Assembly: GCA_900322215.1 (NCBI GenBank)
Contig: ONYW01000004.1
Location: 1,015 to 65,014, forward strand
DNA length: 64,000 nucleotides
Direction of reading: 5' to 3'
From: an uncultured Eubacteriales bacterium
Lineage (GTDB): Bacteria > Bacillota > Clostridia > Christensenellales > CAG-917
The notes under the pieces were generated by a model. The model saw nothing but the letters and a program-made list of their open reading frames with translations. It made no database searches and was not told the DNA's origin. The translations under genes and the position numbers were made by a program. Positions 1 to 64,000 of this stretch are shown here, piece by piece (positions within the stretch are counted from its first letter, which is position 1; the number at the start of each line of letters is the position of its first letter).

Positions 1-503
1 CGAACGATAAGTTCTTCCGCGGCGTCACGCGTTATCGGCACGGACGGTTCCTCAGAGAGAATTTTGTTTATCTCCAAAATGAGTTCTTCGTCTTCGAGGC
101 GAGAGCAGTCGATAGTTGTCGCCTTCTTTTGCTTGAACGTCTTGTTTTGGTCTCCGAGCACTACGATGACAAAAACTGACGTCGGCGACGGCGCCTTGAC
201 GTACTCGTCGCAAAAATTTTTGACGGTTTCGGGCGTCTTGTCGTCCGCATAGTAGACGACCACTCTCACGCTGTCGAACATAGGGTAGGTGTCGAGCGCG
301 TCTTTGAGTTCGTCCGCCTGCGCGTCGGGCTGGAACTTTGCAAAATTGAAATCCGCATAGTCCTTGTCAAGCGCGCCCTCAAAGGCTTTTAGCGCGAGTT
401 CTTTGAGATAGTCGTCCTCGCCCGCCACGATATAGAGCGGAGCAAAGTCCTCTGCCCCTCTCAAAACGCTCTCGATATGGCTTTCAAGTTCTACAAATCT
501 CAT
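1..503 (-). CDS. holA: DNA polymerase III delta subunit (HolA-like), N-terminal part, truncated by the window edge
   Basis: My own minus-strand translation from the ATG (cat at 501-503) gives MRFVELESHIESVLRGAEDFAPLYIVAGEDDYLKELALKAFEGALDKDYADFNF... It stays open to position 1. It is absent from the ORF track because no stop lies in the window. The layout resembles the HolA N-terminal domain. Confidence 0.5.
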   Translation of the reverse strand, partial: MRFVELESHIESVLRGAEDFAPLYIVAGEDDYLKELALKAFEGALDKDYADFNFAKFQPDAQADELKDALDTYPMFDSVRVVVYYADDKTPETVKNFCDEYVKAPSPTSVFVIVVLGDQNKTFKQKKATTIDCSRLEDEELILEINKILSEEPSVPITRDAAEELIV

Positions 504-621
504 AAGACCTCTTGTGCGCTATGTGCGCGCATTGCGCAGTAGTATAGTTTATGATAACACTCTTTTTAGTATATGTAAAGCGCACGCACAAAATCCAAGC
601 AGGTATTTTTCTCTTTCAAAC

Positions 622-646
622 AAAAAAAGCAACCACAAGTGGTTGC
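622..646 (-). terminator. Intrinsic terminator after the substrate-binding protein gene
   Basis: Stem GCAACCAC / GTGGTTGC at 629-646, with an A7 run on the plus strand (T-run on the minus strand) just downstream of the stop at 675. Confidence 0.7.
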
Positions 647-674
647 TCACATCGTTCATATTCGCATTGCGCCG

Positions 675-1541
675 TCATTTGCGGTTGTACTCGGCGGACA
701 GGGCGTTTGCCACCGCCGCATCGACCATGACAAACTCTATCTTGCCGTTTAGCATCGCGTCGACCGCTTGATGTACGCTGTCAAACCCCACCCCGGTGAC
801 TGAAAAACTCTCGGCGTATTCTTCGGACTTGCCATAGAGATAGTAGTAGGCGGTAGAGCCGTACTGGTAGCCGAACGTTCTCGATTCGTCCATACCGCGA
901 ATGACGTTTCTCACGTCTTCCGCGCTCGAACAGTTTTCAAAAGTCTTGTCACCTGCGCGCGTCATAATGACTTGCCCTGCAACGTAATAACTGTTTGAAA
1001 ACGTGATGAGGGATTTGCGTTGTTCAAGCACGGAGACAGCCGCGATAGCGACGTCGGCGTGCCCCATTTGCAGTTCATAAAAAATGGATTCGAACACAAC
1101 GTTTTTGATGACGAGTTTCCTGCCGAGACGCTTTGCAAAAGCGGCGGCGATTTCGATGTCTACGCCGTAATAGGTGCCGTCTACAACGTACTCGAACGGA
1201 TTGAAGTCCGCGCTTGTCACGACGACGAGCGCATTCGTAGAATTTTGCGGAGCGGATTTGACTCCGACGGGCGTGCCCCCTCCGAAATACTTTGCGACTA
1301 TCTTGTTGAAGGTGCCGTTGGACTTGATTTCAATGAGAAAATCGTTGATTTCGGCAAGCATTGCCGAGTCCGTGCGGTTGACGCAAAGCGCGTACTCCTC
1401 GGACGTCAACTTGAAGTTCACGATTCGGACTTTGTCTTTCTTTCCGCAAGCGGTGAGCGAAAACAGCACCGAGCAGACGACCGCAAAGACGAGTATTGAG
1501 AGTGACAACGTGGATTTGTGTTTCAATTTTTTACCCTTCAA
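675..1541 (-). CDS. Amino-acid ABC transporter substrate-binding lipoprotein (family 3 SBP)
   Basis: Signal peptide with lipobox LTAC-GKK. The core IAAAFAKRLGRKLVIKNVVFESIFYELQMGHADVAIAAVSVLEQRKSLITFSNSYY matches the polar amino-acid SBP pattern. No permease or ATPase gene is adjacent. Confidence 0.8.
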   Translation of the reverse strand: MKGKKLKHKSTLSLSILVFAVVCSVLFSLTACGKKDKVRIVNFKLTSEEYALCVNRTDSAMLAEINDFLIEIKSNGTFNKIVAKYFGGGTPVGVKSAPQNSTNALVVVTSADFNPFEYVVDGTYYGVDIEIAAAFAKRLGRKLVIKNVVFESIFYELQMGHADVAIAAVSVLEQRKSLITFSNSYYVAGQVIMTRAGDKTFENCSSAEDVRNVIRGMDESRTFGYQYGSTAYYYLYGKSEEYAESFSVTGVGFDSVHQAVDAMLNGKIEFVMVDAAVANALSAEYNRK

Positions 1542-1717
1542 AAGAATACCCTCACTATATCACACAAGCACCCTTGCGAGCAAACGCTTTAAGAGGTATT
1601 TTTTGAAATAAATTCAAAATTTTTCATACAAAAATTCAATTTTGACAAAATTGCGTCAAGTGACGACAAGCGTTTGACGAAAGCGTCAAAAGATATTATC
1701 ATAAAAGCGGTGAAACT

Positions 1718-2575
1718 ATGGCATACAAAGTTGCGTACATTTCAAAAAACGGCAAATTCGACGCGGCGAGCGAGTTTGAAAATTTCGCTTCTTCAAACGG
1801 CGTTCGTTTCGTCGTGGAAAAGTTTGACACAACCGCTCAAAAGGCATTTAGCGCACAAGCGCTGACCTCTTTTGACGCGGTCGTTCTCAGCTCCTACCTC
1901 GGAGCGGGCGACGAGTTTGCGACGTCTATCGCAAAGTCTTTGTCGCTCTATGCAAAATGCGTGTTCAAAATGCAAGATTCAAGTGTTCTAACGCACTCAA
2001 ATCTCGTCATCGTGACCGACGCGCACCGCAAATCGGACGGCGGTTTTGCGACGGACAACGAGTTTGGAAGATACGCGCACGCAAGTCTTAGATACAGCGA
2101 ACTCGAGATTGAGAGGACGGCAAGAACGGCGTATGAACTCGCGGAAAAACGCTCGCGACTTTTGACTCTTTCGGACGCGCAAGACGGCTCGCACGTTTCG
2201 GCTTTGTGGCGCAAAATCACGAGCGATATAAACGAGGACTACCCGTCCGTACACTTAGAGTTTGAAAGCACTTTCGACACCGCTCGTAAACTGGCTGAAA
2301 ACGGACAAACCTACGACGTGATTTTGACAAAGCATTCAAACGCGGACGCCCTGTCCGGCGTTGCCGACGCGTGCAGTCCCCTCGGAGAAGGCACAAGCCC
2401 CGTAGCATATCTCGGCGAGACGACTGTCGGGTTGTATTCAACCGAGCGCGCTCTTGCTGGCTCTCGCCTGTTTGACGCGCTGTCTTTTGCAAAAATGCTC
2501 GAACTCTCCTTTGACCTCCCCGCCCTTTCGCAGGAATGGGCAAAGCAAATAAGCAAACTTTTGTTGCAAAATTGA
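1718..2575 (+). CDS. Isocitrate/isopropylmalate dehydrogenase-family protein, short and apparently non-catalytic
   Basis: Colinear with LeuB/Icd blocks: NLVIVTD vs VLIVRE; YSELEIERTARTAYELAEKRSRLLTLSDAQD vs YSxxEVERVARVAFEAARKRRKxVxSVDKAN; YDVILTKHSNADALSG vs FDVVVTxNxFGDILSD. The catalytic Lys (KAN), the second Asp of GDILSD and the HGSAPDIAG block are replaced. Confidence 0.55.
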   Translation: MAYKVAYISKNGKFDAASEFENFASSNGVRFVVEKFDTTAQKAFSAQALTSFDAVVLSSYLGAGDEFATSIAKSLSLYAKCVFKMQDSSVLTHSNLVIVTDAHRKSDGGFATDNEFGRYAHASLRYSELEIERTARTAYELAEKRSRLLTLSDAQDGSHVSALWRKITSDINEDYPSVHLEFESTFDTARKLAENGQTYDVILTKHSNADALSGVADACSPLGEGTSPVAYLGETTVGLYSTERALAGSRLFDALSFAKMLELSFDLPALSQEWAKQISKLLLQN

Positions 2576-2620
2576 AAAACATAGTTTATAATTAGCATAT
2601 CAATTTTTTGGAGAACGATT

Positions 2621-2848
2621 ATGGTACTTGAAAAAGTTAAACAACTTATAGCAGAACAAATGGATATAGACGCAAGCACAATTACGCCGGACAGCGATAT
2701 CATCAAGGATCTCGGCGCAGACAGCCTCGACATCGTCGAAATGCTCATGAACCTTGAGAGCGAATGGGGCGTTGTCATCGATGACGACGACGTTCCGACG
2801 CTCCACACTATCGGCGACGTCGTGAAGTATATCGAAGCGCACAAATAA
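2621..2848 (+). CDS. acpP: Acyl carrier protein
   Basis: 75 aa and acidic, with the phosphopantetheine attachment motif LGADSLDIVEMLMNLE. Confidence 0.9.
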   Translation: MVLEKVKQLIAEQMDIDASTITPDSDIIKDLGADSLDIVEMLMNLESEWGVVIDDDDVPTLHTIGDVVKYIEAHK

Positions 2849-2866
2849 TCACCGACTACTCAAAAA

Positions 2867-2899
2867 GCACCCCGCCAAGTATGTTTGGCGGGGTGTTTT
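2867..2899. terminator. Bidirectional intrinsic terminator between the convergent ACP and PPTase genes
   Basis: GCACCCCGCCAA ... TTGGCGGGGTG stem flanked by A-rich sequence upstream and TTTTG downstream. Confidence 0.7.
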
Positions 2900-2914
2900 G
2901 TTAAACTTAAAACA

Positions 2915-3409
2915 TTATTCTATTTGATTCAAATCCATGCAATAAGCGCGTACGCTTTGTTCTTCGTCAGTGCAAATGCAGACGTGGTAGTCGTCAAAGA
3001 CGTCAAAGTGTTCAAAGTGCTTGTCGGTCGGAAGACTTTCGCGGATAGAGGCTATACCCTCGCCCGTGAATTTGACGTAGCTCTCTCTTTCCGTCCACTT
3101 TTCAAAGAACTCCTGCTCATCCTCGGCTTCTATAAACTTGAACTTTGCAAAGTCAATTTCGCGCACCTTTTCGATATCGACACCTATCGGCGAATAGGAT
3201 ATGCCGACGACGATGACGCCGTGCGAGTGCGAGAGGTTGAAATGCACCTCGTCCGTATCGAAGCGAGGTTTTTTGCCCTCCGCCCTTATGATTTGCACCT
3301 TCTCGGGCAGTTCGTTGCCGAGCGAGGTCATAATGTTTTTATAGTGTGAGTAGCAGTAGAGGACAAACTTGTCGCTGTCCACTTCTCCCTGCGCGAAAAA
3401 CAGTATCAT
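2915..3409 (-). CDS. 4-prime-phosphopantetheinyl transferase (Sfp-type, short)
   Basis: Motifs GKKPRF, FNLSHSHG, GVDIE and WTERESYVKFTG. The start overlaps the coaX stop (ATGA). Confidence 0.8.
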   Translation of the reverse strand: MILFFAQGEVDSDKFVLYCYSHYKNIMTSLGNELPEKVQIIRAEGKKPRFDTDEVHFNLSHSHGVIVVGISYSPIGVDIEKVREIDFAKFKFIEAEDEQEFFEKWTERESYVKFTGEGIASIRESLPTDKHFEHFDVFDDYHVCICTDEEQSVRAYCMDLNQIE

Positions 3410-4191
3410 AATCCTTTTGAGAGGTCGTAAACGTATTTGAGACCTTTGAGCGCGAGCGCGCGGTCTACAACGTCCAAAATGTCAGGCTCGGTGTTCTCGA
3501 CGAGTTCGGAAAGGCCGCCTGTCGCAACCACCTTTGCTCCCTTCATTTCGGGCAGTGCCTTATACTTTTCAAGCATATACTTAACAAGTCCGGTATAACC
3601 GTAGATTATACCGCTTTGCATACACGTCTTTGTGGAAGTGCCCACTATGCTTGCGGGCGGAGTGAGTTCTATTCTCGGGAGTTTCGCCGCCGTCGTGACG
3701 AGCGATTCGGTCGCGGTCTTTATGCCGGGCGCGATCGCTCCGCCGATGTATACTCCGTCTTTCGTCACAAGGTTGAAAGTCGTTGCGGAGCCGAAGTCCA
3801 CCACGATGACAGGCCCGCCGTAGAGGTGATATGCGGCAGCCGCCCCGACCATTCTGTCCGTGCCGAGTTCCGCAGGGTTGTCATATCTAAGGCTTATGCC
3901 GAGTTTCGTCTCGTGCGTGACGGTCAGCGGATTCTTGCCCGTGTAGAATCTGCACATGTGCTCTATCGTATAGTTGAGCGCAGGCGCCACCGACGACATA
4001 ACGCACGCCTCGACGTCCTCAAAGCTCACGCCCTTTTGACGGAGCAGGTCGTAGATCACCATGCCGTATTCGTCGGCAGTCTTGCTCGCCGCCGTCGACA
4101 CACGCCAGGACGCGACAAGTTCCTCTCCGTCAAACGCCCCGATCTTTATATTCGTATTTCCAATATCAAGTGTAAGTATCATGGTTTTCAA
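3406..4191 (-). CDS. coaX: Type III pantothenate kinase
   Basis: N-terminus LTLDIGNTNIKIGAFDG, an ASKHA fold pattern, and DRALALKGL near the C-terminus. Confidence 0.9.
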   Translation of the reverse strand: MKTMILTLDIGNTNIKIGAFDGEELVASWRVSTAASKTADEYGMVIYDLLRQKGVSFEDVEACVMSSVAPALNYTIEHMCRFYTGKNPLTVTHETKLGISLRYDNPAELGTDRMVGAAAAYHLYGGPVIVVDFGSATTFNLVTKDGVYIGGAIAPGIKTATESLVTTAAKLPRIELTPPASIVGTSTKTCMQSGIIYGYTGLVKYMLEKYKALPEMKGAKVVATGGLSELVENTEPDILDVVDRALALKGLKYVYDLSKGL

Positions 4192-4304
4192 CCACCTTGT
4201 TATTTCTTTGATGTTTCAAACAGCCGTGCGCCTTTCTCCTTTTCACGCACGCACCGCTCAATTTTTTATTATACCAAATCTTAAATGGATTATCAACAAA
4301 TATT

Positions 4305-4751
4305 TTAATTCGCAAATAGAATTGCAATAGTGCAGACAAACGAATATATATCAAATAGTAGCGTTGGCAAAAAGATGAGAGCGAGAGTCACGTCTTTTGT
4401 GAGAAAGCGGACAAAGAGAATATAAGAAAAGGCAAGCGCAAACGTCATCGCGACAAAAGCAAACAACAGGTTTTTGAGTGTGAAAAACGCTATGACAAAG
4501 AGAACGCAGGACGCGCCGAGAAGCGCAAAGAAGAGCATGGACGGAAAAATATGTTTGTGTTCGACAAGCCTAGTGATAGATAAAATCGAGGACAAATAAC
4601 TCACGACCACAAACCCGCTGAAAAATCCGCCTGATAGCACAAACGCAGGTTTTGCGAGCATATAATACCACTTAAAGTCCGTTTTGAAGAAATACGAGCA
4701 TAGCCCCGCGACGATGAGCGTCGCAAAGACCGCAACAACTAAGCCTATCAT
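4305..4751 (-). CDS. Multi-pass membrane protein, possibly TspO/MBR-like
   Basis: Start taken at the internal Met (MIGLVVAVF, cat at 4749-4751). About 5 hydrophobic helices. FKWYYMLAKPAF resembles the TspO WYxxLxKPxW motif, but the Trp content is low. Confidence 0.4.
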   Translation of the reverse strand: MIGLVVAVFATLIVAGLCSYFFKTDFKWYYMLAKPAFVLSGGFFSGFVVVSYLSSILSITRLVEHKHIFPSMLFFALLGASCVLFVIAFFTLKNLLFAFVAMTFALAFSYILFVRFLTKDVTLALIFLPTLLFDIYSFVCTIAILFAN

Positions 4752-4861
4752 TCGCTTTAAGTGTTCCACACAAAAATATATTATCAATTCGCATTTTGTA
4801 TCACCAAAATTTTGCGACTTGCGTATGGTAAAGTAGCAAACCAAAATATAGGAGGTACATA

Positions 4862-5056
4862 ATGAATTTCTTTACAAACGGAACTGGCAACGGCTGCGGC
4901 TGTGGCACTTGTGACATCATCTATCTCTTGCTGCTCTTGAACTGCATGGGCGGCATGAACTTCTGCGGCACAAACGGATGCGACATCATTTGGCTCATCC
5001 TCATTCTCAACTGCTTCTGCGGTGGCAACAACAACATCGGATGCGGTTGCAAATAA
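4862..5056 (+). CDS. Cys/Gly-rich small protein with an internal duplication (function unknown)
   Basis: GGAGG at 4851-4855, 6 nt before the ATG. 64 aa with 10 Cys and 13 Gly. Two similar units: GTCDIIYLLLLLNCMGG and NGCDIIWLILILNCFCGG. A plus-strand terminator lies at 5269-5297. Confidence 0.6.
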   Translation: MNFFTNGTGNGCGCGTCDIIYLLLLLNCMGGMNFCGTNGCDIIWLILILNCFCGGNNNIGCGCK

Positions 5057-5180
5057 AACGGCGTGATTGAGCGACCTGCTGTGTTATCGCGCCTTGTCTG
5101 TTCAACCGTGTACGCCAATGTACACTGGGTTGCCCATCCAAAGCGCAATGCCTTGCATCTCATCTCAATCACACCGTTTT
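5055..5180 (+). repeat. Copy 1 of a roughly 125-nt structured repeat family
   Basis: Shares the boxes GAGCGACCTGC..TGT and CCTTGCATCTCATCTCA with 22564-22690 and 55696-55819. Outer arms AAAACGGcGTGATTGAG / CTCAATCACaCCGTTTT pair with each other. Internal hairpin GTGTAC-gccaat-GTACAC. Confidence 0.75.
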
Positions 5181-5268
5181 ACAAAAAGCAATTAGCCACA
5201 AACAGTGCTTGATGGCACGCACTGTGTGCGGGAAGTTTATCAATCTGTCTACACTCGTAGAAGAACAA

Positions 5269-5297
5269 GGGCGATGCCACTCGGCACCGCCCTTTTT
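5269..5297 (+). terminator. Intrinsic terminator for the small-peptide transcript
   Basis: GGGCGATGCC-actc-GGCACCGCCC followed by TTTTT. Confidence 0.7.
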
Positions 5298-5326
5298 AAC
5301 TTACGTTTAACTTTTACATCAAACGC

Positions 5327-6475
5327 TTATCTTTCTCCATTATTATAATTTTCTATTAGCGCATTTAACATATCTGAATCAAAAACAATCTCACTGCCAT
5401 CTGTGTATTCAATGTGTATATAGTTAATCCCTATTTTTGAAATAGAACTGTTGTACCAATAATTCTGAGCTTTTGCCTCTTTTGCTTCTCCTGATGCTAT
5501 TGGACCCGTCATTTTGACTGGCCTAACTCCAGAACCTCTAACCTCACAATATACTTCGTCTCCTACCGCATTTTTAGCTGCAAATCCTACATGAAAGTAC
5601 TTAATTGTTTTAGAACTTTTATTCTTAATTCCCATAGTCACATCTACTCCGCCAACAGAATTTGGTTTGCTTCTCACAAGTTTAGTTATAGAGAGAATTG
5701 ACCTAACCTGTTGTCTAATTTGTTCTTTCACTGCCTTCTCTTGATATGATTTATAGAGTTGTCTTTCACTATCGCTAATGCTTTTGATGTATTGTCCATC
5801 ATATAAATTTAATCTAGTGCCAGAAGTGCTAGACGAATTGCTATATACTCTTATAAACTCAGTTTTGCCGTCTTTTAAACCTAAGTCTACGACCAATCCA
5901 TCACACACAATCAAAATTGTTTCTATACCGTTTTCTTTCCACCCATAAGAAGAATCATCAATTTTATCGAATCCGACTTTCTTCAAATTTGCTATTACAT
6001 CATTAAGTTGACTATCATTAATATCAACATGTTGTTGTATAAGCACTCTATTTTTCTCATCAACTGTATATGATGGATTAGAGCCACCGCTAATAACGAA
6101 CTTTTTTGTTGACGTGACTATGTTTCCATCTTTTGTTTGTGCATGAATTTTTAAAACGCCATTATATTTTGCCTCAACTTTATATGAGATTTTACCTTCT
6201 TCCTTTTTCCCTATTGTAATTTCTGCAATCTTCGGGTTGTCGCAAACTATCTCTATGTCTTTAGAATTATAATTTGCTGGCTGAATATTTATATAGCCCT
6301 CATACTCGTCTCCATACCAACCAAACAAACCATGAAAGCCAAGTTTTTCTTCTGAAAGCGAATCAAATTCCATGCTTGTAATCGGATCTCCATCACTAAA
6401 ATCACATGCGCACAATCCAATTAAACAGCTGACTATTATCAAAATACTAACAAATATTAAAACTAATTTCTTCAT
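5327..6475 (-). CDS. Hypothetical surface lipoprotein on an AT-rich segment
   Basis: Signal peptide plus a Cys-containing lipobox (IGLCAC). Visibly more AT-rich than the flanks. I recognise no family motif. Confidence 0.6.
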   Translation of the reverse strand: MKKLVLIFVSILIIVSCLIGLCACDFSDGDPITSMEFDSLSEEKLGFHGLFGWYGDEYEGYINIQPANYNSKDIEIVCDNPKIAEITIGKKEEGKISYKVEAKYNGVLKIHAQTKDGNIVTSTKKFVISGGSNPSYTVDEKNRVLIQQHVDINDSQLNDVIANLKKVGFDKIDDSSYGWKENGIETILIVCDGLVVDLGLKDGKTEFIRVYSNSSSTSGTRLNLYDGQYIKSISDSERQLYKSYQEKAVKEQIRQQVRSILSITKLVRSKPNSVGGVDVTMGIKNKSSKTIKYFHVGFAAKNAVGDEVYCEVRGSGVRPVKMTGPIASGEAKEAKAQNYWYNSSISKIGINYIHIEYTDGSEIVFDSDMLNALIENYNNGER

Positions 6476-6508
6476 TTGCTCTCTCCTTTAATATATAGCA
6501 ATATTATA

Positions 6509-6555
6509 AACTAACTAATGGTTAGTTGTCAATATAAAGTCTAACTATTGGTTAT
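6509..6555. promoter_or_regulatory. Two candidate operator half-palindromes in the divergent promoter region
   Basis: AACTAACtaatgGTTAGTT at 6509-6527 and the related CTAACTATTGGTTAT at 6541-6555, between the lipoprotein gene and the XRE gene. Confidence 0.4.
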
Positions 6556-6585
6556 AGAATAAATCCATAAGGAGATACTTGGCTT

Positions 6586-6792
6586 ATGGATAATAGAATT
6601 AAGGAAAGATTGGCGGAAGAGATAAAACTCAGCGGGCTGACGACAGTTGAAATTGCCAAGCGAGTGGGCGTGTCTCCTGAAATGATAACGCAGTACAAGA
6701 CGACGAAAAAACTGCCGAAACTCGACACTTTTGCAAAACTTTGCGAGGTGCTTGACCTGTCGGCAGACGACATTTTGGGACTGAAAAAATGA
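6586..6792 (+). CDS. XRE-family helix-turn-helix transcriptional regulator
   Basis: 68 aa. HTH_3 pattern LSGLTTVEIAKRVGVSPEMITQYKTTKKLPKLDTFAKLCEVLDLSADDILG. AAGGAG RBS. Confidence 0.85.
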   Translation: MDNRIKERLAEEIKLSGLTTVEIAKRVGVSPEMITQYKTTKKLPKLDTFAKLCEVLDLSADDILGLKK

Positions 6793-6794
6793 AA

Positions 6795-6820
6795 AGACCC
6801 CAGTGGCGGGTCTTTTTTTC
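6795..6820 (+). terminator. Intrinsic terminator after the XRE gene
   Basis: AGACCC..GCGGGTCT imperfect stem followed by T7. Confidence 0.6.
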
Positions 6821-7032
6821 TTTTATTGAACACTACACTAACAAACCCAAAATCCAAGTCATGTCATGACAAAACAATCTACATTCACGCCTTATATAAT
6901 CCTTCCCCTTGAGGGGAGGCTAATTTCCTGCCAATAGTGCGGTTTTGTTTGACTTTATTTTTGCAATCATTTATATTTATAAAACAAAATATAATTGGTG
7001 CACTATTCCAAGTGCATGCAAGGAGAATTATT

Positions 7033-8418
7033 ATGGCAGAACTAACAATGGAAAAAATTGTTGCGCTTGCAAAGAATCGCGGTTTTGTGTATCCGGGTAG
7101 CGAAATCTACGGCGGACTCTCAAACTCTTGGGACTTCGGTCCTCTCGGCGTGGCGCTCAAAAACAATATCAAAGCCGCGTGGTGGAAGAAATTCGTCGTT
7201 GAAAATCCTTACAACGTCGGCATTGACAGCGCTATCATCATGAACCCGACGACCTGGCAAGCGAGTGGACATATCGGCGGTTTTTCCGATCCGCTTATGG
7301 ACTGCAAAGTGTGCAGATCTCGTCACCGCGCGGACAACCTCATCGAAGACTATATGGCAAAGAAAGGCATAGAGGAAAACATCGCAGGTTGGACAAACGA
7401 GCAGATGGAAAAGTATATTCAAGACAACAAGATCCCCTGCCCTGTTTGCGGAAACAGCGACTTTACGGGCGTTAGAAAATTCAACCTCATGTTCAAGACG
7501 TTCATCGGCGTCACGGAGGACACGACTTCGACCGTCTATCTCCGCCCCGAAACGGCACAAGGTATCTTTGTCAACTTCAAGAACGTCCAACGCACCACAA
7601 GAAAGAAAATCCCGTTCGGCATCGGTCAAATAGGCAAGAGTTTCAGAAACGAAATCACCCCGGGCAACTTCATCTTCCGCATCCGCGAATTCGAGCAAAT
7701 GGAACTTGAATTTTTCTGCAAGCCGGGCACCGACCTCGAATGGTTCAATTATTGGAAGAACTACTGCCACAAATGGCTCCTCGACCTCGGCATGAGAGAC
7801 GACAGACTTCGCCTTCGCGACCACGAGCAAGAGGAACTCGCATTCTACTCCAAGGCGACGACGGACTTTGAATACAAATTCCCGTTCGGTTGGGGCGAAC
7901 TTTGGGGCGTCGCAGACCGCACGGACTATGACCTCAATCAACACATCAAGACGAGCGGAAAGGACCTCTCCTACCAAGACCCCGTCACAAACGAAAAGTA
8001 CGTGCCGTACGTCATCGAGCCGTCCCTCGGTGCTGACCGCGTGCTCCTCGCTTTCCTTTGCAACGCATACGACGAAGAGCAAGTCGGCGAAAACGACACG
8101 AGAGTCGTCCTCCACTTCCACCCTGCCCTCGCTCCTGTCAAGGTTGCCGTTCTTCCGCTTCAAAAGCAACTCAACGAGAAAGCGGAAGAAATCTATGCCG
8201 AACTCTGCAAGCACTTCGCTTGCGACTTCGACGGCTCAGCGTCCATCGGCAAGAGATACCGCCGTCAAGACGAGATCGGCACGCCGTTCTGCGTCACGGT
8301 CGACTTCGACTCACTTGAAGACGGTTGCGTGACAGTCCGCGAGCGCGATTCTATGGCGCAAGTGAGACTCCCGATCGACAGCCTCGTCTCCTACTTTGAA
8401 GAGCAACTCAAATTTTAA
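7033..8418 (+). CDS. glyQS: Glycine--tRNA ligase (homodimeric GlyQS type)
   Basis: Start moved to [28 protein letters not shown], with an AGGAGA RBS at 7021-7026. Class II motifs [25 protein letters not shown] and GADR. Confidence 0.92.
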
Positions 8419-8460
8419 TTTGCAAAATTGATTTTCCAATAAAACAAAATAAGCATCAAA

Positions 8461-8490
8461 AAACCGCTCGTCTCGAGCGGTTTTCTTTTT
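8461..8490 (+). terminator. Intrinsic terminator after glyQS
   Basis: AAACCGCTCG-tctc-GAGCGGTTT followed by TCTTTTT. Confidence 0.75.
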
Positions 8491-8555
8491 GCAAAATTTT
8501 TCTACCGTTACAGGCTATTTTTTGTTTTTGCTTTTGCGGTTTTTGACTTGCGCAC

Positions 8556-9194
8556 TCAGTCTATATTGTTTATCTTCATGCTGAGGAGCGCGAGGTTGGC
8601 GGCAAGATCCTCCGTCTTTATCTCTATATCACTCGGAATATTCAAGTGGACGGGGGCGAAGTTCCAAATCGCCTTTATTCCCGCTTTCACCATAACGTCG
8701 GCGACTTCCTGCGCCGCTTTTGAAGGAACGGTGATAATGCCGAGGCGGATTTTGTAGCGCTTTACGACGCCTTCGAGTTCGTCGATATGCTGAACGAGTT
8801 TGCCGTTGACTTCGCTTCCTACGATTTGCGGGTTTACGTCAAACGCCGCGGCGATGTTGAGCCCGTAGTGTTCAAATCCTTTGTAGCCGAGGAACGCGCT
8901 TCCGAGCCCGCCGACCCCGACGAGCACCGCGTCGTGCGTGTTGTCATAGCCGAGAAAACTCTCGAGGTCTACGATGAGTTCCTTCGTCACATACCCGGTC
9001 TTCGGCTTGCCCGCGACGGAGGACGCGACTGCTATGTCCTTTCGCACCTGCACGGGGTTCAAGTTGAGCCCGCCCGCGATAAGTGTGGAAGATACGGTTT
9101 TTACGCCCATTTTGTCGAGTTGGTAAAGATATTTGAGATATAGCGGCAAGCGGTTGAGCGTCGCCTTTGAAACTTCTATGTTGTCCTTGTTCAT
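8556..9194 (-). CDS. rex: Redox-sensing transcriptional repressor Rex
   Basis: ATLNRLPLYLKYL winged-helix N-terminus and a Rossmann GVGGLGSAFLGY. Confidence 0.9.
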   Translation of the reverse strand: MNKDNIEVSKATLNRLPLYLKYLYQLDKMGVKTVSSTLIAGGLNLNPVQVRKDIAVASSVAGKPKTGYVTKELIVDLESFLGYDNTHDAVLVGVGGLGSAFLGYKGFEHYGLNIAAAFDVNPQIVGSEVNGKLVQHIDELEGVVKRYKIRLGIITVPSKAAQEVADVMVKAGIKAIWNFAPVHLNIPSDIEIKTEDLAANLALLSMKINNID

Positions 9195-9315
9195 AACAAA
9201 ACTTCCTTGTTTTTATCGATAAAAATTGTACAAAAAAGTCTAAATATTGTCAATAGTTTCCACAAAAACCTCGCTATATCAATAAAAATTTAGCATTTCT
9301 TCCCTTTTTTCGCAA

Positions 9316-9347
9316 ACAAAAACGCCAAACGATAGTCAGTTTGGCGC
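9316..9347 (-). terminator. Intrinsic terminator ending the SCIFF/PPase-like transcription unit
   Basis: In minus sense, CGCCAAAC-tgactatc-GTTTGGCG followed by TTTTTG. Confidence 0.65.
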
Positions 9348-9370
9348 TCAAATTCAAGTTTTTCGATAAA

Positions 9371-9751
9371 TCACATGATGACTGTGCCGTCGTGGAAGCG
9401 CTCTTGAAAGGCGATTTGCGCTGTTACGTCGCTCTCCGTGTGTTTTGCGCCCGTGAACGAGGCAACCCACTTGCACTCGTTGTCGTCAAAGCGGTGTACG
9501 ACCGCGATTATCGTCGCTTCGCACTTTTGGACGGGAACGTCCAGGTCAAGCACGTACACGTCCTGCTCCTCTCCGTCTCCGCCGAGAAACCCCTCGATAT
9601 AGCCGTAGTTGATGGGATACAACACTCCGGGGTGCTTTGGATGCTCCGCGCCTATCGGTCTGTCCATGACGACTTCGACTTTTCTTCCTATGAGGGATTT
9701 ATATTCGGATTTTAGGTCTTCTGTGAGTGGTGTATACATTTTATTCTTCAA
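9371..9751 (-). CDS. Short inorganic-pyrophosphatase-family protein
   Basis: LYPINYGYIEGFLGGDGEEQDVYVL matches the family I PPase YPxNYGxIPxTxxxDGDPxDVxVL block. Only 126 aa. It overlaps the 3-prime end of scfB by 11 nt. Confidence 0.6.
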   Translation of the reverse strand: MKNKMYTPLTEDLKSEYKSLIGRKVEVVMDRPIGAEHPKHPGVLYPINYGYIEGFLGGDGEEQDVYVLDLDVPVQKCEATIIAVVHRFDDNECKWVASFTGAKHTESDVTAQIAFQERFHDGTVIM

Positions 9752-11123
9752 AACTTGCGCCCTGCTCGTCGACTCTGAGCATAATAGCGCACTCGATACG
9801 CTTTTTGAAGAGGTCGCAACCGTATGGATATACGCCGTTTATATCGCCCGTCGCGTTGTAGGCGTTCGCGGCGCACCCGCCCGAGCAATAGAGCCTTGCC
9901 CAGCATTCTTCGCACTCTTTTCTCGAATATGCGTTGCACTTTTTGAACTTGTCACGTATGTCCGTTCTCTTGACGCCGTTCCAAATGTCGCCCATGAGGT
10001 AGTCGGGGTTGCCGACAAATTGGTGGCAGGGGTAGAGTTCCCCGGTCGGCGTGACCGCCATATACTCGGTTCCGCTTCCGCACCCGGATATGCGTTTGTA
10101 GATGCAGGGACCGCCCTCGAGGTCGAGCATATAGTGATAGAAGGTGAACGGCTTGCCTGCTTTTCTCCTCTCTATCATCATATTCGCGAGTTTTTCGTAC
10201 TCTCCGAAGATGATTTGCTTGTCATTCTCGTCAAGCGCGTATTTGTCCGTCGGCGGACAGACGACAGGCTCCATGGAAAGTTCGTTGAATCCGAGGTCGA
10301 GCATCGTCTGAATATCGTTTGTAAAGTCGGGGTTGTTGTGCGTGAAAGTGCCGCGCATATAATACTTTTCGCCGTTTCTGGCTTTGACGAGTTTTTGAAA
10401 CTTCGGCACGATGATGTCAAAACTCCCGACTCCTCCCGCCGTCTTGCGGAAGTGATCGTTGACTTTCTTTCTTCCATCTAAGCTCAAAACTACGTTGTCC
10501 ATCTCGCGATTTGCAAAGTCGATGACGTCGTCATCGATGAGCATGCCGTTTGTCGTGAGCGTAAAACGGAAAAGTTTGTTATGCTCCTTTTCTATCGAGC
10601 GGGCATAGGCGACTATTTGCTTCACCACGTCAAAATTCATGAGCGGTTCGCCGCCAAAGAAGTCCACCTCGAGGTGATGCCTCGTCCCGCTGTTTTCGAC
10701 AAGAAAGTCTATTGCGCGCTTGCCGACTTCAAAGGACATAAGCGCACGCTCGCCGTGATATTTGCCTTGCGAAGCAAAACAATATTCGCAATTTAGGTTG
10801 CAGGTGTGCGCGACGTGCAAACATAGCGCTTTGACAACCGTGTTTCTCTTGGCTATTGCGTCCACGGACGGCTTGAACTTGTCCTCGGAGAAGAGTTTGC
10901 CCTCGCTTTTCAGTTCTTCCACGTCGGCTATGCAGTCAAAAACGTCCTGCTTTGTCAAATTGTCGTCCTTATACTTGGCGACAAGTTCGTCCGCTATCTC
11001 GCCCGGTGTCTTGTTTCCGTACAAAGAAATGACGTCATAGGCGACGTCGTCGACGGCGTGCACGGAGGCGCTTGCCGTGTCGAGCACGATATTGTATCCG
11101 TTAAGTTTGTATTGATGAATCAT
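9741..11123 (-). CDS. scfB: SCIFF radical-SAM maturase (SPASM-domain ranthipeptide synthase)
   Basis: CNLNCEYC radical-SAM cluster motif. Cys-rich C-terminal SPASM region (CGSGTEY...CHQF...CxxCWARLYCSGGC). Lies directly downstream of a SCIFF precursor. Confidence 0.9.
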   Translation of the reverse strand: MIHQYKLNGYNIVLDTASASVHAVDDVAYDVISLYGNKTPGEIADELVAKYKDDNLTKQDVFDCIADVEELKSEGKLFSEDKFKPSVDAIAKRNTVVKALCLHVAHTCNLNCEYCFASQGKYHGERALMSFEVGKRAIDFLVENSGTRHHLEVDFFGGEPLMNFDVVKQIVAYARSIEKEHNKLFRFTLTTNGMLIDDDVIDFANREMDNVVLSLDGRKKVNDHFRKTAGGVGSFDIIVPKFQKLVKARNGEKYYMRGTFTHNNPDFTNDIQTMLDLGFNELSMEPVVCPPTDKYALDENDKQIIFGEYEKLANMMIERRKAGKPFTFYHYMLDLEGGPCIYKRISGCGSGTEYMAVTPTGELYPCHQFVGNPDYLMGDIWNGVKRTDIRDKFKKCNAYSRKECEECWARLYCSGGCAANAYNATGDINGVYPYGCDLFKKRIECAIMLRVDEQGASFEE

Positions 11124-11134
11124 AAAGCCTACTC

Positions 11135-11162
11135 ACAAAAAACGCCTAGAATAATCTAGGCG
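11135..11162 (-). terminator. Hairpin plus T-run between the SCIFF precursor and its maturase (candidate attenuator)
   Basis: In minus sense, CGCCTAGA-ttat-TCTAGGCG followed by TTTTTTG. Confidence 0.6.
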
Positions 11163-11189
11163 ATTCTTGTTAATGAATTTTCAAAAAAG

Positions 11190-11336
11190 TTATTTTGATA
11201 CTTTCTCGCACTTTTGATTTGCTACGCCGCAAGAAGTCTTGCAAGCGGATTGGCAGGAAGTTTGGCATTCGCCGCAACCGCCGTTCTTTTTGCTCTCATC
11301 AAGGTCACGAGTTTTCAAGGTAACGATTCTTTTCAT
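11190..11336 (-). CDS. scfA: SCIFF (six-cysteines-in-forty-five) ranthipeptide precursor
   Basis: Not in the ORF track (48 aa). My translation is MKRIVTLKTRDLDESKKNGGCGECQTSCQSACKTSCGVANQKCEKVSK, which carries the family hallmark GGCGECQTSCQSACKTSC. Confidence 0.9.
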   Translation of the reverse strand: MKRIVTLKTRDLDESKKNGGCGECQTSCQSACKTSCGVANQKCEKVSK

Positions 11337-11421
11337 AGTGTTGCTCCTTAAAATCATATTTTATGTATTTATTATAAGAACAAAAGCCGTCTTTGTCAAC
11401 CTGAAAAGCGCAAAACTTTGT

Positions 11422-12915
11422 TCAATCTTTGACGACGAAGATTCTGTCGGGAAAATCTCTCATACTACTCGACAAATTGACTCCGCACCTCAAAAGTTCA
11501 ACGAGGAGTTCCGCCGTGTCCTTGGACATAATCTCCCCTTTGACAAGGATAGGCGCGCCGGGCGGATACGCCCATACGTTCTCAGCGGACACTCGTCCGA
11601 TAGAGTCCAGCATATTCACAGGTTCGACTGATAAACAGTCGATTTGGTATGGATTAAACGCTTTTTGTGGCAAAAACGCAAAGTTCGCCCTCGTCATGCG
11701 TCTACCGCTTGCACCGCTCGGTTTTGCGCTTTTGTCGATTTCGCCGACGGCGGCTAAAAGCGCGGAATACATCTCCTTTGTGTCGCCCGCGCCCGTCATG
11801 GCGATAGCATAATCTCTGCTTGCCATTTCAAGTTCTATGCCGTACGGCTGTCTCAGTTTGTCCGAAAACTCCACACCGGTTAAAGACGAGTCGCCAAGCA
11901 AAAACACAAGTTTTGTCTCGTCTATTCCAAACACGCGCGCGCTGTCTTCCGCGCTCAAAATCTCACGGCTCAACAATTTGACGTTGTCGAAGCGAGAAAG
12001 TTCGTCGCGAAGAGCAAAGACTCGCATCGCCCACTTGTAGAGCATTTCGGGATTATGCCGTGTATATCTCACGCATTCGTCTATCGAGGACATAAGCACG
12101 TAGGACGGCGAACTCGTCTCGAATATTGCAAGGGACTCTTCGAGTCTTCTGATATCGACTTTGTCACTGCACACGTGAATAACTGCCGTCTGCGTGAGAC
12201 TTGGCATCGTCTTGTGCAGGCTGTTGACAACGAGGTCCGCGCCCTGCTCTCTCGCGCTTCCCGCAAAGTGAGAGTCAAGCCCCAAGTGTGCGCCGTGCGC
12301 CTCGTCCACAAAGAGCGTCGCTCCGTGTGCGTGACATACGCTTGATATAGCCTTTACGTCCGAGAGGATCCCCTCATAAGTCGGGCTCGTGATGACGACG
12401 AGTTTTGCGCCCGTAGTCTTCAACAGTTCCTCGACGGCATTCGGGCTTACGGAAGCGTATATGCCGTATTTTTCGAGATACTGCGGCAGGACGTATTCGG
12501 GAACGAGCCCCAACACCTCGACCGCGTTTATGACGGATTTGTGACAGTTCCTCGCAACGATGACTTTGTCTCCTCGCCGTGCGAGCGTGCGCATGCCTGC
12601 AAAAATACCGCAAGTGCTGCCGTTCACGAGAAAGCGGGTTTCTTTTGTTTTGTACACATCCGCGGCATATTCCATTGCGGCTTTTAGCACACCGCGAGCG
12701 TCGTGCAAATTGTCCGTCCCTTCTATCTCGGTCACGTCGATTCTCTCAACGCCCGACAGATAGCCGAACTTGCCGTTTCGCTTGTGCCCCGGCATGTGGA
12801 ACGGGATTTTGTCGTTTGTTTGCAATACGGAAAGAAGAGAGACTTCGTCTCCTTGAAATTCGTTCACGCTTTTTGTGTAGCCGTTTGCCAATTTGTCGTC
12901 AAAATCCTTGCTCAT
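11422..12915 (-). CDS. Orn/Lys/Arg decarboxylase-family PLP enzyme
   Basis: Start set at MSKDFDD (cat at 12913-12915) to avoid overlap with the divergent gene. FHMPGHKRN, LHKTMPSLTQTA (PLP lysine region) and a fold-type I pattern. Confidence 0.8.
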   Translation of the reverse strand: MSKDFDDKLANGYTKSVNEFQGDEVSLLSVLQTNDKIPFHMPGHKRNGKFGYLSGVERIDVTEIEGTDNLHDARGVLKAAMEYAADVYKTKETRFLVNGSTCGIFAGMRTLARRGDKVIVARNCHKSVINAVEVLGLVPEYVLPQYLEKYGIYASVSPNAVEELLKTTGAKLVVITSPTYEGILSDVKAISSVCHAHGATLFVDEAHGAHLGLDSHFAGSAREQGADLVVNSLHKTMPSLTQTAVIHVCSDKVDIRRLEESLAIFETSSPSYVLMSSIDECVRYTRHNPEMLYKWAMRVFALRDELSRFDNVKLLSREILSAEDSARVFGIDETKLVFLLGDSSLTGVEFSDKLRQPYGIELEMASRDYAIAMTGAGDTKEMYSALLAAVGEIDKSAKPSGASGRRMTRANFAFLPQKAFNPYQIDCLSVEPVNMLDSIGRVSAENVWAYPPGAPILVKGEIMSKDTAELLVELLRCGVNLSSSMRDFPDRIFVVKD

Positions 12916-13006
12916 AATTTGATTATACCATACTTTTTCAAATTTGGTATGGAAATATACGATTTCTATGGTATAATATAAATACCTTATTCGGAGATAT
13001 GAGAAA

Positions 13007-13882
13007 ATGAAATCCTGTCTCAAAACCGTTTCCATAATACTCGCGCTCGCGCTTATGCTTGCTTGTGGCATGCTTTTCCTTTCCTCATGCGACAAAAAGG
13101 AGAATAGCGTACCGCGCGTGGACTATGCGCGGATCAACGACTATGCGGTCAAAACGGAGACCGCGACGTATCAAGACGAAATGTTTACGGCAAAGTTGTA
13201 CTACCCCGAGAACGTAGAGGCGGAATACGGCGTACTCTTCTTTGTCGGCACGATTATCGCCCCCGAATACTACGACTACCTCGGCAACGCGCTTGCAAAA
13301 CAGGGCTATGTCGTAGCGATCCCGTCCGCTCCCTTTGCATACTTTGAATACGAAACAAAGTCCCGCCCTATCGCGGACGCAGTGAGAGACAAGTTTGCCA
13401 ACATAAAATTCTTTGTCGGCGGACACTCGCAGGGCGGAGGCGCCGCTATGCGTTTTGCCTGCGAAGAGATAGACAGCGTTCAAGGCGCGATCTTCCTTGC
13501 TCCGCTCACCTTCGGTGCGAGAGAGTCGACGGAAGAGGAATATGAGGCTTTGCACGAGGCGCACCCCGAATGGTTCAACGTGAACAACGACGGAAGCATT
13601 TCAAGAACGGACACTTTGAAAAACGTAGACCTTCCGACCCTGCTTCTCGAAGCGGACGGCGACAAGATATTGTCCGATGCGGACAAAAACAACGCACGCG
13701 CAAAAATGCCTAAAAACGTTCAACGCCATTTGCTCGCACACGCATGCCACATGGGCTTCTCCACGTCGGAAATGTCGCTTGCGGGAGACGGAGCGGACAT
13801 GAGCGAAGAGGACAAGGAAAATCAAAGATTCCTCACCGCATCATACGTGCTTGACTTCTTGCAAATCACAGTCTGCGCCTGA
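13007..13882 (+). CDS. Alpha/beta-hydrolase lipoprotein
   Basis: Lipobox FLSSC-DKK and nucleophile elbow GGHSQGG. Dienelactone hydrolase / chlorophyllase-like layout. Confidence 0.7.
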   Translation: MKSCLKTVSIILALALMLACGMLFLSSCDKKENSVPRVDYARINDYAVKTETATYQDEMFTAKLYYPENVEAEYGVLFFVGTIIAPEYYDYLGNALAKQGYVVAIPSAPFAYFEYETKSRPIADAVRDKFANIKFFVGGHSQGGGAAMRFACEEIDSVQGAIFLAPLTFGARESTEEEYEALHEAHPEWFNVNNDGSISRTDTLKNVDLPTLLLEADGDKILSDADKNNARAKMPKNVQRHLLAHACHMGFSTSEMSLAGDGADMSEEDKENQRFLTASYVLDFLQITVCA

Positions 13883-13896
13883 TGCGTCGCAGGTGG

Positions 13897-13978
13897 AATT
13901 CTCCTGCGGAGAGTGATATTCCCTGCGAGAGTTATATTCACCTGTCGGTGAGTGATATTCACGGCAAGCCGTGAGTTG
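13897..13978 (+). repeat. Array of four roughly 20-nt units: TGATATT linker plus a variable short hairpin
   Basis: TTCTCC-tgc-GGAGAG TGATA TTCCCtgcGAGAG TTATA TTCACC-tgtc-GGTGAG TGATA TTCACGGC-aa-GCCGTGAG. Lies in the 3-prime UTR before the terminator. Confidence 0.6.
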
Positions 13979-13994
13979 CGGAAAAGAAGAAAAT

Positions 13995-14025
13995 AGCCTT
14001 CCAAAACGGAAGGCTTTATTTTTAA
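13995..14025 (+). terminator. Intrinsic terminator after the hydrolase gene
   Basis: AGCCTTCC-aaaac-GGAAGGCT followed by TTATTTTT. Confidence 0.75.
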
Positions 14026-14108
14026 TTGTTGAAATCTGTCGCTATGACGTGCGTTGAGCCGAAACACTAGCGGGCACACGCAGTAATATCAAACACACGA
14101 AGTGTGCG

Positions 14109-15083
14109 TCAGTCGAAGTTTACGAGGACTTTGTTGAACTTGTGCGGATATTTGACGCATTCGTCGACGAACTTCGGGAAGTCGTCAAAATCTATCTCGT
14201 GGTTGATAAGCCCCTCCGTGTGGATGACTTTGTTTGCGAGCAAGTTGATAGCGGACGACATTTCGCCGTCGCCGTTGCAAACGCCGTGCATGACGAGTTG
14301 CTTTTTGAGGATTATATCCGTATCGACAGGCTGTTTTGCCTTCAAGATATAGCCGGCGAGAATGATTTGTCCCTCGTTTTTCACAAGGCGGAGCGCGGTG
14401 TTGAGAGGCACGCTCTCTCCCGCGATAATTGCGACTTCGCTCATTCTGCCGCCCGTAATTTGTCCCACCTTACGCTCCAAATCGTCGTAGGTCGGATTGA
14501 GAGTATAATAGATGTCCCACTTTGCGGCGAGTTCGAGTTTTTCCGCGTCCATATCGACGAGGATCGGCACCATCTGGTAGTAGGTTGCGAGTTGACCGAG
14601 AATAAGTCCCAAAGTGCTTGCTCCGACGATAACTATATAGTCGCCCTTTTCGCACTCGATAGACTCGAACACCTTGTTGCCCATCGCAATATATTCGGCA
14701 AAAACCGCCTCTTCGTCAGTGATACCGTCAGGCAGTGCGAACACGTTCTCTTGAGGGACGCAGGCAAAATCCTGAAGCAAGCCGTCCACTTCGACGCCCA
14801 TAGTCTTGATGACCTCCGCACCGTGTTCCGTGACGTTTAAGTACGGGCTGAGAACGACGCGTGAACCGAGTTTCAACCCGCTGTCCTCGTCGGATTCGCT
14901 GACGTGCGCGACGGCTGAATGTCCCGGAATATAAAAAGTATGCTTTTCATCCGCGAAAAAAGCGAGGTCCGTCGAGGACATAGCCACCTTCGCAAGTTTG
15001 ACCTTGACTTCGCCGGGCTTCCTCTGCAAAACGGACTCATCCATTTTCACGTCTTTCAAATTTTCAATTCGCCATGCTTTCAT
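14109..15083 (-). CDS. MDR-superfamily (zinc-type alcohol dehydrogenase-like) oxidoreductase
   Basis: GroES-like N-domain plus Rossmann IVGASTLGLILGQLA. Canonical catalytic Zn Cys/His ligands are not obvious. Confidence 0.65.
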   Translation of the reverse strand: MKAWRIENLKDVKMDESVLQRKPGEVKVKLAKVAMSSTDLAFFADEKHTFYIPGHSAVAHVSESDEDSGLKLGSRVVLSPYLNVTEHGAEVIKTMGVEVDGLLQDFACVPQENVFALPDGITDEEAVFAEYIAMGNKVFESIECEKGDYIVIVGASTLGLILGQLATYYQMVPILVDMDAEKLELAAKWDIYYTLNPTYDDLERKVGQITGGRMSEVAIIAGESVPLNTALRLVKNEGQIILAGYILKAKQPVDTDIILKKQLVMHGVCNGDGEMSSAINLLANKVIHTEGLINHEIDFDDFPKFVDECVKYPHKFNKVLVNFD

Positions 15084-15222
15084 AGTTTTCCCTTTGGCAC
15101 TGTTGCCTGTATTATTCTATCACTCTTAGAGATTTATTGCAACCTTAATTGTTGGACATCTGCAAAAAAGCATACTGTTTTGAGGATTAAGCGCAATATC
15201 CGTACACTTGTGTCAACAACTG

Positions 15223-16701
15223 TCATTCCTCGCAGTTGATGATTTGCAGCACCTCGGCAGGGAGCGGATCGGGTGCGGACTCGGACAAAACCCGTTTCTC
15301 GCGCGGAAAACGCTCGCAGGCGTAGACAAATACTTTTTTGTCCGACCACTCGTTGCCCATACGCTTTTCCAACTCGTTGTATTCCTTTATCGTTTCAAAA
15401 ATAACCTGACTGACTCCGACGTACACCGTGTCGCACTTGTGCACGAGCATAAAGTCGAGGACTTCGTCCCTTAGTATAAACGTCACTTGCAGGTTGCTTA
15501 TCGTATAACCGCCGTGGCAGTGAGTGCAACTTTGAAGCATATACTCGTCGTTTTGCAATCTCGCTTTTTTTCTTGTGAGTTCGACAAGTCCGAGCGGAGT
15601 CATGCCGACGGTTGAAGTCTTGAGCCTGTCGTTTTTGAGCGCGTCTTTGAGAGTCTCGATGACCGCCTCTTTGTGCGCTTCGTCCTGCATATCTATGAAG
15701 TCTATGACGACGATACCGCTTATGTTCCTGAGCCTCAGTTGCTTCGCGATGCAAATCGCCGCCGCGATATTCGTCTTGTAGACGGTGTCTTCAAGATCCT
15801 TGCTCCCCGCGAACTTGCCCGTGTTGACGTCGATGACGGTGAGAGCCTCCGTCTTGTCGATGACGATATACGCACCGTTTTCAAGATACACGCGCCTGTC
15901 GCAAATGCGGTTGATTTGCTCGGAGACGTTAAAGTGCGCCATGATGTTGCGCTCGCCCGTGTACACCTCTATCTCCGCTTTTCCGACCTTGCCTTGCAGG
16001 TTTTTTGCGACCTCCGCGTCGTTGACGACGACTTTGTCGACGTCTTCGCCAAAGGTTTCTCTCAGCGCCCTGTCAAACAGCCCCGCCTCTTCAAATACGA
16101 GGGATTTGTCGCTCGCTTGGTTGTAGTCCGCTTGAATGAATTGCCATTGATGCAAAAGGTCCTTCGCCTCCGCGATTATGTCCTCGTCCTTCGCTTTGTC
16201 CGCCGCGGAACGAATGATAAAGCCCATACCTTCCGGGCAAACGGACGACACGAGTTGTTCAAGATATTCACGGCGCGGTTGGCACAAGACCTTTCTCGAT
16301 ACGCCGACAAAACCCGACGTCGGCAGGAGAACGAGGTAGTAGCCCGGAAGCGTAACGTCCGTCGTGAGCCTTGCGCCCTTTTGACCGAACTGGTCCTTGA
16401 CGACTTGGCACATAATGATGTCGCCGGGAGAAAGATTAAGTTTTTTCTTCGGCATAGTAGAGCCTATGCCGTTGCTGTTGACGAGCGTTTCTCCGACGTA
16501 CAAAAAGCCGTTTCTTTCAAGTCCGATATTGACAAACGCCGCCTCCATACCGGAAAGGACGTTTTCAACTCTACCCTTGTAGATGTTTCCGACGATACCG
16601 CGAACGGAAGTCTTTTCGATGGAAAACTCTATGAGTTCACCGTCCTCGACAAGCGCGGCGCGCGTGCAGTATGGTGTGTAGTCAAGTAAAAGTCTTTTCA
16701 T
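15223..16701 (-). CDS. rng: Ribonuclease G/E family (Rng)
   Basis: S1 domain GNIYKGRVENVLSGMEAAFVNIGLERNGFLYV and catalytic block IVIDKTEALTVIDVNTGKF. Confidence 0.9.
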   Translation of the reverse strand: MKRLLLDYTPYCTRAALVEDGELIEFSIEKTSVRGIVGNIYKGRVENVLSGMEAAFVNIGLERNGFLYVGETLVNSNGIGSTMPKKKLNLSPGDIIMCQVVKDQFGQKGARLTTDVTLPGYYLVLLPTSGFVGVSRKVLCQPRREYLEQLVSSVCPEGMGFIIRSAADKAKDEDIIAEAKDLLHQWQFIQADYNQASDKSLVFEEAGLFDRALRETFGEDVDKVVVNDAEVAKNLQGKVGKAEIEVYTGERNIMAHFNVSEQINRICDRRVYLENGAYIVIDKTEALTVIDVNTGKFAGSKDLEDTVYKTNIAAAICIAKQLRLRNISGIVVIDFIDMQDEAHKEAVIETLKDALKNDRLKTSTVGMTPLGLVELTRKKARLQNDEYMLQSCTHCHGGYTISNLQVTFILRDEVLDFMLVHKCDTVYVGVSQVIFETIKEYNELEKRMGNEWSDKKVFVYACERFPREKRVLSESAPDPLPAEVLQIINCEE

Positions 16702-16776
16702 AATTTGCTCTTATATTTTGCACAAACGGCAGTTTAACAACATATTTTATGCGCATAAACTGCTGTTTTTGTATTT

Positions 16777-17421
16777 TCATTTGTTTTGTGTCTCGGTTGA
16801 CAAAAGAGAGTCAACCTCTTCGAGTTGTCCGTCGACATTTGCATATTGCGCGATTTTCACAATGTTTGGAGCGGTCATATCTTCCCCGCAGATTTCATTG
16901 AGGCGAGGGAGCAGTCTGTCAGGTCGAAGATTGTTGTTGCCCGTCGCCAAGCGGAGACAGAGTTTGCCGTCCAGATTGTACACGCCGAGTATCTTGTCTG
17001 CGACTTCTTCCTCTACTACTTCGCCTTTCTTTTTGTAGGAGACGACAAAGCCACTTGACAAATCAATATCTTTGTATGCGGTTGGGAAGACATAGTCGCT
17101 TGCCGTGACTCTACCCTGCAAATTCGGGTTTTTCAAGACGGTAAAAACCTTGCTTGCTTTGAGCACCTCCGGGCAATTTGCGTTGAAGCGGGAAAGCACT
17201 TCGTCCGCCTGCATGTCCGTGTCTATCGCGAGGTATTCCGCGATAGAACTCACTCCGAGCGCAAGAGGCGCGGAAAAGAACAGCAGCGCGTGCGGGCTGA
17301 ATCCGTTGGAAAACTTGACGGGAATCCCCGCCCTTCTTATCGTCCTTGCCGTATGCTTCAAGAGGTCGATGTGAGATATGAAACAGGCTCTGCCCGTCTT
17401 TTCGTATTTTAGGACTATCAT
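16777..17421 (-). CDS. TIGR03936-family radical-SAM-associated protein (DUF2344)
   Basis: Start at MIVLKYEKTG, which forms an ATGA overlap with the upstream stop. RACFISHIDLLKHTARTIRRAGIPVKFSNGFSPH is typical of DUF2344. Confidence 0.8.
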   Translation of the reverse strand: MIVLKYEKTGRACFISHIDLLKHTARTIRRAGIPVKFSNGFSPHALLFFSAPLALGVSSIAEYLAIDTDMQADEVLSRFNANCPEVLKASKVFTVLKNPNLQGRVTASDYVFPTAYKDIDLSSGFVVSYKKKGEVVEEEVADKILGVYNLDGKLCLRLATGNNNLRPDRLLPRLNEICGEDMTAPNIVKIAQYANVDGQLEEVDSLLSTETQNK

Positions 17422-19181
17422 ATCGTGCACCTTCCGAGTTTGTTCGCTCCGCAACCGTTGCACCCCTCACGACAATTCTTCGTGGTGATGCCTTGGTATG
17501 CCAGCGCGCGCTGTGCAAGCAGATACTTCTTGCTCACACCCGAATCTATAAAGTCCCACGGCAATTCCTTGTCCGTGTCTATCGCGCCTACGTATGACGA
17601 CATGGAGAGTCCGCAGTCGTCAAACGCCTGCGTCCAAACATCCCACTTGAAATGCTCGCTCCAACAGTCGAACTTTGCGCCGAGTGCGTATGCGCGCTCG
17701 ATGACTGCCGAGAGTTTTTTGTCGCCTCTTGCAAGCGCGCCTTCAAGCACGGACGTCTCCGCTCCGTGGTAGGAAAAACTTACGCCCTTGACTTGTCTCA
17801 GTTTTTCTCTGAGATACATTTGACGGCGGTGCATCTCTTCAAGCGTGATTTGCGCCTCCCACTCAAAAGGCGTGCAAGGCTTTGGAATGAACACCGCGCA
17901 ACTGACGGATATATTCAGCCCGCGTTTGTGGCGCTTTTGATAGTACAGCCATTTGAGTTTTTTGCAAATCTCGACGATACCGTCAAGATCCTCGTCCGTC
18001 TCGGTCGGGAGCCCCATCATAAAGTAGAGTTTTATGCTCTCATACCCTGCCTCGAACGCGATAGCGATCTTTTCTATCTCCTCTTCGCTGACGTTCTTGT
18101 TGATGACGTCACGAAGCCTTTGCGTGCCCGCCTCGGGCGCAAACGTCAAAGAGTTCTTCTTTGCGTCCTTTGCCATCTCAGGCTTGAAACTGCTGATTCT
18201 AAGGCTCGGAAGCGAGAGGTTGACTTTCTTTTCTTTGCAAAAATCCGAGAGCCCCTCTTCGAGTTTTTCAAGCCCCGTATAGTCGGAAGTCGAGAGCGAG
18301 CAAAGGGAAATCTCGTCAAAGCCCGCGCTCTCCACCATAGTCTTTGCAAGAGCGGTACAACGCTCCGCGCTCCTCTCTCTTATCGGGCGATACCAAAAAC
18401 CCGCTTGGCAAAATCTGCAACCGCTTGCACAACCGCGATACAACTCGACCGTCGCTCTGTCGTGAACGGCTTCTATGTTCGGAACGAGCGGATGCTCGGG
18501 ATAGGAGGCGTTTTCAAAGTCGGGAATGACCGCCTTGACAACCTTTTCGCCGTCCTTTTTGAGGGAGGGAACGTATGCGCCCTGCACGGATTTGATTTGC
18601 TCCAAAATCTCAATTTTTGAAAGGCCCTGCTTTCTGCCGTTTGAGACTATCTTCATAATCTCCAAATCGGCGTCCTCGCCCTCTCCGCAAATGATGACGT
18701 CAAAGAAATCCTCGAACGGCGCGGGGTTGACGGAGCAAGGTCCGCCCGCGAGCATGATAGGATAGGAGTCGTCCCTGTCCTTTGCCCTGAAAGGTATGCC
18801 CGCCAGGTCGAACATATAGAGTACGTTTGTGTAGAGCAGTTCAAATCCGACGGAAAAGCCCACCACCATAAAATCTTTGAGCGGTTTTCTCGTCTCGAGC
18901 GAAAAGAGCGGAATGCCCGCCTTTTTCATCTCCTCCGCCATATCGGGCCAAGGGGCGTAGCATCTCTCGGCGACGAAATTCGGTTGCTTGTTTATGATAT
19001 CGTAAAGAATGGCAACGCCGAGGTTGCTCATGCCGATTTCGTAGACTTCGGGAAAACAAAAGCAAAAGTCGCCGTCCGTACGCTTGCTCATATCGGGAGT
19101 ATTCCACTCCCCGCCGACGTATCTCGCGGGCTTTTCGACCTTTAAGAGTATAGAATTCAGTTTGTCGTCAAAATTTTGCAT
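17418..19181 (-). CDS. TIGR03960-family B12-binding-domain radical SAM protein
   Basis: CASGCRFCQAG cluster motif. The N-terminal B12-binding-like domain and the pairing with DUF2344 are as in many Clostridia. Confidence 0.85.
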   Translation of the reverse strand: MQNFDDKLNSILLKVEKPARYVGGEWNTPDMSKRTDGDFCFCFPEVYEIGMSNLGVAILYDIINKQPNFVAERCYAPWPDMAEEMKKAGIPLFSLETRKPLKDFMVVGFSVGFELLYTNVLYMFDLAGIPFRAKDRDDSYPIMLAGGPCSVNPAPFEDFFDVIICGEGEDADLEIMKIVSNGRKQGLSKIEILEQIKSVQGAYVPSLKKDGEKVVKAVIPDFENASYPEHPLVPNIEAVHDRATVELYRGCASGCRFCQAGFWYRPIRERSAERCTALAKTMVESAGFDEISLCSLSTSDYTGLEKLEEGLSDFCKEKKVNLSLPSLRISSFKPEMAKDAKKNSLTFAPEAGTQRLRDVINKNVSEEEIEKIAIAFEAGYESIKLYFMMGLPTETDEDLDGIVEICKKLKWLYYQKRHKRGLNISVSCAVFIPKPCTPFEWEAQITLEEMHRRQMYLREKLRQVKGVSFSYHGAETSVLEGALARGDKKLSAVIERAYALGAKFDCWSEHFKWDVWTQAFDDCGLSMSSYVGAIDTDKELPWDFIDSGVSKKYLLAQRALAYQGITTKNCREGCNGCGANKLGRCTI

Positions 19182-19182
19182 A

Positions 19183-20124
19183 CTACATCACGAGGCAACT
19201 TGCGCCCACGATACCCGCGTCGTTTTTGAGAGTCGCAGCCACCACTTTTATCTTTGGATTATACTCCGCGCCGTACACGTTGCGAGAGACGTAACGCTGG
19301 AGCGGTTTCACGATATTATCCCCTTGATTTGAGATACCTCCGCCGATTATAAGCACCTCGGGATAGAAGATATTCGCATAGTTCACAAGCCCTATGCCGA
19401 CGTATTTCAAATATTTTTTTACAACCCTTTCGGCAACCTTGTCTCCCTGCTCCTTGCAGTCGAACACGACCTTTCCGCTGAGTCCGTCTTCCGCGACTTT
19501 CTTTGCGAGAAGGCTGTCAGGGTACTTTTTGCAAGCGTCCGAGATTTGGTTCATAAGCGCAGTTGCCGAGGCGTATGCTTCAAGGTGTCCCTTCTTTCCG
19601 CAACCGCAGGTCGCACCGCCGAAGTTTATCGTGATATGTCCGCCCTCCGCGCCTGCCGAGCGATTGCCCGTGAGCAGTTTGCCGTCCACGACAATACCCG
19701 TACCCACGCCCGTGCCGAGGGTGAGCATAACGGTGTTCTTTGCGCCCTTGCCCGCGCCGTATACGGTTTCGCCAAGTGCGGCGCAGTTTGCATCGTTGGA
19801 AACCTTAATATTCTTGATGCCCGTAAAGTCACGGAGAAGTTGTACGATCGGGGTGTTTTTGAAATTTATATTGCAACAATACCTGATGATCCCCTTTTCG
19901 TCATAGACGGAGCCGGGCGAGCCGATGCCGACGCCCGCTATATCGTCCTTTGAAAGACTGTTCTCAAAAAGCAAAGCGGATATGAGATCCGCGATAGATT
20001 TGACAATTTCGACGTCGCTCGCCTGAGCAGAGGTTTCAATCGTTTTTTTGCAGAGAATGGAGCCGTCCTCAACGACTCCCGCCTTAATTGACATTCCGCC
20101 AATATCTATGCCGACGTATTTCAT
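19183..20124 (-). CDS. glcK: ROK-family glucokinase
   Basis: MKYVGIDIGGMSIKAG, zinc motif GGATCGCGKKGHLE, and GGGIS near the C-terminus. Confidence 0.85.
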   Translation of the reverse strand: MKYVGIDIGGMSIKAGVVEDGSILCKKTIETSAQASDVEIVKSIADLISALLFENSLSKDDIAGVGIGSPGSVYDEKGIIRYCCNINFKNTPIVQLLRDFTGIKNIKVSNDANCAALGETVYGAGKGAKNTVMLTLGTGVGTGIVVDGKLLTGNRSAGAEGGHITINFGGATCGCGKKGHLEAYASATALMNQISDACKKYPDSLLAKKVAEDGLSGKVVFDCKEQGDKVAERVVKKYLKYVGIGLVNYANIFYPEVLIIGGGISNQGDNIVKPLQRYVSRNVYGAEYNPKIKVVAATLKNDAGIVGASCLVM

Positions 20125-20232
20125 ATGGACCTCACATATATTTATAGTATAGGTATTTTATAACAAATATATAGAAAAGTCAAATGCAAAATTGAACCGA
20201 TTACAACCGCAAAAACGGAGCGAAATACTCGG

Positions 20233-21060
20233 TTAGAATGCCGATTTCTCCGCTTCTTTGAAAGTTTTTGACAATTTGCTCTTGAGAGCGATTTCACAAA
20301 GGTCCGTCTCAGTCACGTTTTTTATGATTCTTCCTGTTTCGTCAACGATTTGAAAGGTCGTCTCTGCGTTTTTGCTCGTGTGGTGAAAGAAGCGCACAAG
20401 CGGTGTGTTTTCGGAGACTAAAACCGTCTTTCTTTCCACGCCTAAGTCATAGTTTTTAGAATGCACGGACAGCACGTGGAGATAGGTCTCGTCACGCATA
20501 CCGAAAGCCGCGCCGTAAAAAAGAAAGACCGCCATGATCCCGAGCGAAAAATTCACTTTGAAAAAGAATGATACGCAAAACCCCGCAAAGAGCAATACGC
20601 TTGCGATTATGCCGAGGATTTGAAGCACCTTTATGCCCCGCATCTTGTTTTTGCAAAGGGACAGCACGACGCGCGAGCCGTCTAACGGGTAGACAGGGAG
20701 CAAGTTGAAAAGCCCGAGCGAGAGATTAGCAAAAAGAAAAGGCCTCGTCACGCCGTATACGGCGGGAACGAGCCACCACACTCCAAACGTCATGAGCGCG
20801 ACGAGGAAGTTGGTCAAAGGTCCGGCAAGCCCTATGACTATGCCGGACGTCTTGTCAAAGTTTTCATCCATGCTCATCATTGCGCCGTACGGCATAAGCA
20901 CTATGCTTTTTACAACGTACCCGCGCAGTCTGCCAACGACGATATGCCCCGCCTCGTGGAGCACGAGCGCAGCAAAAACGAACAAAAAATTTATCCCCTG
21001 TCCAAGCAATACAAGTATGAGTATAAATGCAAAAAACAGGGGATTAACTTTGAGTTTCAT
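20233..21060 (-). CDS. spoIVFB: M50 site-2 protease, SpoIVFB-like
   Basis: Start at MKLKVNPLFF. HEAGH zinc motif, NLLPVYPLDG motif and a C-terminal CBS-like domain. The position after minDE matches the Bacillus gene order. Confidence 0.75.
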   Translation of the reverse strand: MKLKVNPLFFAFILILVLLGQGINFLFVFAALVLHEAGHIVVGRLRGYVVKSIVLMPYGAMMSMDENFDKTSGIVIGLAGPLTNFLVALMTFGVWWLVPAVYGVTRPFLFANLSLGLFNLLPVYPLDGSRVVLSLCKNKMRGIKVLQILGIIASVLLFAGFCVSFFFKVNFSLGIMAVFLFYGAAFGMRDETYLHVLSVHSKNYDLGVERKTVLVSENTPLVRFFHHTSKNAETTFQIVDETGRIIKNVTETDLCEIALKSKLSKTFKEAEKSAF

Positions 21061-21062
21061 CC

Positions 21063-21308
21063 TTATAAAATGCCGTTTGTGATATTTGCAAACATTTGGC
21101 TCATGGTCTCCACCGCACTCGTTGCACGGAACAAATTTGCAAACAAAAATCCGAGCGAAACAAAGACGCCTATGCAAACGGGTATGATCGCAAGGTCGAG
21201 GACGTCGAGTCCAAGAGACTTTCTCTTTTTCTTTTTGTCGACTTTCGATTCGACAAATTCGTTTTCGGAAACTAATACTTCAAGTTTTTTGTTTTCATCA
21301 TATTCCAT
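21063..21308 (-). CDS. Small membrane protein occupying the SpoIVFA position
   Basis: 81 aa with an acidic/basic N-terminus and one TM helix. Its stop lies 2 nt before the M50 protease start. No LytM domain. Confidence 0.5.
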   Translation of the reverse strand: MEYDENKKLEVLVSENEFVESKVDKKKKRKSLGLDVLDLAIIPVCIGVFVSLGFLFANLFRATSAVETMSQMFANITNGIL

Positions 21309-21369
21309 AACTCACCTCACCGTACAATGTATTGCGGGCATGTCAAAAATATGACTTGCAAAACGATTT

Positions 21370-21627
21370 TTATACGCTCTTTTTCAGCGTCGTGCAAAAA
21401 GTCTTTATTTTTGTGGCGTCGGCGGAAATTGAGATTTCGATTTTGCCGTTTTCGTTTTCTTTTATGTCAACCCGCGGTTTGTCCTCTATCTCGAAGTAGT
21501 CGCGGAGGACCGTCAAAATCTCCCCTTTGAACGAAGTCAAAAAGCCGTCGGAAAGCCCAAACTTGTCGTTTGTCAACATGTCACGGAGGCGCGCCTCTAC
21601 GATACTGTTTATTTTCATCGCCACCAC
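21370..21627 (-). CDS. minE: Cell division topological specificity factor MinE-like
   Basis: EARLRDML..FLTSFKGEILTVLRDYFEIED resembles the MinE KERLxxxL..xxLExxKxEILxVIxKYxEID block. An alternative start is at 21618. No clear N-terminal membrane-targeting helix. Confidence 0.65.
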   Translation of the reverse strand: MVAMKINSIVEARLRDMLTNDKFGLSDGFLTSFKGEILTVLRDYFEIEDKPRVDIKENENGKIEISISADATKIKTFCTTLKKSV

Positions 21628-22358
21628 CTTCTCTTTCTTTTGGGTTCAACCTCGAACGTGCCTTGAACGACGTTTTTTACAAGCGCTTCAAACGCTTTCC
21701 TCGACGGAGCGAAGTCGGGGGCTTTGCCGAGTTGTTGATAGACCGTTATCACGTCGTCGTCGGGAATCGCACCGACGAGCGTCGTATGAAGCAGTTTTGC
21801 GATTTCAAACGGAGAAAGCATCTCCCCTCGTGACACCAAGTCGTGGCGAAGCATATTGACGACGAGCGAAGTTGACTTTAAGTTGTAGGTGGAAAGTAGC
21901 CTGAACACCTTGTCCGCGTCGCGAATCGCGGAGGCTGACGGCGTCGTGACGACGATAGCCTCGCTTGCCGAGGACACCGCCCTGTGAAAGCCGTGTTCTA
22001 TGCCCGCGGGGCAGTCTATAAGCAAGAAGTCGAACATCCCCTGCATGCTGTCCACAACGCCCCTGAACGCCTGCGAAGACACGTCTTCGCTGTTCACCGA
22101 AGACGGCAAAATCCGCATAGACGACTCGCTGTCAAGCACGAGTGCCTGATACGGTCTGCACCGCCCTGCAAGCACGTCTCCTATGTCGTACACTATGCGC
22201 GACTCTACTCCCGTCACCACGTCCAAATTGTTGAGCCCCACGTCGCCGTCTATAAGTACGACCTTAAAGCCCTGCTTTGCAAGCGTCCTGCCAAGCGTCG
22301 CGGTGATGGTCGTCTTGCCAACCCCGCCCTTGCCCGATGTAATCACGATTTTTCTCAT
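21615..22358 (-). CDS. minD: Septum site-determining ATPase MinD
   Basis: Deviant Walker A: ITSGKGGVGKTTITATLG. ParA/MinD layout. Confidence 0.9.
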   Translation of the reverse strand: MRKIVITSGKGGVGKTTITATLGRTLAKQGFKVVLIDGDVGLNNLDVVTGVESRIVYDIGDVLAGRCRPYQALVLDSESSMRILPSSVNSEDVSSQAFRGVVDSMQGMFDFLLIDCPAGIEHGFHRAVSSASEAIVVTTPSASAIRDADKVFRLLSTYNLKSTSLVVNMLRHDLVSRGEMLSPFEIAKLLHTTLVGAIPDDDVITVYQQLGKAPDFAPSRKAFEALVKNVVQGTFEVEPKRKRRWWR

Positions 22359-22563
22359 AGCATTATTCTAAATAATGCACAACAAAAATTGATGACTGTT
22401 TTTGTCTATTTTAGGCTTTTTTGAGTATACACACTTCGTGTGTTTAATATTATTGATGGTTGAAATAGAAAAATAAAGAAATATCTTGATATATAAAACT
22501 CGTCTAAAACCGCTCAGGTTGGATGAAGAGCGCGGAAAAGCCCGCACTCAGGCAACATACTAT

Positions 22564-22690
22564 AAAACTGCGTGATTGAGATGAGATGCTAGGAAACAAA
22601 AAAAATCACACCGCCCAATGTACATAAACGTACATGACGGTGTGTATTTTTTGTAGTTGACAACGCAGGTCGCTCAATCACGACAGTTTT
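22564..22690 (-). repeat. Copy 2 of the roughly 125-nt structured repeat family
   Basis: Same boxes as 5055-5180, on the opposite strand. Outer arms AAAACTGtCGTGATTGAG / CTCAATCACGCAGTTTT. Internal ATGTAC-gtttat-GTACAT hairpin. Inner stem ACACACCG/CGGTGTG followed by T8. Confidence 0.75.
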
Positions 22691-23676
22691 ACGCCGAGCA
22701 TATCGGAGAGCAGGTTCTTATCGTCAAAGAACTTCGCACCGCCGATGGCGACTGCGTTTTCGATGTCGTCGAGCGGGGTAACAGGAAGTTCCAAAGCCTG
22801 CTCGATATAGTCGATGAGTCCCGGAATGTGGAGAGAACCGCCGCTTATGAAGATACCCTTGCGAAGGATCTCGGCAGAGAGTTCGGGCGGAGTCTGGTTG
22901 AGCACGGACATGATGACTTCGATTATGTCGTCAACGAGCGGAATAACCGCGTTGCGCATGCCCTCGGCCGTCACGAAGAGCGAACGAGGCGTGCCGTCCT
23001 TTCCGCCGCCGCTGACAGCATAACTGCCCTCGTCGTTGAGATAGAAGGAGAGCGCGGACTTTTTGAGTTTTTCCATCGTAAAGTCGCCGATTTTTATGCC
23101 GTAACCTTGGTAGAATTCGTCTATTATCGCATTGTTGAACGCGTCGCCCGCGATATTCACCGTGCAACCCGTTGCGATGCCGTGATTTGTGACTGCCGCA
23201 ATTTCCGTCTTTCCGCCGCCGATGTCCACGAACAGTCCGCCGACCGAGCCCGTGTAGGCAAGAAGGGAGAGCGGAGACTCAACGAGCGTGATTTCGCTCA
23301 TGCCCGCCCTAAGACAACACTTTTCAACCGCGCGCCTGTCCGAATTTGAAGAAGACGAGCAAATAGAAACGATAGCCTTGACTCTCGGTTTGATAAAAGT
23401 CTGCGGCAAAATACGCTTCAAAAAGTGTTCGAGGAGCATCGTTGCCATCTCTTCGTCGACGATTATGCCTTCCTTTATCGGAGAGATGATCTTCGCACCG
23501 CCGAGAGAGCCGTTCATAATGCTCTCCGCGCGGTAGCCCGCCTCTCGGATTTCGAGTTTGTTGCGGTTTTGAGTGGCAATAGCAATGGCAGGCTCGCGAA
23601 GCACAAGCCCTATGCCCTTTTGGTATATGGTGATAAATTTACTGCCGAGGTCGACAGAAAGTTCAATGAACGCCAT
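22678..23676 (-). CDS. mreB: Divergent MreB/Mbl-like actin homologue
   Basis: Start at MAFIELSVDLGS, which overlaps maf by 14 nt. Also REPAIAIA, ISPIKEGIIVDEEMATMLLEHF, FVDIGGGKTEIA and ISGGSLHIPGL. No mreC or mreD follows. Confidence 0.75.
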   Translation of the reverse strand: MAFIELSVDLGSKFITIYQKGIGLVLREPAIAIATQNRNKLEIREAGYRAESIMNGSLGGAKIISPIKEGIIVDEEMATMLLEHFLKRILPQTFIKPRVKAIVSICSSSSNSDRRAVEKCCLRAGMSEITLVESPLSLLAYTGSVGGLFVDIGGGKTEIAAVTNHGIATGCTVNIAGDAFNNAIIDEFYQGYGIKIGDFTMEKLKKSALSFYLNDEGSYAVSGGGKDGTPRSLFVTAEGMRNAVIPLVDDIIEVIMSVLNQTPPELSAEILRKGIFISGGSLHIPGLIDYIEQALELPVTPLDDIENAVAIGGAKFFDDKNLLSDMLGVKLS

Positions 23677-24238
23677 AATATACTCCGAATTTTTCAAGCA
23701 CTTGCGACAGTTTTTCTCTCGGGAGTCCGACGATGTTGGAATAACTGCCCTTGTACTCATCGACGACTTGGTCGTCTTGAATGCCGTATGCGCCGGCTTT
23801 GTCAAGAGGATTCTTTTCGTCCACGTACTTTATTATTTGCTCGTCGGAGAGTTTTTTTATCTTAACTCTTGATTTTTCGACAAAGGATTCGCTTCTTCCC
23901 TCGAAGTTGACGGTGACGCCCGTGTAGACGTCGTGCCACTCTCCGCGGAGTTCTTTGAGCATTTCGATAGCGCGCTCGCGCGTCAAAGGCTTGCTGAATC
24001 TCTTGTCGCCCATGATGACGACTGTATCGGCGGCAATGACGACGGCTTTTTCGTCGTTTATGCAATTCGCCTTTTCCTGAGACAGTTTTTTGACGAGTTT
24101 TTCAGGCGATCTTTCAAAGATTGTATTCTCGTTGAAATCAGGCGCTACGACTTCAAACTCCACGCCCATTTTGGAAAGGATTTCTTTCCGTCTCGGAGAA
24201 CTTGATGCAAGAATAAATTTTGGTGCTTCTTTTGTCAT
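23663..24238 (-). CDS. maf: Maf-like nucleoside triphosphate pyrophosphatase
   Basis: Start at MTKEAPKFILASSSPRRKEIL. AGAYGIQD motif. Confidence 0.85.
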   Translation of the reverse strand: MTKEAPKFILASSSPRRKEILSKMGVEFEVVAPDFNENTIFERSPEKLVKKLSQEKANCINDEKAVVIAADTVVIMGDKRFSKPLTRERAIEMLKELRGEWHDVYTGVTVNFEGRSESFVEKSRVKIKKLSDEQIIKYVDEKNPLDKAGAYGIQDDQVVDEYKGSYSNIVGLPREKLSQVLEKFGVYYGVH

Positions 24239-24266
24239 ATATGTATTTCCTAAAAAAGTAGTCTGA

Positions 24267-25787
24267 TTATAGTATCTCAAGATTTTTGCCGAATACCGCT
24301 TTGAAGTCTGCCGCCGCGCTCATCGCGTCCTTGACTTCGAGCGAGCAGTCTCTACCGTCTTCCGTCTCCGTCTTGACGATGACGCTGTCGCCGAGTACGT
24401 CGCAGCTGATGCCTGTCACGACGCCGCTCATACTGCGGTCAAAACTCTCCGCAATACGGAGAATAACGCTGAGTTTTTTGATAGCCTCAACGTCCTCCGC
24501 CGTCAAGATGTCCTTGTACTTTATGAGGTCCTCTTTTGCAAACTCTACCTTTCTGTGTCCTGACGCCACAAAGGACGCAACGATGATGTCCTTGTGCGGA
24601 ACGCCGTAGAGGTTGGAGTTGAGAATGATATAACTCGAATGCAGTTGATGGTTGTAGTATTTGATTCTCATACCGCTATCGTGAAGGAGTGCGGCGATTT
24701 TGAGAACGCGGACGTACATTCTTGACATCTTGTGCAAGACTTTGAGTTGCTTGAAGAGTTGTATCGAGAGGTTGTAGACGTGTTCGGCGTGCGCGATATT
24801 GATATCGAAATACCTCATTTGCGTATAGAGCGAATGGCCGAGGACGTCGGAGAGCGGTCTCTCGTTGACGCTTGGCACCGCGTATCTGAACATTGCGCCC
24901 TCTCTGAGTCCGCAACCGCTTATCGTTATCTTGGAAAACTCGAAGCGAGAAAGCACTGCTTTCATCTCGGCAAGCGCGCTCGGGAAGATGTCCGCGCGTC
25001 CGCTTGACAGGCCCTTGATTTTCATCGTGCTGTCGAGGTCGAGTTTCTTTATCGTGTTGTAGATATTGTCAAACTCAGCGGTAGAAAGTTCGTAGTTGTG
25101 AGTCATATTGAAAGGATACTTCTTTATCATACGGCTGATTCTGCCGAGATTTCTGAAAGATCCGCCCACGCCGACAAACGCCGTGTCAGGTTCGACCTGA
25201 TCGAGCCAGGTGACTTTTTCAAGTTGTTCGCCGATAAACTCTTCGATCTTCTTCGCCCTCTCCTGCGGTTCGCTTCCGTCGTTTTTGAAGAGGTCGGTGA
25301 GCGTAACTGCGCCAAAGGGCAAAGACTCATAGTGAATGAGGTTTCTGCGGTTGTAATAGATAAGGTTTGTAGAACCGCCGCCCATTTCCATAATGAGTCC
25401 CTTTGGAATGTCCATAGAGTTGATGACTCCCTGGTAGACGAGCATCGCTTGTTCCTCTACGCTGAGGACTTTAATTTTGATACCGCAAGTCATAGCGACT
25501 TCGTCGAGAAAACTCTTTTGGTTTTTCGCGCGTCTCACCGCCGCAGTCGCGTATGCAAAAATCTTATCGACGTGGTTCGCATCACACAGGCGGCGGAACA
25601 TTGTAAGCGTCTTTATCGTTTGGGCGATTCGTTGCGGCTTGATAAAGCCGTCCCAGTCCATATCCTGTCCAAGACGCACCGTCTCTTTGAGCTCGTCGAA
25701 GACGACAAAATAGCCGCCGTCAAGAACGTTGACAAGAACAAGGCGAGCAGAGTTTGATCCGAGGTCGATAATTCCGATTTTTTCCAT
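24267..25787 (-). CDS. ppx: Ppx/GppA-family exopolyphosphatase with an HD domain
   Basis: Start at MEKIGIIDLGSNSARLV with an RBS. ASKHA N-half and LLHDSG HD motif. Confidence 0.85.
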   Translation of the reverse strand: MEKIGIIDLGSNSARLVLVNVLDGGYFVVFDELKETVRLGQDMDWDGFIKPQRIAQTIKTLTMFRRLCDANHVDKIFAYATAAVRRAKNQKSFLDEVAMTCGIKIKVLSVEEQAMLVYQGVINSMDIPKGLIMEMGGGSTNLIYYNRRNLIHYESLPFGAVTLTDLFKNDGSEPQERAKKIEEFIGEQLEKVTWLDQVEPDTAFVGVGGSFRNLGRISRMIKKYPFNMTHNYELSTAEFDNIYNTIKKLDLDSTMKIKGLSSGRADIFPSALAEMKAVLSRFEFSKITISGCGLREGAMFRYAVPSVNERPLSDVLGHSLYTQMRYFDINIAHAEHVYNLSIQLFKQLKVLHKMSRMYVRVLKIAALLHDSGMRIKYYNHQLHSSYIILNSNLYGVPHKDIIVASFVASGHRKVEFAKEDLIKYKDILTAEDVEAIKKLSVILRIAESFDRSMSGVVTGISCDVLGDSVIVKTETEDGRDCSLEVKDAMSAAADFKAVFGKNLEIL

Positions 25788-25954
25788 ATATATTCTCCTA
25801 TTTTGCTTTCGCAAATTGCCCTTGCTACTTATGGGCAAAATTAGATTTACAATATTTGCAAATTAAACGCATAGGCGCAAAGAGCGTATCGTCCTATCCT
25901 GCGTTCAACTTGTTTGAGGGACTTTCTCAAAAAACGAACGCCCCGCAATATAAA

Positions 25955-25967
25955 GGGTCGAAGACCC
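25955..25967 (-). terminator. GAA/TTC-triloop hairpin abutting the rnfB stop
   Basis: In minus sense, GGGTC-ttc-GACCC followed by TTTATATT. Confidence 0.5.
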
Positions 25968-26783
25968 TCAGTCGAGTTTTTTGATGCACTTTGCAGGGCA
26001 CTTGTCCGCGCAAAGTCCGCAACCTATGCACTTTGAATAGTCGATGTGCGGGAGGTTGTCCACCATCTCGATAGCCCCCTGCGGGCAATTCTTGGCGCAA
26101 AGACCGCAACCGAGGCAGCCGACTTTGCATATCGCTCTCACGTCCTTTCCGCCGCGCAGGCAGTTGGAGCAAGCAACGTACACTTTTGCGTCGGCAGGTA
26201 TACGCTTCGTCAAGAATTTCGGGCAAGCCGTTATGCACTTTCCGCACTTGATGCACTTCTCGTCGTCGACGACCGCATAGCCGTCCATACCGACTTCTAT
26301 CGCGTGCGTCGGGCAGGCGTCCGTGCAAGAACCCATGCCGAGGCAACCCCAAGAACATTGTTTTCTGCCACCGGCAAGAAGTTCCATACTCTTGCAGTTG
26401 CCGTAGCCCATATATTCGTATTTGTCAACCGCGTTGTTTCCGCCGTTGCAGGCGACGACTATACGGGTTGGCTGAGCGTCGACGGAGACGCCCATAATTT
26501 GACCGATAACCTTCTTGTTTTCGGCAGACGTCGCGTTGCAAAGATTCACGTCCGCTTTGCCCTCGACTACCGCCTTTGCAAATGCGTCGCAGCCGGCATA
26601 GCCGCAACCGCCGCAGTTTGCACCCGAAAGTTTTGAACGCACTTGACCGATTCTTTCGTCCTCTTTGACCGCGAGTTTTTTCCCACAGAACGCAAGGACG
26701 ACGCCGAACACGAGCGCGAGCACGAGGAGGACTATCGTTGACCAAAGTATCGTCATTGGATTAACGTCACAAAGAATCATCAT
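25968..26783 (-). CDS. rnfB: Rnf complex subunit B (polyferredoxin)
   Basis: N-terminal TM helix, CGGCGYAGCDAFA, and several CxxCxxCxxxCP motifs. Confidence 0.9.
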   Translation of the reverse strand: MMILCDVNPMTILWSTIVLLVLALVFGVVLAFCGKKLAVKEDERIGQVRSKLSGANCGGCGYAGCDAFAKAVVEGKADVNLCNATSAENKKVIGQIMGVSVDAQPTRIVVACNGGNNAVDKYEYMGYGNCKSMELLAGGRKQCSWGCLGMGSCTDACPTHAIEVGMDGYAVVDDEKCIKCGKCITACPKFLTKRIPADAKVYVACSNCLRGGKDVRAICKVGCLGCGLCAKNCPQGAIEMVDNLPHIDYSKCIGCGLCADKCPAKCIKKLD

Positions 26784-26797
26784 AATCTTTCACCTCC

Positions 26798-27385
26798 TTA
26801 GCCCAAGAGTCCGCCGAACGCGACGAACGCCATACTCATAATACTTGCCGTGATGAGCGTGATCGGGAAACCTCTGAACGGCTTTGGAACGAGATCCAAG
26901 TCCATACGCTCACGGATGCCCGCAAGCAGGAGTATCGCGATAGTAAAGCCCGCGCCGCTGAACACGCCGTTAAGGAAAGACTGAAGCAGGCTTGCCGCTC
27001 CCGCAGTGCCGTAAGTGCTGATGTTGAGGATTGCCACACCCAAGACCGCGCAGTTTGTGGTAATGAGCGGGAGATATACGCCGAGTGCCGAGTAGAGTGC
27101 CGGCATAAAGCGTTTCAAGACCATTTCGATGATTTGAACGAGCGCGGCGATGACGAGAATAAACGCTATCGTTTGGAGATATTCGATTCCCGCCGCGACG
27201 AGCAACTTTTGAATGAGCCAGGTGAATATGCTCGCCACGCCCATGACGAAGATGACCGCAAGTCCCATACCGAGCGCGGTATCCGTCTTTTTGGACACGC
27301 CGAGGAACGGACAAATGCCGAGGAATTGGCAAAGGACGAAGTTGTTGACAAACATTGCGCCGATGATTAGCAAGAAATATTGCAT
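26798..27385 (-). CDS. rnfA: Rnf complex subunit A
   Basis: FVNNFVLCQFLGICPFLGVSKK, 6 TM helices. Confidence 0.9.
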   Translation of the reverse strand: MQYFLLIIGAMFVNNFVLCQFLGICPFLGVSKKTDTALGMGLAVIFVMGVASIFTWLIQKLLVAAGIEYLQTIAFILVIAALVQIIEMVLKRFMPALYSALGVYLPLITTNCAVLGVAILNISTYGTAGAASLLQSFLNGVFSGAGFTIAILLLAGIRERMDLDLVPKPFRGFPITLITASIMSMAFVAFGGLLG

Positions 27386-27386
27386 A

Positions 27387-28127
27387 TTATGCCTCCTCCT
27401 TTACTGTATTTTCTTTGTTTGATTTCTCGACTTCGTGAGCGACTTCGAGGGCTTTTTTGAGTTTTTCCTGATGTTCCTTATCCTTCTTTTCCTTGTTCTT
27501 ATCGCCGATGTAGTTGATAAGAGCCATAAGGAGACCGAGCGTCAAGAAACCCCCCGCAGGAAGCACGAGAATACCGAGAGAATAATCCGGAAGGCTTCCG
27601 AGCGTAATGCCGAACTCGAGTGAGCCGAGCGAGCCTTTGAAGATAGTACCCGCGCCGAGGAGTTCTCTAACAAAACCGATGACGGTGAGCGCGCAAGTAA
27701 AGCCGAGTCCCATGCCGAGTCCGTCGAGAATGGAGTCGCCGACTTTGTTCATAGAAGCAAACGCCTCCGCACGCGCCAAAATGATACAGTTGACGACAAT
27801 GAGCGGCAGGTATATGCCGAGTGCGCTATACAGCGTCGGCACAAACTTTTTGAGCAACATTTCAAGCATAGTGACAAACGTCGCTATGATGAGAACGTAC
27901 GCCGGGATTCTCACCTTGTCGGGGATCACTTTGCGAAGCAAAGATACGAGTGCGTTCGAGCAAATGAGTACGACGGTCGCCGCAAGTCCCATACCGAGAC
28001 CGTTGAATGCGGACGTCGTGACCGCAAGCGTCGGGCACATACCGAGCACGAGACGGAAGGTCGGGTTTTGCGTGATAATGCCGTTTTTGACAATAGCCAT
28101 TTTATTGCTTAAAAATTGACCTTTCAT
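27387..28127 (-). CDS. rnfE: Rnf complex subunit E
   Basis: QNPTFRLVLGMCPTLAVTTSAFNGLGMG. Has a Lys/Glu-rich C-terminal tail. Confidence 0.9.
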   Translation of the reverse strand: MKGQFLSNKMAIVKNGIITQNPTFRLVLGMCPTLAVTTSAFNGLGMGLAATVVLICSNALVSLLRKVIPDKVRIPAYVLIIATFVTMLEMLLKKFVPTLYSALGIYLPLIVVNCIILARAEAFASMNKVGDSILDGLGMGLGFTCALTVIGFVRELLGAGTIFKGSLGSLEFGITLGSLPDYSLGILVLPAGGFLTLGLLMALINYIGDKNKEKKDKEHQEKLKKALEVAHEVEKSNKENTVKEEA

Positions 28128-28819
28128 GCGTTAGCACCTCCCTTGCTCTTGTATGCCGCCGCCGTGACGACGATGGCGTTGACGACAGCCTTTGTCGTCT
28201 TGGTCGCGCCCGAGATATACACGGGTGAACCCTTTGCGTCCTTGCTTCCCGCCTCTTGTTCGAGTTCGACGGCGGAGAGTTCGAGCCCGTTGTACTTGTC
28301 GAGGTTGGCTTGTTTCAAGACGTTGCCGCCGATAGACGCGGTTTCGCCCGATTCGTACACGATGATATTGTCAACCTTGCCGTCTTTGACGCAAACGACA
28401 AAACCTATCGTGCCGTCGTATGCACCGCTTGCCGTGACGTAGAACGCCGATACGTTGTCCGTCACCTTGTAGACCGCGTTGACTTTGCTCTTGCCGACGG
28501 AGAGTACGCTATACTCGCTCGTCACGTTTTGAACGGTGTCCGCCGCCACGCCGTATTTGTTTCCGACCTGCGACTTTATGGTCTGTTCGGGGTCGACGTA
28601 CGTCACCCAGTTGATGACGCCGAGCAACACGCCCGCCACCGCCGCGATAAGCACAAGCACGAGCGCGCACTTGACGATGTCGTTCAAAGGTTTCACCTTT
28701 CTATTTTTCTTCACATTTCTTTCAGACTGTTCGTTTTCTACTTGCGGAGCAAGATTTTCTTTCTCTTCCGCAGATTGAACGTCTTCGTTTAACGTCAAGG
28801 AGACTTGATCTTCAGCCAT
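28124..28819 (-). CDS. rnfG: Rnf complex subunit G (FMN-binding)
   Basis: Start at MAEDQ (cat at 28817-28819, GGAGG RBS). FMN_bind motif ISGATKTT. Confidence 0.85.
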   Translation of the reverse strand: MAEDQVSLTLNEDVQSAEEKENLAPQVENEQSERNVKKNRKVKPLNDIVKCALVLVLIAAVAGVLLGVINWVTYVDPEQTIKSQVGNKYGVAADTVQNVTSEYSVLSVGKSKVNAVYKVTDNVSAFYVTASGAYDGTIGFVVCVKDGKVDNIIVYESGETASIGGNVLKQANLDKYNGLELSAVELEQEAGSKDAKGSPVYISGATKTTKAVVNAIVVTAAAYKSKGGANA

Positions 28820-29915
28820 TTTGCGCCTCCTTTTCTTCAGATTTGTTCTTCTTGCCGAGTTTTGCAAAGAACTCTTTTATTTTTTGACTGTTCGTAATCC
28901 ACTTGCTCTTCACGCCGAACGTGCGAGGAACGATCTTTTCAAGAAGTGGTGTGAGCACGTTCATAAGAAGAATTGCAAACGACACGCCCTCGTTCATAGA
29001 GCCGAACTTTCTGAATATAACCGTGAGGAAGCCGAGCCCGATGCCGTAGATAGTGACGGCAAGCGGAGCCTTCGGAGACGTCGCATAGTCCGTCGCCATA
29101 AAGAACGCACCGAACATGAGACCGCCGCCAAGGAGATACGTCCACACGTATTCTCCGACGTATCCGCTGTTCGCAAAGAAGATAGCCGTGAACACGACCG
29201 TGGAGCCGATGTAAAGCACGGGGATTCTCCAGTCGATAACTCTCTTAACGAGCAAATAGCATGCGCCGATAAGCACTGCAAGCGTGCTGACTTCACCCGC
29301 GCTACCGCCTATTCTGCCCAAGAACATATCGAGAGCGGAAAGCCCTTCGGCTGGATTTGCACCGCCTGCGATAGCCTCTTTGACAGCCGCGAGCGGAGTT
29401 GCGCTCGTGATAGCATCGGGGAGTTTGATGTTGACGATATTCTCAAAATACGAGAACAGGTTCATGCCGTCCGAGAGGTCGATAGGCTTGACAAAATTGG
29501 TCATAACGCCCGCCCAGCAGAGCATGAGGAAAATCCTTGCGGTAATGGCGGGGTTTGCGAAGTTCCTGCCTATACCGCCAAACAACATTTTGACGATGAG
29601 AATCGCAAAGAAACTGCCCACCATCGGCACGTAGAACGGCACGACGGGCGGAAGGTTGAGAGCAAGGATCATACCCGTGACGATAGCCGACAAATCCTTT
29701 ATCGACTGATCGCGCTTCGTGATGAGGTTGAACAACCACTCCGCAAGCACGGCGGAGCCAACGCTCAACACCATGATGAAGATAGGATACAATCCGTAGA
29801 TGAGAAACGCCGCAATTGTCGCGGGGATAAGCGCGATGATGACGTCGAGCATAATCTTTTGCGTCGTCGTCTTGGACGTAATATGCGGGGATGATGAAAC
29901 TATGTATTTTGCCAT
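28812..29915 (-). CDS. rnfD: Rnf complex subunit D
   Basis: Start at MAKYIVSSSPHITS. NqrB/RnfD pattern with an SGAT-type flavinylation region. Confidence 0.9.
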   Translation of the reverse strand: MAKYIVSSSPHITSKTTTQKIMLDVIIALIPATIAAFLIYGLYPIFIMVLSVGSAVLAEWLFNLITKRDQSIKDLSAIVTGMILALNLPPVVPFYVPMVGSFFAILIVKMLFGGIGRNFANPAITARIFLMLCWAGVMTNFVKPIDLSDGMNLFSYFENIVNIKLPDAITSATPLAAVKEAIAGGANPAEGLSALDMFLGRIGGSAGEVSTLAVLIGACYLLVKRVIDWRIPVLYIGSTVVFTAIFFANSGYVGEYVWTYLLGGGLMFGAFFMATDYATSPKAPLAVTIYGIGLGFLTVIFRKFGSMNEGVSFAILLMNVLTPLLEKIVPRTFGVKSKWITNSQKIKEFFAKLGKKNKSEEKEAQNG

Positions 29916-29916
29916 A

Positions 29917-31215
29917 TCACTTCTTCCCCCTCGATCTAATTTCTTTCTTTGCAAGGCGAATCGCTTGAACGAGCGGACGCTTTGCAGGACAAATGAACGC
30001 GCAAGAGCCGCACTCGATGCAGTTCATCGCGCCGAGTTTCGCAGCCCTGTCAATGTCTTTCTTTATGACCGCGCGCTCCAAGTCGCGTGGCACGAGGTTC
30101 ATCGGGCAATGCGTGATACATCTGCCGCAATTTATGCACTGAGTCGGTTCGACTTCGCTGAATTGCTTGTGAGAGAGGAACAAAAGACTCGACGTACCCT
30201 TTGTCGTAACCGGGCGAAGATCCGCCTGTGCAAATCCCATCATAGGACCGCCGTTTATGACCTTGTTCGTCATACATTCTTCCACTTCTCCGCGGAGAGT
30301 GTCATATATGAACGTAAAAGGAATACCGCCTCTCACCCAGTAGTTGCCCGCCTTTTCAACGCCGTCGCCGGACACCGTCATCGCGCGCTTGAAGAGAGTC
30401 TCGCCCTCAAACACCGCCTTTGCGATAGAATATGCCGTGTGCGTGTTGGAAACGACGCAACCGACCTGCGCGGGAAGTCCGCCCGCAGGGACGACTCTCT
30501 TTGTGACAGCATAGATGATTTGCTTTTCCGCGCCTTGCGGATATTTCGTTTTGAGCGGAACGATCTCCACACCGCCGTTTGCGGCTTCTTTCATGATTTT
30601 GATCGCTTCCGGTTTGTTGTTTTCAATGGCGATATAGCCCTTTTCGACGCCGAGTGCTTTCATGAGAAGTTTCGTTCCCTCAACCACGTCCTTTGCGTGT
30701 TCCACAAACAAGCGGTAGTCGCAAGTGATATACGGTTCGCACTCCGCCCCGTTGATAATGAGCGTATCGACAGGATCTTTCGGAGAGAGTTTTACGTGAG
30801 TCGGGAAGGTCGCGCCGCCCATACCCACGATGCCTGCGTCCTTGACGCGTTGCAAAATTTCCTCTTTTGTAGGATTCTCGAGCTTAGGCAAACGGAATGG
30901 CTCATACTTGAAATCGTTTTCGATCTCGATATGATCCACCATTTGACCGATAGCCGTAGGAAGTTTTACGATTTTCTTGACGGTTCCCGAAACAGACGAA
31001 AAAACGGGTGCGGAAACAAATCCGCCCGCTTCACCGACCATCTGCCCCTCGAGCACGTGATCGCCGACGTTCACGACAGGTTTTGCGGGAGCGCCGATGT
31101 GCTGGGACAAAGATATGTAAACTGCTTCAGGTACCGGGAAATCCGCAAGAGGAACATCCTTCGTGAACTTGCTCGCCGCTGGGTGCACACCATGGCGAAA
31201 AGTTTTGAGTGCCAT
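29917..31215 (-). CDS. rnfC: Rnf complex subunit C
   Basis: SLSQHIGAPAKPVV, GMGGATFPTHVK, and two 4Fe-4S motifs (CINCGRCITHCP and CIECGSCAFICP). Confidence 0.92.
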   Translation of the reverse strand: MALKTFRHGVHPAASKFTKDVPLADFPVPEAVYISLSQHIGAPAKPVVNVGDHVLEGQMVGEAGGFVSAPVFSSVSGTVKKIVKLPTAIGQMVDHIEIENDFKYEPFRLPKLENPTKEEILQRVKDAGIVGMGGATFPTHVKLSPKDPVDTLIINGAECEPYITCDYRLFVEHAKDVVEGTKLLMKALGVEKGYIAIENNKPEAIKIMKEAANGGVEIVPLKTKYPQGAEKQIIYAVTKRVVPAGGLPAQVGCVVSNTHTAYSIAKAVFEGETLFKRAMTVSGDGVEKAGNYWVRGGIPFTFIYDTLRGEVEECMTNKVINGGPMMGFAQADLRPVTTKGTSSLLFLSHKQFSEVEPTQCINCGRCITHCPMNLVPRDLERAVIKKDIDRAAKLGAMNCIECGSCAFICPAKRPLVQAIRLAKKEIRSRGKK

Positions 31216-31300
31216 AAATTTACTACCTTCTAAAAAGTATTTTCGCCCGCACGCAAACGCGCACGAGTTATATCATTGATGATTATACAATAAAAATAAC

Positions 31301-31696
31301 CTAATGTAAATACCCAATTTTGCGGATTTGTATTATTTTCGTGGTTAGACTGCCGATTCCGACCAAGCACAGGAAGCCTCCGTACACCCGTCTCAGCACT
31401 TCCGAGCCCGCGTTTACCGCAAACAGCGACACGCATACGCAACAGGCTACGGCAGGCAATATGAGAAACAAAACATCCTTCGTCTCTATCATCCCGTTTT
31501 TTGCGTGCGACAAAAGAGCAACCCCGCCCGTCGGCACAAACGACAACAAGTTGACAGCTTGCGCCGTCAGTTGCGACACGCCGAGAAACAGCACGAGTAT
31601 AGGAATAGTGAGCGTCCCGCCACCCATGCCGAGCCCTGCAAGCAGTCCGCCTGCAAAACCGGCAAGTATAAGAAATATAATTTTCATTTTCTCCAT
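31301..31696 (-). CDS. TauE/SafE-family transporter, C-terminal-half gene
   Basis: GFAGGLLAGLGMGGGTLTIPILVLFLG, about 4 TM helices. Confidence 0.7.
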   Translation of the reverse strand: MEKMKIIFLILAGFAGGLLAGLGMGGGTLTIPILVLFLGVSQLTAQAVNLLSFVPTGGVALLSHAKNGMIETKDVLFLILPAVACCVCVSLFAVNAGSEVLRRVYGGFLCLVGIGSLTTKIIQIRKIGYLH

Positions 31697-31753
31697 ATTT
31701 TTGCAAAATCGAGAGTTTAACGCTCGATTTTGCAATATTAAGTGCTTATTGTG

Positions 31754-32197
31754 TTAAAACAGCATTTTGAGACCTGCGAAGATTATAAGAAAATTAAAGG
31801 CGAGAAAGAGCAGGTTTTCGGGCAAATATTTGAGGAGTTTCGCTCCCAAAATTCCGCCCGCGACAACGCCTATAACGGTTGGTGCAAGCACGGCGATGTC
31901 CACCGCGTTCGAGGCGATATACACCGCTCCGCTGCATACGCATAGCGGGAGCATGACAAGTATTGCAGTCGCATGCGCCCGCCTCTCTGCGATGCCTCCG
32001 ATGAAGATGAGCGCGGGGACGGCAAGCATGCCTCCGCCCGCCCCGAACAGTCCGTTCACCGCGCCGATAACGAGTCCCGCAAGAGCGTACAGCGCGAGTT
32101 TTGCCAAACGTTTTTTCTTGTCGTCCTCTTGAAATTTTCTCGTTTCGTATCTTTTTGCGACTGAAATTCTTGCCGCAGGTATCGAAATCTCCGCCAC
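31754..32197 (-). CDS. TauE/SafE-family transporter, N-terminal-half gene
   Basis: GLVIGAVNGLFGAGGGMLAVPALIFIGG, about 4 TM helices. Confidence 0.7.
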   Translation of the reverse strand: MAEISIPAARISVAKRYETRKFQEDDKKKRLAKLALYALAGLVIGAVNGLFGAGGGMLAVPALIFIGGIAERRAHATAILVMLPLCVCSGAVYIASNAVDIAVLAPTVIGVVAGGILGAKLLKYLPENLLFLAFNFLIIFAGLKMLF

Positions 32198-32411
32198 CGT
32201 TTTTCCTCCGACTTCTCGGGTGTTTCACAAATAGTCTTAATAATTTTTTGCAAAGTATGAATTTTTGCAGTCATTTTGTTGCCAAATTATTGTTTTTGTA
32301 TTAAAATTACTAAGCACATTGATTTATTACCGTGCGTGAACGCGTATACGCGACGGAGCGCATGGCAAAAATCATTCGACTATGACAAAATAAATCTTAT
32401 ACAGGTTTGGT

Positions 32412-35400
32412 ATGAACAAAAAGAAATTCTTAGTTTTAGCAATTTTGATGGTTGCTCTCATCGTTCTCTCCTCCGCGCTCTTCGTCGCGTGCAACAAGAA
32501 CGACGCACAAACTGACTCCGACACTCCGTCGGAGGAATCCGAAACCATCGAACCAACCGAAGGTCTGCTGATCGCAAACAGCGACTTCAAGGTTGTCAGC
32601 ACAGACACGGAATCTTATCCGCGCACCATCACAAGTTGGTCAGGCGCAAAGACCTACTCTTCAGGCTCCTACGAGTCAGGCGTTATTGCAGGTGCGATAA
32701 GCCTCGAAGAGGCGCTCTATGCAGCCAACAAATCCACTTGGAAAGATACGGACGATAAGGGCTTGTATGCAAAGCTTACCGCAGGCGGCAGATACGGCGA
32801 CGACGACAAGATCAAGCACGCCCTCATGATCTATATGCCGAAGGCGGACGAGTCGACAGACAGCGCAAAGTACGGTCCTACCGCATACGGCTACACTTCC
32901 GCATCCTTCACGATCGCAGCGCACGCCTACTACAAACTTTCCGTGGACGTCCTCACCTATGACATCGCGGGCGATTCTTCCAACTCTTCAAACGTTCCGG
33001 GCGCAAGGATTTACCTCTCGTCCGACACGTATGCGGTGTTTGACAAAATCGACACGAAGGGCGAATGGAAGACGTACGAACTCTTCATCGAAGGTTCGGC
33101 AAGCGCGTCATCTTCACTCACGCTCAACCTCTCCCTCGGCAACTACTCGAGCACGTACCGCGACGGCTTGACCACGGGTTATGCCTTCTTTGACAACGTC
33201 GTGCTTGAAAAACTCGACAACGCAACCGCGGCAAGCGACTACGCTGCGGCAGTTGAGAGAGAACTCAATGACAACACGTACGTTCAAACAAACACACTCA
33301 AAATGCCGAACGGACGCTTTGACTTTGGTACGACGACGCTCTCTTCGACCTCCGCACCGTCCAACTGGTCGGCTGTGACGGGCAACAAGTCGGAGGACGA
33401 TCCCGCTCCGACATCTCTCGGTTACAACGCCGTCATCGACGCAAGCAAATTCTCCGAAAAATACAACACTTATTCTTCGACGTACTATCTCAAAGCCGAC
33501 GCGGATTCTGACGCTACAAGTTATGTTCCCGCAAAAGAACTCTCCGCAATAGAGACTCTCATCGGTACGCTTCCCGCAAACTCGATCGGCACGAACGTCT
33601 TTATGCTCTCTCAACAACTTATGACTGCTTCCGGTATCAGATCGTCAAAGCAAATCACCATTGAGAGAAACAAAGTTTATGCCATCTCCGCAAACGTCTT
33701 CACCTACGGTGTACACGGCGCAGGCGCATCCCTCGTTCTCACAGGCGCGGACGGCAAGGATATCACGATCAAGGGTATCTCCGCCAACGTCTCCGACAAC
33801 GCGCTCATCGGCTCTACGTCTATCAGTGCGGACGACGGCTACGTCATCGACTCCAACGTCCCGGGTGCTTCCACAATGGGTTGGAAGACCTACACCTTCT
33901 ACGTGATCGGCGACGACTACAAAGATTACAACTACAACGTGGCGATTTGGCTCGGCACTGACGGCACGAGCAAGAACACGGCTGTTTCCTACAAGAGCTA
34001 TTCAAGCGGATCCGGTTCTTCCAACTCCACGACTTACACGGCAAACGGCACGTTTGCAAACGGCTGGGTGTTCGTCGACAGCGTCTCCCTTGCTGAAATC
34101 GCGGAAAGCGATATTCCTGCGGCAACTGACGGCGTCGAATATGCAGGCGCGGATCAAATCCTCGACCTCACGGCGGCAGGCAAGTCCGACTATGTCGGCA
34201 TTTGCGTAGACCTCTCGACAGAGAATATCTTTAGCAACGCGGGCAACGGCAACGACCTCACTATCGGCAACGCGGGCACGGGCACTCAAATCGAGGGCAA
34301 CGGCACGACGCAAGCGGGCGTTCCGAACGGCTGGAAATCCAACTTTGACGTGACAAGTTCTTCATCCCCTGTCATCTCGGGCGGCATCGTCACGGACGGT
34401 CTTGTCCAAATCGATACGGAAGACAGCTTCACGCAAAGTTCAGGCAAAGGCACCTACCCCGGTATGCCATACGACATCGAAACGAAGACGGCATATATGA
34501 TGCACGCTTCAAAAGACGCATACTACGAAGTCGAAACCGCTCCGTTTGAAATCTCGGCAAACGGTTTCTATCGTCTCAGCCTCTGGGTGAAGACGGTTGA
34601 CGTCAAGTCTACGTCAGGCGTCTACGTCTACCTCCTCGACGAGGAAGGCACAACCGTTTCGAGTTTCACCGCTGTCAACACAAAGGATTCAAACGAATAC
34701 ACTTCCGACTGGCGCGAACTCACTTTCGTCATCCGCGGAAGCAAAGAAGCGGCTGAAAACTTCCACTTGAAGTTCACGCTCGGCACGGGCGACCGCTGGA
34801 CGGCAAACACTCTCACAAGCGGTGCGGCATTCGTGTCCAACATGAGCCTTACTTCAATAAATTACAAGACGTTCTCAGGCACGACGACGGGCACGTACGT
34901 CAAGTCGATCGACAGGACCTCCTCTTCGACCTACACGTTCACGAACGGCAGTTTTGACGAGTACAAACTCGACGACGACAAGCTCGATCCGACAAAGGCT
35001 CTCAAAGATCAAAGCGTTCTTGCAAATCCGACGAGTTGGACGATAAGCGACGATACGCTCAAGCCGAATTCTTCCGATTCAAAACTCGTAGCGGGCGTCT
35101 TCGCTCTTGAAAACCAAGACAGAAACCTCTACTTCAACCATAGCGCACAAACGAGCGCGGCATTCTCACTCGTTTCCGCAGGCGACTTCGACGCATTCTA
35201 CGGCGACGAATCCGCAGACACTTATCTCTCAAGCGCAAACCTTGACACGATAGGCGGCCCGAACGTTCTTGCCATCGCAAGCAACGACTCGGCGGAAAAA
35301 TATGCAGTCGGTTATGCTTCGTCCAAGTTCACCCTCTCCTCAAACGGCATCTACTCAGTCAGCGTGTTCGTCAAAGGTATGGGCGCTGAAAAGGCGAGCA

Positions 35401-36725
35401 TCTACCTCTCCGGCGAAGCGGCAACTTCTGTCGAAAGCGGTATGTTCACAATTGGAAATCCGTCTTCCGACTGGACAAAATACACCTTCTTCGTCAAAGT
35501 CGGTCCGACAAGCGTTTCACTCAGCCTCAACCTCTGGCTCGGCTATGACAACAAACTCGTCGGCCTCGACAGTGCGGACGACGCAAAATCCGCAGGCGCA
35601 GTCTTCTTTGACAACATCATCAAGAAGTCCGTTTCCGAAAGCGACTTTGCCGCTGCAGAGGAAGCAATAGAAGCAGGCGACACAAAGACCAAGGCTATCT
35701 CCTTTGTCACAGACAGTTTCGACTCCTTGTCCGACACGGTTGAATCGAGAGCACAACTCTCCTCCGCAAACGGCTGGAGCGGTGCGGCAGGAACGGATCA
35801 AACCTCTTCCAACACGAAGTCGGGCGTCATCTATGCCGACTCCAACTTCTACTCGGTGAACGCTGTCGACGGCACGGACTATGTCGGAATCCTCGGCAAG
35901 GCGTACGTCATCGACGACATCACCCTCACCCCTGAAGAGGCTGAAGGCAAGACGGAAGAAGAACAACTCGCTTTGAGAGAAGAAAAACTCCTTGCTCTCA
36001 AAAAGGCGAATTGGCTCCCTGTCTCTTCCCTTACGGCGCACAGCGGAAAGAACCTCCTCGTCATCAACAACATGGAGAAATCCGCTTACACCTACACAAG
36101 CAACACGCGTACGCTTGATGCGACGAGTTTCTACAAGGTCAGCGTTTGGGCAAAGACGTTCGGCATGAACGACGACGCGGACTGCGGCGCGTATATCGAA
36201 CTCTATCTCGGCTCCGCAAACGAAACGGACAACCCGCTCGTCTTCAAAGCACAAGCGCAAGCGGAGTGGACGGAATATACGTTCTTTGTCAAGACTCTCT
36301 CAAAGAGCGTCACAAGTGTGACCGTAAAACTCGGTCTCGGTTCGGTCGTCAAGACGGACGACGCGACGACAGGTCTCACATCCGGCTATGCGTTCTTCGA
36401 TGACGTGACGCTTGAAAAGACGACGGAAGCCGAATACGAAGCGGCAAAAGAATCCGCATCGGCAACAGTCCTCGCTCGCGAAGTCAAAGAGGCGGAGGAA
36501 GAAGAGACCCCCGACACCCCGGACGATACGACGCCTGAAAAGAAATTCAACCTTGAATATCTCTGGTGGATGATTCCGACGATTATACTTGCCGTTCTCA
36601 TCATCATCGTTGTGATCGTGTTCCTCTTCAAGAAGATAAGAAAGCCACACAAGAAAGAGGCTTCAAACTCTTCCAAAGAGACGCTCGCAAAGAAGCGTTC
36701 AAGATATGACGACAACAAGGAATAA
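32412..36725 (+). CDS. 1437-aa envelope protein with five CBM4/9-like (jelly-roll) repeats, an N-terminal lipoprotein signal and a C-terminal TM anchor
   Basis: Lipobox LFVAC-NK. Five modules each open with YYKLSVDVLTYD / VYAISANVFTYG / FYRLSLWVKTVD / IYSVSVFVKGMG / FYKVSVWAKTFG. Each has a central W(K/T)xY(T/E)FF and closes with YAFFDNVVLEKL / WVFVDSVSLAEI / AAFVSNMSLTSI / AVFFDNIIKKSV / YAFFDDVTLEKT. C-terminus WWMIPTIILAVLIIIVVIVFLFKKIRK. The ORF itself is solid; the function call is weak. Confidence 0.6.
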   Translation: MNKKKFLVLAILMVALIVLSSALFVACNKNDAQTDSDTPSEESETIEPTEGLLIANSDFKVVSTDTESYPRTITSWSGAKTYSSGSYESGVIAGAISLEEALYAANKSTWKDTDDKGLYAKLTAGGRYGDDDKIKHALMIYMPKADESTDSAKYGPTAYGYTSASFTIAAHAYYKLSVDVLTYDIAGDSSNSSNVPGARIYLSSDTYAVFDKIDTKGEWKTYELFIEGSASASSSLTLNLSLGNYSSTYRDGLTTGYAFFDNVVLEKLDNATAASDYAAAVERELNDNTYVQTNTLKMPNGRFDFGTTTLSSTSAPSNWSAVTGNKSEDDPAPTSLGYNAVIDASKFSEKYNTYSSTYYLKADADSDATSYVPAKELSAIETLIGTLPANSIGTNVFMLSQQLMTASGIRSSKQITIERNKVYAISANVFTYGVHGAGASLVLTGADGKDITIKGISANVSDNALIGSTSISADDGYVIDSNVPGASTMGWKTYTFYVIGDDYKDYNYNVAIWLGTDGTSKNTAVSYKSYSSGSGSSNSTTYTANGTFANGWVFVDSVSLAEIAESDIPAATDGVEYAGADQILDLTAAGKSDYVGICVDLSTENIFSNAGNGNDLTIGNAGTGTQIEGNGTTQAGVPNGWKSNFDVTSSSSPVISGGIVTDGLVQIDTEDSFTQSSGKGTYPGMPYDIETKTAYMMHASKDAYYEVETAPFEISANGFYRLSLWVKTVDVKSTSGVYVYLLDEEGTTVSSFTAVNTKDSNEYTSDWRELTFVIRGSKEAAENFHLKFTLGTGDRWTANTLTSGAAFVSNMSLTSINYKTFSGTTTGTYVKSIDRTSSSTYTFTNGSFDEYKLDDDKLDPTKALKDQSVLANPTSWTISDDTLKPNSSDSKLVAGVFALENQDRNLYFNHSAQTSAAFSLVSAGDFDAFYGDESADTYLSSANLDTIGGPNVLAIASNDSAEKYAVGYASSKFTLSSNGIYSVSVFVKGMGAEKASIYLSGEAATSVESGMFTIGNPSSDWTKYTFFVKVGPTSVSLSLNLWLGYDNKLVGLDSADDAKSAGAVFFDNIIKKSVSESDFAAAEEAIEAGDTKTKAISFVTDSFDSLSDTVESRAQLSSANGWSGAAGTDQTSSNTKSGVIYADSNFYSVNAVDGTDYVGILGKAYVIDDITLTPEEAEGKTEEEQLALREEKLLALKKANWLPVSSLTAHSGKNLLVINNMEKSAYTYTSNTRTLDATSFYKVSVWAKTFGMNDDADCGAYIELYLGSANETDNPLVFKAQAQAEWTEYTFFVKTLSKSVTSVTVKLGLGSVVKTDDATTGLTSGYAFFDDVTLEKTTEAEYEAAKESASATVLAREVKEAEEEETPDTPDDTTPEKKFNLEYLWWMIPTIILAVLIIIVVIVFLFKKIRKPHKKEASNSSKETLAKKRSRYDDNKE

Positions 36726-36742
36726 TCTTTGCTAAAACAAAA

Positions 36743-36773
36743 AGCGTACGGTCCACACCGTACGCTTTTTTTA
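36743..36773 (+). terminator. Intrinsic terminator after the giant gene
   Basis: AGCGTACGG-tccaca-CCGTACGCT followed by T7. Confidence 0.8.
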
Positions 36774-36888
36774 TACACTTTGCGGAGCCATATACACCCC
36801 TGCGTATTGATTATTACAGCACAAATGCCGATGATATGCAAGTCTTTTATCTTATGAATATAACGCGAATATTCTCATACAATTTTGT

Positions 36889-38466
36889 ATGAACAAAACG
36901 GCAAAGTCCTTCTCTATCGTCACAGGGTTTTCAATTCTTACGCGCCTCGTAGGCTTTCTCTACAAAATTTGGATGTCGCGCGCGCTCGGAGCCGAGACCG
37001 TCGGCGTGTATCATATTGCCACAAGCGTAATCTTTATGCTCTTCACCTTGACCGCAGGGGCGCCGACCGTACTCTCGCGCAAGGTGGCGGAGGCGGTGGC
37101 AAATGGCGACTCGAAGCGCGCAAACGCACTTGCCTGCGCGTCTATGCTCATAGGACTCACGACCGCGGGCGTGCTTGTCGCCCTCTCTCTTGTTCTTAAA
37201 TCCCACCTCGGGATTATCTTTTCCAACCCCGACTGCATCCCGATTTTTCTCATACTCACGCCGACTCTCGTCACTTCCACGCTGTACGCGTCGCTGAGAA
37301 GTTGGTTTTGGGGACACAAAAAGTTCGTGTCCTTCTCATCCACCGAACTCCTTGACGAAGTGACAAAACTCATACTCTCAGTCGTCTTTGCGGGCGGTAT
37401 AACCTCGTTTTGTTCGCCGTCGCAGGGCGTCGCGCTTGCGATGACCATCTCCGATTTCGTGTGCGTCGTCGTGCTTGCCGTCATGTTTTTCACAGCTGGC
37501 GGCCGAATGGCAAAGCCGAGCGGTTTTAAGGAACTTTTGAAGAGTATGATTCCGCTCTCCGCCACCCGCATACTCACCTCGACCACGCTCTCTCTCGTTG
37601 CGCTCGTGATACCGAAACTCCTCGCCTCGTCCGGGCTTAGCATGGCGGAAGCCACGGCGGAATACGGAAGAGTCGCAGGCATGGCGCTCCCGCTCATTAT
37701 GGCTCCTATCACGCTCGTTTCATCCCTCTCTATAGTGTTCATTCCCGATGTCGCCGGACTGCGCGCACAAGGCAAGATGTCGGAACTAAGAGGCAAACTC
37801 TCCACTCTCACCCTATTTTCGCTCATAATCGCCGCCACTTTCTTTGCGCTGTATCTACCGCTTGGCGAGGGGCTTGGCGAACTGCTCTTTAAGGACGCGG
37901 AGGCGGGTAAGTACGTGTCGTACTGCTCCGTTCTTCTCTTCCCCGTCGCACTTGCAAACGCCACGACTCCTATGCTCAACTCGCTTGGCAAGGAAAAGAA
38001 TACGCTCATCACAACGGTCGCGGGAGGCGTCGTGTGCCTGCCCCTCATACTCCTCACAAAAGTGATAGGCTCGTACGCTATCGCTCTTTGCAGCGGAACC
38101 TGCTTTCTTGTCACGGCGATTCTCAATTGTATCGTTTTGCACAAAGAAATCGGCTCGTTTGCCGACGCAAAAAAGTGCCTCGTCCTTATCTTGCTCTTCC
38201 TGCCTCTTGCAATAAGCGGCTACTTTGGAGAGCGACTGCTCGGTGCGGTCGTCGGCAACGTGACTTCCGTTATCGTCATATCCGTCTACACACTTTTCTT
38301 TGCGTTCCTGCTGATAAACGCCTTTGACATCGTGGACGTCGTAGGCTTTTTGCGGTTGTTAAAGCCCGCAAAAGTCACCCTGCACCGTTCTCCCTCGGGC
38401 GAAAAGCACAACAAAAATCCGCTTGGTACGAGACGTACGAAGAGGCTTTCAAGGCGGGCGAGGTGA
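36889..38466 (+). CDS. MOP-superfamily oligosaccharide flippase (SpoVB/MurJ-like)
   Basis: About 14 TM helices. The N-terminus SIVTGFSILTRLVGFLYKIWMSRALGAETVGVY is typical of SpoVB / polysaccharide biosynthesis proteins. Confidence 0.75.
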   Translation: MNKTAKSFSIVTGFSILTRLVGFLYKIWMSRALGAETVGVYHIATSVIFMLFTLTAGAPTVLSRKVAEAVANGDSKRANALACASMLIGLTTAGVLVALSLVLKSHLGIIFSNPDCIPIFLILTPTLVTSTLYASLRSWFWGHKKFVSFSSTELLDEVTKLILSVVFAGGITSFCSPSQGVALAMTISDFVCVVVLAVMFFTAGGRMAKPSGFKELLKSMIPLSATRILTSTTLSLVALVIPKLLASSGLSMAEATAEYGRVAGMALPLIMAPITLVSSLSIVFIPDVAGLRAQGKMSELRGKLSTLTLFSLIIAATFFALYLPLGEGLGELLFKDAEAGKYVSYCSVLLFPVALANATTPMLNSLGKEKNTLITTVAGGVVCLPLILLTKVIGSYAIALCSGTCFLVTAILNCIVLHKEIGSFADAKKCLVLILLFLPLAISGYFGERLLGAVVGNVTSVIVISVYTLFFAFLLINAFDIVDVVGFLRLLKPAKVTLHRSPSGEKHNKNPLGTRRTKRLSRRAR

Positions 38467-38514
38467 TTTTGTTCCGCCACGCATATTTTCATCCGTCTGC
38501 AACAAACTACCTGT

Positions 38515-39264
38515 ATGCTGAACTTGTTTTTGAGATGTATCATCTTGTATACGTTCCTGCTCATCGCAATGAGGCTTATGGGCAAGCGACAACTCGGCGA
38601 ATTGCAACCGTTTGAACTTGCTATTACGCTCGTCGCAAGCGACCTCGTGTGCATACCGATGGCGGACGCTTCGATTCCTATAATCTACGGACTTATTCCT
38701 GTTTTTACGCTTTTCCTCGTGCATATTCTCACGACGAAACTCGCGACGAAGAGCGTGCGTTTTAGAAAATTCTTGAACGGAAAACCCGTCATTTTGATAG
38801 AAAAAGGCAACGTCCTCCCCTCCGTCATGAAAGAACTCAATATGACGGTGGACGACGTTATGGAGGCACTCCGCTCAAACGGCTACTTCAATCCGAGCGA
38901 CGTTGAGTATGCGATACTTGAGACAAACGGCAGTATGACAGTCCTGCCAAAGAGCGAAACGAGACCTTGTACGCCAAGCGATTTGGGCGTCAAAGTCTCC
39001 CCTGCGTTCTTGCCGGTAACGGTGATTATGGAGGGGGACTTTATCGGTGACAACGTCGCAAAGATCCCCTACGTCACAAAGGAGCGCGTGCTGAAATTTC
39101 TTGACAATAGGCATATAAAACAAACGGACGTGCTCATGATGCTTGTGTCGGGCGAGGACGTGTTCGTACAGCCCTACAAAGGCGAATTTTTGACGGCCAC
39201 GCTTGACCGTGACGAGGACGCAAAAGACGGCGTGCAAGTGCACGTTACGGGTGAAAACGCATGA
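38515..39264 (+). CDS. DUF421 (YetF-like) membrane protein
   Basis: LIAMRLMGKRQLGELQPFELAITLV and a C-terminal YetF-type domain. Confidence 0.75.
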   Translation: MLNLFLRCIILYTFLLIAMRLMGKRQLGELQPFELAITLVASDLVCIPMADASIPIIYGLIPVFTLFLVHILTTKLATKSVRFRKFLNGKPVILIEKGNVLPSVMKELNMTVDDVMEALRSNGYFNPSDVEYAILETNGSMTVLPKSETRPCTPSDLGVKVSPAFLPVTVIMEGDFIGDNVAKIPYVTKERVLKFLDNRHIKQTDVLMMLVSGEDVFVQPYKGEFLTATLDRDEDAKDGVQVHVTGENA

Positions 39265-39638
39265 AAAAGGTTATCGTTGCAATCGTCATCCTCGTCGCAA
39301 TTATTGTCGCGGGGATTCTTGAAGCGGTCTATATCGACAGGACGTTTGAAAAGATTCAAGAGGATTTGACAAACATAACGGAACAGGTGAAAAGCGAGGA
39401 CGAACAGGCGCTCAAAACGACGGAAGAATTTTGCGGTTGGTGGGAGAAAAAACGCGCTCATATAGAACTCTTTGCCTACTCGCCCGATCTTCGCTCCTTC
39501 TCTATTGCGCTCGCTGAGACAAAAGGCTCTATAGAGTGCGGCGACTATGCCAACGCGCTCTCAAAATGCGAATCTTTGAAAGTCATGGCGGGGAACATTC
39601 ACAACGTACTCGACTTCAACGGTCTCGACATCATTTGA
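39261..39638 (+). CDS. DUF4363-like small membrane-anchored protein
   Basis: ATGA overlap with the DUF421 gene. Single N-terminal TM helix plus a helical domain with WWEKKRAHIELF. Confidence 0.6.
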   Translation: MKKVIVAIVILVAIIVAGILEAVYIDRTFEKIQEDLTNITEQVKSEDEQALKTTEEFCGWWEKKRAHIELFAYSPDLRSFSIALAETKGSIECGDYANALSKCESLKVMAGNIHNVLDFNGLDII

Positions 39639-39680
39639 GTATTCTTGTTTTTCTCCTTGCGCATATCGGCAATTTGACAA

Positions 39681-39705
39681 ACGAGAACACCTGTTCTCGT
39701 TTTTT
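39681..39705 (+). terminator. Intrinsic terminator
   Basis: ACGAGAAC-acct-GTTCTCGT followed by TTTTT. Confidence 0.8.
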
Positions 39706-39766
39706 CAGCCTATCACTTGTTCATACGTGCTTTTCTTCTCATATTCATATATGAACACGTGTGCAT

Positions 39767-41095
39767 TCATTCAAATTTGTGCCTGAGTTCATAGATGTCG
39801 CCTGCTCCGACAAACAGAACAATACCGCAGTCTTTTGACATTATTTTTGCAAATTCGACACTTGACATAGCGTCTTTTGCAAGATAAACATGTTTTTGCG
39901 CATTTTTCGACAAAATTTTTGTCATTATACTGCCGCTGTCATATCGACTGTCATACGCCTCGCGAGCGGCATACGTCGGCACAAGTATGAGCGCGTCGAC
40001 GCACTCGGTCTCGGCAAAAACAGTTGCAAAGTCATCGAGGTATGCACGCGTGCGCGAATAGGTGTGCGGCTGAAAAACCACGAACGCTTTGCCATACTCG
40101 CTCGCTCTGTCAAGCACGTTTTTTATCTCGGTCGGATGATGCGCGAAGTCAAATACAACGGGTATTCCGTTCACCTCTCCGACTTTTTCAAACCTGCGTT
40201 TGACTCCGAGAAAGGTGTTGACAGCCTTTACCGAGTCGACGCACTTGACGCCGAGCGCGCTTGCCACCGCCACCGCAAATAGCGCGTTTTGTCTGTTATA
40301 CTCTCCCTGCAAATTTTTGCCGAAGTGTCCGACAAGCGCGTCGCTCGCGTAGACCTTGGCGCAGTCCTTTGACTCCGCATATTCAAAGAGAGTCGTTTCT
40401 CCCTCCCGCTCGACAGTCACTTTGTTTGCACCTGACGAAAACACGCGGATTTTCCCTTTCTTCAAAAACTCGTCGAACGCCTCTTCCACGCTCTCCCTTG
40501 TCGGGTAACTGTCGGGATGATCCCAGTCTTTGTTGAGCAAGACTGTGACGTCCGTGCGGAGAGTCAGCATGTGTCTTTTATATTCGCACGCTTCCGTGAC
40601 GAAGATGCGCTCGCCACACGCACTATTGTTGACAAAGTTTGAATAGTTTATAGCGTCGCCGCCTATCATAGCGACAAAATTTTTGTCCGCGCACGCAAGT
40701 ATGTGCGTGACCATAGATGTCACGGTCGTCTTCCCGTGCGAGCCGGCGATTCCGACGACTTTGTCAAACGTCTTTGCGACCTCAGCCAAAAACTCATGGC
40801 GTTCAAAGACGGGTATTCCGTTTGTCTTTGCAAACGCAAGTTCTTCGTTGTCGCTCTTTATCGCCGAAGTAAAGACGAGTGCGTCCGCGCCTTTAAGCGC
40901 CTGCACGTTTTCTCCCTCTTTTATATCGCACCCGCTCTCCAAAAGCTGTTTGCAAAAATCGCCTAACTTTCTGTCGCTGCCCGAAACGATCGCTCCTTGC
41001 GCCTTGCAAAACTTTGCAAGCGCGTTCACTCCTACGCCGTTTATTCCCACAAAATGTATATGCTTGCCGCCTAAATTTTCAAAGAAATTCCGCAT
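39767..41095 (-). CDS. murC: UDP-N-acetylmuramate--L-alanine ligase
   Basis: Start at MRNFFENLGGKHIHFVGINGVGVNALA. GIAGSHGKTTVTSM P-loop. Confidence 0.9.
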   Translation of the reverse strand: MRNFFENLGGKHIHFVGINGVGVNALAKFCKAQGAIVSGSDRKLGDFCKQLLESGCDIKEGENVQALKGADALVFTSAIKSDNEELAFAKTNGIPVFERHEFLAEVAKTFDKVVGIAGSHGKTTVTSMVTHILACADKNFVAMIGGDAINYSNFVNNSACGERIFVTEACEYKRHMLTLRTDVTVLLNKDWDHPDSYPTRESVEEAFDEFLKKGKIRVFSSGANKVTVEREGETTLFEYAESKDCAKVYASDALVGHFGKNLQGEYNRQNALFAVAVASALGVKCVDSVKAVNTFLGVKRRFEKVGEVNGIPVVFDFAHHPTEIKNVLDRASEYGKAFVVFQPHTYSRTRAYLDDFATVFAETECVDALILVPTYAAREAYDSRYDSGSIMTKILSKNAQKHVYLAKDAMSSVEFAKIMSKDCGIVLFVGAGDIYELRHKFE

Positions 41096-41118
41096 ATCAC
41101 AATATATGAATATATAAA

Positions 41119-41142
41119 CAAAAAAGCACACGAACGTGTGCT
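41119..41142 (-). terminator. Intrinsic terminator after the acyl-CoA ligase gene
   Basis: In minus sense, AGCACAC-gttc-GTGTGCT followed by T6. Confidence 0.7.
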
Positions 41143-41217
41143 GGATTTGTGTATATATGCCGTTTTGTCAATATGAACAAGTGAAAAGCATTTCAGATGC
41201 AAAAATGCCGATATGCG

Positions 41218-42744
41218 CTAGTTCCACCTCGCGGTCTCTTCCTCTTGGAGTTTTTTGACGTCCACCTTTCCCACTTGCGTTCTCGGGAAGGACTCGACCG
41301 TCTCGATAGTCCTCGGAATACTCCACTGCGACAACTTTTTGCCGATATGAGCCTTGATTCTCGCCTGCTCGTCTATGGAAAGTTTTTCCTCGACAAGGAG
41401 TTTGATATACGTCTTCCCTCCCCTTCGGCTCTCGATCGCGACACAGTCCTTGATTATGCCGAGTTCCTGCGCGGTTCTCTCGATTTCGTTCGGGAATACG
41501 TTCATGCCCGAGATCTTGATAAGGCGTTTTTTTCTGCCGAGGAAGAAGAGGTGTCCCGCCTCGTCCGTCCTGAAGAGGTCGCCTGTTCTCAGCCACTTTT
41601 TGCCGTTTACGATGACTATCGTACGAAGAGTCGTCTCTTCGTCTCCAAGATATTCCGTCATCATTTGCGGAGTTGAAACGATAAGTTCGCCCGCCTCGCC
41701 AACAGGAACTTGATTGAGCACGTCGTCGACTATCATTGTGTCCACGCCTTGAATGGCAAATCCGAGAGAGCCTTCTCTGTAGCCGTCGAGCGTGAGCGCG
41801 CAAACGGACACCGTTTCTGTCAGTCCGTAGCCGGGAGACAGCACCGCGTGTGCGCCCGCCTCTTTTATTCTTTCGTCAAACTCCTTGACAAGTTCGGGTC
41901 CGACGCTGTCACCGCCGACAAAGACGTCTGTGAGGTGCGCGATATTCTTGCCCGAAAAGCCCTTTTCTTGAAGGAGCAGTTGCACCATGCGAGGCACGGC
42001 TGCGATTGTCGTAACGTGGTTTTTGCCAATGGATTCGACAATCTTTTTCGGCTTGAAAATCGGCTCTAAGACGAGCGCCATATTCGTGCAAGCGGCGGCG
42101 TGTACACCGACGCAAAAGCCAAAACCGTGGAACATAGGCAACACCACAAGCATAGCATTGTCCTTGTGATATTTGTCGCCGAGGCTCATAAGGAGATTGC
42201 CCGCCATAGCGTTTGCCGCCCTGTGTGACAGGACGACGTCCTTCGGCTCGCCGGACGTACCGCCCGAGTGCATATAAAACATGGCGTCGTTGCCGTCGCC
42301 CTTGTACTCCTCATACGTCGTGCCCCTCGGAAGTCCCGTGTAGGAATAGCGAAGCATGGAGCAAAAGATGACTTTTGCGCCCTTGCACTCGCTCCTGTAC
42401 TCGGCGAGGTTAACCTCTGACAAGAAGACTACCTTCGGAGACTGTTTTTTGAATGATTTTGCAAATTGTTCCCCGGAAAGTTTCGGGTGAATCATAGACG
42501 CGATCGCGCCGAGTTTTGCAAGCGCATAAACTGCGACAACCGCTTGAATTATGTTCGGAAGAGCGACCATACACACGTCGCCTTTTCTAACGCCCAAGGC
42601 GTAGAGACCTGCGGCAACGCGGTCTATCTCGTCAAAAAACTCCTTGTAATTCATTTTGCGACTACCACGAACGACCGCCAGTCCGCTGTCGTCTTTTTTG
42701 TGAAAATCGCGCATGAAATTGAATAAAGAAGTCTGTATATTCAT
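41218..42744 (-). CDS. AMP-dependent acyl-CoA synthetase/ligase
   Basis: AMP-binding motif MHSGGTSGEPKDV, plus YGLTE and GDLFRTDEAGHLFFLGRKKRLIK. The start is uncertain (42744 or 42762). Confidence 0.85.
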   Translation of the reverse strand: MNIQTSLFNFMRDFHKKDDSGLAVVRGSRKMNYKEFFDEIDRVAAGLYALGVRKGDVCMVALPNIIQAVVAVYALAKLGAIASMIHPKLSGEQFAKSFKKQSPKVVFLSEVNLAEYRSECKGAKVIFCSMLRYSYTGLPRGTTYEEYKGDGNDAMFYMHSGGTSGEPKDVVLSHRAANAMAGNLLMSLGDKYHKDNAMLVVLPMFHGFGFCVGVHAAACTNMALVLEPIFKPKKIVESIGKNHVTTIAAVPRMVQLLLQEKGFSGKNIAHLTDVFVGGDSVGPELVKEFDERIKEAGAHAVLSPGYGLTETVSVCALTLDGYREGSLGFAIQGVDTMIVDDVLNQVPVGEAGELIVSTPQMMTEYLGDEETTLRTIVIVNGKKWLRTGDLFRTDEAGHLFFLGRKKRLIKISGMNVFPNEIERTAQELGIIKDCVAIESRRGGKTYIKLLVEEKLSIDEQARIKAHIGKKLSQWSIPRTIETVESFPRTQVGKVDVKKLQEEETARWN

Positions 42745-42891
42745 AACGTGACAATTATACAATATGTCGAAAAAATCGTCAACTTTTTGACAGGCATATT
42801 GCCGAGATTAAAAATTTTTTGAAAGAAATCCGACACTTGTGTATAAACCCCGAGCGTTGCGGCAATAATTCAGGCAAATCGGAGGTACTAC

Positions 42892-43557
42892 ATGAACAAA
42901 TTCACTCTTGCACTAAAACGCTTTGGCGGGTTTTTGAAGCGCAACGCTTTCTATCTTCTCATCATACTCTGCATAGCCTCGATCGCGACGGTTATCGCAC
43001 TCGCAGTCACACGAAACGCGAATACTGCGTCGGAGGATCTGAGCGTAATAAACACCGAGCCGAACGAGCAAAATCCAAACGAGCAAGCAAACGCGGGCGA
43101 ACAGCAGCCTACTGAAAAAGAGCCCGAACCGGTCGTAAAAACTCTCACGTTTATTAAGCCTACAAACGGCGAAATTCTCAGAGAATATTCCGACACAGTA
43201 CTCGTATGGTCCAGCACATTGAAGCAATATTCGACTCACCTCGGCACGGACTTCACGTCGACGGACGGCAACGTCTTTGCTTCGGCGGACGGCGCGGTCA
43301 AAGAGGTTGGCTACAACGTACTTGACGGCAACTATATCACCCTCACGCACGGCGACGGCTACGTCACGAAATATATGAGTTTAGAGACTCTCCCGACGCT
43401 CAAAGTCGGCGCGCAAGTCAAGCAAGGCGAACTCATCGGCAAGATGTCGACGACTCAAGGAAGCGAATCGAAAGACGGCAACCACCTGCACTTTGAAATG
43501 TACAAAAACAACGTACAAATCAACCCGCTCGACGTATTTATACTCGAAGAAAAATAA
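42892..43557 (+). CDS. M23-family (LytM-type) peptidase with an N-terminal TM anchor
   Basis: HLGTDF and GNHLHFEM zinc-ligand motifs. Confidence 0.85.
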   Translation: MNKFTLALKRFGGFLKRNAFYLLIILCIASIATVIALAVTRNANTASEDLSVINTEPNEQNPNEQANAGEQQPTEKEPEPVVKTLTFIKPTNGEILREYSDTVLVWSSTLKQYSTHLGTDFTSTDGNVFASADGAVKEVGYNVLDGNYITLTHGDGYVTKYMSLETLPTLKVGAQVKQGELIGKMSTTQGSESKDGNHLHFEMYKNNVQINPLDVFILEEK

Positions 43558-43585
43558 CATAGGCACTCATAATCTTCCCCCAAAG

Positions 43586-43616
43586 AAAGAGACAGGACAA
43601 TATGTCCTGTCTCTTT
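43586..43616 (+). terminator. Hairpin terminator after the M23 peptidase gene
   Basis: Perfect 13-bp stem AAAGAGACAGGAC-aatat-GTCCTGTCTCTTT. Confidence 0.7.
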
Positions 43617-43619
43617 CAA

Positions 43620-43918
43620 TGATATCCGCTTGCGCGGATGAGATTTTGCTTTCGCAAGATGATATCCAAACTCCGTTTGGGTTGTGGAAAAATTTTGTTT
43701 TCGTCCACACTCATCTATCAAACACACGAAGTGTGCAGATGATATCTTGCTTTCGCAAGACGATATCCAAACTTCGTTTGGATTGCGGAGAAATTTTATT
43801 TTTTTATACTTCGACTATCAAACACACGAAGTGTGCGCTTGTCATATTTGCCTTGTTCAAATTGAAAAGCATTTTATCTTCTGCCTGCACTCATCTATCA
43901 TACACGCGAAGCGTGTTA
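43620..43918. repeat. Degenerate tandem repeat (about 100, 100 and 80 nt) built from small hairpins
   Basis: The 20-mer TATCAAACACACGAAGTGTG occurs at 43716-43735 and 43816-43835, exactly 100 nt apart, with a variant at 43896-43916. CTTGCtttcGCAAGA and ATCCAAACtyCGTTTGGrT each occur twice. Confidence 0.8.
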
Positions 43919-44701
43919 CTTCAAGAGCGGAATGATGTCTTTGACTTTGTCGAGGGTGTAGTCAGGCTTGATTTTTGACTTCGGGAGCATATCGAGCGTC
44001 GTCTCGCCGGAGAGGACGAGAATAGACACAAATCCGCAGTTTTTGCCAAAAGCCACGTCCGTATAGAGTCTGTCGCCGACCATGGCAATCTTCTTCGGAG
44101 GGAGGTTGTATTTTTTTGCAAGTCTCTCGCCCGCCGTCTTGTGCGGTTTGCCCATGATGAGATCCGGGCTCCTGCCGACCGTCAAGCGTATCGCCTCGAT
44201 GAGCGCGCCGATATCCGGCATCGGGCAATTCGGCGCCGGGCAAAAGTAGTCCGGGTGAGTCGCTATATACGGAAGACCGCTGTTGACGTATCCGCAAAAC
44301 TTGTAGAGCCTGTCGTATGTGAGCGAGGTGTCAAAGCCTATGACGCAAACGTCGGGGTTTTCGTCCACGAGTTCTATGCCGTACAATTCAAATTCGCTCT
44401 TGAGTCTCTCGTTGCCGAGGAGAAAAACTTTGCTCCCCCTATAATTGTCGAGAATATATTCGCAGGTGACTTGACCCGACGTATAGATCTCGTCGCTGTA
44501 CGTTCTCAGCCCCAAGTTGTTGAGGCGCGCGATGTAGTCCGTGTGCATGCGCGAACTGTTGTTTGTAAAGAAGCAAATACGCTTGCCCATGCGCCTGAGT
44601 TCGTTGATAGCGGCAAACGATCCGTCTATCTCGTTGTCCCCTATGTACACCGTACCGTCAAGGTCGAAGACAAAAAGTTCTACGTCTTTGATGTTTTTCA
44701 T
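43916..44701 (-). CDS. HAD-IIA (NagD/AraL-type) sugar phosphatase
   Basis: FVFDLDGTVY motif I, FFTNNSS motif II and MVGDRLYTD motif IV. Confidence 0.8.
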   Translation of the reverse strand: MKNIKDVELFVFDLDGTVYIGDNEIDGSFAAINELRRMGKRICFFTNNSSRMHTDYIARLNNLGLRTYSDEIYTSGQVTCEYILDNYRGSKVFLLGNERLKSEFELYGIELVDENPDVCVIGFDTSLTYDRLYKFCGYVNSGLPYIATHPDYFCPAPNCPMPDIGALIEAIRLTVGRSPDLIMGKPHKTAGERLAKKYNLPPKKIAMVGDRLYTDVAFGKNCGFVSILVLSGETTLDMLPKSKIKPDYTLDKVKDIIPLLK

Positions 44702-44896
44702 ACTCTATTCCTTTGGCACTAAGTGCCCTTTATCTTCCGCAGGCTTCGCCTGTTCTTCGTAGTTTTGAGTGAGGAGTTGCGACAAAATGCAATTCACATT
44801 CAATCATCTTTTCCCTTCCACAATGGAGCGCAAGCGAGAATTCACTGAGTGCAAAGCACTTGCTCAGTTGAGGGAAAAAACATTGCATTCTTCCAC

Positions 44897-44965
44897 TATC
44901 ACGCTTGTGCGTGCATATCATCACCGATAGGTGTATATCATCACAACGCAGTTGTGTATCACCAC
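44897..44965 (-). repeat. Array of three short CAC...GTG hairpins separated by a GATGATAT linker
   Basis: On the plus strand: CACGC-ttgt-GCGTG CATATCAT CACC-gata-GGTG TATATCAT CACAAC-gca-GTTGTG TATCAC. Confidence 0.55.
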
Positions 44966-44994
44966 CCTAATTGAGCGGTTGAAAACCGCAAAAT

Positions 44995-46104
44995 TCATCG
45001 TGTGCAAGCTCGTAATGCTCCTTGCGCATAGGCAAAGCCAAGCAAATTCTCATTCACGCTGCCCGCAAGCAAAACCGCGTCCTCGACGTCGCCAATCCGC
45101 ACCGCCTGTTTCAAAAAGTACCCCGCGTCGTCATACACGCGTCTCCAGATGCGCTGTGCGGTCTTTGACTCTACAAGGCGCAATTTGTCCAGCAAATCCG
45201 TGCGATATTCTGAAAGAATATAACTTATTCTAAAATAACTGTTTGTTTCAAAAAAGTCAATGCTTTTGGACTGTTTGACGAGATAATCGCAACCGATTTT
45301 TGAAAGCGTGTCAAAATCTTCCTCTCTCGTCGGCGGAAGGCATACGTCGATAGAGGGCGAAGAGAGCAAAAAAGAATATAGTTTTAATATATACGACGCA
45401 AGAATAAACTCGTACTCGCCGACAAGAAGCGGCGCAACCTTTTTTTCGACAGCTTTTGCTCGCATGATATGCGCCGCGCACTCGGCGCTCGACATAAACT
45501 GCTTTTGCGTAGACAATTCAAGCAGTGCGACGGCAAGGGAGCATGCGTCTATCTCCCCCTTTACGTCAATGAGCTTTGCCCCGTCGCCGCTTGACAAAAC
45601 CACCCTTGCAAACTCGCTTTCAAACGCCGTTATACGCCTTGCAAACAACGCGCCCAAACCTGCCGCTACAAACCGTTTCTCGCAGTTTATCATCATATTT
45701 TTGTCGATAAACACGTGTTTCGGTGATTTGCCTTGCAAAATCGTGTCCGTCGTCGGAGCCGTCAACACCATTGACCACGGCACGGAAATCGCCCTCGCTA
45801 TCTTGTCCGCTCGCATTGCAGCAAAGCCGCAACCTACGGCGATTATATAGCGGATATAGTCGGGCACCGCATCCGTTTGCGGTTTTGTCTTGTCAAGTTC
45901 GCAAAGAAAAATCCTGCGCTTCAATTTGTGCAAAGAGTCGCCTACCGCTATTGCGATATCTTTCAACTTTTTGTCATAAACAATGCAAATCGCGCCCTCT
46001 TTCGAGACCGCGGAGATTTTGTCGGGTATAGCCTCGAAGACGTTGCTGCCCACAACGACTTCCGCTCCACCGATTTTTAGGGTGTCAAATTTTGTCTCTT
46101 CCAT
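44995..46104 (-). CDS. Fe-ADH / dehydroquinate-synthase-like superfamily protein (glycerol-1-phosphate dehydrogenase AraM-like?)
   Basis: IIAVGCGFAAMRADKIA occupies the place of the GGGSxxDxAK loop, and MVLTAPTTDT occupies the place of the IPTTAxTxS strand. The key glycine-rich loop is degenerate. Confidence 0.4.
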   Translation of the reverse strand: MEETKFDTLKIGGAEVVVGSNVFEAIPDKISAVSKEGAICIVYDKKLKDIAIAVGDSLHKLKRRIFLCELDKTKPQTDAVPDYIRYIIAVGCGFAAMRADKIARAISVPWSMVLTAPTTDTILQGKSPKHVFIDKNMMINCEKRFVAAGLGALFARRITAFESEFARVVLSSGDGAKLIDVKGEIDACSLAVALLELSTQKQFMSSAECAAHIMRAKAVEKKVAPLLVGEYEFILASYILKLYSFLLSSPSIDVCLPPTREEDFDTLSKIGCDYLVKQSKSIDFFETNSYFRISYILSEYRTDLLDKLRLVESKTAQRIWRRVYDDAGYFLKQAVRIGDVEDAVLLAGSVNENLLGFAYAQGALRACTR

Positions 46105-46199
46105 ATCGCCTCACGTGGACATTATAAGTCATACGCGAGGACGGATTTTGGAAGAATGTGGCGGATACTGTTACACTTCGTCTTTTGCGCTGTGTTCAA

Positions 46200-46508
46200 T
46201 CACTTTTTTACGAACGATTTGCACTTCGCCGAAAAGAGCGAATCGCGGACGTCGATTGCGGTATGCGCGCACACTCCGCCGTTGTTGAAACAGCATGGCG
46301 CGGAGCATTGGACGAGGGATTCGAGTTTTTCCTCTTCAAAGAGGTCGTCGCTCGCCTCTATATCCGCAAAACTTTGAGCGAGCGGACCGCCGTCTCGCTT
46401 TATTCTGCTCGTACACTTTGCATTCTCTCCGACGGAGATAACGCCTGCCAAGCATTTGCACTTTAAGTTGTGTTCACAATTTGACGTTTCACAGTTGATT
46501 TCTCTCAT
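46200..46508 (-). CDS. DUF1540-domain Cys-rich protein (two repeats)
   Basis: Start at [14 protein letters not shown] with a GGAGGC RBS. Two CxxxxCxxNxxxxCxAxxIxV-type units. Confidence 0.65.
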
Positions 46509-46674
46509 TTTAGCCTCCGAAATTAGTTTGCACATTCCTGCGATTTTTAGTCAAAAAAGCGCAAATTTGCAAGGAGAGGACAACTTCTTTGCAATATTAT
46601 TGCAAAAATGCGATATGTCGTTGAAAATGCGCGCCCTTTATGCTAAAATGTTAAAAAGCATTCAGAGGTGTACT

Positions 46675-47121
46675 ATGAAAGTTATCATGCTCAAAGACCT
46701 GAAAGGCACAGGCAAAAAAGGCGAAATCATAGAAGTCAACGACGGCTATGCAAGAAATTTCCTCATAAAGAAAGGCATAGCGCAGGAAGGCACGACGCAA
46801 AATCTTTACGTCGCCGACCAAAAGAAAAAGGCATACGAGGCAAAGGTCGCAAGAGAAAAGGCTGAGGCTCAAGAACTTGCGGGCAAACTTGCCCCTATCA
46901 CCGTCAAGGTCTCCGCAAAAGGCGGTGAAAACGGCGGCAAAATGTTCGGTTCCGTCACGGCGGAAATGATCTCCGAGGCGCTGAAAGTCCTCGGATTTGA
47001 CGTTGACAAAAAGAAGATCGACATCAAAGAGAGCATAAGAGACTTCGGCAAGACGGAAGTCCTTCTCCGCTTGTATCCGGAAGTCACGCAAGTGCTCAAA
47101 ATCGAGGTCGTCAGAGCATAA
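46675..47121 (+). CDS. rplI: 50S ribosomal protein L9
   Basis: [36 protein letters not shown]. Confidence 0.92.
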
Positions 47122-47124
47122 CTT

Positions 47125-47823
47125 ATGAGTTTGTATCTTTGCGACTTAGGCGGTGGCTTTGAAATCTTTCAAGACTCGGACGGCTACGGGTTCACCCAAG
47201 ACTCCGTCCTGCTTGCCAATCTCGCAAACCTCGCTCCGAACGACAACGTGTTAGACCTCGGCTCCGGCTCGGGAGTGCTCGGTTTTCTTGCGCTCCGCAA
47301 AAAGCACGTGAGGAGCGTCGTCGGATTAGAGTTGCAACCATCCGCATGCGATATGTGCCTGAAAAGCATAGAAAAGAATTCTATGCAGGACAAATTCAAG
47401 GTTATTTGCGGAGACGTTCTTGACTTCAAAAAGCACTTGAAGCACGGCGAGTTTTCAAAGGTGCTTTGCAATCCGCCCTACTTCAAACAGGTGCAGGCAA
47501 CGGACGAGCGCTCCACCTCTCGCCAAGAGTCTACGGCAAGCCTCGCTGACTTTGTGAAAGCCGCGAGTTTCTCGCTCAAATACGGCGGGGAACTGTGGAT
47601 CGTCCTCAAAGTCGACCGCCTCTCTTCCCTCTTCGCCGCGCTCGGCGAGAATAGATTAGAGCCAAAACTCATGTGGCTCGTATATCCAAAGCCGTCGCTC
47701 GACGTCGACACCGTCATCGTCAAGGCGAAAAAAGGCGGAAAAGTGGGATTAGAGACAAAAACCCTCTACGTTCAGGACGACGAGGGCAATTATACGGAGC
47801 AATTTAACGCGCTATATAGGTGA
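47125..47823 (+). CDS. Class I SAM-dependent methyltransferase (tRNA m6A37 TrmN6/YabB-like)
   Basis: VLDLGSGSGVLG SAM motif and NPPYF catalytic motif. Lies upstream of rsmI, as yabB-yabC do in Bacillus. Confidence 0.75.
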   Translation: MSLYLCDLGGGFEIFQDSDGYGFTQDSVLLANLANLAPNDNVLDLGSGSGVLGFLALRKKHVRSVVGLELQPSACDMCLKSIEKNSMQDKFKVICGDVLDFKKHLKHGEFSKVLCNPPYFKQVQATDERSTSRQESTASLADFVKAASFSLKYGGELWIVLKVDRLSSLFAALGENRLEPKLMWLVYPKPSLDVDTVIVKAKKGGKVGLETKTLYVQDDEGNYTEQFNALYR

Positions 47824-47835
47824 TTTTGGTGTAAT

Positions 47836-48675
47836 ATGGCAAAACTCTTTATCGTTGGCACGCCGATAGGCAATATGAACGACATGACGCTCAGGGCGAT
47901 CGATACTCTGCGCGCTGTGGACGTTGTCGCTTGCGAGGACACAAGGCATTCTCTGCCGCTCCTTGCAAAATATGACGTACACGCAAAACTCATCGCCTAT
48001 CACAAGTTCAACGAGCAAGAGGCGTCGGACAAAATCATCGCACTAATTGCCGAGGGCAAAAACGTCGCGATAATCACGGACGCAGGTATGCCGTCTATCT
48101 CGGATCCGGGTGCGGAAGTCATCGCCAAATGCAGAGAGCAAGGCGTTGAGACGGAACTTGTGCCCGGCCCTACCGCCTTTGCGAGCGCGATCACCCTCTC
48201 CGGCATCAAGGCGCAAGGCTTCACCTTCCTCGGCTTCCTTCCCGAAAAGACAGCCGACAAGAAGGCGCTCATCTCAAAAGTCAAGGACACAGGACTCCCT
48301 ATTGTCCTCTACTGCGCCCCGCACGACCTCGGCAAAACCGCAAAGTTTCTCTTTGAAGAACTCGGAGACAGGAACGTCCACGTCGTGCGCGAACTCACCA
48401 AGATGCACGAATGCGTCGAGGACACTACGCTCGCCGACTTCCATGCCGAAGAGCGTGGCGAGATAGTCCTCATCATAGACGCCTCCTCCGCCGAGAATCC
48501 GCTCCTTTCCCTCTCCGTCGAAGAGCATCTTCGCCACTATCTCTCACTCGGGTACGACCAAAAATCCGCCGTCAAAGCCGTTGCTTCCGACCGCGCCCTC
48601 CCAAAAAACGACGTCTACCAAGTGGCAATAAACATGCAACCAACTTCGCCAACCTCGCCAACTTCGTTGGATTAG
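47836..48675 (+). CDS. rsmI: 16S rRNA (cytidine1402-2-prime-O)-methyltransferase
   Basis: LFIVGTPIGNMNDMTLRAIDTLRAVDVVACEDTRHS. Short PTSPTSPTS tail. Confidence 0.9.
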   Translation: MAKLFIVGTPIGNMNDMTLRAIDTLRAVDVVACEDTRHSLPLLAKYDVHAKLIAYHKFNEQEASDKIIALIAEGKNVAIITDAGMPSISDPGAEVIAKCREQGVETELVPGPTAFASAITLSGIKAQGFTFLGFLPEKTADKKALISKVKDTGLPIVLYCAPHDLGKTAKFLFEELGDRNVHVVRELTKMHECVEDTTLADFHAEERGEIVLIIDASSAENPLLSLSVEEHLRHYLSLGYDQKSAVKAVASDRALPKNDVYQVAINMQPTSPTSPTSLD

Positions 48676-48696
48676 AATATTAAAAAGCCTTTATAT

Positions 48697-48729
48697 GAAA
48701 AATCCACCGCATAATCGGTGGATTTTTTG
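48697..48729. terminator. Bidirectional intrinsic terminator
   Basis: AATCCACCG-cataat-CGGTGGATT flanked by A5 and T6. Confidence 0.8.
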
Positions 48730-48778
48730 TTCGGTTAGTGAGTTATTTGCCATTGGTTTGTGCTTGGCGATATATGAG

Positions 48779-50056
48779 TCATACTACAAGCCAAATGATG
48801 ATATACGCTCCGACGATTGCAAGGAAAACTGCTATATTCTCTATCGGTATGAGGACGGACATAATCGTCGCCATAGTCAGGACGATAAAATGTAGCCATA
48901 GGTAGCGAATTTCAATATTGTTCTTTTTCGTACTCATGTCTTCAAAGACGAACAGGCCGTTTACATTTTTGAATACATTTCCTAGTTTTTTGTCTAAGAG
49001 CGCAAACAATGGTTTTTCGAGGAGATACTTGCGCGCGACGTCGACCATAAATCCTATTGCAAACACAATAAACACAGTCTCAATGGCGTATAACGCAAAC
49101 AAATTGCTGTGGCTAAGCGCCTCAACGTGAAAGAAATCGCGCCAAAGAAGGTGTCTTGTCATAAAGTTTTCGTGCAAAAGATATATGCCAAAAGTTGATC
49201 CGCCGACAAGATTGACAAGTTTTGACGGTTTCATTCTTATCTGTTTGAACACGAGGAACAATAGTACGGAACAAGCAACCATCATAACGTTTGACCTCGC
49301 CTGAAAATACATGACAAGTTCTTTCCTTACACCAAGCACATTTGGCAAAATGAGCGTTGTGAGAAATATAAGGAAAAATCCGAGACACACAACAGGGGCG
49401 AATGCTCTACTATGCAAATCTGAAACAAAACGGCTAATATATGCGCCGATGAGGTATATAAACACAAAATGAATGATGTTGATCGTGAGTTCATTCGGCC
49501 AAATCTGCTTATCGAATACAGTTGGCAATACCGACACAAACATCCCGACGATAAAAAGCAAAATCACAAACTGCTCTTTTCTTAGGTTTCTTGTGCACAC
49601 GTTTATAAACGGCGAAAGCAAAAACATTGCGATATATGGTCCGACAAACCAAAAATCACCGTTGGACAGAAGAAGTATATATGCAAGCACTCCCCCTACA
49701 GACCACTTGTTGTCCGGGTGAATAATCGCATTTGCGATAAGCAGAACACAGGCATAAAACACAACTTGAAACGCTATTCGCAAAAACGACTGAATCTTAA
49801 ACTTCGATTTGCTCAAAAAATAACCGGATATAAGTAAAAATGAGTTGACGCCAATCTGCCCAAAGCCTCTGAACACATGGTAAAAGCAGAGATTAAACAA
49901 CGGAAAACCTGAAACATTTATGCCTGCAAAGGCATGGCTCCAATGCGCCGCGACAATAAAGACCATTGAAAGAATACGCAACAGTTCAATATTCGATTGC
50001 CTTGCGCCATGAGTTTCCAACGTAAGATTGAGGTTGTTATAGGCTACTCTCTGCAT
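48779..50056 (-). CDS. Acyltransferase family 3 integral membrane protein
   Basis: About 10 TM helices. The N-terminal NIELLRILSMVFIVAAHW is typical of Acyl_transf_3. Somewhat AT-richer than its neighbours. Confidence 0.75.
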   Translation of the reverse strand: MQRVAYNNLNLTLETHGARQSNIELLRILSMVFIVAAHWSHAFAGINVSGFPLFNLCFYHVFRGFGQIGVNSFLLISGYFLSKSKFKIQSFLRIAFQVVFYACVLLIANAIIHPDNKWSVGGVLAYILLLSNGDFWFVGPYIAMFLLSPFINVCTRNLRKEQFVILLFIVGMFVSVLPTVFDKQIWPNELTINIIHFVFIYLIGAYISRFVSDLHSRAFAPVVCLGFFLIFLTTLILPNVLGVRKELVMYFQARSNVMMVACSVLLFLVFKQIRMKPSKLVNLVGGSTFGIYLLHENFMTRHLLWRDFFHVEALSHSNLFALYAIETVFIVFAIGFMVDVARKYLLEKPLFALLDKKLGNVFKNVNGLFVFEDMSTKKNNIEIRYLWLHFIVLTMATIMSVLIPIENIAVFLAIVGAYIIIWLVV

Positions 50057-50136
50057 AAATCCAAAATTACTAAATTATTTTAGTGTTTCTGCATACATTA
50101 TACCATACGGCAGATTGATAAATCAATAAGAGTATA

Positions 50137-50163
50137 CAAAAAGGGCTAGCAAATGCTAACCCT
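50137..50163 (-). terminator. Intrinsic terminator
   Basis: In minus sense, GGGTTAGCA-tt-TGCTAGCCC followed by TTTTTG. Confidence 0.65.
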
Positions 50164-50193
50164 CTTCTCATGTTATTACAAGCGTTAAAACTA

Positions 50194-50577
50194 TCAACCC
50201 AAACCTGCGTCGTTACGGGCTTGCTTGGTGGCGATATAGAAGACCTCGTTGCTTTGTCCGGTGTACTCGGAGGTGTGTATAAACTCCGACGCACGCGACG
50301 CAGAGTCCGTTGAATCAAAGAAGAATATCTCTATAATATCATTGCCCTTTGTGCCTTTGAGGTATTGTTGCAGAGTGGCAGAGTTGAGCCAATAAGGGTT
50401 TTCACCCTCGCAATACACTTCACCGCTCAAGACCGTCACTGTGTAGCCTGCGCTTTCAAGTTTTGGTTTTACCTCGTCAAGTTTGATCTTCTTGAACATA
50501 TTGCAAGCGACACAAGACGCGACGATTGCGACGAGCAACACAGCGACAAGCGCTATTGCAAAAACTTTTCTTTTCAT
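50194..50577 (-). CDS. Hypothetical lipoprotein
   Basis: Signal peptide with lipobox-like VASCVAC. No recognisable domain. Confidence 0.55.
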   Translation of the reverse strand: MKRKVFAIALVAVLLVAIVASCVACNMFKKIKLDEVKPKLESAGYTVTVLSGEVYCEGENPYWLNSATLQQYLKGTKGNDIIEIFFFDSTDSASRASEFIHTSEYTGQSNEVFYIATKQARNDAGLG

Positions 50578-50675
50578 AAAACTCTCCTTTTTGTCGTTAT
50601 AACAAGTTTACGCACCGAAGGGCACAAACTATGCCAATGCGGTGCGTATTTTGGGCTTGTTAAGCTGATTTTTGC

Positions 50676-51224
50676 TTATTTTTTGAAGTATCTGTTGAGG
50701 AGTCCTTCAAACGCCTTGCCGTGGCGAGCCTCGTCTCTTGCCATCTCGTGAACTGTGTCGTGGATTGCGTCAAGACCGAGTTCTTTTGCACGTTTTGCGA
50801 GAGCTGTCTTGCCTGCTGTTGCGCCGTTTTCTGCGGCGACGCGCATTTCAAGGTTCTTCTTTGTGCTGTCTGTCAAGCATTCGCCGAGGAGTTCGGCAAA
50901 TTTTGCCGCGTGTTCTGCCTCTTCAAAAGCTGCCTTTTCCCAATAAAGACCAATCTCAGGATAGCCTTCACGGTGAGCAACTCTTGCCATTGCAAGGTAC
51001 ATACCGACTTCGCTGCATTCGCCTTCAAAGTTGGCTCTGAGTCCGTCGACGATCTCTTGATCGACTCCTTTTGCGACACCGAGAACGTGCTCGGAGGCCC
51101 AACTGAGTTCGTCTTCAACGACTTCAACGAATTTTTCTCCCGAGACCTTGCAGCGTGGGCATTTGTCCGGACGGACGTCTGATTCTACGATTTCACCACA
51201 AACGGTGCATCTCCATTTTTTCAT
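50676..51224 (-). CDS. Reverse rubrerythrin (N-terminal rubredoxin-like, C-terminal ferritin-like)
   Basis: WRCTVCGE...CPRCK at the N-terminus, then diiron ExxH motifs ([22 protein letters not shown]). Confidence 0.85.
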
Positions 51225-51325
51225 AACTTTATCTCCTATATTTGTTTATTTTTGGCTTTTAGGCTATACAAATATTATCGTAGAAAAACGCCTTTCTGTC
51301 AATACATTTCTTGATTTTCGGCAAA

Positions 51326-51359
51326 GAAAAAAGGCGCGAACTGTTGTTCGTGCCTTTTT
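51326..51359. terminator. Intrinsic terminator after rplL
   Basis: GGCGCGAAC-tgtt-GTTCGTGCC flanked by A6 and T5. Confidence 0.75.
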
Positions 51360-51375
51360 CTTATAGTTGGTAAAA

Positions 51376-51750
51376 TTACTTGAGTTCTGCTGTTGCGCCA
51401 ACTTCTTTGAGTTTTGCAACGAGTGCTTCTGCTGCGTCTTTCGGAAGTGCTTCTTTGACTGTCTTTGGTGCGCCGTCGACAACTGCTTTTGCTTCGACGA
51501 GGCCAAGACCTGTTGCTTCTTTGACGACCTTGATGACTTGGACCTTGTTTGGACCAATTTCTTTGAGGACGACGTCAAATTCTGTCTTTTCTTCTTCCTT
51601 CGGTGCATCTGCGCCTGCTGCCGGGCCTGCAACGACCATGCCTGCTGCTGCGCTTACGCCAAATTCTTCTTCGAGTGCTTTAACGAAATCATTGAGTTCA
51701 AGAACTGTCATGCTCTTGATTTCTTCCATAAGTTTATTAAGATCTGCCAT
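51376..51750 (-). CDS. rplL: 50S ribosomal protein L7/L12
   Basis: Start at [33 protein letters not shown]-terminus [27 protein letters not shown]. Confidence 0.92.
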
Positions 51751-51814
51751 TTTTTTATTCTCCAATTATTTTTTTTCGACCGAGTCGATGTGAAGTGGGC
51801 TTATGCCACTAGGG

Positions 51815-52315
51815 TTATGCTTGTTGCTCCTTTTGTTCTGCAATTTGCTTCAAGCACATAGCAAGCTTTGTGAGCGGTGATTGCATACTGCCGAGCATCT
51901 TTGCGATGAGGACTTCCTTTGACGGGATGTCCGCAATTTTCTTAAGGCCAGCTTCGTCCATAAATTCGCCTTCGACCATACCGCATTTCGTCTTCATTTT
52001 GTTAAGAGCCTTGATGTTCTTAAAAATGAATTTTGCAGGTGCTACGGCGTCTGTGGAAGAAAACGCAACTGCTGTCGGACCATTGAGTGCTTCGTCAAAC
52101 TGGGTGTAGCCGAGTTCGTTGAAAGCAATCTTGACAAGACGGTTTTTAAGAACTGCATAGTCAACGCCGTTTTCTCTGAGCTCTTTGCGGAATGCCGTAT
52201 CTTGAGCAACCGTAAGACCCATGTAGTCAACGAGAACGATGGACTTTGCAGAAGTGATCTTCGCCTTGATTTCTTCGACTTGTTGCTTCTTGGCTGCAAG
52301 AACTTCCTGATTCAT
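51815..52315 (-). CDS. rplJ: 50S ribosomal protein L10
   Basis: VLVDYMGLTVAQDTAFRKELRENGVDYAVLKN. Confidence 0.92.
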   Translation of the reverse strand: MNQEVLAAKKQQVEEIKAKITSAKSIVLVDYMGLTVAQDTAFRKELRENGVDYAVLKNRLVKIAFNELGYTQFDEALNGPTAVAFSSTDAVAPAKFIFKNIKALNKMKTKCGMVEGEFMDEAGLKKIADIPSKEVLIAKMLGSMQSPLTKLAMCLKQIAEQKEQQA

Positions 52316-52579
52316 CTTTACCTCCTATTATTTCCCGAGAACTGTCGCATTTGAAGTGGGAAGTTTCAAACGCCCTTTGATTGTCCCAAAAATCTGCTAC
52401 GCATATTTTCGGGAGCCCTTTGACGAAAAAAAATCGTCATTCCATGAGAGAAAAGACGAATCACAAGCAAAAACTCATATTCAACTTCACTCCTCGGCAA
52501 GCGGTATTTCACTTACGACTTTCGTCACTTGCTGTCTTTGGAACGCTACTATAATAATAAATTTACTTCGTAATGTCAA
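52316..52579 (-). promoter_or_regulatory. rplJ promoter plus a roughly 235-nt leader (candidate L10-leader attenuator)
   Basis: In minus sense, TTGACA (52579-52574), a 17-nt spacer, then TATTAT (52556-52551). The leader contains a short stem followed by a T8 run. L10-leader identity is inferred from position only. Confidence 0.45.
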
Positions 52580-52611
52580 ACGTTTTTGCGATATTGCGAA
52601 ATTTTTATCCT

Positions 52612-52647
52612 AAAAATCAACGGATAGGACGAAAACGCCCTATCCGT
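52612..52647 (-). terminator. Intrinsic terminator after the LRR protein gene
   Basis: In minus sense, ACGGATAGG-gcgttttcgt-CCTATCCGT followed by TGATTTTT. Confidence 0.7.
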
Positions 52648-52660
52648 TGTGTAGATTTTG

Positions 52661-54796
52661 TTATGATTTTGCGATGTCGCCATCTGTGCAATGAATGGCG
52701 TTTGTTCCTGTATTGGTGCTCCAGTTTGAGCCTTTTGAGATCGCCTTCCATTGCGATTTTGTGCCCTTATATGTTATGGATGTCAAACATCTGCAATTAT
52801 AGAAGGCATAACTTCCTATGCTTGTCACACTGTCTGGAATGGTAATGGATGTCAAGTCTGTGCAATCATTGAATGCATTACCTCCTATACTTGTAACGCT
52901 GTCCGGGATGGAAACGGATGTCAAACCGGTGCAACCACTGAATGCACCACTGCCTATGCTTGTCACACTATCTGGAATTATGACGGACGTCAAGCCTGTA
53001 AAATTATGAAATGCTTCAAAAGGTATTGCGTCTACCCATCCAAATTGTATACTATAATCCCCGCCTATCGGACCTGCTGTTGTCAAGCCGTTGCAATTTC
53101 GGAATGCCCAGAATCCTATGCTTGTCACACTGTCTGGAATGGTAATGGATGTCAAGCCTGTGCAATTATTGAATGCACAATCTCCTATACTTGTAACGCT
53201 GTCTGGGATAGTGATGGATGTCAAGCCTCTGCAATCATCAAATGCATAATCTCCTATGCTTGTAACGCTGTCTGGAATAACTGTGTTTTTGTATCCTGCG
53301 ATAAGCGTATTGCTTGCCGTTTCTATGATTGCATTACAGTCATTTCTTGAATCATATACTGTGTTCTTGCCATCTACGATGACGGATGTCAAGCCTGTGC
53401 AACCACTGAATGTACTCCAGTCTATGCTTGTAACGCTGCCGGGGATTGTAATGGACGTCAATCCACTGCATCCATAGAATGCATTACCGCCTATGCTTGT
53501 CACCCCATTGCCGATGGTGACGGATGTCAAACCTGTGCAACCATAGAATGCACTATGTCCTATGCTTGTAACGCTGTCCGGGATGGTGATTGATGTCAAA
53601 CCTGTGCAACCAAAGAATGCTTCTTCTCCTATGCTTGTAACACTGTCTGGGATATCATATTCTTTTAAATCTTTGTTGTTAAAAAACTCGCTATCTTTAA
53701 TCTTGGTTGCTGCGAATTTTGCATAAAGTGTAATATTTTCCAAAGAATCTGTGTCAATTTTGCTGACCAATGTTTCAAAAGTCGGCTCTAAATACCAACC
53801 TTCAAAAACATAATCAGTTTTTGACGCCTCTTTTAAGGTATATATGTTATCTTCAATTGTATATGAAGTAGGATTGGATCTGTTATTTTTGCCACCATTT
53901 AGGTTGTATGTGATTGTATATACAATTATTTCCCACTTTGCGAAAAATTCTTTGTCTCCTATTGATTCTTTAGGAACGGTTGTAATTGCGCTTCCATTCA
54001 AGTCTTCGTTGTCATACCAGCCTTTGAAAGTATAACCGTTTCTTGTCGGTGTTTGCAAGGCAATTTCTGCTCTTCCCGGCTTGTAAGATTCCCTATAAAT
54101 CCCTGTTGAGTTGTCTATGTTTCCGCCATTTAGATTGTAGGTTATAATATATTCTCCGATAATTGTTGGGACATTGACAGATATTTCACCAAAATCATTT
54201 TGTATGACAATCTCTACAGAATTTGAGTTTTCTGTATCACTGGCTTTTGTTGATATATAATAATCCTGTTCAATAATATAACTTCCGTCTGTGTATTCTG
54301 CCTTATATGTAACTTTACCCGTCTTTTTGCCCTTAGTTATACCGCCAGAAATCACAGTGAAATTATTTAATTCTTTATCTTGTTCATCTTCGGATTTGTG
54401 TTTTTTGTCAAAAATAACTTTGACAACTTTATCCGAATTGTCAAAATATATTTCCGTATACTCATACTCCATAGAAGCTTCTTTTTCTTCCAGCTTTTCA
54501 TATTCCGCGTCTATTTTATCTATATCGGCAAAACTGCTTGCGTTTTCAAGCTTTTTATCAAGTGCCTCATACTCTTCTTGCAAAGATTTATAATTCTTCC
54601 CATAGTAATATATGGTAGAACCGTTTTCTTCATCGGGATCTCCCATTGTCGCAAGAACAGTCTTTTTGTCATCTCCTAAATTAATCTTGCTTGCTTTTGA
54701 AGAATTTTTATTGCAACTAACTAAAACAAAACAAATTGCAAATAAACATATTAAAATGCTCAGTAACAAAACGTTTTTCTTTTTCATAGACTGCAC
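52661..54796 (-). CDS. BspA-type leucine-rich-repeat surface lipoprotein with two Listeria-Bacteroides (Flg_new) repeats
   Basis: Lipobox LVSC-NK. Two copies of YxITYNLNGG...Y(T/V)F(K/E)GWY. At least 9 units of IPDSVTSIGxxAFxxCTGLTSITI. AT-rich. Confidence 0.85.
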   Translation of the reverse strand: MQSMKKKNVLLLSILICLFAICFVLVSCNKNSSKASKINLGDDKKTVLATMGDPDEENGSTIYYYGKNYKSLQEEYEALDKKLENASSFADIDKIDAEYEKLEEKEASMEYEYTEIYFDNSDKVVKVIFDKKHKSEDEQDKELNNFTVISGGITKGKKTGKVTYKAEYTDGSYIIEQDYYISTKASDTENSNSVEIVIQNDFGEISVNVPTIIGEYIITYNLNGGNIDNSTGIYRESYKPGRAEIALQTPTRNGYTFKGWYDNEDLNGSAITTVPKESIGDKEFFAKWEIIVYTITYNLNGGKNNRSNPTSYTIEDNIYTLKEASKTDYVFEGWYLEPTFETLVSKIDTDSLENITLYAKFAATKIKDSEFFNNKDLKEYDIPDSVTSIGEEAFFGCTGLTSITIPDSVTSIGHSAFYGCTGLTSVTIGNGVTSIGGNAFYGCSGLTSITIPGSVTSIDWSTFSGCTGLTSVIVDGKNTVYDSRNDCNAIIETASNTLIAGYKNTVIPDSVTSIGDYAFDDCRGLTSITIPDSVTSIGDCAFNNCTGLTSITIPDSVTSIGFWAFRNCNGLTTAGPIGGDYSIQFGWVDAIPFEAFHNFTGLTSVIIPDSVTSIGSGAFSGCTGLTSVSIPDSVTSIGGNAFNDCTDLTSITIPDSVTSIGSYAFYNCRCLTSITYKGTKSQWKAISKGSNWSTNTGTNAIHCTDGDIAKS

Positions 54797-54879
54797 CTCT
54801 TTAAATATCAGCTTAATGTTTTTTATTTATTTTATCTTTGGCTTAAATTTTTTGAAATATTCATCTATCATAATTTTAT

Positions 54880-54924
54880 TATAGAATATTCTATATGTCA
54901 AGACAAAGCCATAGAATAATCTAT
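54880..54924. promoter_or_regulatory. Two candidate operators in the divergent promoter region
   Basis: Perfect 16-bp palindrome TATAGAATATTCTATA at 54880-54895 and the related ATAGAATAATCTAT at 54911-54924, just upstream of the XRE gene. Confidence 0.45.
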
Positions 54925-54933
54925 ACTTAGAGT

Positions 54934-55152
54934 ATGGAAGAAATGGAATTTAGAGAGATTTTGGAAGAATTTTTGATTGAAAAAGGGCTTACGCAAACGG
55001 CGTTTGCGGAGAAAATCGGCGTAAAGCAAAGCCAGGTCAGCGAATGGCTCAAAGGCAAGGCAAAACCCGGTTATGACATTCTCAAACGCATGGCTCTTGC
55101 TTTCAACGTCTCCGCCGATTACTTCCTTGGAATAAAAGAATTTTCAATATAA
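54934..55152 (+). CDS. XRE-family helix-turn-helix transcriptional regulator
   Basis: KGLTQTAFAEKIGVKQSQVSEWLKGKAKPGYDILKRMALAFNVSADYFLG. Confidence 0.85.
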   Translation: MEEMEFREILEEFLIEKGLTQTAFAEKIGVKQSQVSEWLKGKAKPGYDILKRMALAFNVSADYFLGIKEFSI

Positions 55153-55177
55153 AAAGCACTCGTTTGAGTGCTTTTGT

Positions 55178-55612
55178 TTACTTCCCGGAGTAGAACTCGG
55201 TGGTGGTTTGGTTGGATTGGATGAGGACGGAACTTTGGTGGAAGACCTGTATCATCTCATCTGCGGCGGAGTGGACATCGTCGAGCGTCGTGTCGCTGAG
55301 GTAGATGACGAGCGTGTATTCGTTGTAGACGGTGTCGCCGTCTTTCCAACCGCCGTGCGCCTCTTGGATGGTGTAACCGCCGAATTTGTCAAGCAGGATC
55401 TCTTTGAGTTTGGCTTGCGCTTCTTCAGGTGTAAAGACCGGCGTGTTTGTGTCCTTGTCGTTTGTACCGAGGTACAGCACGTATTGGACGTCCTGTTTAG
55501 GTGCTTCCGTCTTGCCACCAAGCGACGTGCAAACTATCGCGATTGCCGCGACTGACAATCCGATTGCCACCGCACATATAATGCTGACTGCAATAATAAG
55601 TTTTTTGTTCAT
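55178..55612 (-). CDS. Membrane-anchored small protein, DUF3574-like
   Basis: N-terminal TM helix. YVLYLGTNDKDTNTPVFTPEEAQAKLKEILLDKFGGYTIQEAHGGWKD resembles the DUF3574 LYFGxxxxxGxxVSxxEWxxF...GxTVxxAxGQW pattern. Confidence 0.4.
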   Translation of the reverse strand: MNKKLIIAVSIICAVAIGLSVAAIAIVCTSLGGKTEAPKQDVQYVLYLGTNDKDTNTPVFTPEEAQAKLKEILLDKFGGYTIQEAHGGWKDGDTVYNEYTLVIYLSDTTLDDVHSAADEMIQVFHQSSVLIQSNQTTTEFYSGK

Positions 55613-55695
55613 TTTATGCCTCTATATGCTTTATATACACTTATTATAATATGATAGCGCAAAGAAATGCAAACAAAAAATAATCGCATGATTCT

Positions 55696-55819
55696 AAAAA
55701 CACACGAGTGAGATGAGATGCTAGGAAGGGCGATTTGTTTGAAAGGAGCGTACTTGAGCGTACGTGACTGCACAAAAAAAGCGACCTGACAACGCAGGTC
55801 GCTCTCTCGTGTGTTTTTT
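55696..55819 (-). repeat. Copy 3 of the roughly 125-nt structured repeat family
   Basis: Boxes GAGCGACCTGCGTTGTCA and CCTAGCATCTCATCTCA. Outer arms AAAAAACACACGAGaGAG / CTCaCTCGTGTGTTTTT. Internal CGTAC-gctcaa-GTACG hairpin. Contains a GCGACCTG-cgttgt-CAGGTCGC stem followed by T7 (55774-55802). Confidence 0.7.
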
Positions 55820-55962
55820 AGTTCATGAGCGGAATGTAAATAAAAAATCGATATTTAGATGCATAACAAGAAAAAACCCACTTTCACAAGCCCTAATGTA
55901 CATGACGTACATGAGATTGGGAAAGTGGGATTTGCCGAAGTTAGGCGCTAAATAGCGCTTTT

Positions 55963-56652
55963 TTATTGCATTCTGTAGACCATCTTAATGGACGGTCCCA
56001 TCGTCGATGCAATGTAAATTGAGCGGAAATATACACCCTTTGCCGCTGCCGGTTTTGCTTTGACGAGTGCTTCCATGAGGGTGCGGAGGTTCTCGGAGAG
56101 TTTCTCTGCGCCGAAGGACGCTTTGCCAAACGGAACGTGGCAGATAGCTTGTTTGTCAACTCTGTACTCAACTTTACCTGCTTTGATGTCCTTGATAGCC
56201 TTTGCGATATCCATAGAGACTGTGCCGCTCTTTGGGTTTGGCATCAAGCCTTTCGGGCCGAGGACTTTACCGAGACGACCGACAACGCCCATCATATCCG
56301 GGGTTGTGACGATGACGTCATAGTCAAACCAGTTTTCTTGTTGAATCTTTTGAACCATTTCGTCTCCGCCGACGAAATCCGCACCGGCTGCTTGGGCTTC
56401 GTCAGCCTTTGCACCCTTTGTGATTGCGAGGACGCGGACAGTTTTACCTGTACCGTTTGGAAGAACGACAACGCCTCTGACTTGTTGGTCTGCGTGGCGT
56501 GGGTCGATACCGAGTTTTACGTGCAATTCTATTGTTTCATCGAATTTGGACTTTGCTGTTTCGACTGCGAGAGCGACTGCTTCTTCGAGTTCGTATGCTT
56601 TGGTCTTGTCGATGAGTTTTTTCGAATCAATATAATGTTTACCGCGTTGCAT
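55963..56652 (-). CDS. rplA: 50S ribosomal protein L1
   Basis: [24 protein letters not shown]. Confidence 0.93.
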
Positions 56653-56665
56653 AACCGTACCCTCC

Positions 56666-57091
56666 TTATTCCTCGACCAAAATGCCCATGCTACGTGCTG
56701 TACCTGCGATCATGCTCTTTGCAGATTCAAGGTTTGCAGCGTTGAGATCAGGCATCTTCATCTCTGCGATCTTCTCCAAATCTGCTTTCTTGAGAGTTGC
56801 GACCTTTTGCTTGTTCGGGACAGCGGAAGCGCTCTCGAGACCGCATGCCTTCTTGATAAGGACCGGCGCGGGCGGAGTTTTGAGAACGAACGTGAATGAA
56901 CGATCTTGATAGATTGTGATGATGACAGGAATAATCAAGCCGGCATCTTTTGATGTTCTTTCATTGAAATCTTTTGTAAATGCAGCGATATTGATACCGT
57001 GAGGACCAAGAGAAGAACCTACTGGTGGACCAGGGGTTGCTTTGCCTGCCGGTAACTGCAATTTTACAACTGCTGTAATTTTCTTAGCCAT
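56666..57091 (-). CDS. rplK: 50S ribosomal protein L11
   Basis: [26 protein letters not shown]. Confidence 0.93.
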
Positions 57092-57195
57092 ATATCCTCC
57101 TGACTAATGTGGTTTTGCGACGGTATGAGATAGATTTGCCGTCTCCCACGAGGTTTATAGTCTCCCGACTTGCACCCTGTAGGTGCGTGAAAGAA

Positions 57196-57723
57196 TTACA
57201 ATTTTTCGACTTGCGAAAAATCGAGTTCGACCGGTGTTTGTCTGCCGAACATAGAGACGATGACTTTGACCTTTTGACGCTCTGCGCTGATAGAATCCAC
57301 GACACCGAGGAAGTTTTCGAGCGCGCCGTTGACAACCTTGACGTCGTCGCCCGGCTTGATGTCGAAATCCTCAATGGTTACGACTTCGAGTCCCATACGC
57401 TTAACTTCTTCTTCCGTGAGAGGAAGCGGATGTCCCGCAGGTCCGACGAAGCCCGTGACACCACGAGTTTGCGTCACCATAAACCAAATATGGTTGGTGT
57501 AGATCATCTTGATGAAAACATAACTCGGGAACTTCTTGCGTTGGATTTGTTTTTTCTTGCCGTTTCTTTCGACAATATCGTCCTCAACGGGGATTTTCAC
57601 GTCGAAGATATAATCCTGCAAACTGTTGTTCTCGACCATGTTGCGAAGGTTGTTCTCCACTGTTGACTCATAGCCCGAGTACGTGTGAATAACATACCAA
57701 AGTGGTTGTTGCGTATTTTCCAT
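57196..57723 (-). CDS. nusG: Transcription termination/antitermination factor NusG
   Basis: Start at MENTQQPLWYVIHTYSGYE. C-terminal KOW motif with GDDVKVVNGALENFLGVV. Confidence 0.9.
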   Translation of the reverse strand: MENTQQPLWYVIHTYSGYESTVENNLRNMVENNSLQDYIFDVKIPVEDDIVERNGKKKQIQRKKFPSYVFIKMIYTNHIWFMVTQTRGVTGFVGPAGHPLPLTEEEVKRMGLEVVTIEDFDIKPGDDVKVVNGALENFLGVVDSISAERQKVKVIVSMFGRQTPVELDFSQVEKL

Positions 57724-57733
57724 AAAAGCCCTC

Positions 57734-58123
57734 TCAGATGAAGATTGTCGCCCACTTGCCGTCGACGATAAGTCCAAGCAAACCTGCAAGTACGTAGTCA
57801 ATTATGAACAAAACGACAAAGAAGAGTACGACAACGACAAGAACGACCGTCGTGTTCTTCAAAACGTCTTTGCCCTTCAACCACGTAACCTTTTTCAGTT
57901 CTGAAAAGACGCTCTTGAGCCATCTGCCGAATCTCTTGAAAGGATTTGGCTTCTTTTCTTGAGCGGGACTGTTTTTCTTCGCTGAATTTTTGGCTTTTTT
58001 AGGCTCGTTTTTTGAGTCAACGTTGACCGCCGCTTTTTCGGGAGCCTTCGGGGCTTCTTGCGTCGGTTCTTGTTGAGCCGCATTTACGGTTGAGGATTTG
58101 GTGTTAGGCTTTTTCTTTGCCAT
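57734..58123 (-). CDS. secE: Preprotein translocase subunit SecE with a Lys/Pro-rich N-terminal extension
   Basis: C-terminal ELKKVTWLKGKDVLKNTTVVLVVVVLFFVVLFIID, preceded by about 70 aa of low-complexity basic sequence. Confidence 0.8.
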   Translation of the reverse strand: MAKKKPNTKSSTVNAAQQEPTQEAPKAPEKAAVNVDSKNEPKKAKNSAKKNSPAQEKKPNPFKRFGRWLKSVFSELKKVTWLKGKDVLKNTTVVLVVVVLFFVVLFIIDYVLAGLLGLIVDGKWATIFI

Positions 58124-58141
58124 ATTGCCTCCTAGCCTATC

Positions 58142-58306
58142 TTACTTTGTTTCTCTGTGCAAAGTGTGTTTTTTGCAGAATCTGCAATACTTGTTAAGTT
58201 CCAGTCTATCTGGATGCTTTTGTTTGTTTTTAGTAATGTTGTAGTTTCTTTGTTTGCACTCTGTGCAGGAAAGTACAATCTTTACTCTTGCTCCTTTTTG
58301 AGCCAT
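58142..58306 (-). CDS. rpmG: 50S ribosomal protein L33
   Basis: Not in the ORF track (54 aa). My translation is [62 protein letters not shown]. Confidence 0.9.
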
Positions 58307-58401
58307 AGTAGCCTCCTTTTTGTCGTTTCAACGCAAACGTACACCCCCGCGTGGCAAAAACGCCACGCGGAGCATATCGTTATATATTATTGAAAGAACA
58401 A

Positions 58402-59607
58402 TTATTCGATAATCTTTGCGACAACGCCAGAACCAACTGTTCTGCCGCCTTCACGGATAGCGAAACGGAGACCTTCTTCGATAGCGATAGGAGTGATAAG
58501 TGTGATTTCCATATCGATATGGTCACCAGGCATAACCATTTCTACGCCTGCCGGCAACTTGATGGTACCTGTAACGTCTGTTGTTCTGAAGTAGAATTGC
58601 GGACGATATCCATCAAAGAACGGTGTGTGACGGCCACCTTCATCTTTCGTCAAGACGTAAACTTGGCTGGTGAAGTGTGTGTGTGGATGGATTGAACCCG
58701 GTTTTGCAAGAACTTGACCACGTTCGATTTCGTTTCTTTGGATACCACGGAGCAATGCACCGATGTTATCGCCGCCCTCTGCGAAGTCAAGGAGTTTACG
58801 GAACATTTCGATACCCGTAACCGTTGTTTCTTTCTTTTCATCGGAAAGACCAACGATTTCGACCTTGTCGCCGAGTTTCAAAATACCACGCTCAACTCTA
58901 CCTGTTGCGACTGTACCACGACCTGTGATCGTGAAGACGTCTTCAACCGGCATAAGGAATGGCTTATCTGTGTCTCTTTGCGGATCCGGGATATAGCTGT
59001 CAACTGCGTCAAGGAGTTCTTGAATCGGTTTGAAAGCCGGGCTGTCCCAGTCGCCTGCAAGACCTGCTTCCATAGCGAGAAGTGCAGAACCACGGATGAT
59101 TGGCGTGTCGTCTCCAGGGAAACCATATTCGTTCAAGAGTTCACGAACTTCCATTTCGACAAGTTCAAGGAGTTCTTCGTCGTCGACTTGGTCACACTTG
59201 TTGAGGAAGACGAGGATGTAAGGAACACCGACCTGACGTGCGAGCAAGATGTGCTCACGTGTTTGAGGCATAGGACCGTCGGATGCTGCAACAACGAGGA
59301 TAGCGCCGTCCATTTGAGCAGCACCGGTGATCATGTTCTTAACATAGTCCGCGTGGCCCGGGCAGTCAACGTGTGCATAGTGACGTTTTTCTGTCTCGTA
59401 CTCAACGTGTGCTGTGTTGATCGTGATTCCTCTTGCTTTCTCTTCTGGAGCCTTATCGATTTCGTCGTACTTCATTTGTTGAGCTCTGCCCTTTGAAGCA
59501 CTGTACATCGTAATTGCTGCGGTAAGAGTTGTCTTGCCGTGGTCAACGTGGCCGATAGTACCAATGTTAACGTGCGGTTTAGTTCTTTCAAACTTTGCTT
59601 TTGCCAT
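58402..59607 (-). CDS. tuf: Elongation factor Tu
   Basis: [18 protein letters not shown] and NKCD. Full length, 401 aa. Confidence 0.97.
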
Positions 59608-59701
59608 ACTGAAATTCCTCCAATATTTTGTTTTGGTTTTTTGGTTTTTTGTTTTATATCTTCAAAGTAGTTTCTATATTATATAATAACAATATATACG
59701 C

Positions 59702-61795
59702 TTACTTTTGAGATGCTTTTTTCACGTCGCCGATGATCTTTTCGCCGACCGTCTTAGGAACGGGCGCATAGTGATCGAACAACATTGTGAAGTTTGCTCT
59801 GCCCTGCGTTATGCTTCTGAGTGACGTCGCATAACCGAACATTTCGGAGAGTGGCACGTCGCTGTCGACAACCTGCGCTCCGCTTCTTTGATCAATGCCC
59901 TTGACGGAGCCTCTACGCGAGTTGAGGTTGCTCATAACGTCGCCGAGGTAATCGTCCGGAGTGTTGATTTCGACTTTCATGATAGGCTCGAGGAGGATCG
60001 CTCCCGCCTTTGCCGCCGCTTCCTTGAAAGCCATAGATCCTGCAATCTTGAACGCCATTTCGGAGCTGTCGACTTCGTGCATGCTGCCGTCTACGAGTCT
60101 GACCTTGAAGTCTACGCACTCATAGCCCGCAACGATACCGCTTTGCGCCGCTTCCTTGATGCCTTCCCAAGCCGCGTTTGCAAACTCTTTGTTCACGACG
60201 CCGCCCACGATGCAGTTTTCCATTTCAAGACCTTTCTCGGGATTCGGTTCGATTTCGATGACGATATGTCCGTATTGACCGTGACCGCCCGATTGTCTGA
60301 CAAACTTGCCTTCCGCTCTCGCAGGTTTCGTGATAGTTTCACGATAGCTGACTTGCGGTTTGCCGACGTTTGCTTCGACCTTGAACTCTCTGAACATTCT
60401 GTCCACGATGATATCGAGGTGAAGTTCGCCCATACCTGCGATGATCGTTTGACCCGTTTCCTTGTCCGTGTAAGCCTTGAACGTAGGATCTTCTTCTTGA
60501 AGTTTGATGATAGCCATGTTCATTCTCTCTTGAGAGGCTTTTGACTTTGGTTCAATAGCCACTTTGATAACAGGATCCGGGAAGACCATGTTTTCGAGAA
60601 TGATTTGACGGCTCTTATCCGAAAGCGTATCGCCCGTCGTGCTCTTTTTGAGACCGATGACCGCAACGATGTCGCCCGCATACGCCTCTTCCATATCCTC
60701 GCGGTTGTCCGCGTTCATACGGAGGATTCTGCCGATTCTTTCGTTTTCGCCCTTCACCGTGTTGTACACGACGCTACCCGTTGAAAGAGTTCCCGAATAA
60801 ATACGAATGAAGGAAAGTTTTCCGACGTATTCGTCCGTGAGAATCTTGAACACGAGTGCCGAGAAAGGCTCGTTGTCGCCCGGGTGACGGAGTTCCGTCT
60901 CGCCGTTTCTCGGGTTTATACCCTCGATACTTGCGACGTCCGTCGGCGCCGGCAAGAAGTCTACCACCGCGTCGAGCATAAGTTGTACGCCCGTATTGTG
61001 ATATGAACTTCCGCAGAGGACCGGGTTCATCTTCATCTCTATCGTACCCTTTCTGATTGCCTTTTTGAGTTGGTCGAGGGTGACCGAGTCGTAATCTTCC
61101 ATGATGAGTTTTTCAAAGATATCCTCATCGAAGTCCGCCGCCGCTTCCAAAACTTTCAACCTGTACTCTTTTGCAAGGTCAAGCATGTTCGCAGGGATTT
61201 CCTTCTCATAGACCGTGACGCCCTTGTCCTTTTGATCGTAGTAGAGGGCTTTCATTGTGAGCAAGTCGATGACTCCCTCAAAATCGCTCTCTTTTCCGAT
61301 CGGCAATGCGATAGGTACCGCGTTTGCACCGAGACGTTCTTTCATCATTTCAACCGCGCCGAAGAAGTTCGCGCCGTTGATGTCCATCTTGTTTACAAAT
61401 GCGATTCTCGGAACTTTGTAGGTGTTTGCCTGTCTCCAAACGTTTTCGGACTGAGGCTCGACACCGCCCTTTGCACAAAATACAGCGACTGCACCGTCAA
61501 GGACTCTCAAACTTCTTTCGACTTCGACCGTAAAGTCAACGTGACCCGGCGTGTCGATGATGTTGATTTGATGTCCTTTCCACACTGCTGTCGTTGCCGC
61601 AGACGTGATGGTGATGCCTCTTTCTCTCTCCTGCTCCATATAGTCCATGGTCGCGGAGCCGTCGTGAGTCTCACCGAGTTTGCGGTTGACGCCCGTGTAG
61701 TACAAAATACGCTCGGTTGTTGTGGTCTTTCCTGCATCGATGTGAGCCATGATGCCGATATTCCTCACCTTATCAAGAGCATATTGTCTACTCAT
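59702..61795 (-). CDS. fusA: Elongation factor G
   Basis: Start at [35 protein letters not shown]. Confidence 0.95.
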
Positions 61796-61797
61796 CG

Positions 61798-62268
61798 TTA
61801 CCACCTATAATGTGCAAATGCCTTGTTCGCTTCTGCCGCTCTGTGCATTTCTTCTTTTCTCTTGACTGCGCCGCCCGTCATGTTGAATGCGTCCATAAGT
61901 TCGCCTGCGAGTCTTTCTTTCATGGTCTTTTCACCACGCTTGCTTGCGAAGAGAACGATCCAGCGGATTGCGAGTGTTTGTCTTCTTTCGGGACGAATCT
62001 CCATCGGGACTTGGTATGTTGAACCGCCGACGCGTCTTGCTTTGACTTCAAGAACAGGTTTTGCGTTTTCAAGTGCCTTTTCAAAAACATCCATTGGAGC
62101 TTGTCCGAGTTTTGTTGATGCTATTTCAAATGCCTCATAGACGATCGTTTGAGCAGTGCCCTTCTTTCCGTCTTGCATGACTTGGTTGATGAGCTTTGTC
62201 ACAACCTTGCTGCCATACACCGGATCCGGCAAAACGTCTCTTTTTGGCACGCCATTTCTTCTTGGCAT
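61798..62268 (-). CDS. rpsG: 30S ribosomal protein S7
   Basis: [20 protein letters not shown]... Confidence 0.95.
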
Positions 62269-62302
62269 AATTACCTCCTAAAATTGTACATTCGAAAATT
62301 GA

Positions 62303-62677
62303 TTATTTCTTTGGGCGTTTCGCACCGTATTTGCTTCTTGCTTGACCGCGTTTTGCAACGCCTGCCGTATCAAGAGCGCCACGGATGATATGATAACGCA
62401 CACCTGGCAAATCCTTGACTCTGCCGCCTCTGATAAGAACAACGCTGTGCTCTTGGAGATTGTGACCTTCGCCCGGGATATAAACAGTACCCTCCATACC
62501 ATTGACAAGACGGACTCTTGCGATCTTACGCAAAGCGGAGTTCGGCTTCTTTGGTGAGGTCGTCGTAACGCTAAGGCAAATACCGCGCTTTTGCGGGCAT
62601 TGTTCCATGATAGGCGTTTGTGACTTTTTGACCTGTCTTTCTCTGCCATTTCTGATAAGTTGATTGATGGTTGGCAT
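62303..62677 (-). CDS. rpsL: 30S ribosomal protein S12
   Basis: Start at [22 protein letters not shown] motif. Confidence 0.95.
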
Positions 62678-62911
62678 TATTGTTCCTCCTGTAAGAATTT
62701 TCGAATGCAACTGCAACCCAACAGGTGCATTTCAGACTTCTATTCCGACCCCGCCATCGTACACCCTGAACAGCGACACCGGATATCCCCTTTCAAAACC
62801 CGTTTAGATGAGACGACTTTTGAAAAGTTTGAAAGCAAATTGTGAGTTTTCAAATTTCGCCTGAAAAAATTTGCGCAATTTAAAAACTGCTTACGACTCG
62901 TAAGCCCTATC

Positions 62912-62940
62912 ATATTAACAATTAAAACCCCCAATGTCAA
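62912..62940 (-). promoter_or_regulatory. Sigma-A-type promoter of the rpsL-rpsG-fusA-tuf operon
   Basis: In minus sense, TTGACA (62940-62935), a 17-nt spacer, then TAATAT (62917-62912). This leaves a roughly 230-nt leader that begins with the hairpin GCTTACGA-gt-CGTAAGC. Confidence 0.55.
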
Positions 62941-63042
62941 ACGCTTGACGAAAAAAACTTAAAAAATTTTATTTATATAATAAATATAACAATATCTTGT
63001 GGCGCGCACTTATATGCGAGGCACAAGGCTGCGACTTTTTAG

Positions 63043-63068
63043 TGAGGAATGAGGAATGAGGAATGAGG
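63043..63068. repeat. Heptamer microsatellite (TGAGGAA) x3.7
   Basis: TGAGGAATGAGGAATGAGGAATGAGG, followed by degenerate copies (cgTTAGGAAttaTGGAAGAATGAAtc). Confidence 0.85.
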
Positions 63069-63547
63069 CGTTAGGAATTATGGAAGAATGAATCTTCGTT
63101 TGTTTTTGCCGTCATTTCGAGCGAAGTCGAGAAATCCCACTTGTAAAGACGTGTGGTGCTCTCACGGGGTGTACGTTGAGCTACTCTAAATAAAGTTTTC
63201 CCATCTCCTTCGTATGGTTCTTCCCACCGCGAATGTACCGAACACAAGTCAAAATGCTTAGTTTATGGAAAATGATATTGTCGCATTTTGACCTTGCTAT
63301 TCTCTACAAGACTGTATACCCGCTTCGGGAAGCACCGTCGGTGCCCTCAAAAAGTATCGTTCACTCATTATGTCACGCCTCTTTGGGCGAAATAAAACGG
63401 AGCCTCGCCGTCGAGGCGTACTGCATATCAGTCGGGACACACTCACGCGGTCGTCGCCGCTGCGACTCCAATTCCGTCTTCGAAAGAGTGAGTTAGAACT
63501 CCAGCAGGTCTTCGAACAGCTGACGTGAAATTTCATTTTTCCTCAAC

Positions 63548-63665
63548 GTCACCACCGGTGACATATCGCATTTGGGGGAACAAATATATCGCATCTTTGC
63601 TTGCAAGGATATATCGCACGCGAAGCGTATATCGCATTTTATTGCGCGACCTCGCGCAATAAAAT
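63548..63665. repeat. Array of short hairpins joined by ATATCGCA linkers
   Basis: GTCACC-acc-GGTGAC, then ATATCGCA four times (63562-63635). These are interleaved with ATTTG-ggggaa-CAAAT, ACGC-gaa-GCGT and ATTGCGCGA-cct-CGCGCAAT. Confidence 0.6.
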
Positions 63666-63735
63666 ATAAATAGCTTTTCTCTCAAATCATTTGCATAAAA
63701 AACTGCTCGCTTTCATACTCTTTTTCAGGTGGAAT

Positions 63736-64000
63736 ATGGAAACGAAAAAAGAGATATTCGTACTAAGCGGAGCAGGACATAAAGGAAGTGTAAAAATTTC
63801 CTCGTTCGAGGAAGACAAAACGCACGTTAAAGTCGAATGCAATTTAGACTTCCGTCCAACCGGAGCAACGCTGTATATCGTCGGCGATGAAATTGCAAAA
63901 ACGGCACTTTATGACAGCAAAACGTCGGTTGAACTGCCGTTTGTGTCAAATTCCGTTCAGGGTTGCGTCGTGCGAACAAGTGCGATAACCATGTTCGGAG
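63736..64000 (+). CDS. Hypothetical protein, 5-prime part, truncated by the window edge
   Basis: My translation is METKKEIFVLSGAGHKGSVKISSFEEDKTHVKVECNLDFRPTGATLYIVGDEIAKTALYDSK... It is open to position 64000. No family recognised. Confidence 0.4.
   Translation, partial: METKKEIFVLSGAGHKGSVKISSFEEDKTHVKVECNLDFRPTGATLYIVGDEIAKTALYDSKTSVELPFVSNSVQGCVVRTSAITMFG

Follow-up and report, generated by a model that had tools for sequence, protein, structure and literature searches.

The window analyzed here, a 64-kb stretch of DNA from an uncultured Eubacteriales bacterium, contains several copies of a repeat of approximately 125 nt, each lying at the end of a gene and in that gene's orientation (Table 1). 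The original prediction, made from the letters of this stretch alone, had placed copies at 5055-5180, 22564-22690, and 55696-55819, and all three are present, with limits that move by 1 nt at each end when a copy is delimited by the outermost base pair of its outer stem. Its count of three copies in 64 kb was correct for those copies but incomplete, as the window also holds a diverged fourth copy and a 3′ half copy. The shared plan that it described was also borne out: the boxes GAGCGACCTGC and GCATCTCATCTCA are exact in copies 1, 2, and 3, and the outer arms and GTAC hairpins had been read correctly. GCATCTCATCTCA occurs nowhere else in the window when up to two mismatches are allowed. Copies 1-3 each form one long imperfect hairpin (z = -5.6 to -8.7 versus dinucleotide shuffles), and copy 4 scores 60 bits (E = 3e-15) with a covariance model built from 13 copies. 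In a search for further copies in the window by covariance model with the filters off, only plain terminators were added.

Table 1. The repeat copies of the 64-kb window and the features next to them.
Feature	Position	Strand	Remarks
64-aa Cys/Gly-rich ORF	4862-5056	+	Upstream of copy 1; stop codon forms copy 1's first base pairs
Copy 1 (subfamily C)	5054-5181	+	Outer stem opens with the TAA (5054-5056) of the 64-aa ORF; box 1 5069-5079, GTAC hairpin 5108-5125, box 2 5155-5167
Ordinary G+C-rich terminator hairpin	5267-5294		About 85 nt past copy 1; convergent genes on either side
3′ half copy (GCGCTCTTCATCCAACCTGAGCGGTTTTAG)	22505-22540	-	Behind copy 2; remnant of an older copy of a different subfamily
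Copy 2 (subfamily D)	22563-22691	-	Box 1 22665-22675, box 2 22577-22589
mreB-like gene (332 aa)	22678-23676	-	Stop codon TGA inside copy 2's outer 5′ arm
Copy 3 (subfamily B)	55695-55820	-	Tandem, 20 nt behind copy 4; box 1 55794-55804, box 2 55709-55721
Copy 4 (subfamily E)	55841-55965	-	Diverged boxes TTTAGCGCCTAAC / GTTATGCATCTAAA; begins on the rplA TAA (55963-55965)
rplA (ribosomal protein L1)	55963-56652	-	Stop codon opens copy 4

The small ORF ahead of copy 1 gave no match in a Pfam search. A locus of Christensenella sp. UBA1260 (L011) is syntenic with positions 2973-8413 of the window at approximately 80% identity and carries a copy orthologous to copy 1; this synteny makes the source of the window a related organism of the Christensenellales type. 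The gene upstream of copy 2 does not end at GCGTAA: its frame stays open beyond the start of the arm, as far as the TGA of GTGATTGAG. The 5′ arm GTAAAACTGTCGTGA is coding sequence for VKLS*, the last residues of the mreB-like gene. In copy 2, an A run and a U run flank the inner stem, and both this copy and the 3′ half-copy unit behind it recur at a related locus (L045). Box 1 of copy 3 has an alternative local pairing (AGCGACCUG/CAGGUCGCU followed by U7), and the inner stem of copy 4 with its U6 run resembles a sense-strand terminator.

Scans of sequence collections with the pattern GAGCGACCTGC-N60-90-GCATCTCATCTCA, together with the covariance model, bring the family to approximately 40 copies in rumen Christensenellales-like MAGs and one very distant bacterium. 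Both exact boxes were found at 11 loci in GTDB species genomes (four in the buffalo rumen Clostridia MAG RGIG7896, four in Christensenella sp. UBA1260, one in Clostridia SUG3072, and two in Saccharibacteria-labelled MAGs) and at 11 metagenome loci. With a covariance model built from the copies (R1), a kind of search proposed with the original prediction, 35 copies were recovered in 199 kb, including approximately 14 additional ones without exact boxes. The ribosomal protein S7 encoded next to one copy (L002) is only 53% identical to the S7 of the window, so the exact boxes are present in a very distant bacterium. No copy was found in the viral contigs, plasmids, and phages scanned.

The family is most likely a previously undescribed member of the small structured interspersed repeats. 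At gathering thresholds, Rfam 15 matched only the L10 leader in the whole window, and at E ≤ 10 copies 1, 3, and 4 and one A-type copy returned only noise below 21 bits. Full-text literature searches with the box sequences yielded chance primer matches only, and keyword searches found no description of stop-codon-overlapping repeats. With no match in Rfam or among IS and MITE families, the original prediction, which recognized the element as no named RNA or MITE family, is upheld on this point. Short-read contigs often end inside the repeat, as at the rplA and minD loci.

The copies follow a rule of position. In approximately 27 of the 32 copies scored, the upstream ORF has the orientation of the copy and its end lies inside the 5′ outer arm or no more than 10 nt from it, which upholds the fixed orientation relative to the upstream gene that had been proposed from three copies. 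In 17-19 copies, the pairing of the outer stem begins with the upstream stop codon (TAA, once TAG); in eight, the ORF extends into the arm, where a TGA within GTGATTGAG or TTGAGCG ends it; and in two, the stop codon lies 7-10 nt ahead of the stem. The copies that break the rule are those standing second in a tandem pair, plus two that are degenerate. By our own estimate, random placement would offer a target of approximately 28 nt per gene of approximately 1 kb, on one strand, so that fewer than one copy in 32 would be expected to follow the rule. Distant members with unrelated arms also keep it, behind rpsG (S7; L002), tuf (EF-Tu; L016), and glgP (L021), and at L010. The upstream genes are unrelated housekeeping genes (encoding GAPDH, Era, S7, PFK, PhoH, RlmL, L1, and the MreB-like protein), and the neighbors include the core genes rplA, mreB-like, minD, tuf, and rpsG. 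Of 27 downstream genes, 20 share the orientation of the copy, approximately the proportion seen for adjacent genes in general. GC skew marks the minus strand as leading throughout the window, and copy 1, on the plus strand, still follows its small plus-strand gene; an orientation linked to replication, whether of the IS200/IS605 kind or through avoidance of hairpins on the lagging-strand template, is contradicted by this one copy (n = 1).

The 29 full copies share the consensus of a single hairpin. From its base upward, this comprises an outer stem (16-26 bp), an irregular box helix, an internal loop, a subfamily-specific inner stem, and an apical GUAC-N5-7-GUAC hairpin. The box helix, GAGCGACCUGC opposite GCAUCUCAUCUCA, is almost invariant, and neither conserved box is a complementary copy of the other. 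Standard pairs occupy 92.2% of 928 cells in these copies versus 75.0% in shuffles, with none of 500 shuffles as high, and slid controls reach 24-41%; 153 cells show double changes versus 41 in shuffles, and such changes fall in 23 of the 32 pairs. The compensatory pattern is thus far above chance on 29 copies, and the paired changes in both helices first noticed in the window hold on 29-35 copies as well as within orthologous ones. Even the boxes covary in diverged copies, from UUGAG/CUCAA to UUUAG/CUAAA, UUUGG/CCAAA, GAUUG/CAAUC, and UUUUG/CAAAA, while a core of GCG(A)...YCAUCY is kept. Covariation supports the consensus structure, with the caveat that a DNA palindrome would give the same pattern, and the paired changes could in part reflect DNA-level templated correction of quasi-palindromes rather than selection on RNA.

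Most outer arms follow the pattern TAAAAC-YG-YRYGA-TTGAG in copies behind unrelated genes, and the differences between them are mostly transitions; such a family-wide pattern indicates that those arms are part of the element. Within subfamilies B, D, and E, a sense-strand hairpin is followed by a U run (U6-8). A terminal 3′ U run of 4-6 nt is found in the close family and is absent from L010, L014, L015, L016, and L021, and termination is therefore not a family-wide function.

Which strand folds is less clear. The original prediction took the sense strand to be the folded one, and, although the orientation that it gave is correct, it is the complementary strand, opposite to that of the upstream gene, that has the more stable fold in 27 of 35 copies, with a mean difference of -6.2 kcal/mol and a largest one of -22 kcal/mol. 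The box helix is worth -10.7 kcal/mol on the complementary strand versus -7.0 kcal/mol on the gene's strand. The complementary strand also has the better outer stem in 20 of 25 copies (the gene's strand in five) and the better interior in 16 of 25 (the gene's strand in nine), and subfamily A interiors fold better on the gene's strand. G.U pairs are more numerous on the complementary strand (66, versus 16 for the gene's strand), a ratio that drops to 25 versus 16 when two fixed positions are left out, which makes wobble-pair counts indecisive as a strand test. Those two positions are a U.G pair in the box, kept in 28 of 29 copies, and a G.U pair closing the apical stem (G.U in 13 copies, A-U in nine, G-C in four); on the mRNA-sense strand they become C.A and A.C mismatches. 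Internal loops are purine-rich on the complementary strand, with frequent tandem GA/GA, and all pyrimidine on the gene's strand. A scan for promoters of a complementary-strand transcript downstream of the copies found none, and none conserved. On balance the evidence appears ambiguous, with position arguing for the mRNA strand and with folding energy and wobble pairs leaning to the other.

Resident copies are conserved well beyond the neutral expectation. Element identity is 81% between the window and L045, against 58% at the four-fold sites of the upstream gene; the corresponding values are 86% and 55% for L007 and L018, and 92-94% and 47% for L012 and L022 (the shuffle baseline of these identity alignments being 47-48%). 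The downstream flank of the window/L045 pair, at 46% identity, is at that baseline. Private features common to orthologs, such as a 1-nt deletion in both L012 and L022, indicate that the similarity is due to descent and not to re-insertion. Between copy 2 and its L045 ortholog, compensation has also taken place in situ (GAUU/AAUC to GAGC/GCUC), the inner stem having been rebuilt while the boxes stayed identical. Since element identity lies well above that of four-fold sites in three independent pairs, the resident copies are under purifying selection, and this is the strongest case against a purely parasitic reading.

The family is nonetheless an interspersed repeat that is gained, lost, tandemly duplicated, and truncated, and not a single-locus RNA gene. 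The mreB-like locus, at which the protein's C-terminus G[VI][KR]Lx* is conserved down to approximately 50% identity, is filled by a D-type copy in the window and in L045 (93% protein identity to the window) and by an E-type copy beginning on its own TAA in L046 (82%), and is empty in L039 (90%), L047 (82%), L041 (79%), and L043 (74%). Fills of two types among empty relatives point to at least two independent gains behind this gene. In the empty L039 and L047, a normal terminator lies approximately 24-50 nt past the mreB-like stop codon; it has decayed in the filled lineages. The end of glgP bears three different fills, corresponding to at least three independent gains. One locus (L001) lacks the two copies that L019 carries behind the same 492-aa gene, and L019 has only a reverse-oriented 70-nt deletion derivative where L001 has a full copy. 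Tandem copies (which are direct), 3′ halves, and 5′ halves are common among the loci, and L004 is an array with a period of 142. At the site shared by copy 1 and L011, the two interiors come from different subfamilies, so replacement also occurs. ORF length is the same in filled and empty alleles of the mreB-like gene, glgP, and phoH. In strains with identical RplA or MinD, either the arrangement is unchanged or the contig ends at the repeat, and empty sites were found only in relatives at 74-90% protein identity or approximately 80% DNA identity, a divergence at which the junctions are unreadable base by base.

No target-site duplication was detected, a check that had been suggested together with the original prediction: the mean flank repeat is 4.85 nt versus 4.77 nt for mismatched flank pairs, a result that still leaves room for a duplicated A run, and the only long flank repeat is the L004 tandem array. 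A TA duplication of the IS630/Correia style was rejected, the base after the U run being A in approximately 11 copies and G in approximately 12. In approximately 250 kb of loci, no ORF lies between a 5′ half and a 3′ half, as a parent IS with its transposase would have.

At glgP, as at the mreB-like gene, the 5′ arm is coding sequence. In L049, the stem continues for 12 perfect pairs upstream of the stop codon (AAACCTGTGCTT with AAGCACAGGTTT). In L021, a newer copy separates the old TAA from the last sense codon. CCG GTG CTC TGA recurs in inverted form as the 3′ arm of this newer copy, TCAGAGCACCGG, and the fossil 3′ extension of the older copy is still present downstream. GlgP homologs end in RIWGLKP[IV][KL]*, which identifies the codons of the glgP arm as native. 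At several loci, then, the final codons of the host gene serve as the 5′ arm of the outer stem, and an inverted copy of them forms the opposite arm. It is possible that such arms arise in an insertion step that copies the upstream flank in inverted form, or later, through palindrome extension by template switching.

Small repeats near gene ends are not unprecedented. The nearest described analogue, in its published features, is the pneumococcal SPRITE, an element of approximately 105 bp with AAAA...TTTT termini and no established target-site duplication, which is enriched near CDS 3′ ends, shows features of a terminator, and is considered to act on the genes that are transcribed together with it (PMC3049150, 2011). 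The close members of our family likewise have AAAA/TTTT termini and a position 3′ of a CDS, with a U run of 4-6 nt that is missing in five distant loci. SPRITEs are, however, enriched between convergent genes, and their terminal inverted repeats do not pair, unlike those of BOX and RUP (PMC3049150), whereas the family described here lies mostly between co-directional genes (20 of 27), has ends that pair in a stem of 17-26 bp, is registered on stop codons, carries two invariant non-complementary boxes, and is under purifying selection. BOX, RUP, ERIC/IRU, Correia, and bcr1 are interspersed repeats of 100-160 bp with paired ends that are co-transcribed with their neighbors; for bcr1, an RNA structure is predicted and compensatory changes are seen in it, and BOX has a modular interior (PMC3184786; PMC3049150). 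BOX, RUP, Correia, and bcr1 also make target-site duplications and have IS-like terminal repeats (PMC3184786; PMC3049150), in contrast to the present family, which does not show such duplications. Neither a start on a stop codon nor a host-codon arm is reported for BOX, RUP, ERIC, Correia, or bcr1 in those two sources. REP, BIME, and REPIN elements, associated with RAYT transposases, are clustered extragenic palindromes at gene 3′ ends that lack target-site duplications and have been proposed as mRNA stabilizers or attenuators; REPs are palindromes of 20-40 nt, and BIMEs alternate in orientation (PMC2817692). Our family differs from these in its unit of approximately 125 nt, in its direct tandem copies, and in boxes that are not each other's complement.

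The family can also be compared with broader classes. Terminal inverted repeats, as in a classical MITE, are present (the arms pair over 16-26 nt in most copies), and direct target-site duplications were not found in the flank-repeat test. Covariation and orthologous conservation above the neutral rate (three pairs), as for a structured cis-acting RNA, are both present. Like intrinsic terminators, the copies offer an A run, a stem, and a U run at or over the stop codon in the gene's orientation; unlike them, they form a 125-nt hairpin with conserved internal loops, their U run is just 4-6 nt and is gone in distant members, and they lie within operons, sometimes followed by a normal terminator. 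The attC sites of integrons, too, lie behind ORFs in one orientation. They are 57-141 nt long and imperfectly palindromic, vary in the center but not at the ends, fold better on one strand, and lack target-site duplications. The R″/R′ consensus of attC is absent from our copies, whose ends read TAAAAC...GTTTT(A/G), and the flanking genes are core genes, with no cassette array. Against the descriptions of known families, what sets this one apart is the combination of stop-codon registration, fixed orientation, lack of target-site duplication, asymmetric boxes, host-codon arms, and purifying selection.

Several other explanations deserve to be weighed. The repeat could be purely selfish, non-autonomous mobile DNA without a host function, its palindrome kept at the DNA level for the needs of a mobilizing enzyme or through templated arm correction, and gene ends being simply the sites where it is tolerated. 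Its multiple copies, its gains, losses, tandems, and truncations, and the short-read assemblies that break at it would all fit; exact boxes in a bacterium as distant as that of L002 suggest horizontal spread, and the weak wobble asymmetry left without the two fixed positions is what a DNA palindrome predicts. Yet neutral decay would then be expected, and orthologs are instead 81-94% identical where four-fold sites are 47-58% identical. Nor does tolerance explain a stem that starts exactly at the stop codon, or a fixed orientation in an element with near-symmetrical ends, and the failure to find target-site duplications, or a partner transposase in approximately 250 kb of loci, also speaks against this account, which we consider unlikely. 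We are still more doubtful that the functional molecule is the complementary strand, either as an antisense or small RNA over the stop codon or as a folded single-stranded DNA site (attC-like, or a substrate of a hairpin recombinase). The greater stability of that strand, its strongly kept U.G pair, its apical wobble closing pair, and its purine-rich loops with tandem GA/GA are in its favor, as is the likeness to attC of copies that follow ORFs one way with a variable center and no target-site duplication. The promoter scan, on the other hand, was negative; a free antisense gene or single-stranded DNA site has no obvious need to be oriented like the upstream gene; TAAAAC/GTTTTA departs from the attC consensus RYYYAAC/GTTRRRY; the neighbors are core genes rather than cassettes; and subfamily A interiors prefer the sense strand.

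Invariant boxes of 11 and 13 nt between covarying helices, in a strongly conserved multi-copy family that reaches very distant bacteria, also bring to mind a catalytic or ligand-binding RNA, such as a new class of self-cleaving ribozyme with the invariant loops as its active core. The absence of any likeness to the ribozyme and riboswitch models of Rfam, the single hairpin with neither junction nor pseudoknot, and boxes that vary with compensation in diverged yet conserved copies make this very improbable. Comparison by eye with the K-turn, the hammerhead and hairpin ribozymes, and box C/D led to their rejection, as the tandem GA varies and there are four extra bases on the non-bulged strand; GTAC as a restriction-modification signal was likewise rejected, because GTAC is not avoided in the window. 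Hardest to sustain is the idea, raised with the original prediction, of a mobile core inserted into the loops of existing terminator hairpins, with the outer arms as split host terminator stems. An A run at the start of the arms, a U run at their end, and the differences between copies would fit it, but most arms share the family consensus TAAAAC-YG-YRYGA (extended by -TTGAG) behind unrelated genes, and the actual terminators in these genomes do not resemble them. In empty relatives, the mreB-like gene has its native terminator 24 nt past the stop codon, which was not the site of insertion and was not split by it, and where arms are host-derived they are the last codons of a gene and not a terminator. 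We therefore give this idea almost no credence.

The explanation that we favor, and hold to be somewhat probable, is that the family is an interspersed repeat of the SPRITE/BOX/REP kind that is co-transcribed, as its position suggests, and selected as a structure at mRNA 3′ ends. A copy would be transcribed with its upstream gene as the first 125 nt or so of the 3′ UTR or intercistronic spacer, and the transcript would fold into an outer stem led by the stop codon, the box helix, and the inner stem with its GUAC...GUAC cap, so that a terminating ribosome would have to open the base of the hairpin. The host maintains both sequence and pairing by purifying selection. Most likely, the structure would serve as a terminator or attenuator, as a block to 3′ exonucleases, or as a processing signal; the first of these roles may apply in subfamilies B, D, and E, and the other two more generally. 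A termination role is disfavored at copy 1, where a separate canonical terminator lies beyond the copy, which is therefore not the only terminator-like structure at the end of the 64-aa ORF. New copies have arisen repeatedly at gene ends without target-site duplication, older ones being displaced downstream, and in some of these events the host gene's last codons recur in inverted form as the 3′ arm.

It is tempting to speculate further that these properties belong together, in a cis-acting RNA device registered on the stop codon, whose base is melted by the ribosome and which thereby sets termination, processing, or decay, and which spreads by an undescribed, stop-precise insertion without target-site duplication. 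In such an insertion, the core would enter between the last sense codon and the old stop codon, supply a new TGA or TAA, and write the inverted last codons as its 3′ arm. We regard this joint proposal as unlikely to hold in its entirety.

Small interspersed repeats of bacteria are usually viewed as decaying parasites that are tolerated behind genes. The present family behaves like such repeats in its gains, losses, and tandem copies, yet three traits suggest that it is used by the host: its precise placement on the stop codon, with an orientation that matches the gene's, its invariant asymmetric boxes in very distant bacteria, and a conservation far above that of synonymous sites. Arms made of host codons, in turn, hint at an unusual insertion chemistry, and on the practical side the repeat breaks short-read assemblies of these rumen genomes. 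If transcripts confirm the reading that we favor, a mobile sequence would have become a standard 3′-end module of core genes (rplA, rpsG, tuf, mreB-like, gap, and pfk) in a lineage of abundant, uncultured rumen bacteria.

The hairpin-forming repeat family also occurs in tandem, partial and deleted forms. For example, a distant member in the Clostridia MAG SUG3072 (locus L004, 2709-3026) forms a tandem array of period 142, with units 97% identical, which reaches the contig end and has an SPFH/band-7-like gene downstream. In locus L045, the full copy, orthologous to window copy 2, is followed by four more 3' half units of two types (2240-2410), arranged as a duplicated two-unit block and one further unit; a single such half unit is retained in the window at 22505-22540. 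Deletion derivatives of 58-70 nt, in which only the outer-stem arms and parts of both conserved boxes remain, lie at L019 2030-2099, in reverse orientation immediately upstream of a start codon, and at L005 382-439. Three intergenic direct repeats of ~37 nt each in L015 (2790-2880; TTCGAAGACGAGCCCGTAAAACTAC…) are unrelated to the family.

The 64-aa ORF upstream of copy 1 contains two internal repeats (…GCGCGTCDIIYLLLLLNC… / …GTNGCDIIWLILILNCFCGG…) and is kept in the syntenic locus L011. It had no match in Pfam, and we presume a likeness to YjcZ-type small sporulation proteins. Elsewhere in the window, the 1437-aa ORF, presumably polC judging from its length alone, is followed by a terminator that has the motif GCGTAC/GTACGC in common with the apical hairpin of the repeat family. 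Between the rplKA and rplJL clusters lie a DUF3574-like 144-aa gene, an opposite-strand HTH gene and a ~710-aa Flg_new/LRR protein.

Window features and their coordinates
Feature	Position	Strand	Remarks
64-aa ORF	4862-5056	+	Cys-, Gly- and hydrophobic-rich
1437-aa ORF	32412-36725	+	
Terminator behind 1437-aa ORF	36736-36774	+	AAAAAGCGTACGG-TCCACA-CCGTACGCTTTTTTT
Region holding rplKA/rplJL cluster separation	52419-55612	-	
L10 leader (RF00557)	52419-52559		71 bits

Across the whole window, GGCC, CTAG and AGCT reach 0.14-0.26 of the frequency expected under a Markov model, and CCGG reaches 0.45; these deficits suggest restriction-modification avoidance. The same palindromic tetramer counts showed no avoidance of GTAC.

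Short-read contigs from several samples (L025-L028, L033, L035, L037, L038 and L046) stop inside or at the repeat where it lies downstream of rplA, upstream of minD or downstream of the mreB-like gene. Assemblies of these genomes thus break repeatedly because of this repeat family.

Follow-up and report, generated by a model that had tools for sequence, protein, structure and literature searches.

A large, unnamed family of cysteine-clamped micro-proteins in gut Clostridia, highly transcribed and possibly part of the spore envelope

A short open reading frame for a protein rich in cysteine, glycine and asparagine raises two questions: whether it is a gene at all and, if so, what a bacterium would do with two short hydrophobic cores set among so many thiols. 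The frame lies in a 64,000-nt stretch of DNA from an uncultured Christensenellales bacterium, referred to here as the window. An earlier reading of the DNA without database searches (the sequence-only reading) had described it as a stand-alone small gene of no characterised family, with an internally duplicated product and strong translation signals. Re-translation of the frame yielded exactly the protein quoted at that time, with 13 glycines and 10 cysteines among its 64 residues and 10 asparagines besides. The duplication into two units is real: residues 14-33 and 37-56 are identical at 11 of 20 positions, and a local alignment of the N-terminal with the C-terminal half scores 74, which none of 2000 shuffled sequences reached (29.9 ± 6.4). 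As the third codon positions of the two units agree at just 8 of 20 sites, which is chance level, the duplication is old and has been kept at the protein level. The protein contains two aliphatic cores bracketed by cysteines (C17-X10-C28 and C40-X10-C51).

The frame is a genuine, conserved and transcribed gene and goes beyond a chance ORF, since its homologues keep the frame, their pairwise dN/dS ratios are 0.03-0.2 (pairs with unsaturated dS) and RNA of the gene is found in metatranscriptomes. Among the closest homologues, lengths differ by multiples of three only, as expected of in-frame indels. Frame conservation in relatives, which had been named as a check, was thus observed together with purifying selection, and the claim of a stand-alone small gene stands. 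The ribosome-binding site proposed earlier is present with good spacing (Table 1), and GGAGG precedes the ATG in almost every homologous locus. The features of the locus, and those elsewhere in the window that bear on its interpretation, are collected in Table 1.

Table 1 Features of the peptide locus and related genes in the window
Feature	Position	Strand	Basis and details
TspO/MBR-like membrane protein, 148 aa, divergent neighbour	4305..4751	-	Pfam PF03073, E 1.5e-6
Predicted promoter	4800..4830	+	TCACC-N16-CGTATGGTA; AC 4803-4804, 17-nt spacer, -10 CGTATGGTA 4822-4830
Shine-Dalgarno GGAGG	4851..4855	+	Sequence; 6 nt upstream of ATG
CDS of the 64-aa Cys/Gly/Asn-rich protein	4862..5056	+	ORF and translation; homologues P0001-P0048, loci L001-L110; RNA contig
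130-nt near-perfect hairpin repeat in the 3'UTR	5054..5181	.	Inverted repeat arms 5054-5071 / 5164-5181
Intrinsic terminator, G+C-rich hairpin (5267-5294) followed by a T run	5267..5297	+	Sequence and scan; end of monocistronic mRNA
Predicted radical-SAM gene	9741-11123		ORF list
SCIFF-like peptide	11190-11357		ORF list

Downstream of the frame, the gene has the terminator of its own and the copy of a repeat in its 3'UTR that the sequence-only reading had assigned to it: the RNA contig reaches a variant of the terminator hairpin and depth past position 5300 is 0, and the repeat is one of three in the window, the other copies lying at 22563 and 55695 according to the alignment. This 130-nt element has folding z-scores of -6.6 on the plus and -10.8 on the minus strand, lies within the transcript and shows strain variation in run X22. 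Homologous loci such as L001 lack the element, which is a mobile repeat with further copies in the window. An Rfam scan of positions 4000-6000 returned sub-threshold noise at the terminator only and no match for the element.

How far the family extends became apparent from database searches. A word-indexed search of 5.8 billion proteins, a set that does not include the window's own protein, returned four close relatives, an exhaustive HMM search of 1.84 billion representatives seven, and a subsequent profile search 48 clusters. By their N-terminus, the members fall into three subfamilies, which begin with MNFF/MNGFF...CGCK (the window's clade), MSFFGN... and MSDLAATNCGC..., respectively. Window-type members occur in nine Clostridia MAGs from rumen or rabbit gut, and one protein of the MNFF/MNGFF type belongs to Christensenellales by its NCBI label. 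A pattern scan on one genome per GTDB species found the MSDLAAT type, among the matches listed, in at least 204 species, mostly Lachnospiraceae; its carriers include Agathobacter, Roseburia, Blautia, Mediterraneibacter, Faecalicatena contorta, Brotaphodocola catenula and Lachnospiraceae bacterium M18-1. The peptide gene is present as a single copy in all loci examined and in the window. The window gene represents a large, unnamed and highly expressed family of gut Clostridia, with members in Christensenellales and, for the most part, in Lachnospiraceae.

That the protein could not be assigned to a characterised family was borne out by Pfam and NCBIfam searches with 47 members, which gave no match at E ≤ 0.1 except for one stray at E 0.08. 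For the window protein, the only Pfam match at E ≤ 10 was TisB_toxin (E 2.9), and NCBIfam returned none at the same threshold; a PDB sequence search with the window peptide and the 47 members gave no meaningful match. Two members (P0007 and P0061) carry the NCBI product name 'chorion class high-cysteine HCB protein 13'. We rejected this identity, as none of the 47 members matched any Pfam chorion family; the name is a compositional artefact of automatic labelling, a mis-annotation rather than a sign of homology. Neither the family nor its NCBI name led to anything bacterial in a literature search, the sole paper with that name being on Bombyx.

What the family has in common is its architecture. 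Exactly two hydrophobic runs are present in 121 of 123 distinct family proteins, and the runs are 8 residues long in 186 of 244 cases and 9 in another 33. Cysteines lie within three residues on both sides in 250 of 268 cores, most often in the spacing CX10C. The spacers between the cores consist of Gly, Cys and Asn and vary in length: family-wide, the N-terminal tail spans 9-44 residues, the linker 12-36 and the C-terminal tail 2-28, within a total of 58-96 aa. Median composition is 17% Cys and 21% Gly, with medians of 0 for Lys+Arg and 3 for Asp+Glu, and the members lack a signal peptide; the window protein itself has one C-terminal Lys. Each subfamily has a short conserved N-terminus of 7-9 residues (such as MNFFTNG and MSDLAATNC) followed by a more variable remainder, and conservation resides in the two hydrophobic cores rather than in a leader. 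The earlier remark that the cores fall short of the length of ordinary transmembrane helices thus applies to the whole family, in which the modal length is 8 residues. In a classical two-pass membrane protein, the hydrophobic spans reach about 18 residues or more and are flanked by positive charges; here, the cores measure 8-9 residues and the median of Lys+Arg is 0. AlphaFold runs on two subfamily alignments placed a helix of 12-15 residues over each core with low confidence (pLDDT 52 and 47), a faint hint that the two cores may form a helical hairpin.

Transcripts of the family are abundant in gut communities. In run X22, a rumen/bovine-gut metatranscriptome, a 424-nt contig with a word depth of 28.7 covers the window gene (4864-5058), continues through a variant of the 3'UTR element to about 5264 and enters a variant of the terminator hairpin; the depth of the TspO-like gene and of the downstream lipoprotein gene is 0. 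In the same run, the ribosomal-protein and EF-G operons of the same organism have depths of 56-121, and EF-Tu (58402-59607) has about 120 over most of its length and up to ~340-500 in a 5' segment. The mRNA of the window gene thus amounts to a quarter to half of that of the ribosomal-protein operons and has to be regarded as abundant. The homologue of strain M18-1 (L098) reaches depths of up to ~3400-6000 in run X32, with 2-10 for an aspartate aminotransferase gene and about 100 for the truA region; the DNA-like run X26 is flat across this locus. The size and spread of the family, the misleading NCBI name of some members and the very high transcription in the gut go beyond what the sequence-only reading had noticed.

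Which sigma factor drives this transcription bears directly on function. Alignment of the upstream regions revealed a conserved block in every lineage. For the test we defined a sigma-K-type promoter by an AC in the -35 region (TCACA-like) and a -10 of CATAnnnTA / CATATAAT, spaced by 14-17 nt; sigma-E and sigma-K have a common -10 element (CATATAAT-like), the -35 being AC for sigma-K and ATA for sigma-E (PMC3789822; PMC517825). In the MSDLAAT subfamily, mostly Lachnospiraceae, an exact CATA lies 37-45 nt upstream of the ATG in 77 of 78 distinct upstream regions. The consensus reads (A/C)AC(A)(C)-N~15-CATAnnAT(A/G), with the (A/C)AC(A)(C) element 16-17 nt upstream of CATA, and within the nnAT(A/G) that follows CATA the A is present in 66 and the T in 77 of the 78 regions. 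Exact CATAnnnTA occurs in 43 of them (shuffles: mean 6.7, maximum 13), and an AC stands 16-17 nt upstream in all 43 of these sites (shuffles: 0.7), while the spacer itself is not conserved. From this agreement with the published consensus, we assign the MSDLAAT motif to the sigma-K type (PMC3789822; PMC517825). The position that corresponds to the G of the sigma-A element TTGACA holds a G in none of the 78 regions, and the invariant CA of the -10 falls where sigma-A promoters require nothing. In formal terms, the sigma-K-like motif could also be read as a weak sigma-A promoter (GTAACA-N17-TAnnAT). We considered a SpoIIID box within the spacer, too, and dropped it, as it showed no enrichment over shuffles.

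The homologue of strain M18-1 allows this motif to be compared with RNA ends. Its RNA contigs from mouse-gut metatranscriptomes start at positions 2974 and 2981 of the locus, 7-14 nt past the predicted -10 (2959-2967), and end at a terminator near 3373. By analogy with this locus, the start site of the window gene is predicted to lie near 4836.

In the window's clade, the block keeps this layout with two fixed changes: TCAC(A/C) or (G/T)AACAC, N16-17, CGTAnnnT(A/G), then GTAGGAG.... The CGTA block is found upstream of every member of the clade, including loci without a TspO gene. Compared with the sigma-K consensus, the window promoter has one mismatch per element, among them the normally invariant A (CGTA instead of CATA). 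L083, the sole exception in the MSDLAAT subfamily, also carries CGTA, so that the two forms are one mutational step apart. ECF sigma factors such as sigma-W, sigma-X and sigma-M of B. subtilis use promoters with (G)AAC at -35 and CGT(A/C) at -10, about 16-17 nt apart, in which a T(A/G) at -10 positions 8-9 is dispensable. An AAC-N17-CGTA arrangement is present in L003, L011-L017, L024 and L108-L110, whereas in the window and its nearest relatives CAC stands in place of AAC; T(A/G) at positions 8-9 is kept throughout the clade. The clade's CGTA promoter turned up before no other gene, either in the window or across 155 kb of clade loci, and a search of 538 kb of Lachnospiraceae DNA with the motif of that branch hit 68 family genes and 5 others, none of the latter annotatable.

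Together, the sigma-K-type promoter, the Cys-clamped aliphatic rods, the Gly/Cys arms that resemble cross-linking spacers and the lack of a partner gene lead us to propose that the family protein is a structural micro-protein that is made in the mother cell under sigma-K-type control and cross-links through its cysteines in the spore envelope, a reading we hold tentatively and rate somewhat short of an even chance. Among the functions offered by the sequence-only reading, a Cys-cross-linked spore or envelope micro-protein thereby gained ground, indirectly, by way of the family-wide sigma-K-type promoter, and a RiPP precursor served in trans found no support, as more than 100 loci yielded no conserved enzyme. 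According to the spore-envelope proposal, a sigma-K-type RNA polymerase would start about 25 nt upstream of the ATG and produce a short monocistronic mRNA (~460 nt predicted in the window, ~400 nt in L098). This mRNA, equipped with a strong ribosome-binding site and, at its 3' end, with a large hairpin and a terminator, would accumulate to high levels. The product, almost uncharged and without a signal peptide, would remain at the site of coat assembly; the mother-cell cytoplasm is where the coat forms, so that a signal peptide would be dispensable. The aliphatic cores (8-9 residues, with a CX10C cysteine clamp on each of the two) may pack as a short helical hairpin, which would either associate with itself or reside in the outer forespore membrane or the inner coat. 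The Gly/Cys-rich tails and the loop would provide 10 thiols for intermolecular disulfide (or metal) bridges under oxidising conditions, and bridging, once the spore of the anaerobe meets oxidation, might create an insoluble hydrophobic mesh.

The weak points of the spore-envelope proposal lie in the window's own clade. There, the promoter has CGTA at a position where the A of sigma-K and sigma-E sites is almost invariant, and the mRNA level in run X22 points to vegetative expression more readily than to a minority of sporulating cells. Both the CGTA variant and the level of rumen RNA beside that of growth genes favour another reading, which we consider rather unlikely overall and yet the main rival: a vegetative or envelope-stress-induced membrane micro-protein, whose Cys-clamped cores would form a re-entrant or thin-membrane hairpin and whose surface Cys clusters would serve to bind metal or to buffer redox stress. 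Such a gene would be transcribed, in the window's clade, from an ECF-type (AAC-N17-CGTA) or sigma-A-like promoter, possibly in coordination with the TspO-like gene. The AAC found 17 nt upstream of CGTA in most members indeed resembles the ECF pattern, the mRNA is abundant where the translation genes of the same organism run high, and AlphaFold predicts two hydrophobic helices. However, the cores are fixed at 8-9 residues with practically no Lys or Arg to satisfy the positive-inside rule, the window's sub-clade has CAC rather than AAC at -35 and, at -10 positions 8-9, keeps the T(A/G) of sigma-K/E sites, the larger Lachnospiraceae branch has CATA in nearly every region, and the CGTA motif precedes no further gene in the clade DNA searched.

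The TspO-like gene bears on a membrane role as well. It lies divergently at a distance of about 110 bp from the peptide gene in 15 loci of the window's clade (tblastn), and the pairing persists in loci whose outer flanks have been inverted or replaced. A promoter-like site of the TspO-like gene (GTGATA-18-TATATT, 4804-4775, promoter scan) overlaps the -35 region of the peptide gene, so that the two promoters perhaps interact. Yet the adjacency is lost in L024-L026, where the order is GlyRS-peptide-ThrRS, and in L109-L110, and it is absent outside the clade. Because the loci without TspO carry the same promoter, we read the pairing as inherited synteny and downgraded a functional partnership to an ancestral gene order (GlyRS-TspO-peptide-PanK).

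Beyond the TspO-like gene, the neighbourhood offers little that is constant. The other neighbour of the window gene is a lipoprotein-like ORF downstream, and the absence of an adjacent modifying enzyme, as claimed before, was confirmed. Across more than 100 loci from different genera, no maturase, protease, transporter, immunity or partner gene is conserved beside the peptide gene, which fits a structural protein. Neighbours change between lineages (TspO, GlyRS, ThrRS, NFACT, GGDEF, methyltransferase, FeoB and others), and in Lachnospiraceae the flanking genes are unrelated from genus to genus. This argues against a RiPP or bacteriocin precursor with cysteines processed in trans, for instance by the SCIFF-type radical-SAM protein 4.7 kb away or by a cyclodehydratase, and we regard this as improbable despite the high Cys content, the short conserved N-terminus before a more variable remainder, the very high transcript levels, which are common for bacteriocin precursors, and the radical-SAM gene within the window. 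That gene is present with a SCIFF-like peptide of its own, as the sequence-only reading had said, and it is not consistently linked to the peptide gene across loci; moreover, the conserved N-terminus spans just 7-9 residues, shows neither a double-glycine nor a known leader motif and matches nothing in Pfam or NCBIfam, and it is the pair of hydrophobic cores rather than a leader that is conserved. A type I toxin-like or selfish hydrophobic peptide under the control of an antisense RNA or of an RNA element in the 3'UTR would agree with the small hydrophobic product, the strong ribosome-binding site, the long structured repeat in the 3'UTR and the weak TisB_toxin match, but this match is non-significant (8.9 bits against a cut-off of 25), the gene is single-copy, syntenic across family-level divergence, under strong purifying selection, equipped with two cores and very highly expressed in vivo, and the hairpin element is a mobile repeat missing from homologous loci, so that we give this idea hardly any credence.

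A role in the spore envelope presupposes a host that forms spores. One published predictor classes most, though not all, Christensenellales MAGs as non-sporulating (PMC12536801). With curated sporulation HMMs, all window proteins scored below the cut-offs. A window protein of 221 aa with a transmembrane segment and an M23 domain aligns end to end with the SpoIIQ model (E 3e-21), and its gene, transcribed in run X22 at a depth of about 10, is preceded by GTATA-N15-GGCAATAAT, which we take to be a sigma-F-like site by its consensus. In C. difficile, spoIIQ is sigma-F dependent. The pattern occurs twice in the window, each time just upstream of a gene, where 0.32 occurrences are expected; the site before a 1437-aa gene is doubtful, as the RNA contig begins upstream of the predicted start. 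In addition, an M50 peptidase follows mreB-minD-minE, a spoIVF-like position, and spoIVFB of Bacillus sits in the corresponding spot. The window's host may therefore sporulate.

Both Lachnospiraceae and Christensenellales dominate in the gut and are associated with health, and they pass from host to host by means of spores. To our knowledge, the coat composition of these spores is almost unknown, since coat proteins of Bacillus and C. difficile are poorly conserved. With hundreds of species (at least 204 listed), a conserved promoter of the late-sporulation type and transcripts that are among the highest at their loci in vivo, the family is a candidate for a core structural element or for a sporulation marker in metatranscriptomes. 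A further-reaching version of the spore-envelope proposal, which we think unlikely as it stands, would make the family a major spore-surface component of gut anaerobes in both lineages: a Cys-stapled aliphatic hairpin that is reduced in the mother cell and cross-links into a hydrophobic shell upon contact with oxygen, as a bacterial counterpart to hydrophobins or chorion proteins. If true, a spore-surface component would have escaped proteomics for want of tryptic sites. Small, Lys/Arg-free, low-complexity proteins evade both annotation and shotgun proteomics, and the family is an example. Should its role be vegetative instead, its mRNAs would rank among the most abundant unannotated transcripts of these bacteria.

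Among the known systems that resemble the family are the YjcZ/tiny-TM proteins of Bacilli, which are very small and Gly-rich, have a short aliphatic core and no signal peptide and are encoded by stand-alone, sporulation-associated genes. The family shares with them (TIGR01732, Pfam YjcZ-like) the small size, the Gly content, the short aliphatic core and the lack of a signal peptide; however, those proteins have one hydrophobic segment, are not Cys-rich and stay below 50 aa, whereas the proteins described here have two cores (121/123), are Cys-rich and measure 58-96 aa. The YjcZ/tiny-TM models, which the sequence-only reading had suggested for comparison, matched neither the window protein (E ≤ 10) nor any of 47 members (E ≤ 0.1). 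SpoVM and CmpA of B. subtilis set a precedent for mother-cell micro-proteins that lack a signal peptide and associate with the forespore surface. SpoVM, however, is a single amphipathic helix, depends on sigma-E, has no cysteines and is unrelated to the family in sequence.

Cysteine cross-linking of spores is familiar from CotY, CotZ and ExsY of Bacillus and from CdeC and CdeM of C. difficile, which are made late in the mother cell (sigma-K), have a high Cys content and are thought to cross-link the outermost spore layers. Unlike the family, they are several-fold larger, soluble or self-assembling and not built around aliphatic cores, and they are unrelated to it in sequence. Cysteine-rich proteins of the C. 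difficile exosporium figure in the title of one paper (PMC6101409). The twin CX9C (CHCH) proteins, too, consist of two short helices with Cys pairs about 10 residues apart, comparable to C17-X10-C28 and C40-X10-C51 in the window protein, and a CHCH-like stapling of the family hairpin by two bridges is conceivable by analogy. They differ in being soluble proteins of eukaryotic mitochondria with amphipathic helices, where the family cores are all-aliphatic, and show no homology. SCIFF/ranthipeptide precursors are likewise short, Cys-rich peptides of Clostridia, but they have a dedicated radical-SAM maturase next to them and no hydrophobic cores, whereas the family has no conserved enzyme neighbour.

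Finally, fungal hydrophobins and the chaplins of Streptomyces are small, hydrophobic, Cys-containing proteins that give spores a water-repellent coating. Although they are secreted by means of signal peptides, show a defined 8-Cys pattern or a chaplin domain and have no homology to the family, they may be functional analogues of it. The silkmoth chorion Hc proteins, which lent some members their misleading name, carry Gly/Cys-rich arms of the CGCG type around a hydrophobic centre and form a shell that disulfides harden. These proteins belong to the eggshell of insects, and the resemblance is compositional only; still, the chorion shell, with its disulfides between Gly/Cys arms around a hydrophobic centre, is an apt analogy for what the family might build.

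The hairpin repeat in the 3' UTR of the peptide gene is present in the window at the positions compiled in the table below, and its three copies share the ends TAAAAC.GCGTGATTGAGATGAGATGC.AGG ... GCAGGTCGCTCAATCACG.C.GTTTTA. Folding of the copies yielded z-scores of -4.7 to -10.8, and in the third copy (55695-55820) both arms are altered in matching fashion. A comparison with Rfam gave no match. In the rumen metatranscriptome, the core of the element was covered by several contigs, and in one strain a different 135-nt insert occupied the site behind the peptide gene. In character, the element resembles a structured repeat of a mobile or REP-like kind. The window also contains repeats of other types, among them repeat family D1, whose 240-nt copies follow each other at start-to-start spacings of 69-237 nt.

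Repeats, genes and candidate promoter sites in the window and at homologous loci of the peptide family (L016, L044, L099)
Feature	Position	Strand	Remarks
Hairpin element copy	5054-5181	-	near-perfect hairpin, roughly 130 nt
Hairpin element copy	22563-22690	+	near-perfect hairpin, roughly 130 nt
Hairpin element copy	55695-55820	+	near-perfect hairpin, roughly 130 nt
Repeat family D1	52778-53692		six copies of a 240-nt repeat, within 708-aa gene 52661-54787
Two direct repeats	43631-43802		71 nt, 86% identical; intergenic, after SpoIIQ-like gene
Second small Cys-rich ORF	46200-46535	-	111 aa, two C-rich modules
TspO/MBR-like gene	4305-4751	-	Pfam 28.4 bits, cut-off 24
Small ORF with family promoter motif	L016 ~9040	+	
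Small ORF with family promoter motif	L044, motif at 2496	-	
Small ORF with family promoter motif	L099 ~4336	+	
mreB, hairpin repeat, minD, minE, 81-aa membrane ORF, 275-aa M50 peptidase (in that order)	20233-23760	-	
Sigma-F-like site	42841-42869		precedes 42892-43557, SpoIIQ-like TM+M23 protein
Sigma-F-like site	32344-32372		precedes 32412-36725, 1437-aa lipoprotein-like protein

The Cys pattern of the 111-aa ORF is unrelated to that of the 64-aa peptide. Upstream of the peptide gene, the divergent arrangement with the TspO/MBR-like gene is kept in most of the window's clade. The encoded protein is only just above the Pfam cut-off and has a single Trp, whereas canonical TspO is Trp-rich.

At the homologous loci L016, L044 and L099, the promoter motif (A/C)AC-N14-16-CATAnnAT(A/G) also precedes small ORFs up to a few kb from the family gene. 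These ORFs, of about 55 aa (LIIDGNAVYEVD..CME) and 104 aa, had no match in Pfam and may be additional members of the family gene's regulon. A GGA-GNRA-UCC mini-hairpin with GCGA, GAAA or GCAA loops is frequent at the predicted mRNA 5' end in the window's clade (e.g. loci L011, 5950-5965, L014 and L024), where it may act as a 5' stabiliser; in the window itself it is missing or different (GTAGCAAACC). Upstream of the Lachnospiraceae homologue L098, positions 2750-2787 showed a 40-fold excess in depth with many differing flanks in a DNA-like run, and this segment is a multi-copy repeat of that mouse-gut Lachnospiraceae genome or community.

The sigma-F-like pattern GTATA-N15-GGnnAnAnT occurs twice in the window (0.32 expected), each time 23-40 nt upstream of a gene start. 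As promoter of the 1437-aa gene, whose product has no Pfam domain, the site is doubtful because an RNA contig of this gene begins upstream of the predicted start site. CATACAAT at 36860-36891 is a textbook sigma-E/K -10 element, located only 5 nt upstream of the ATG assumed as start of the SpoVB-like gene (36889-38466). Unless the start codon of that gene is located further downstream, the match is coincidental. Finally, the M50 peptidase behind the mreB-minD-minE genes contains HEAGH, and a comparison with NCBIfam gave no match for it. In Bacillus, the place of the 81-aa membrane ORF and this peptidase is occupied by spoIVFA/spoIVFB.
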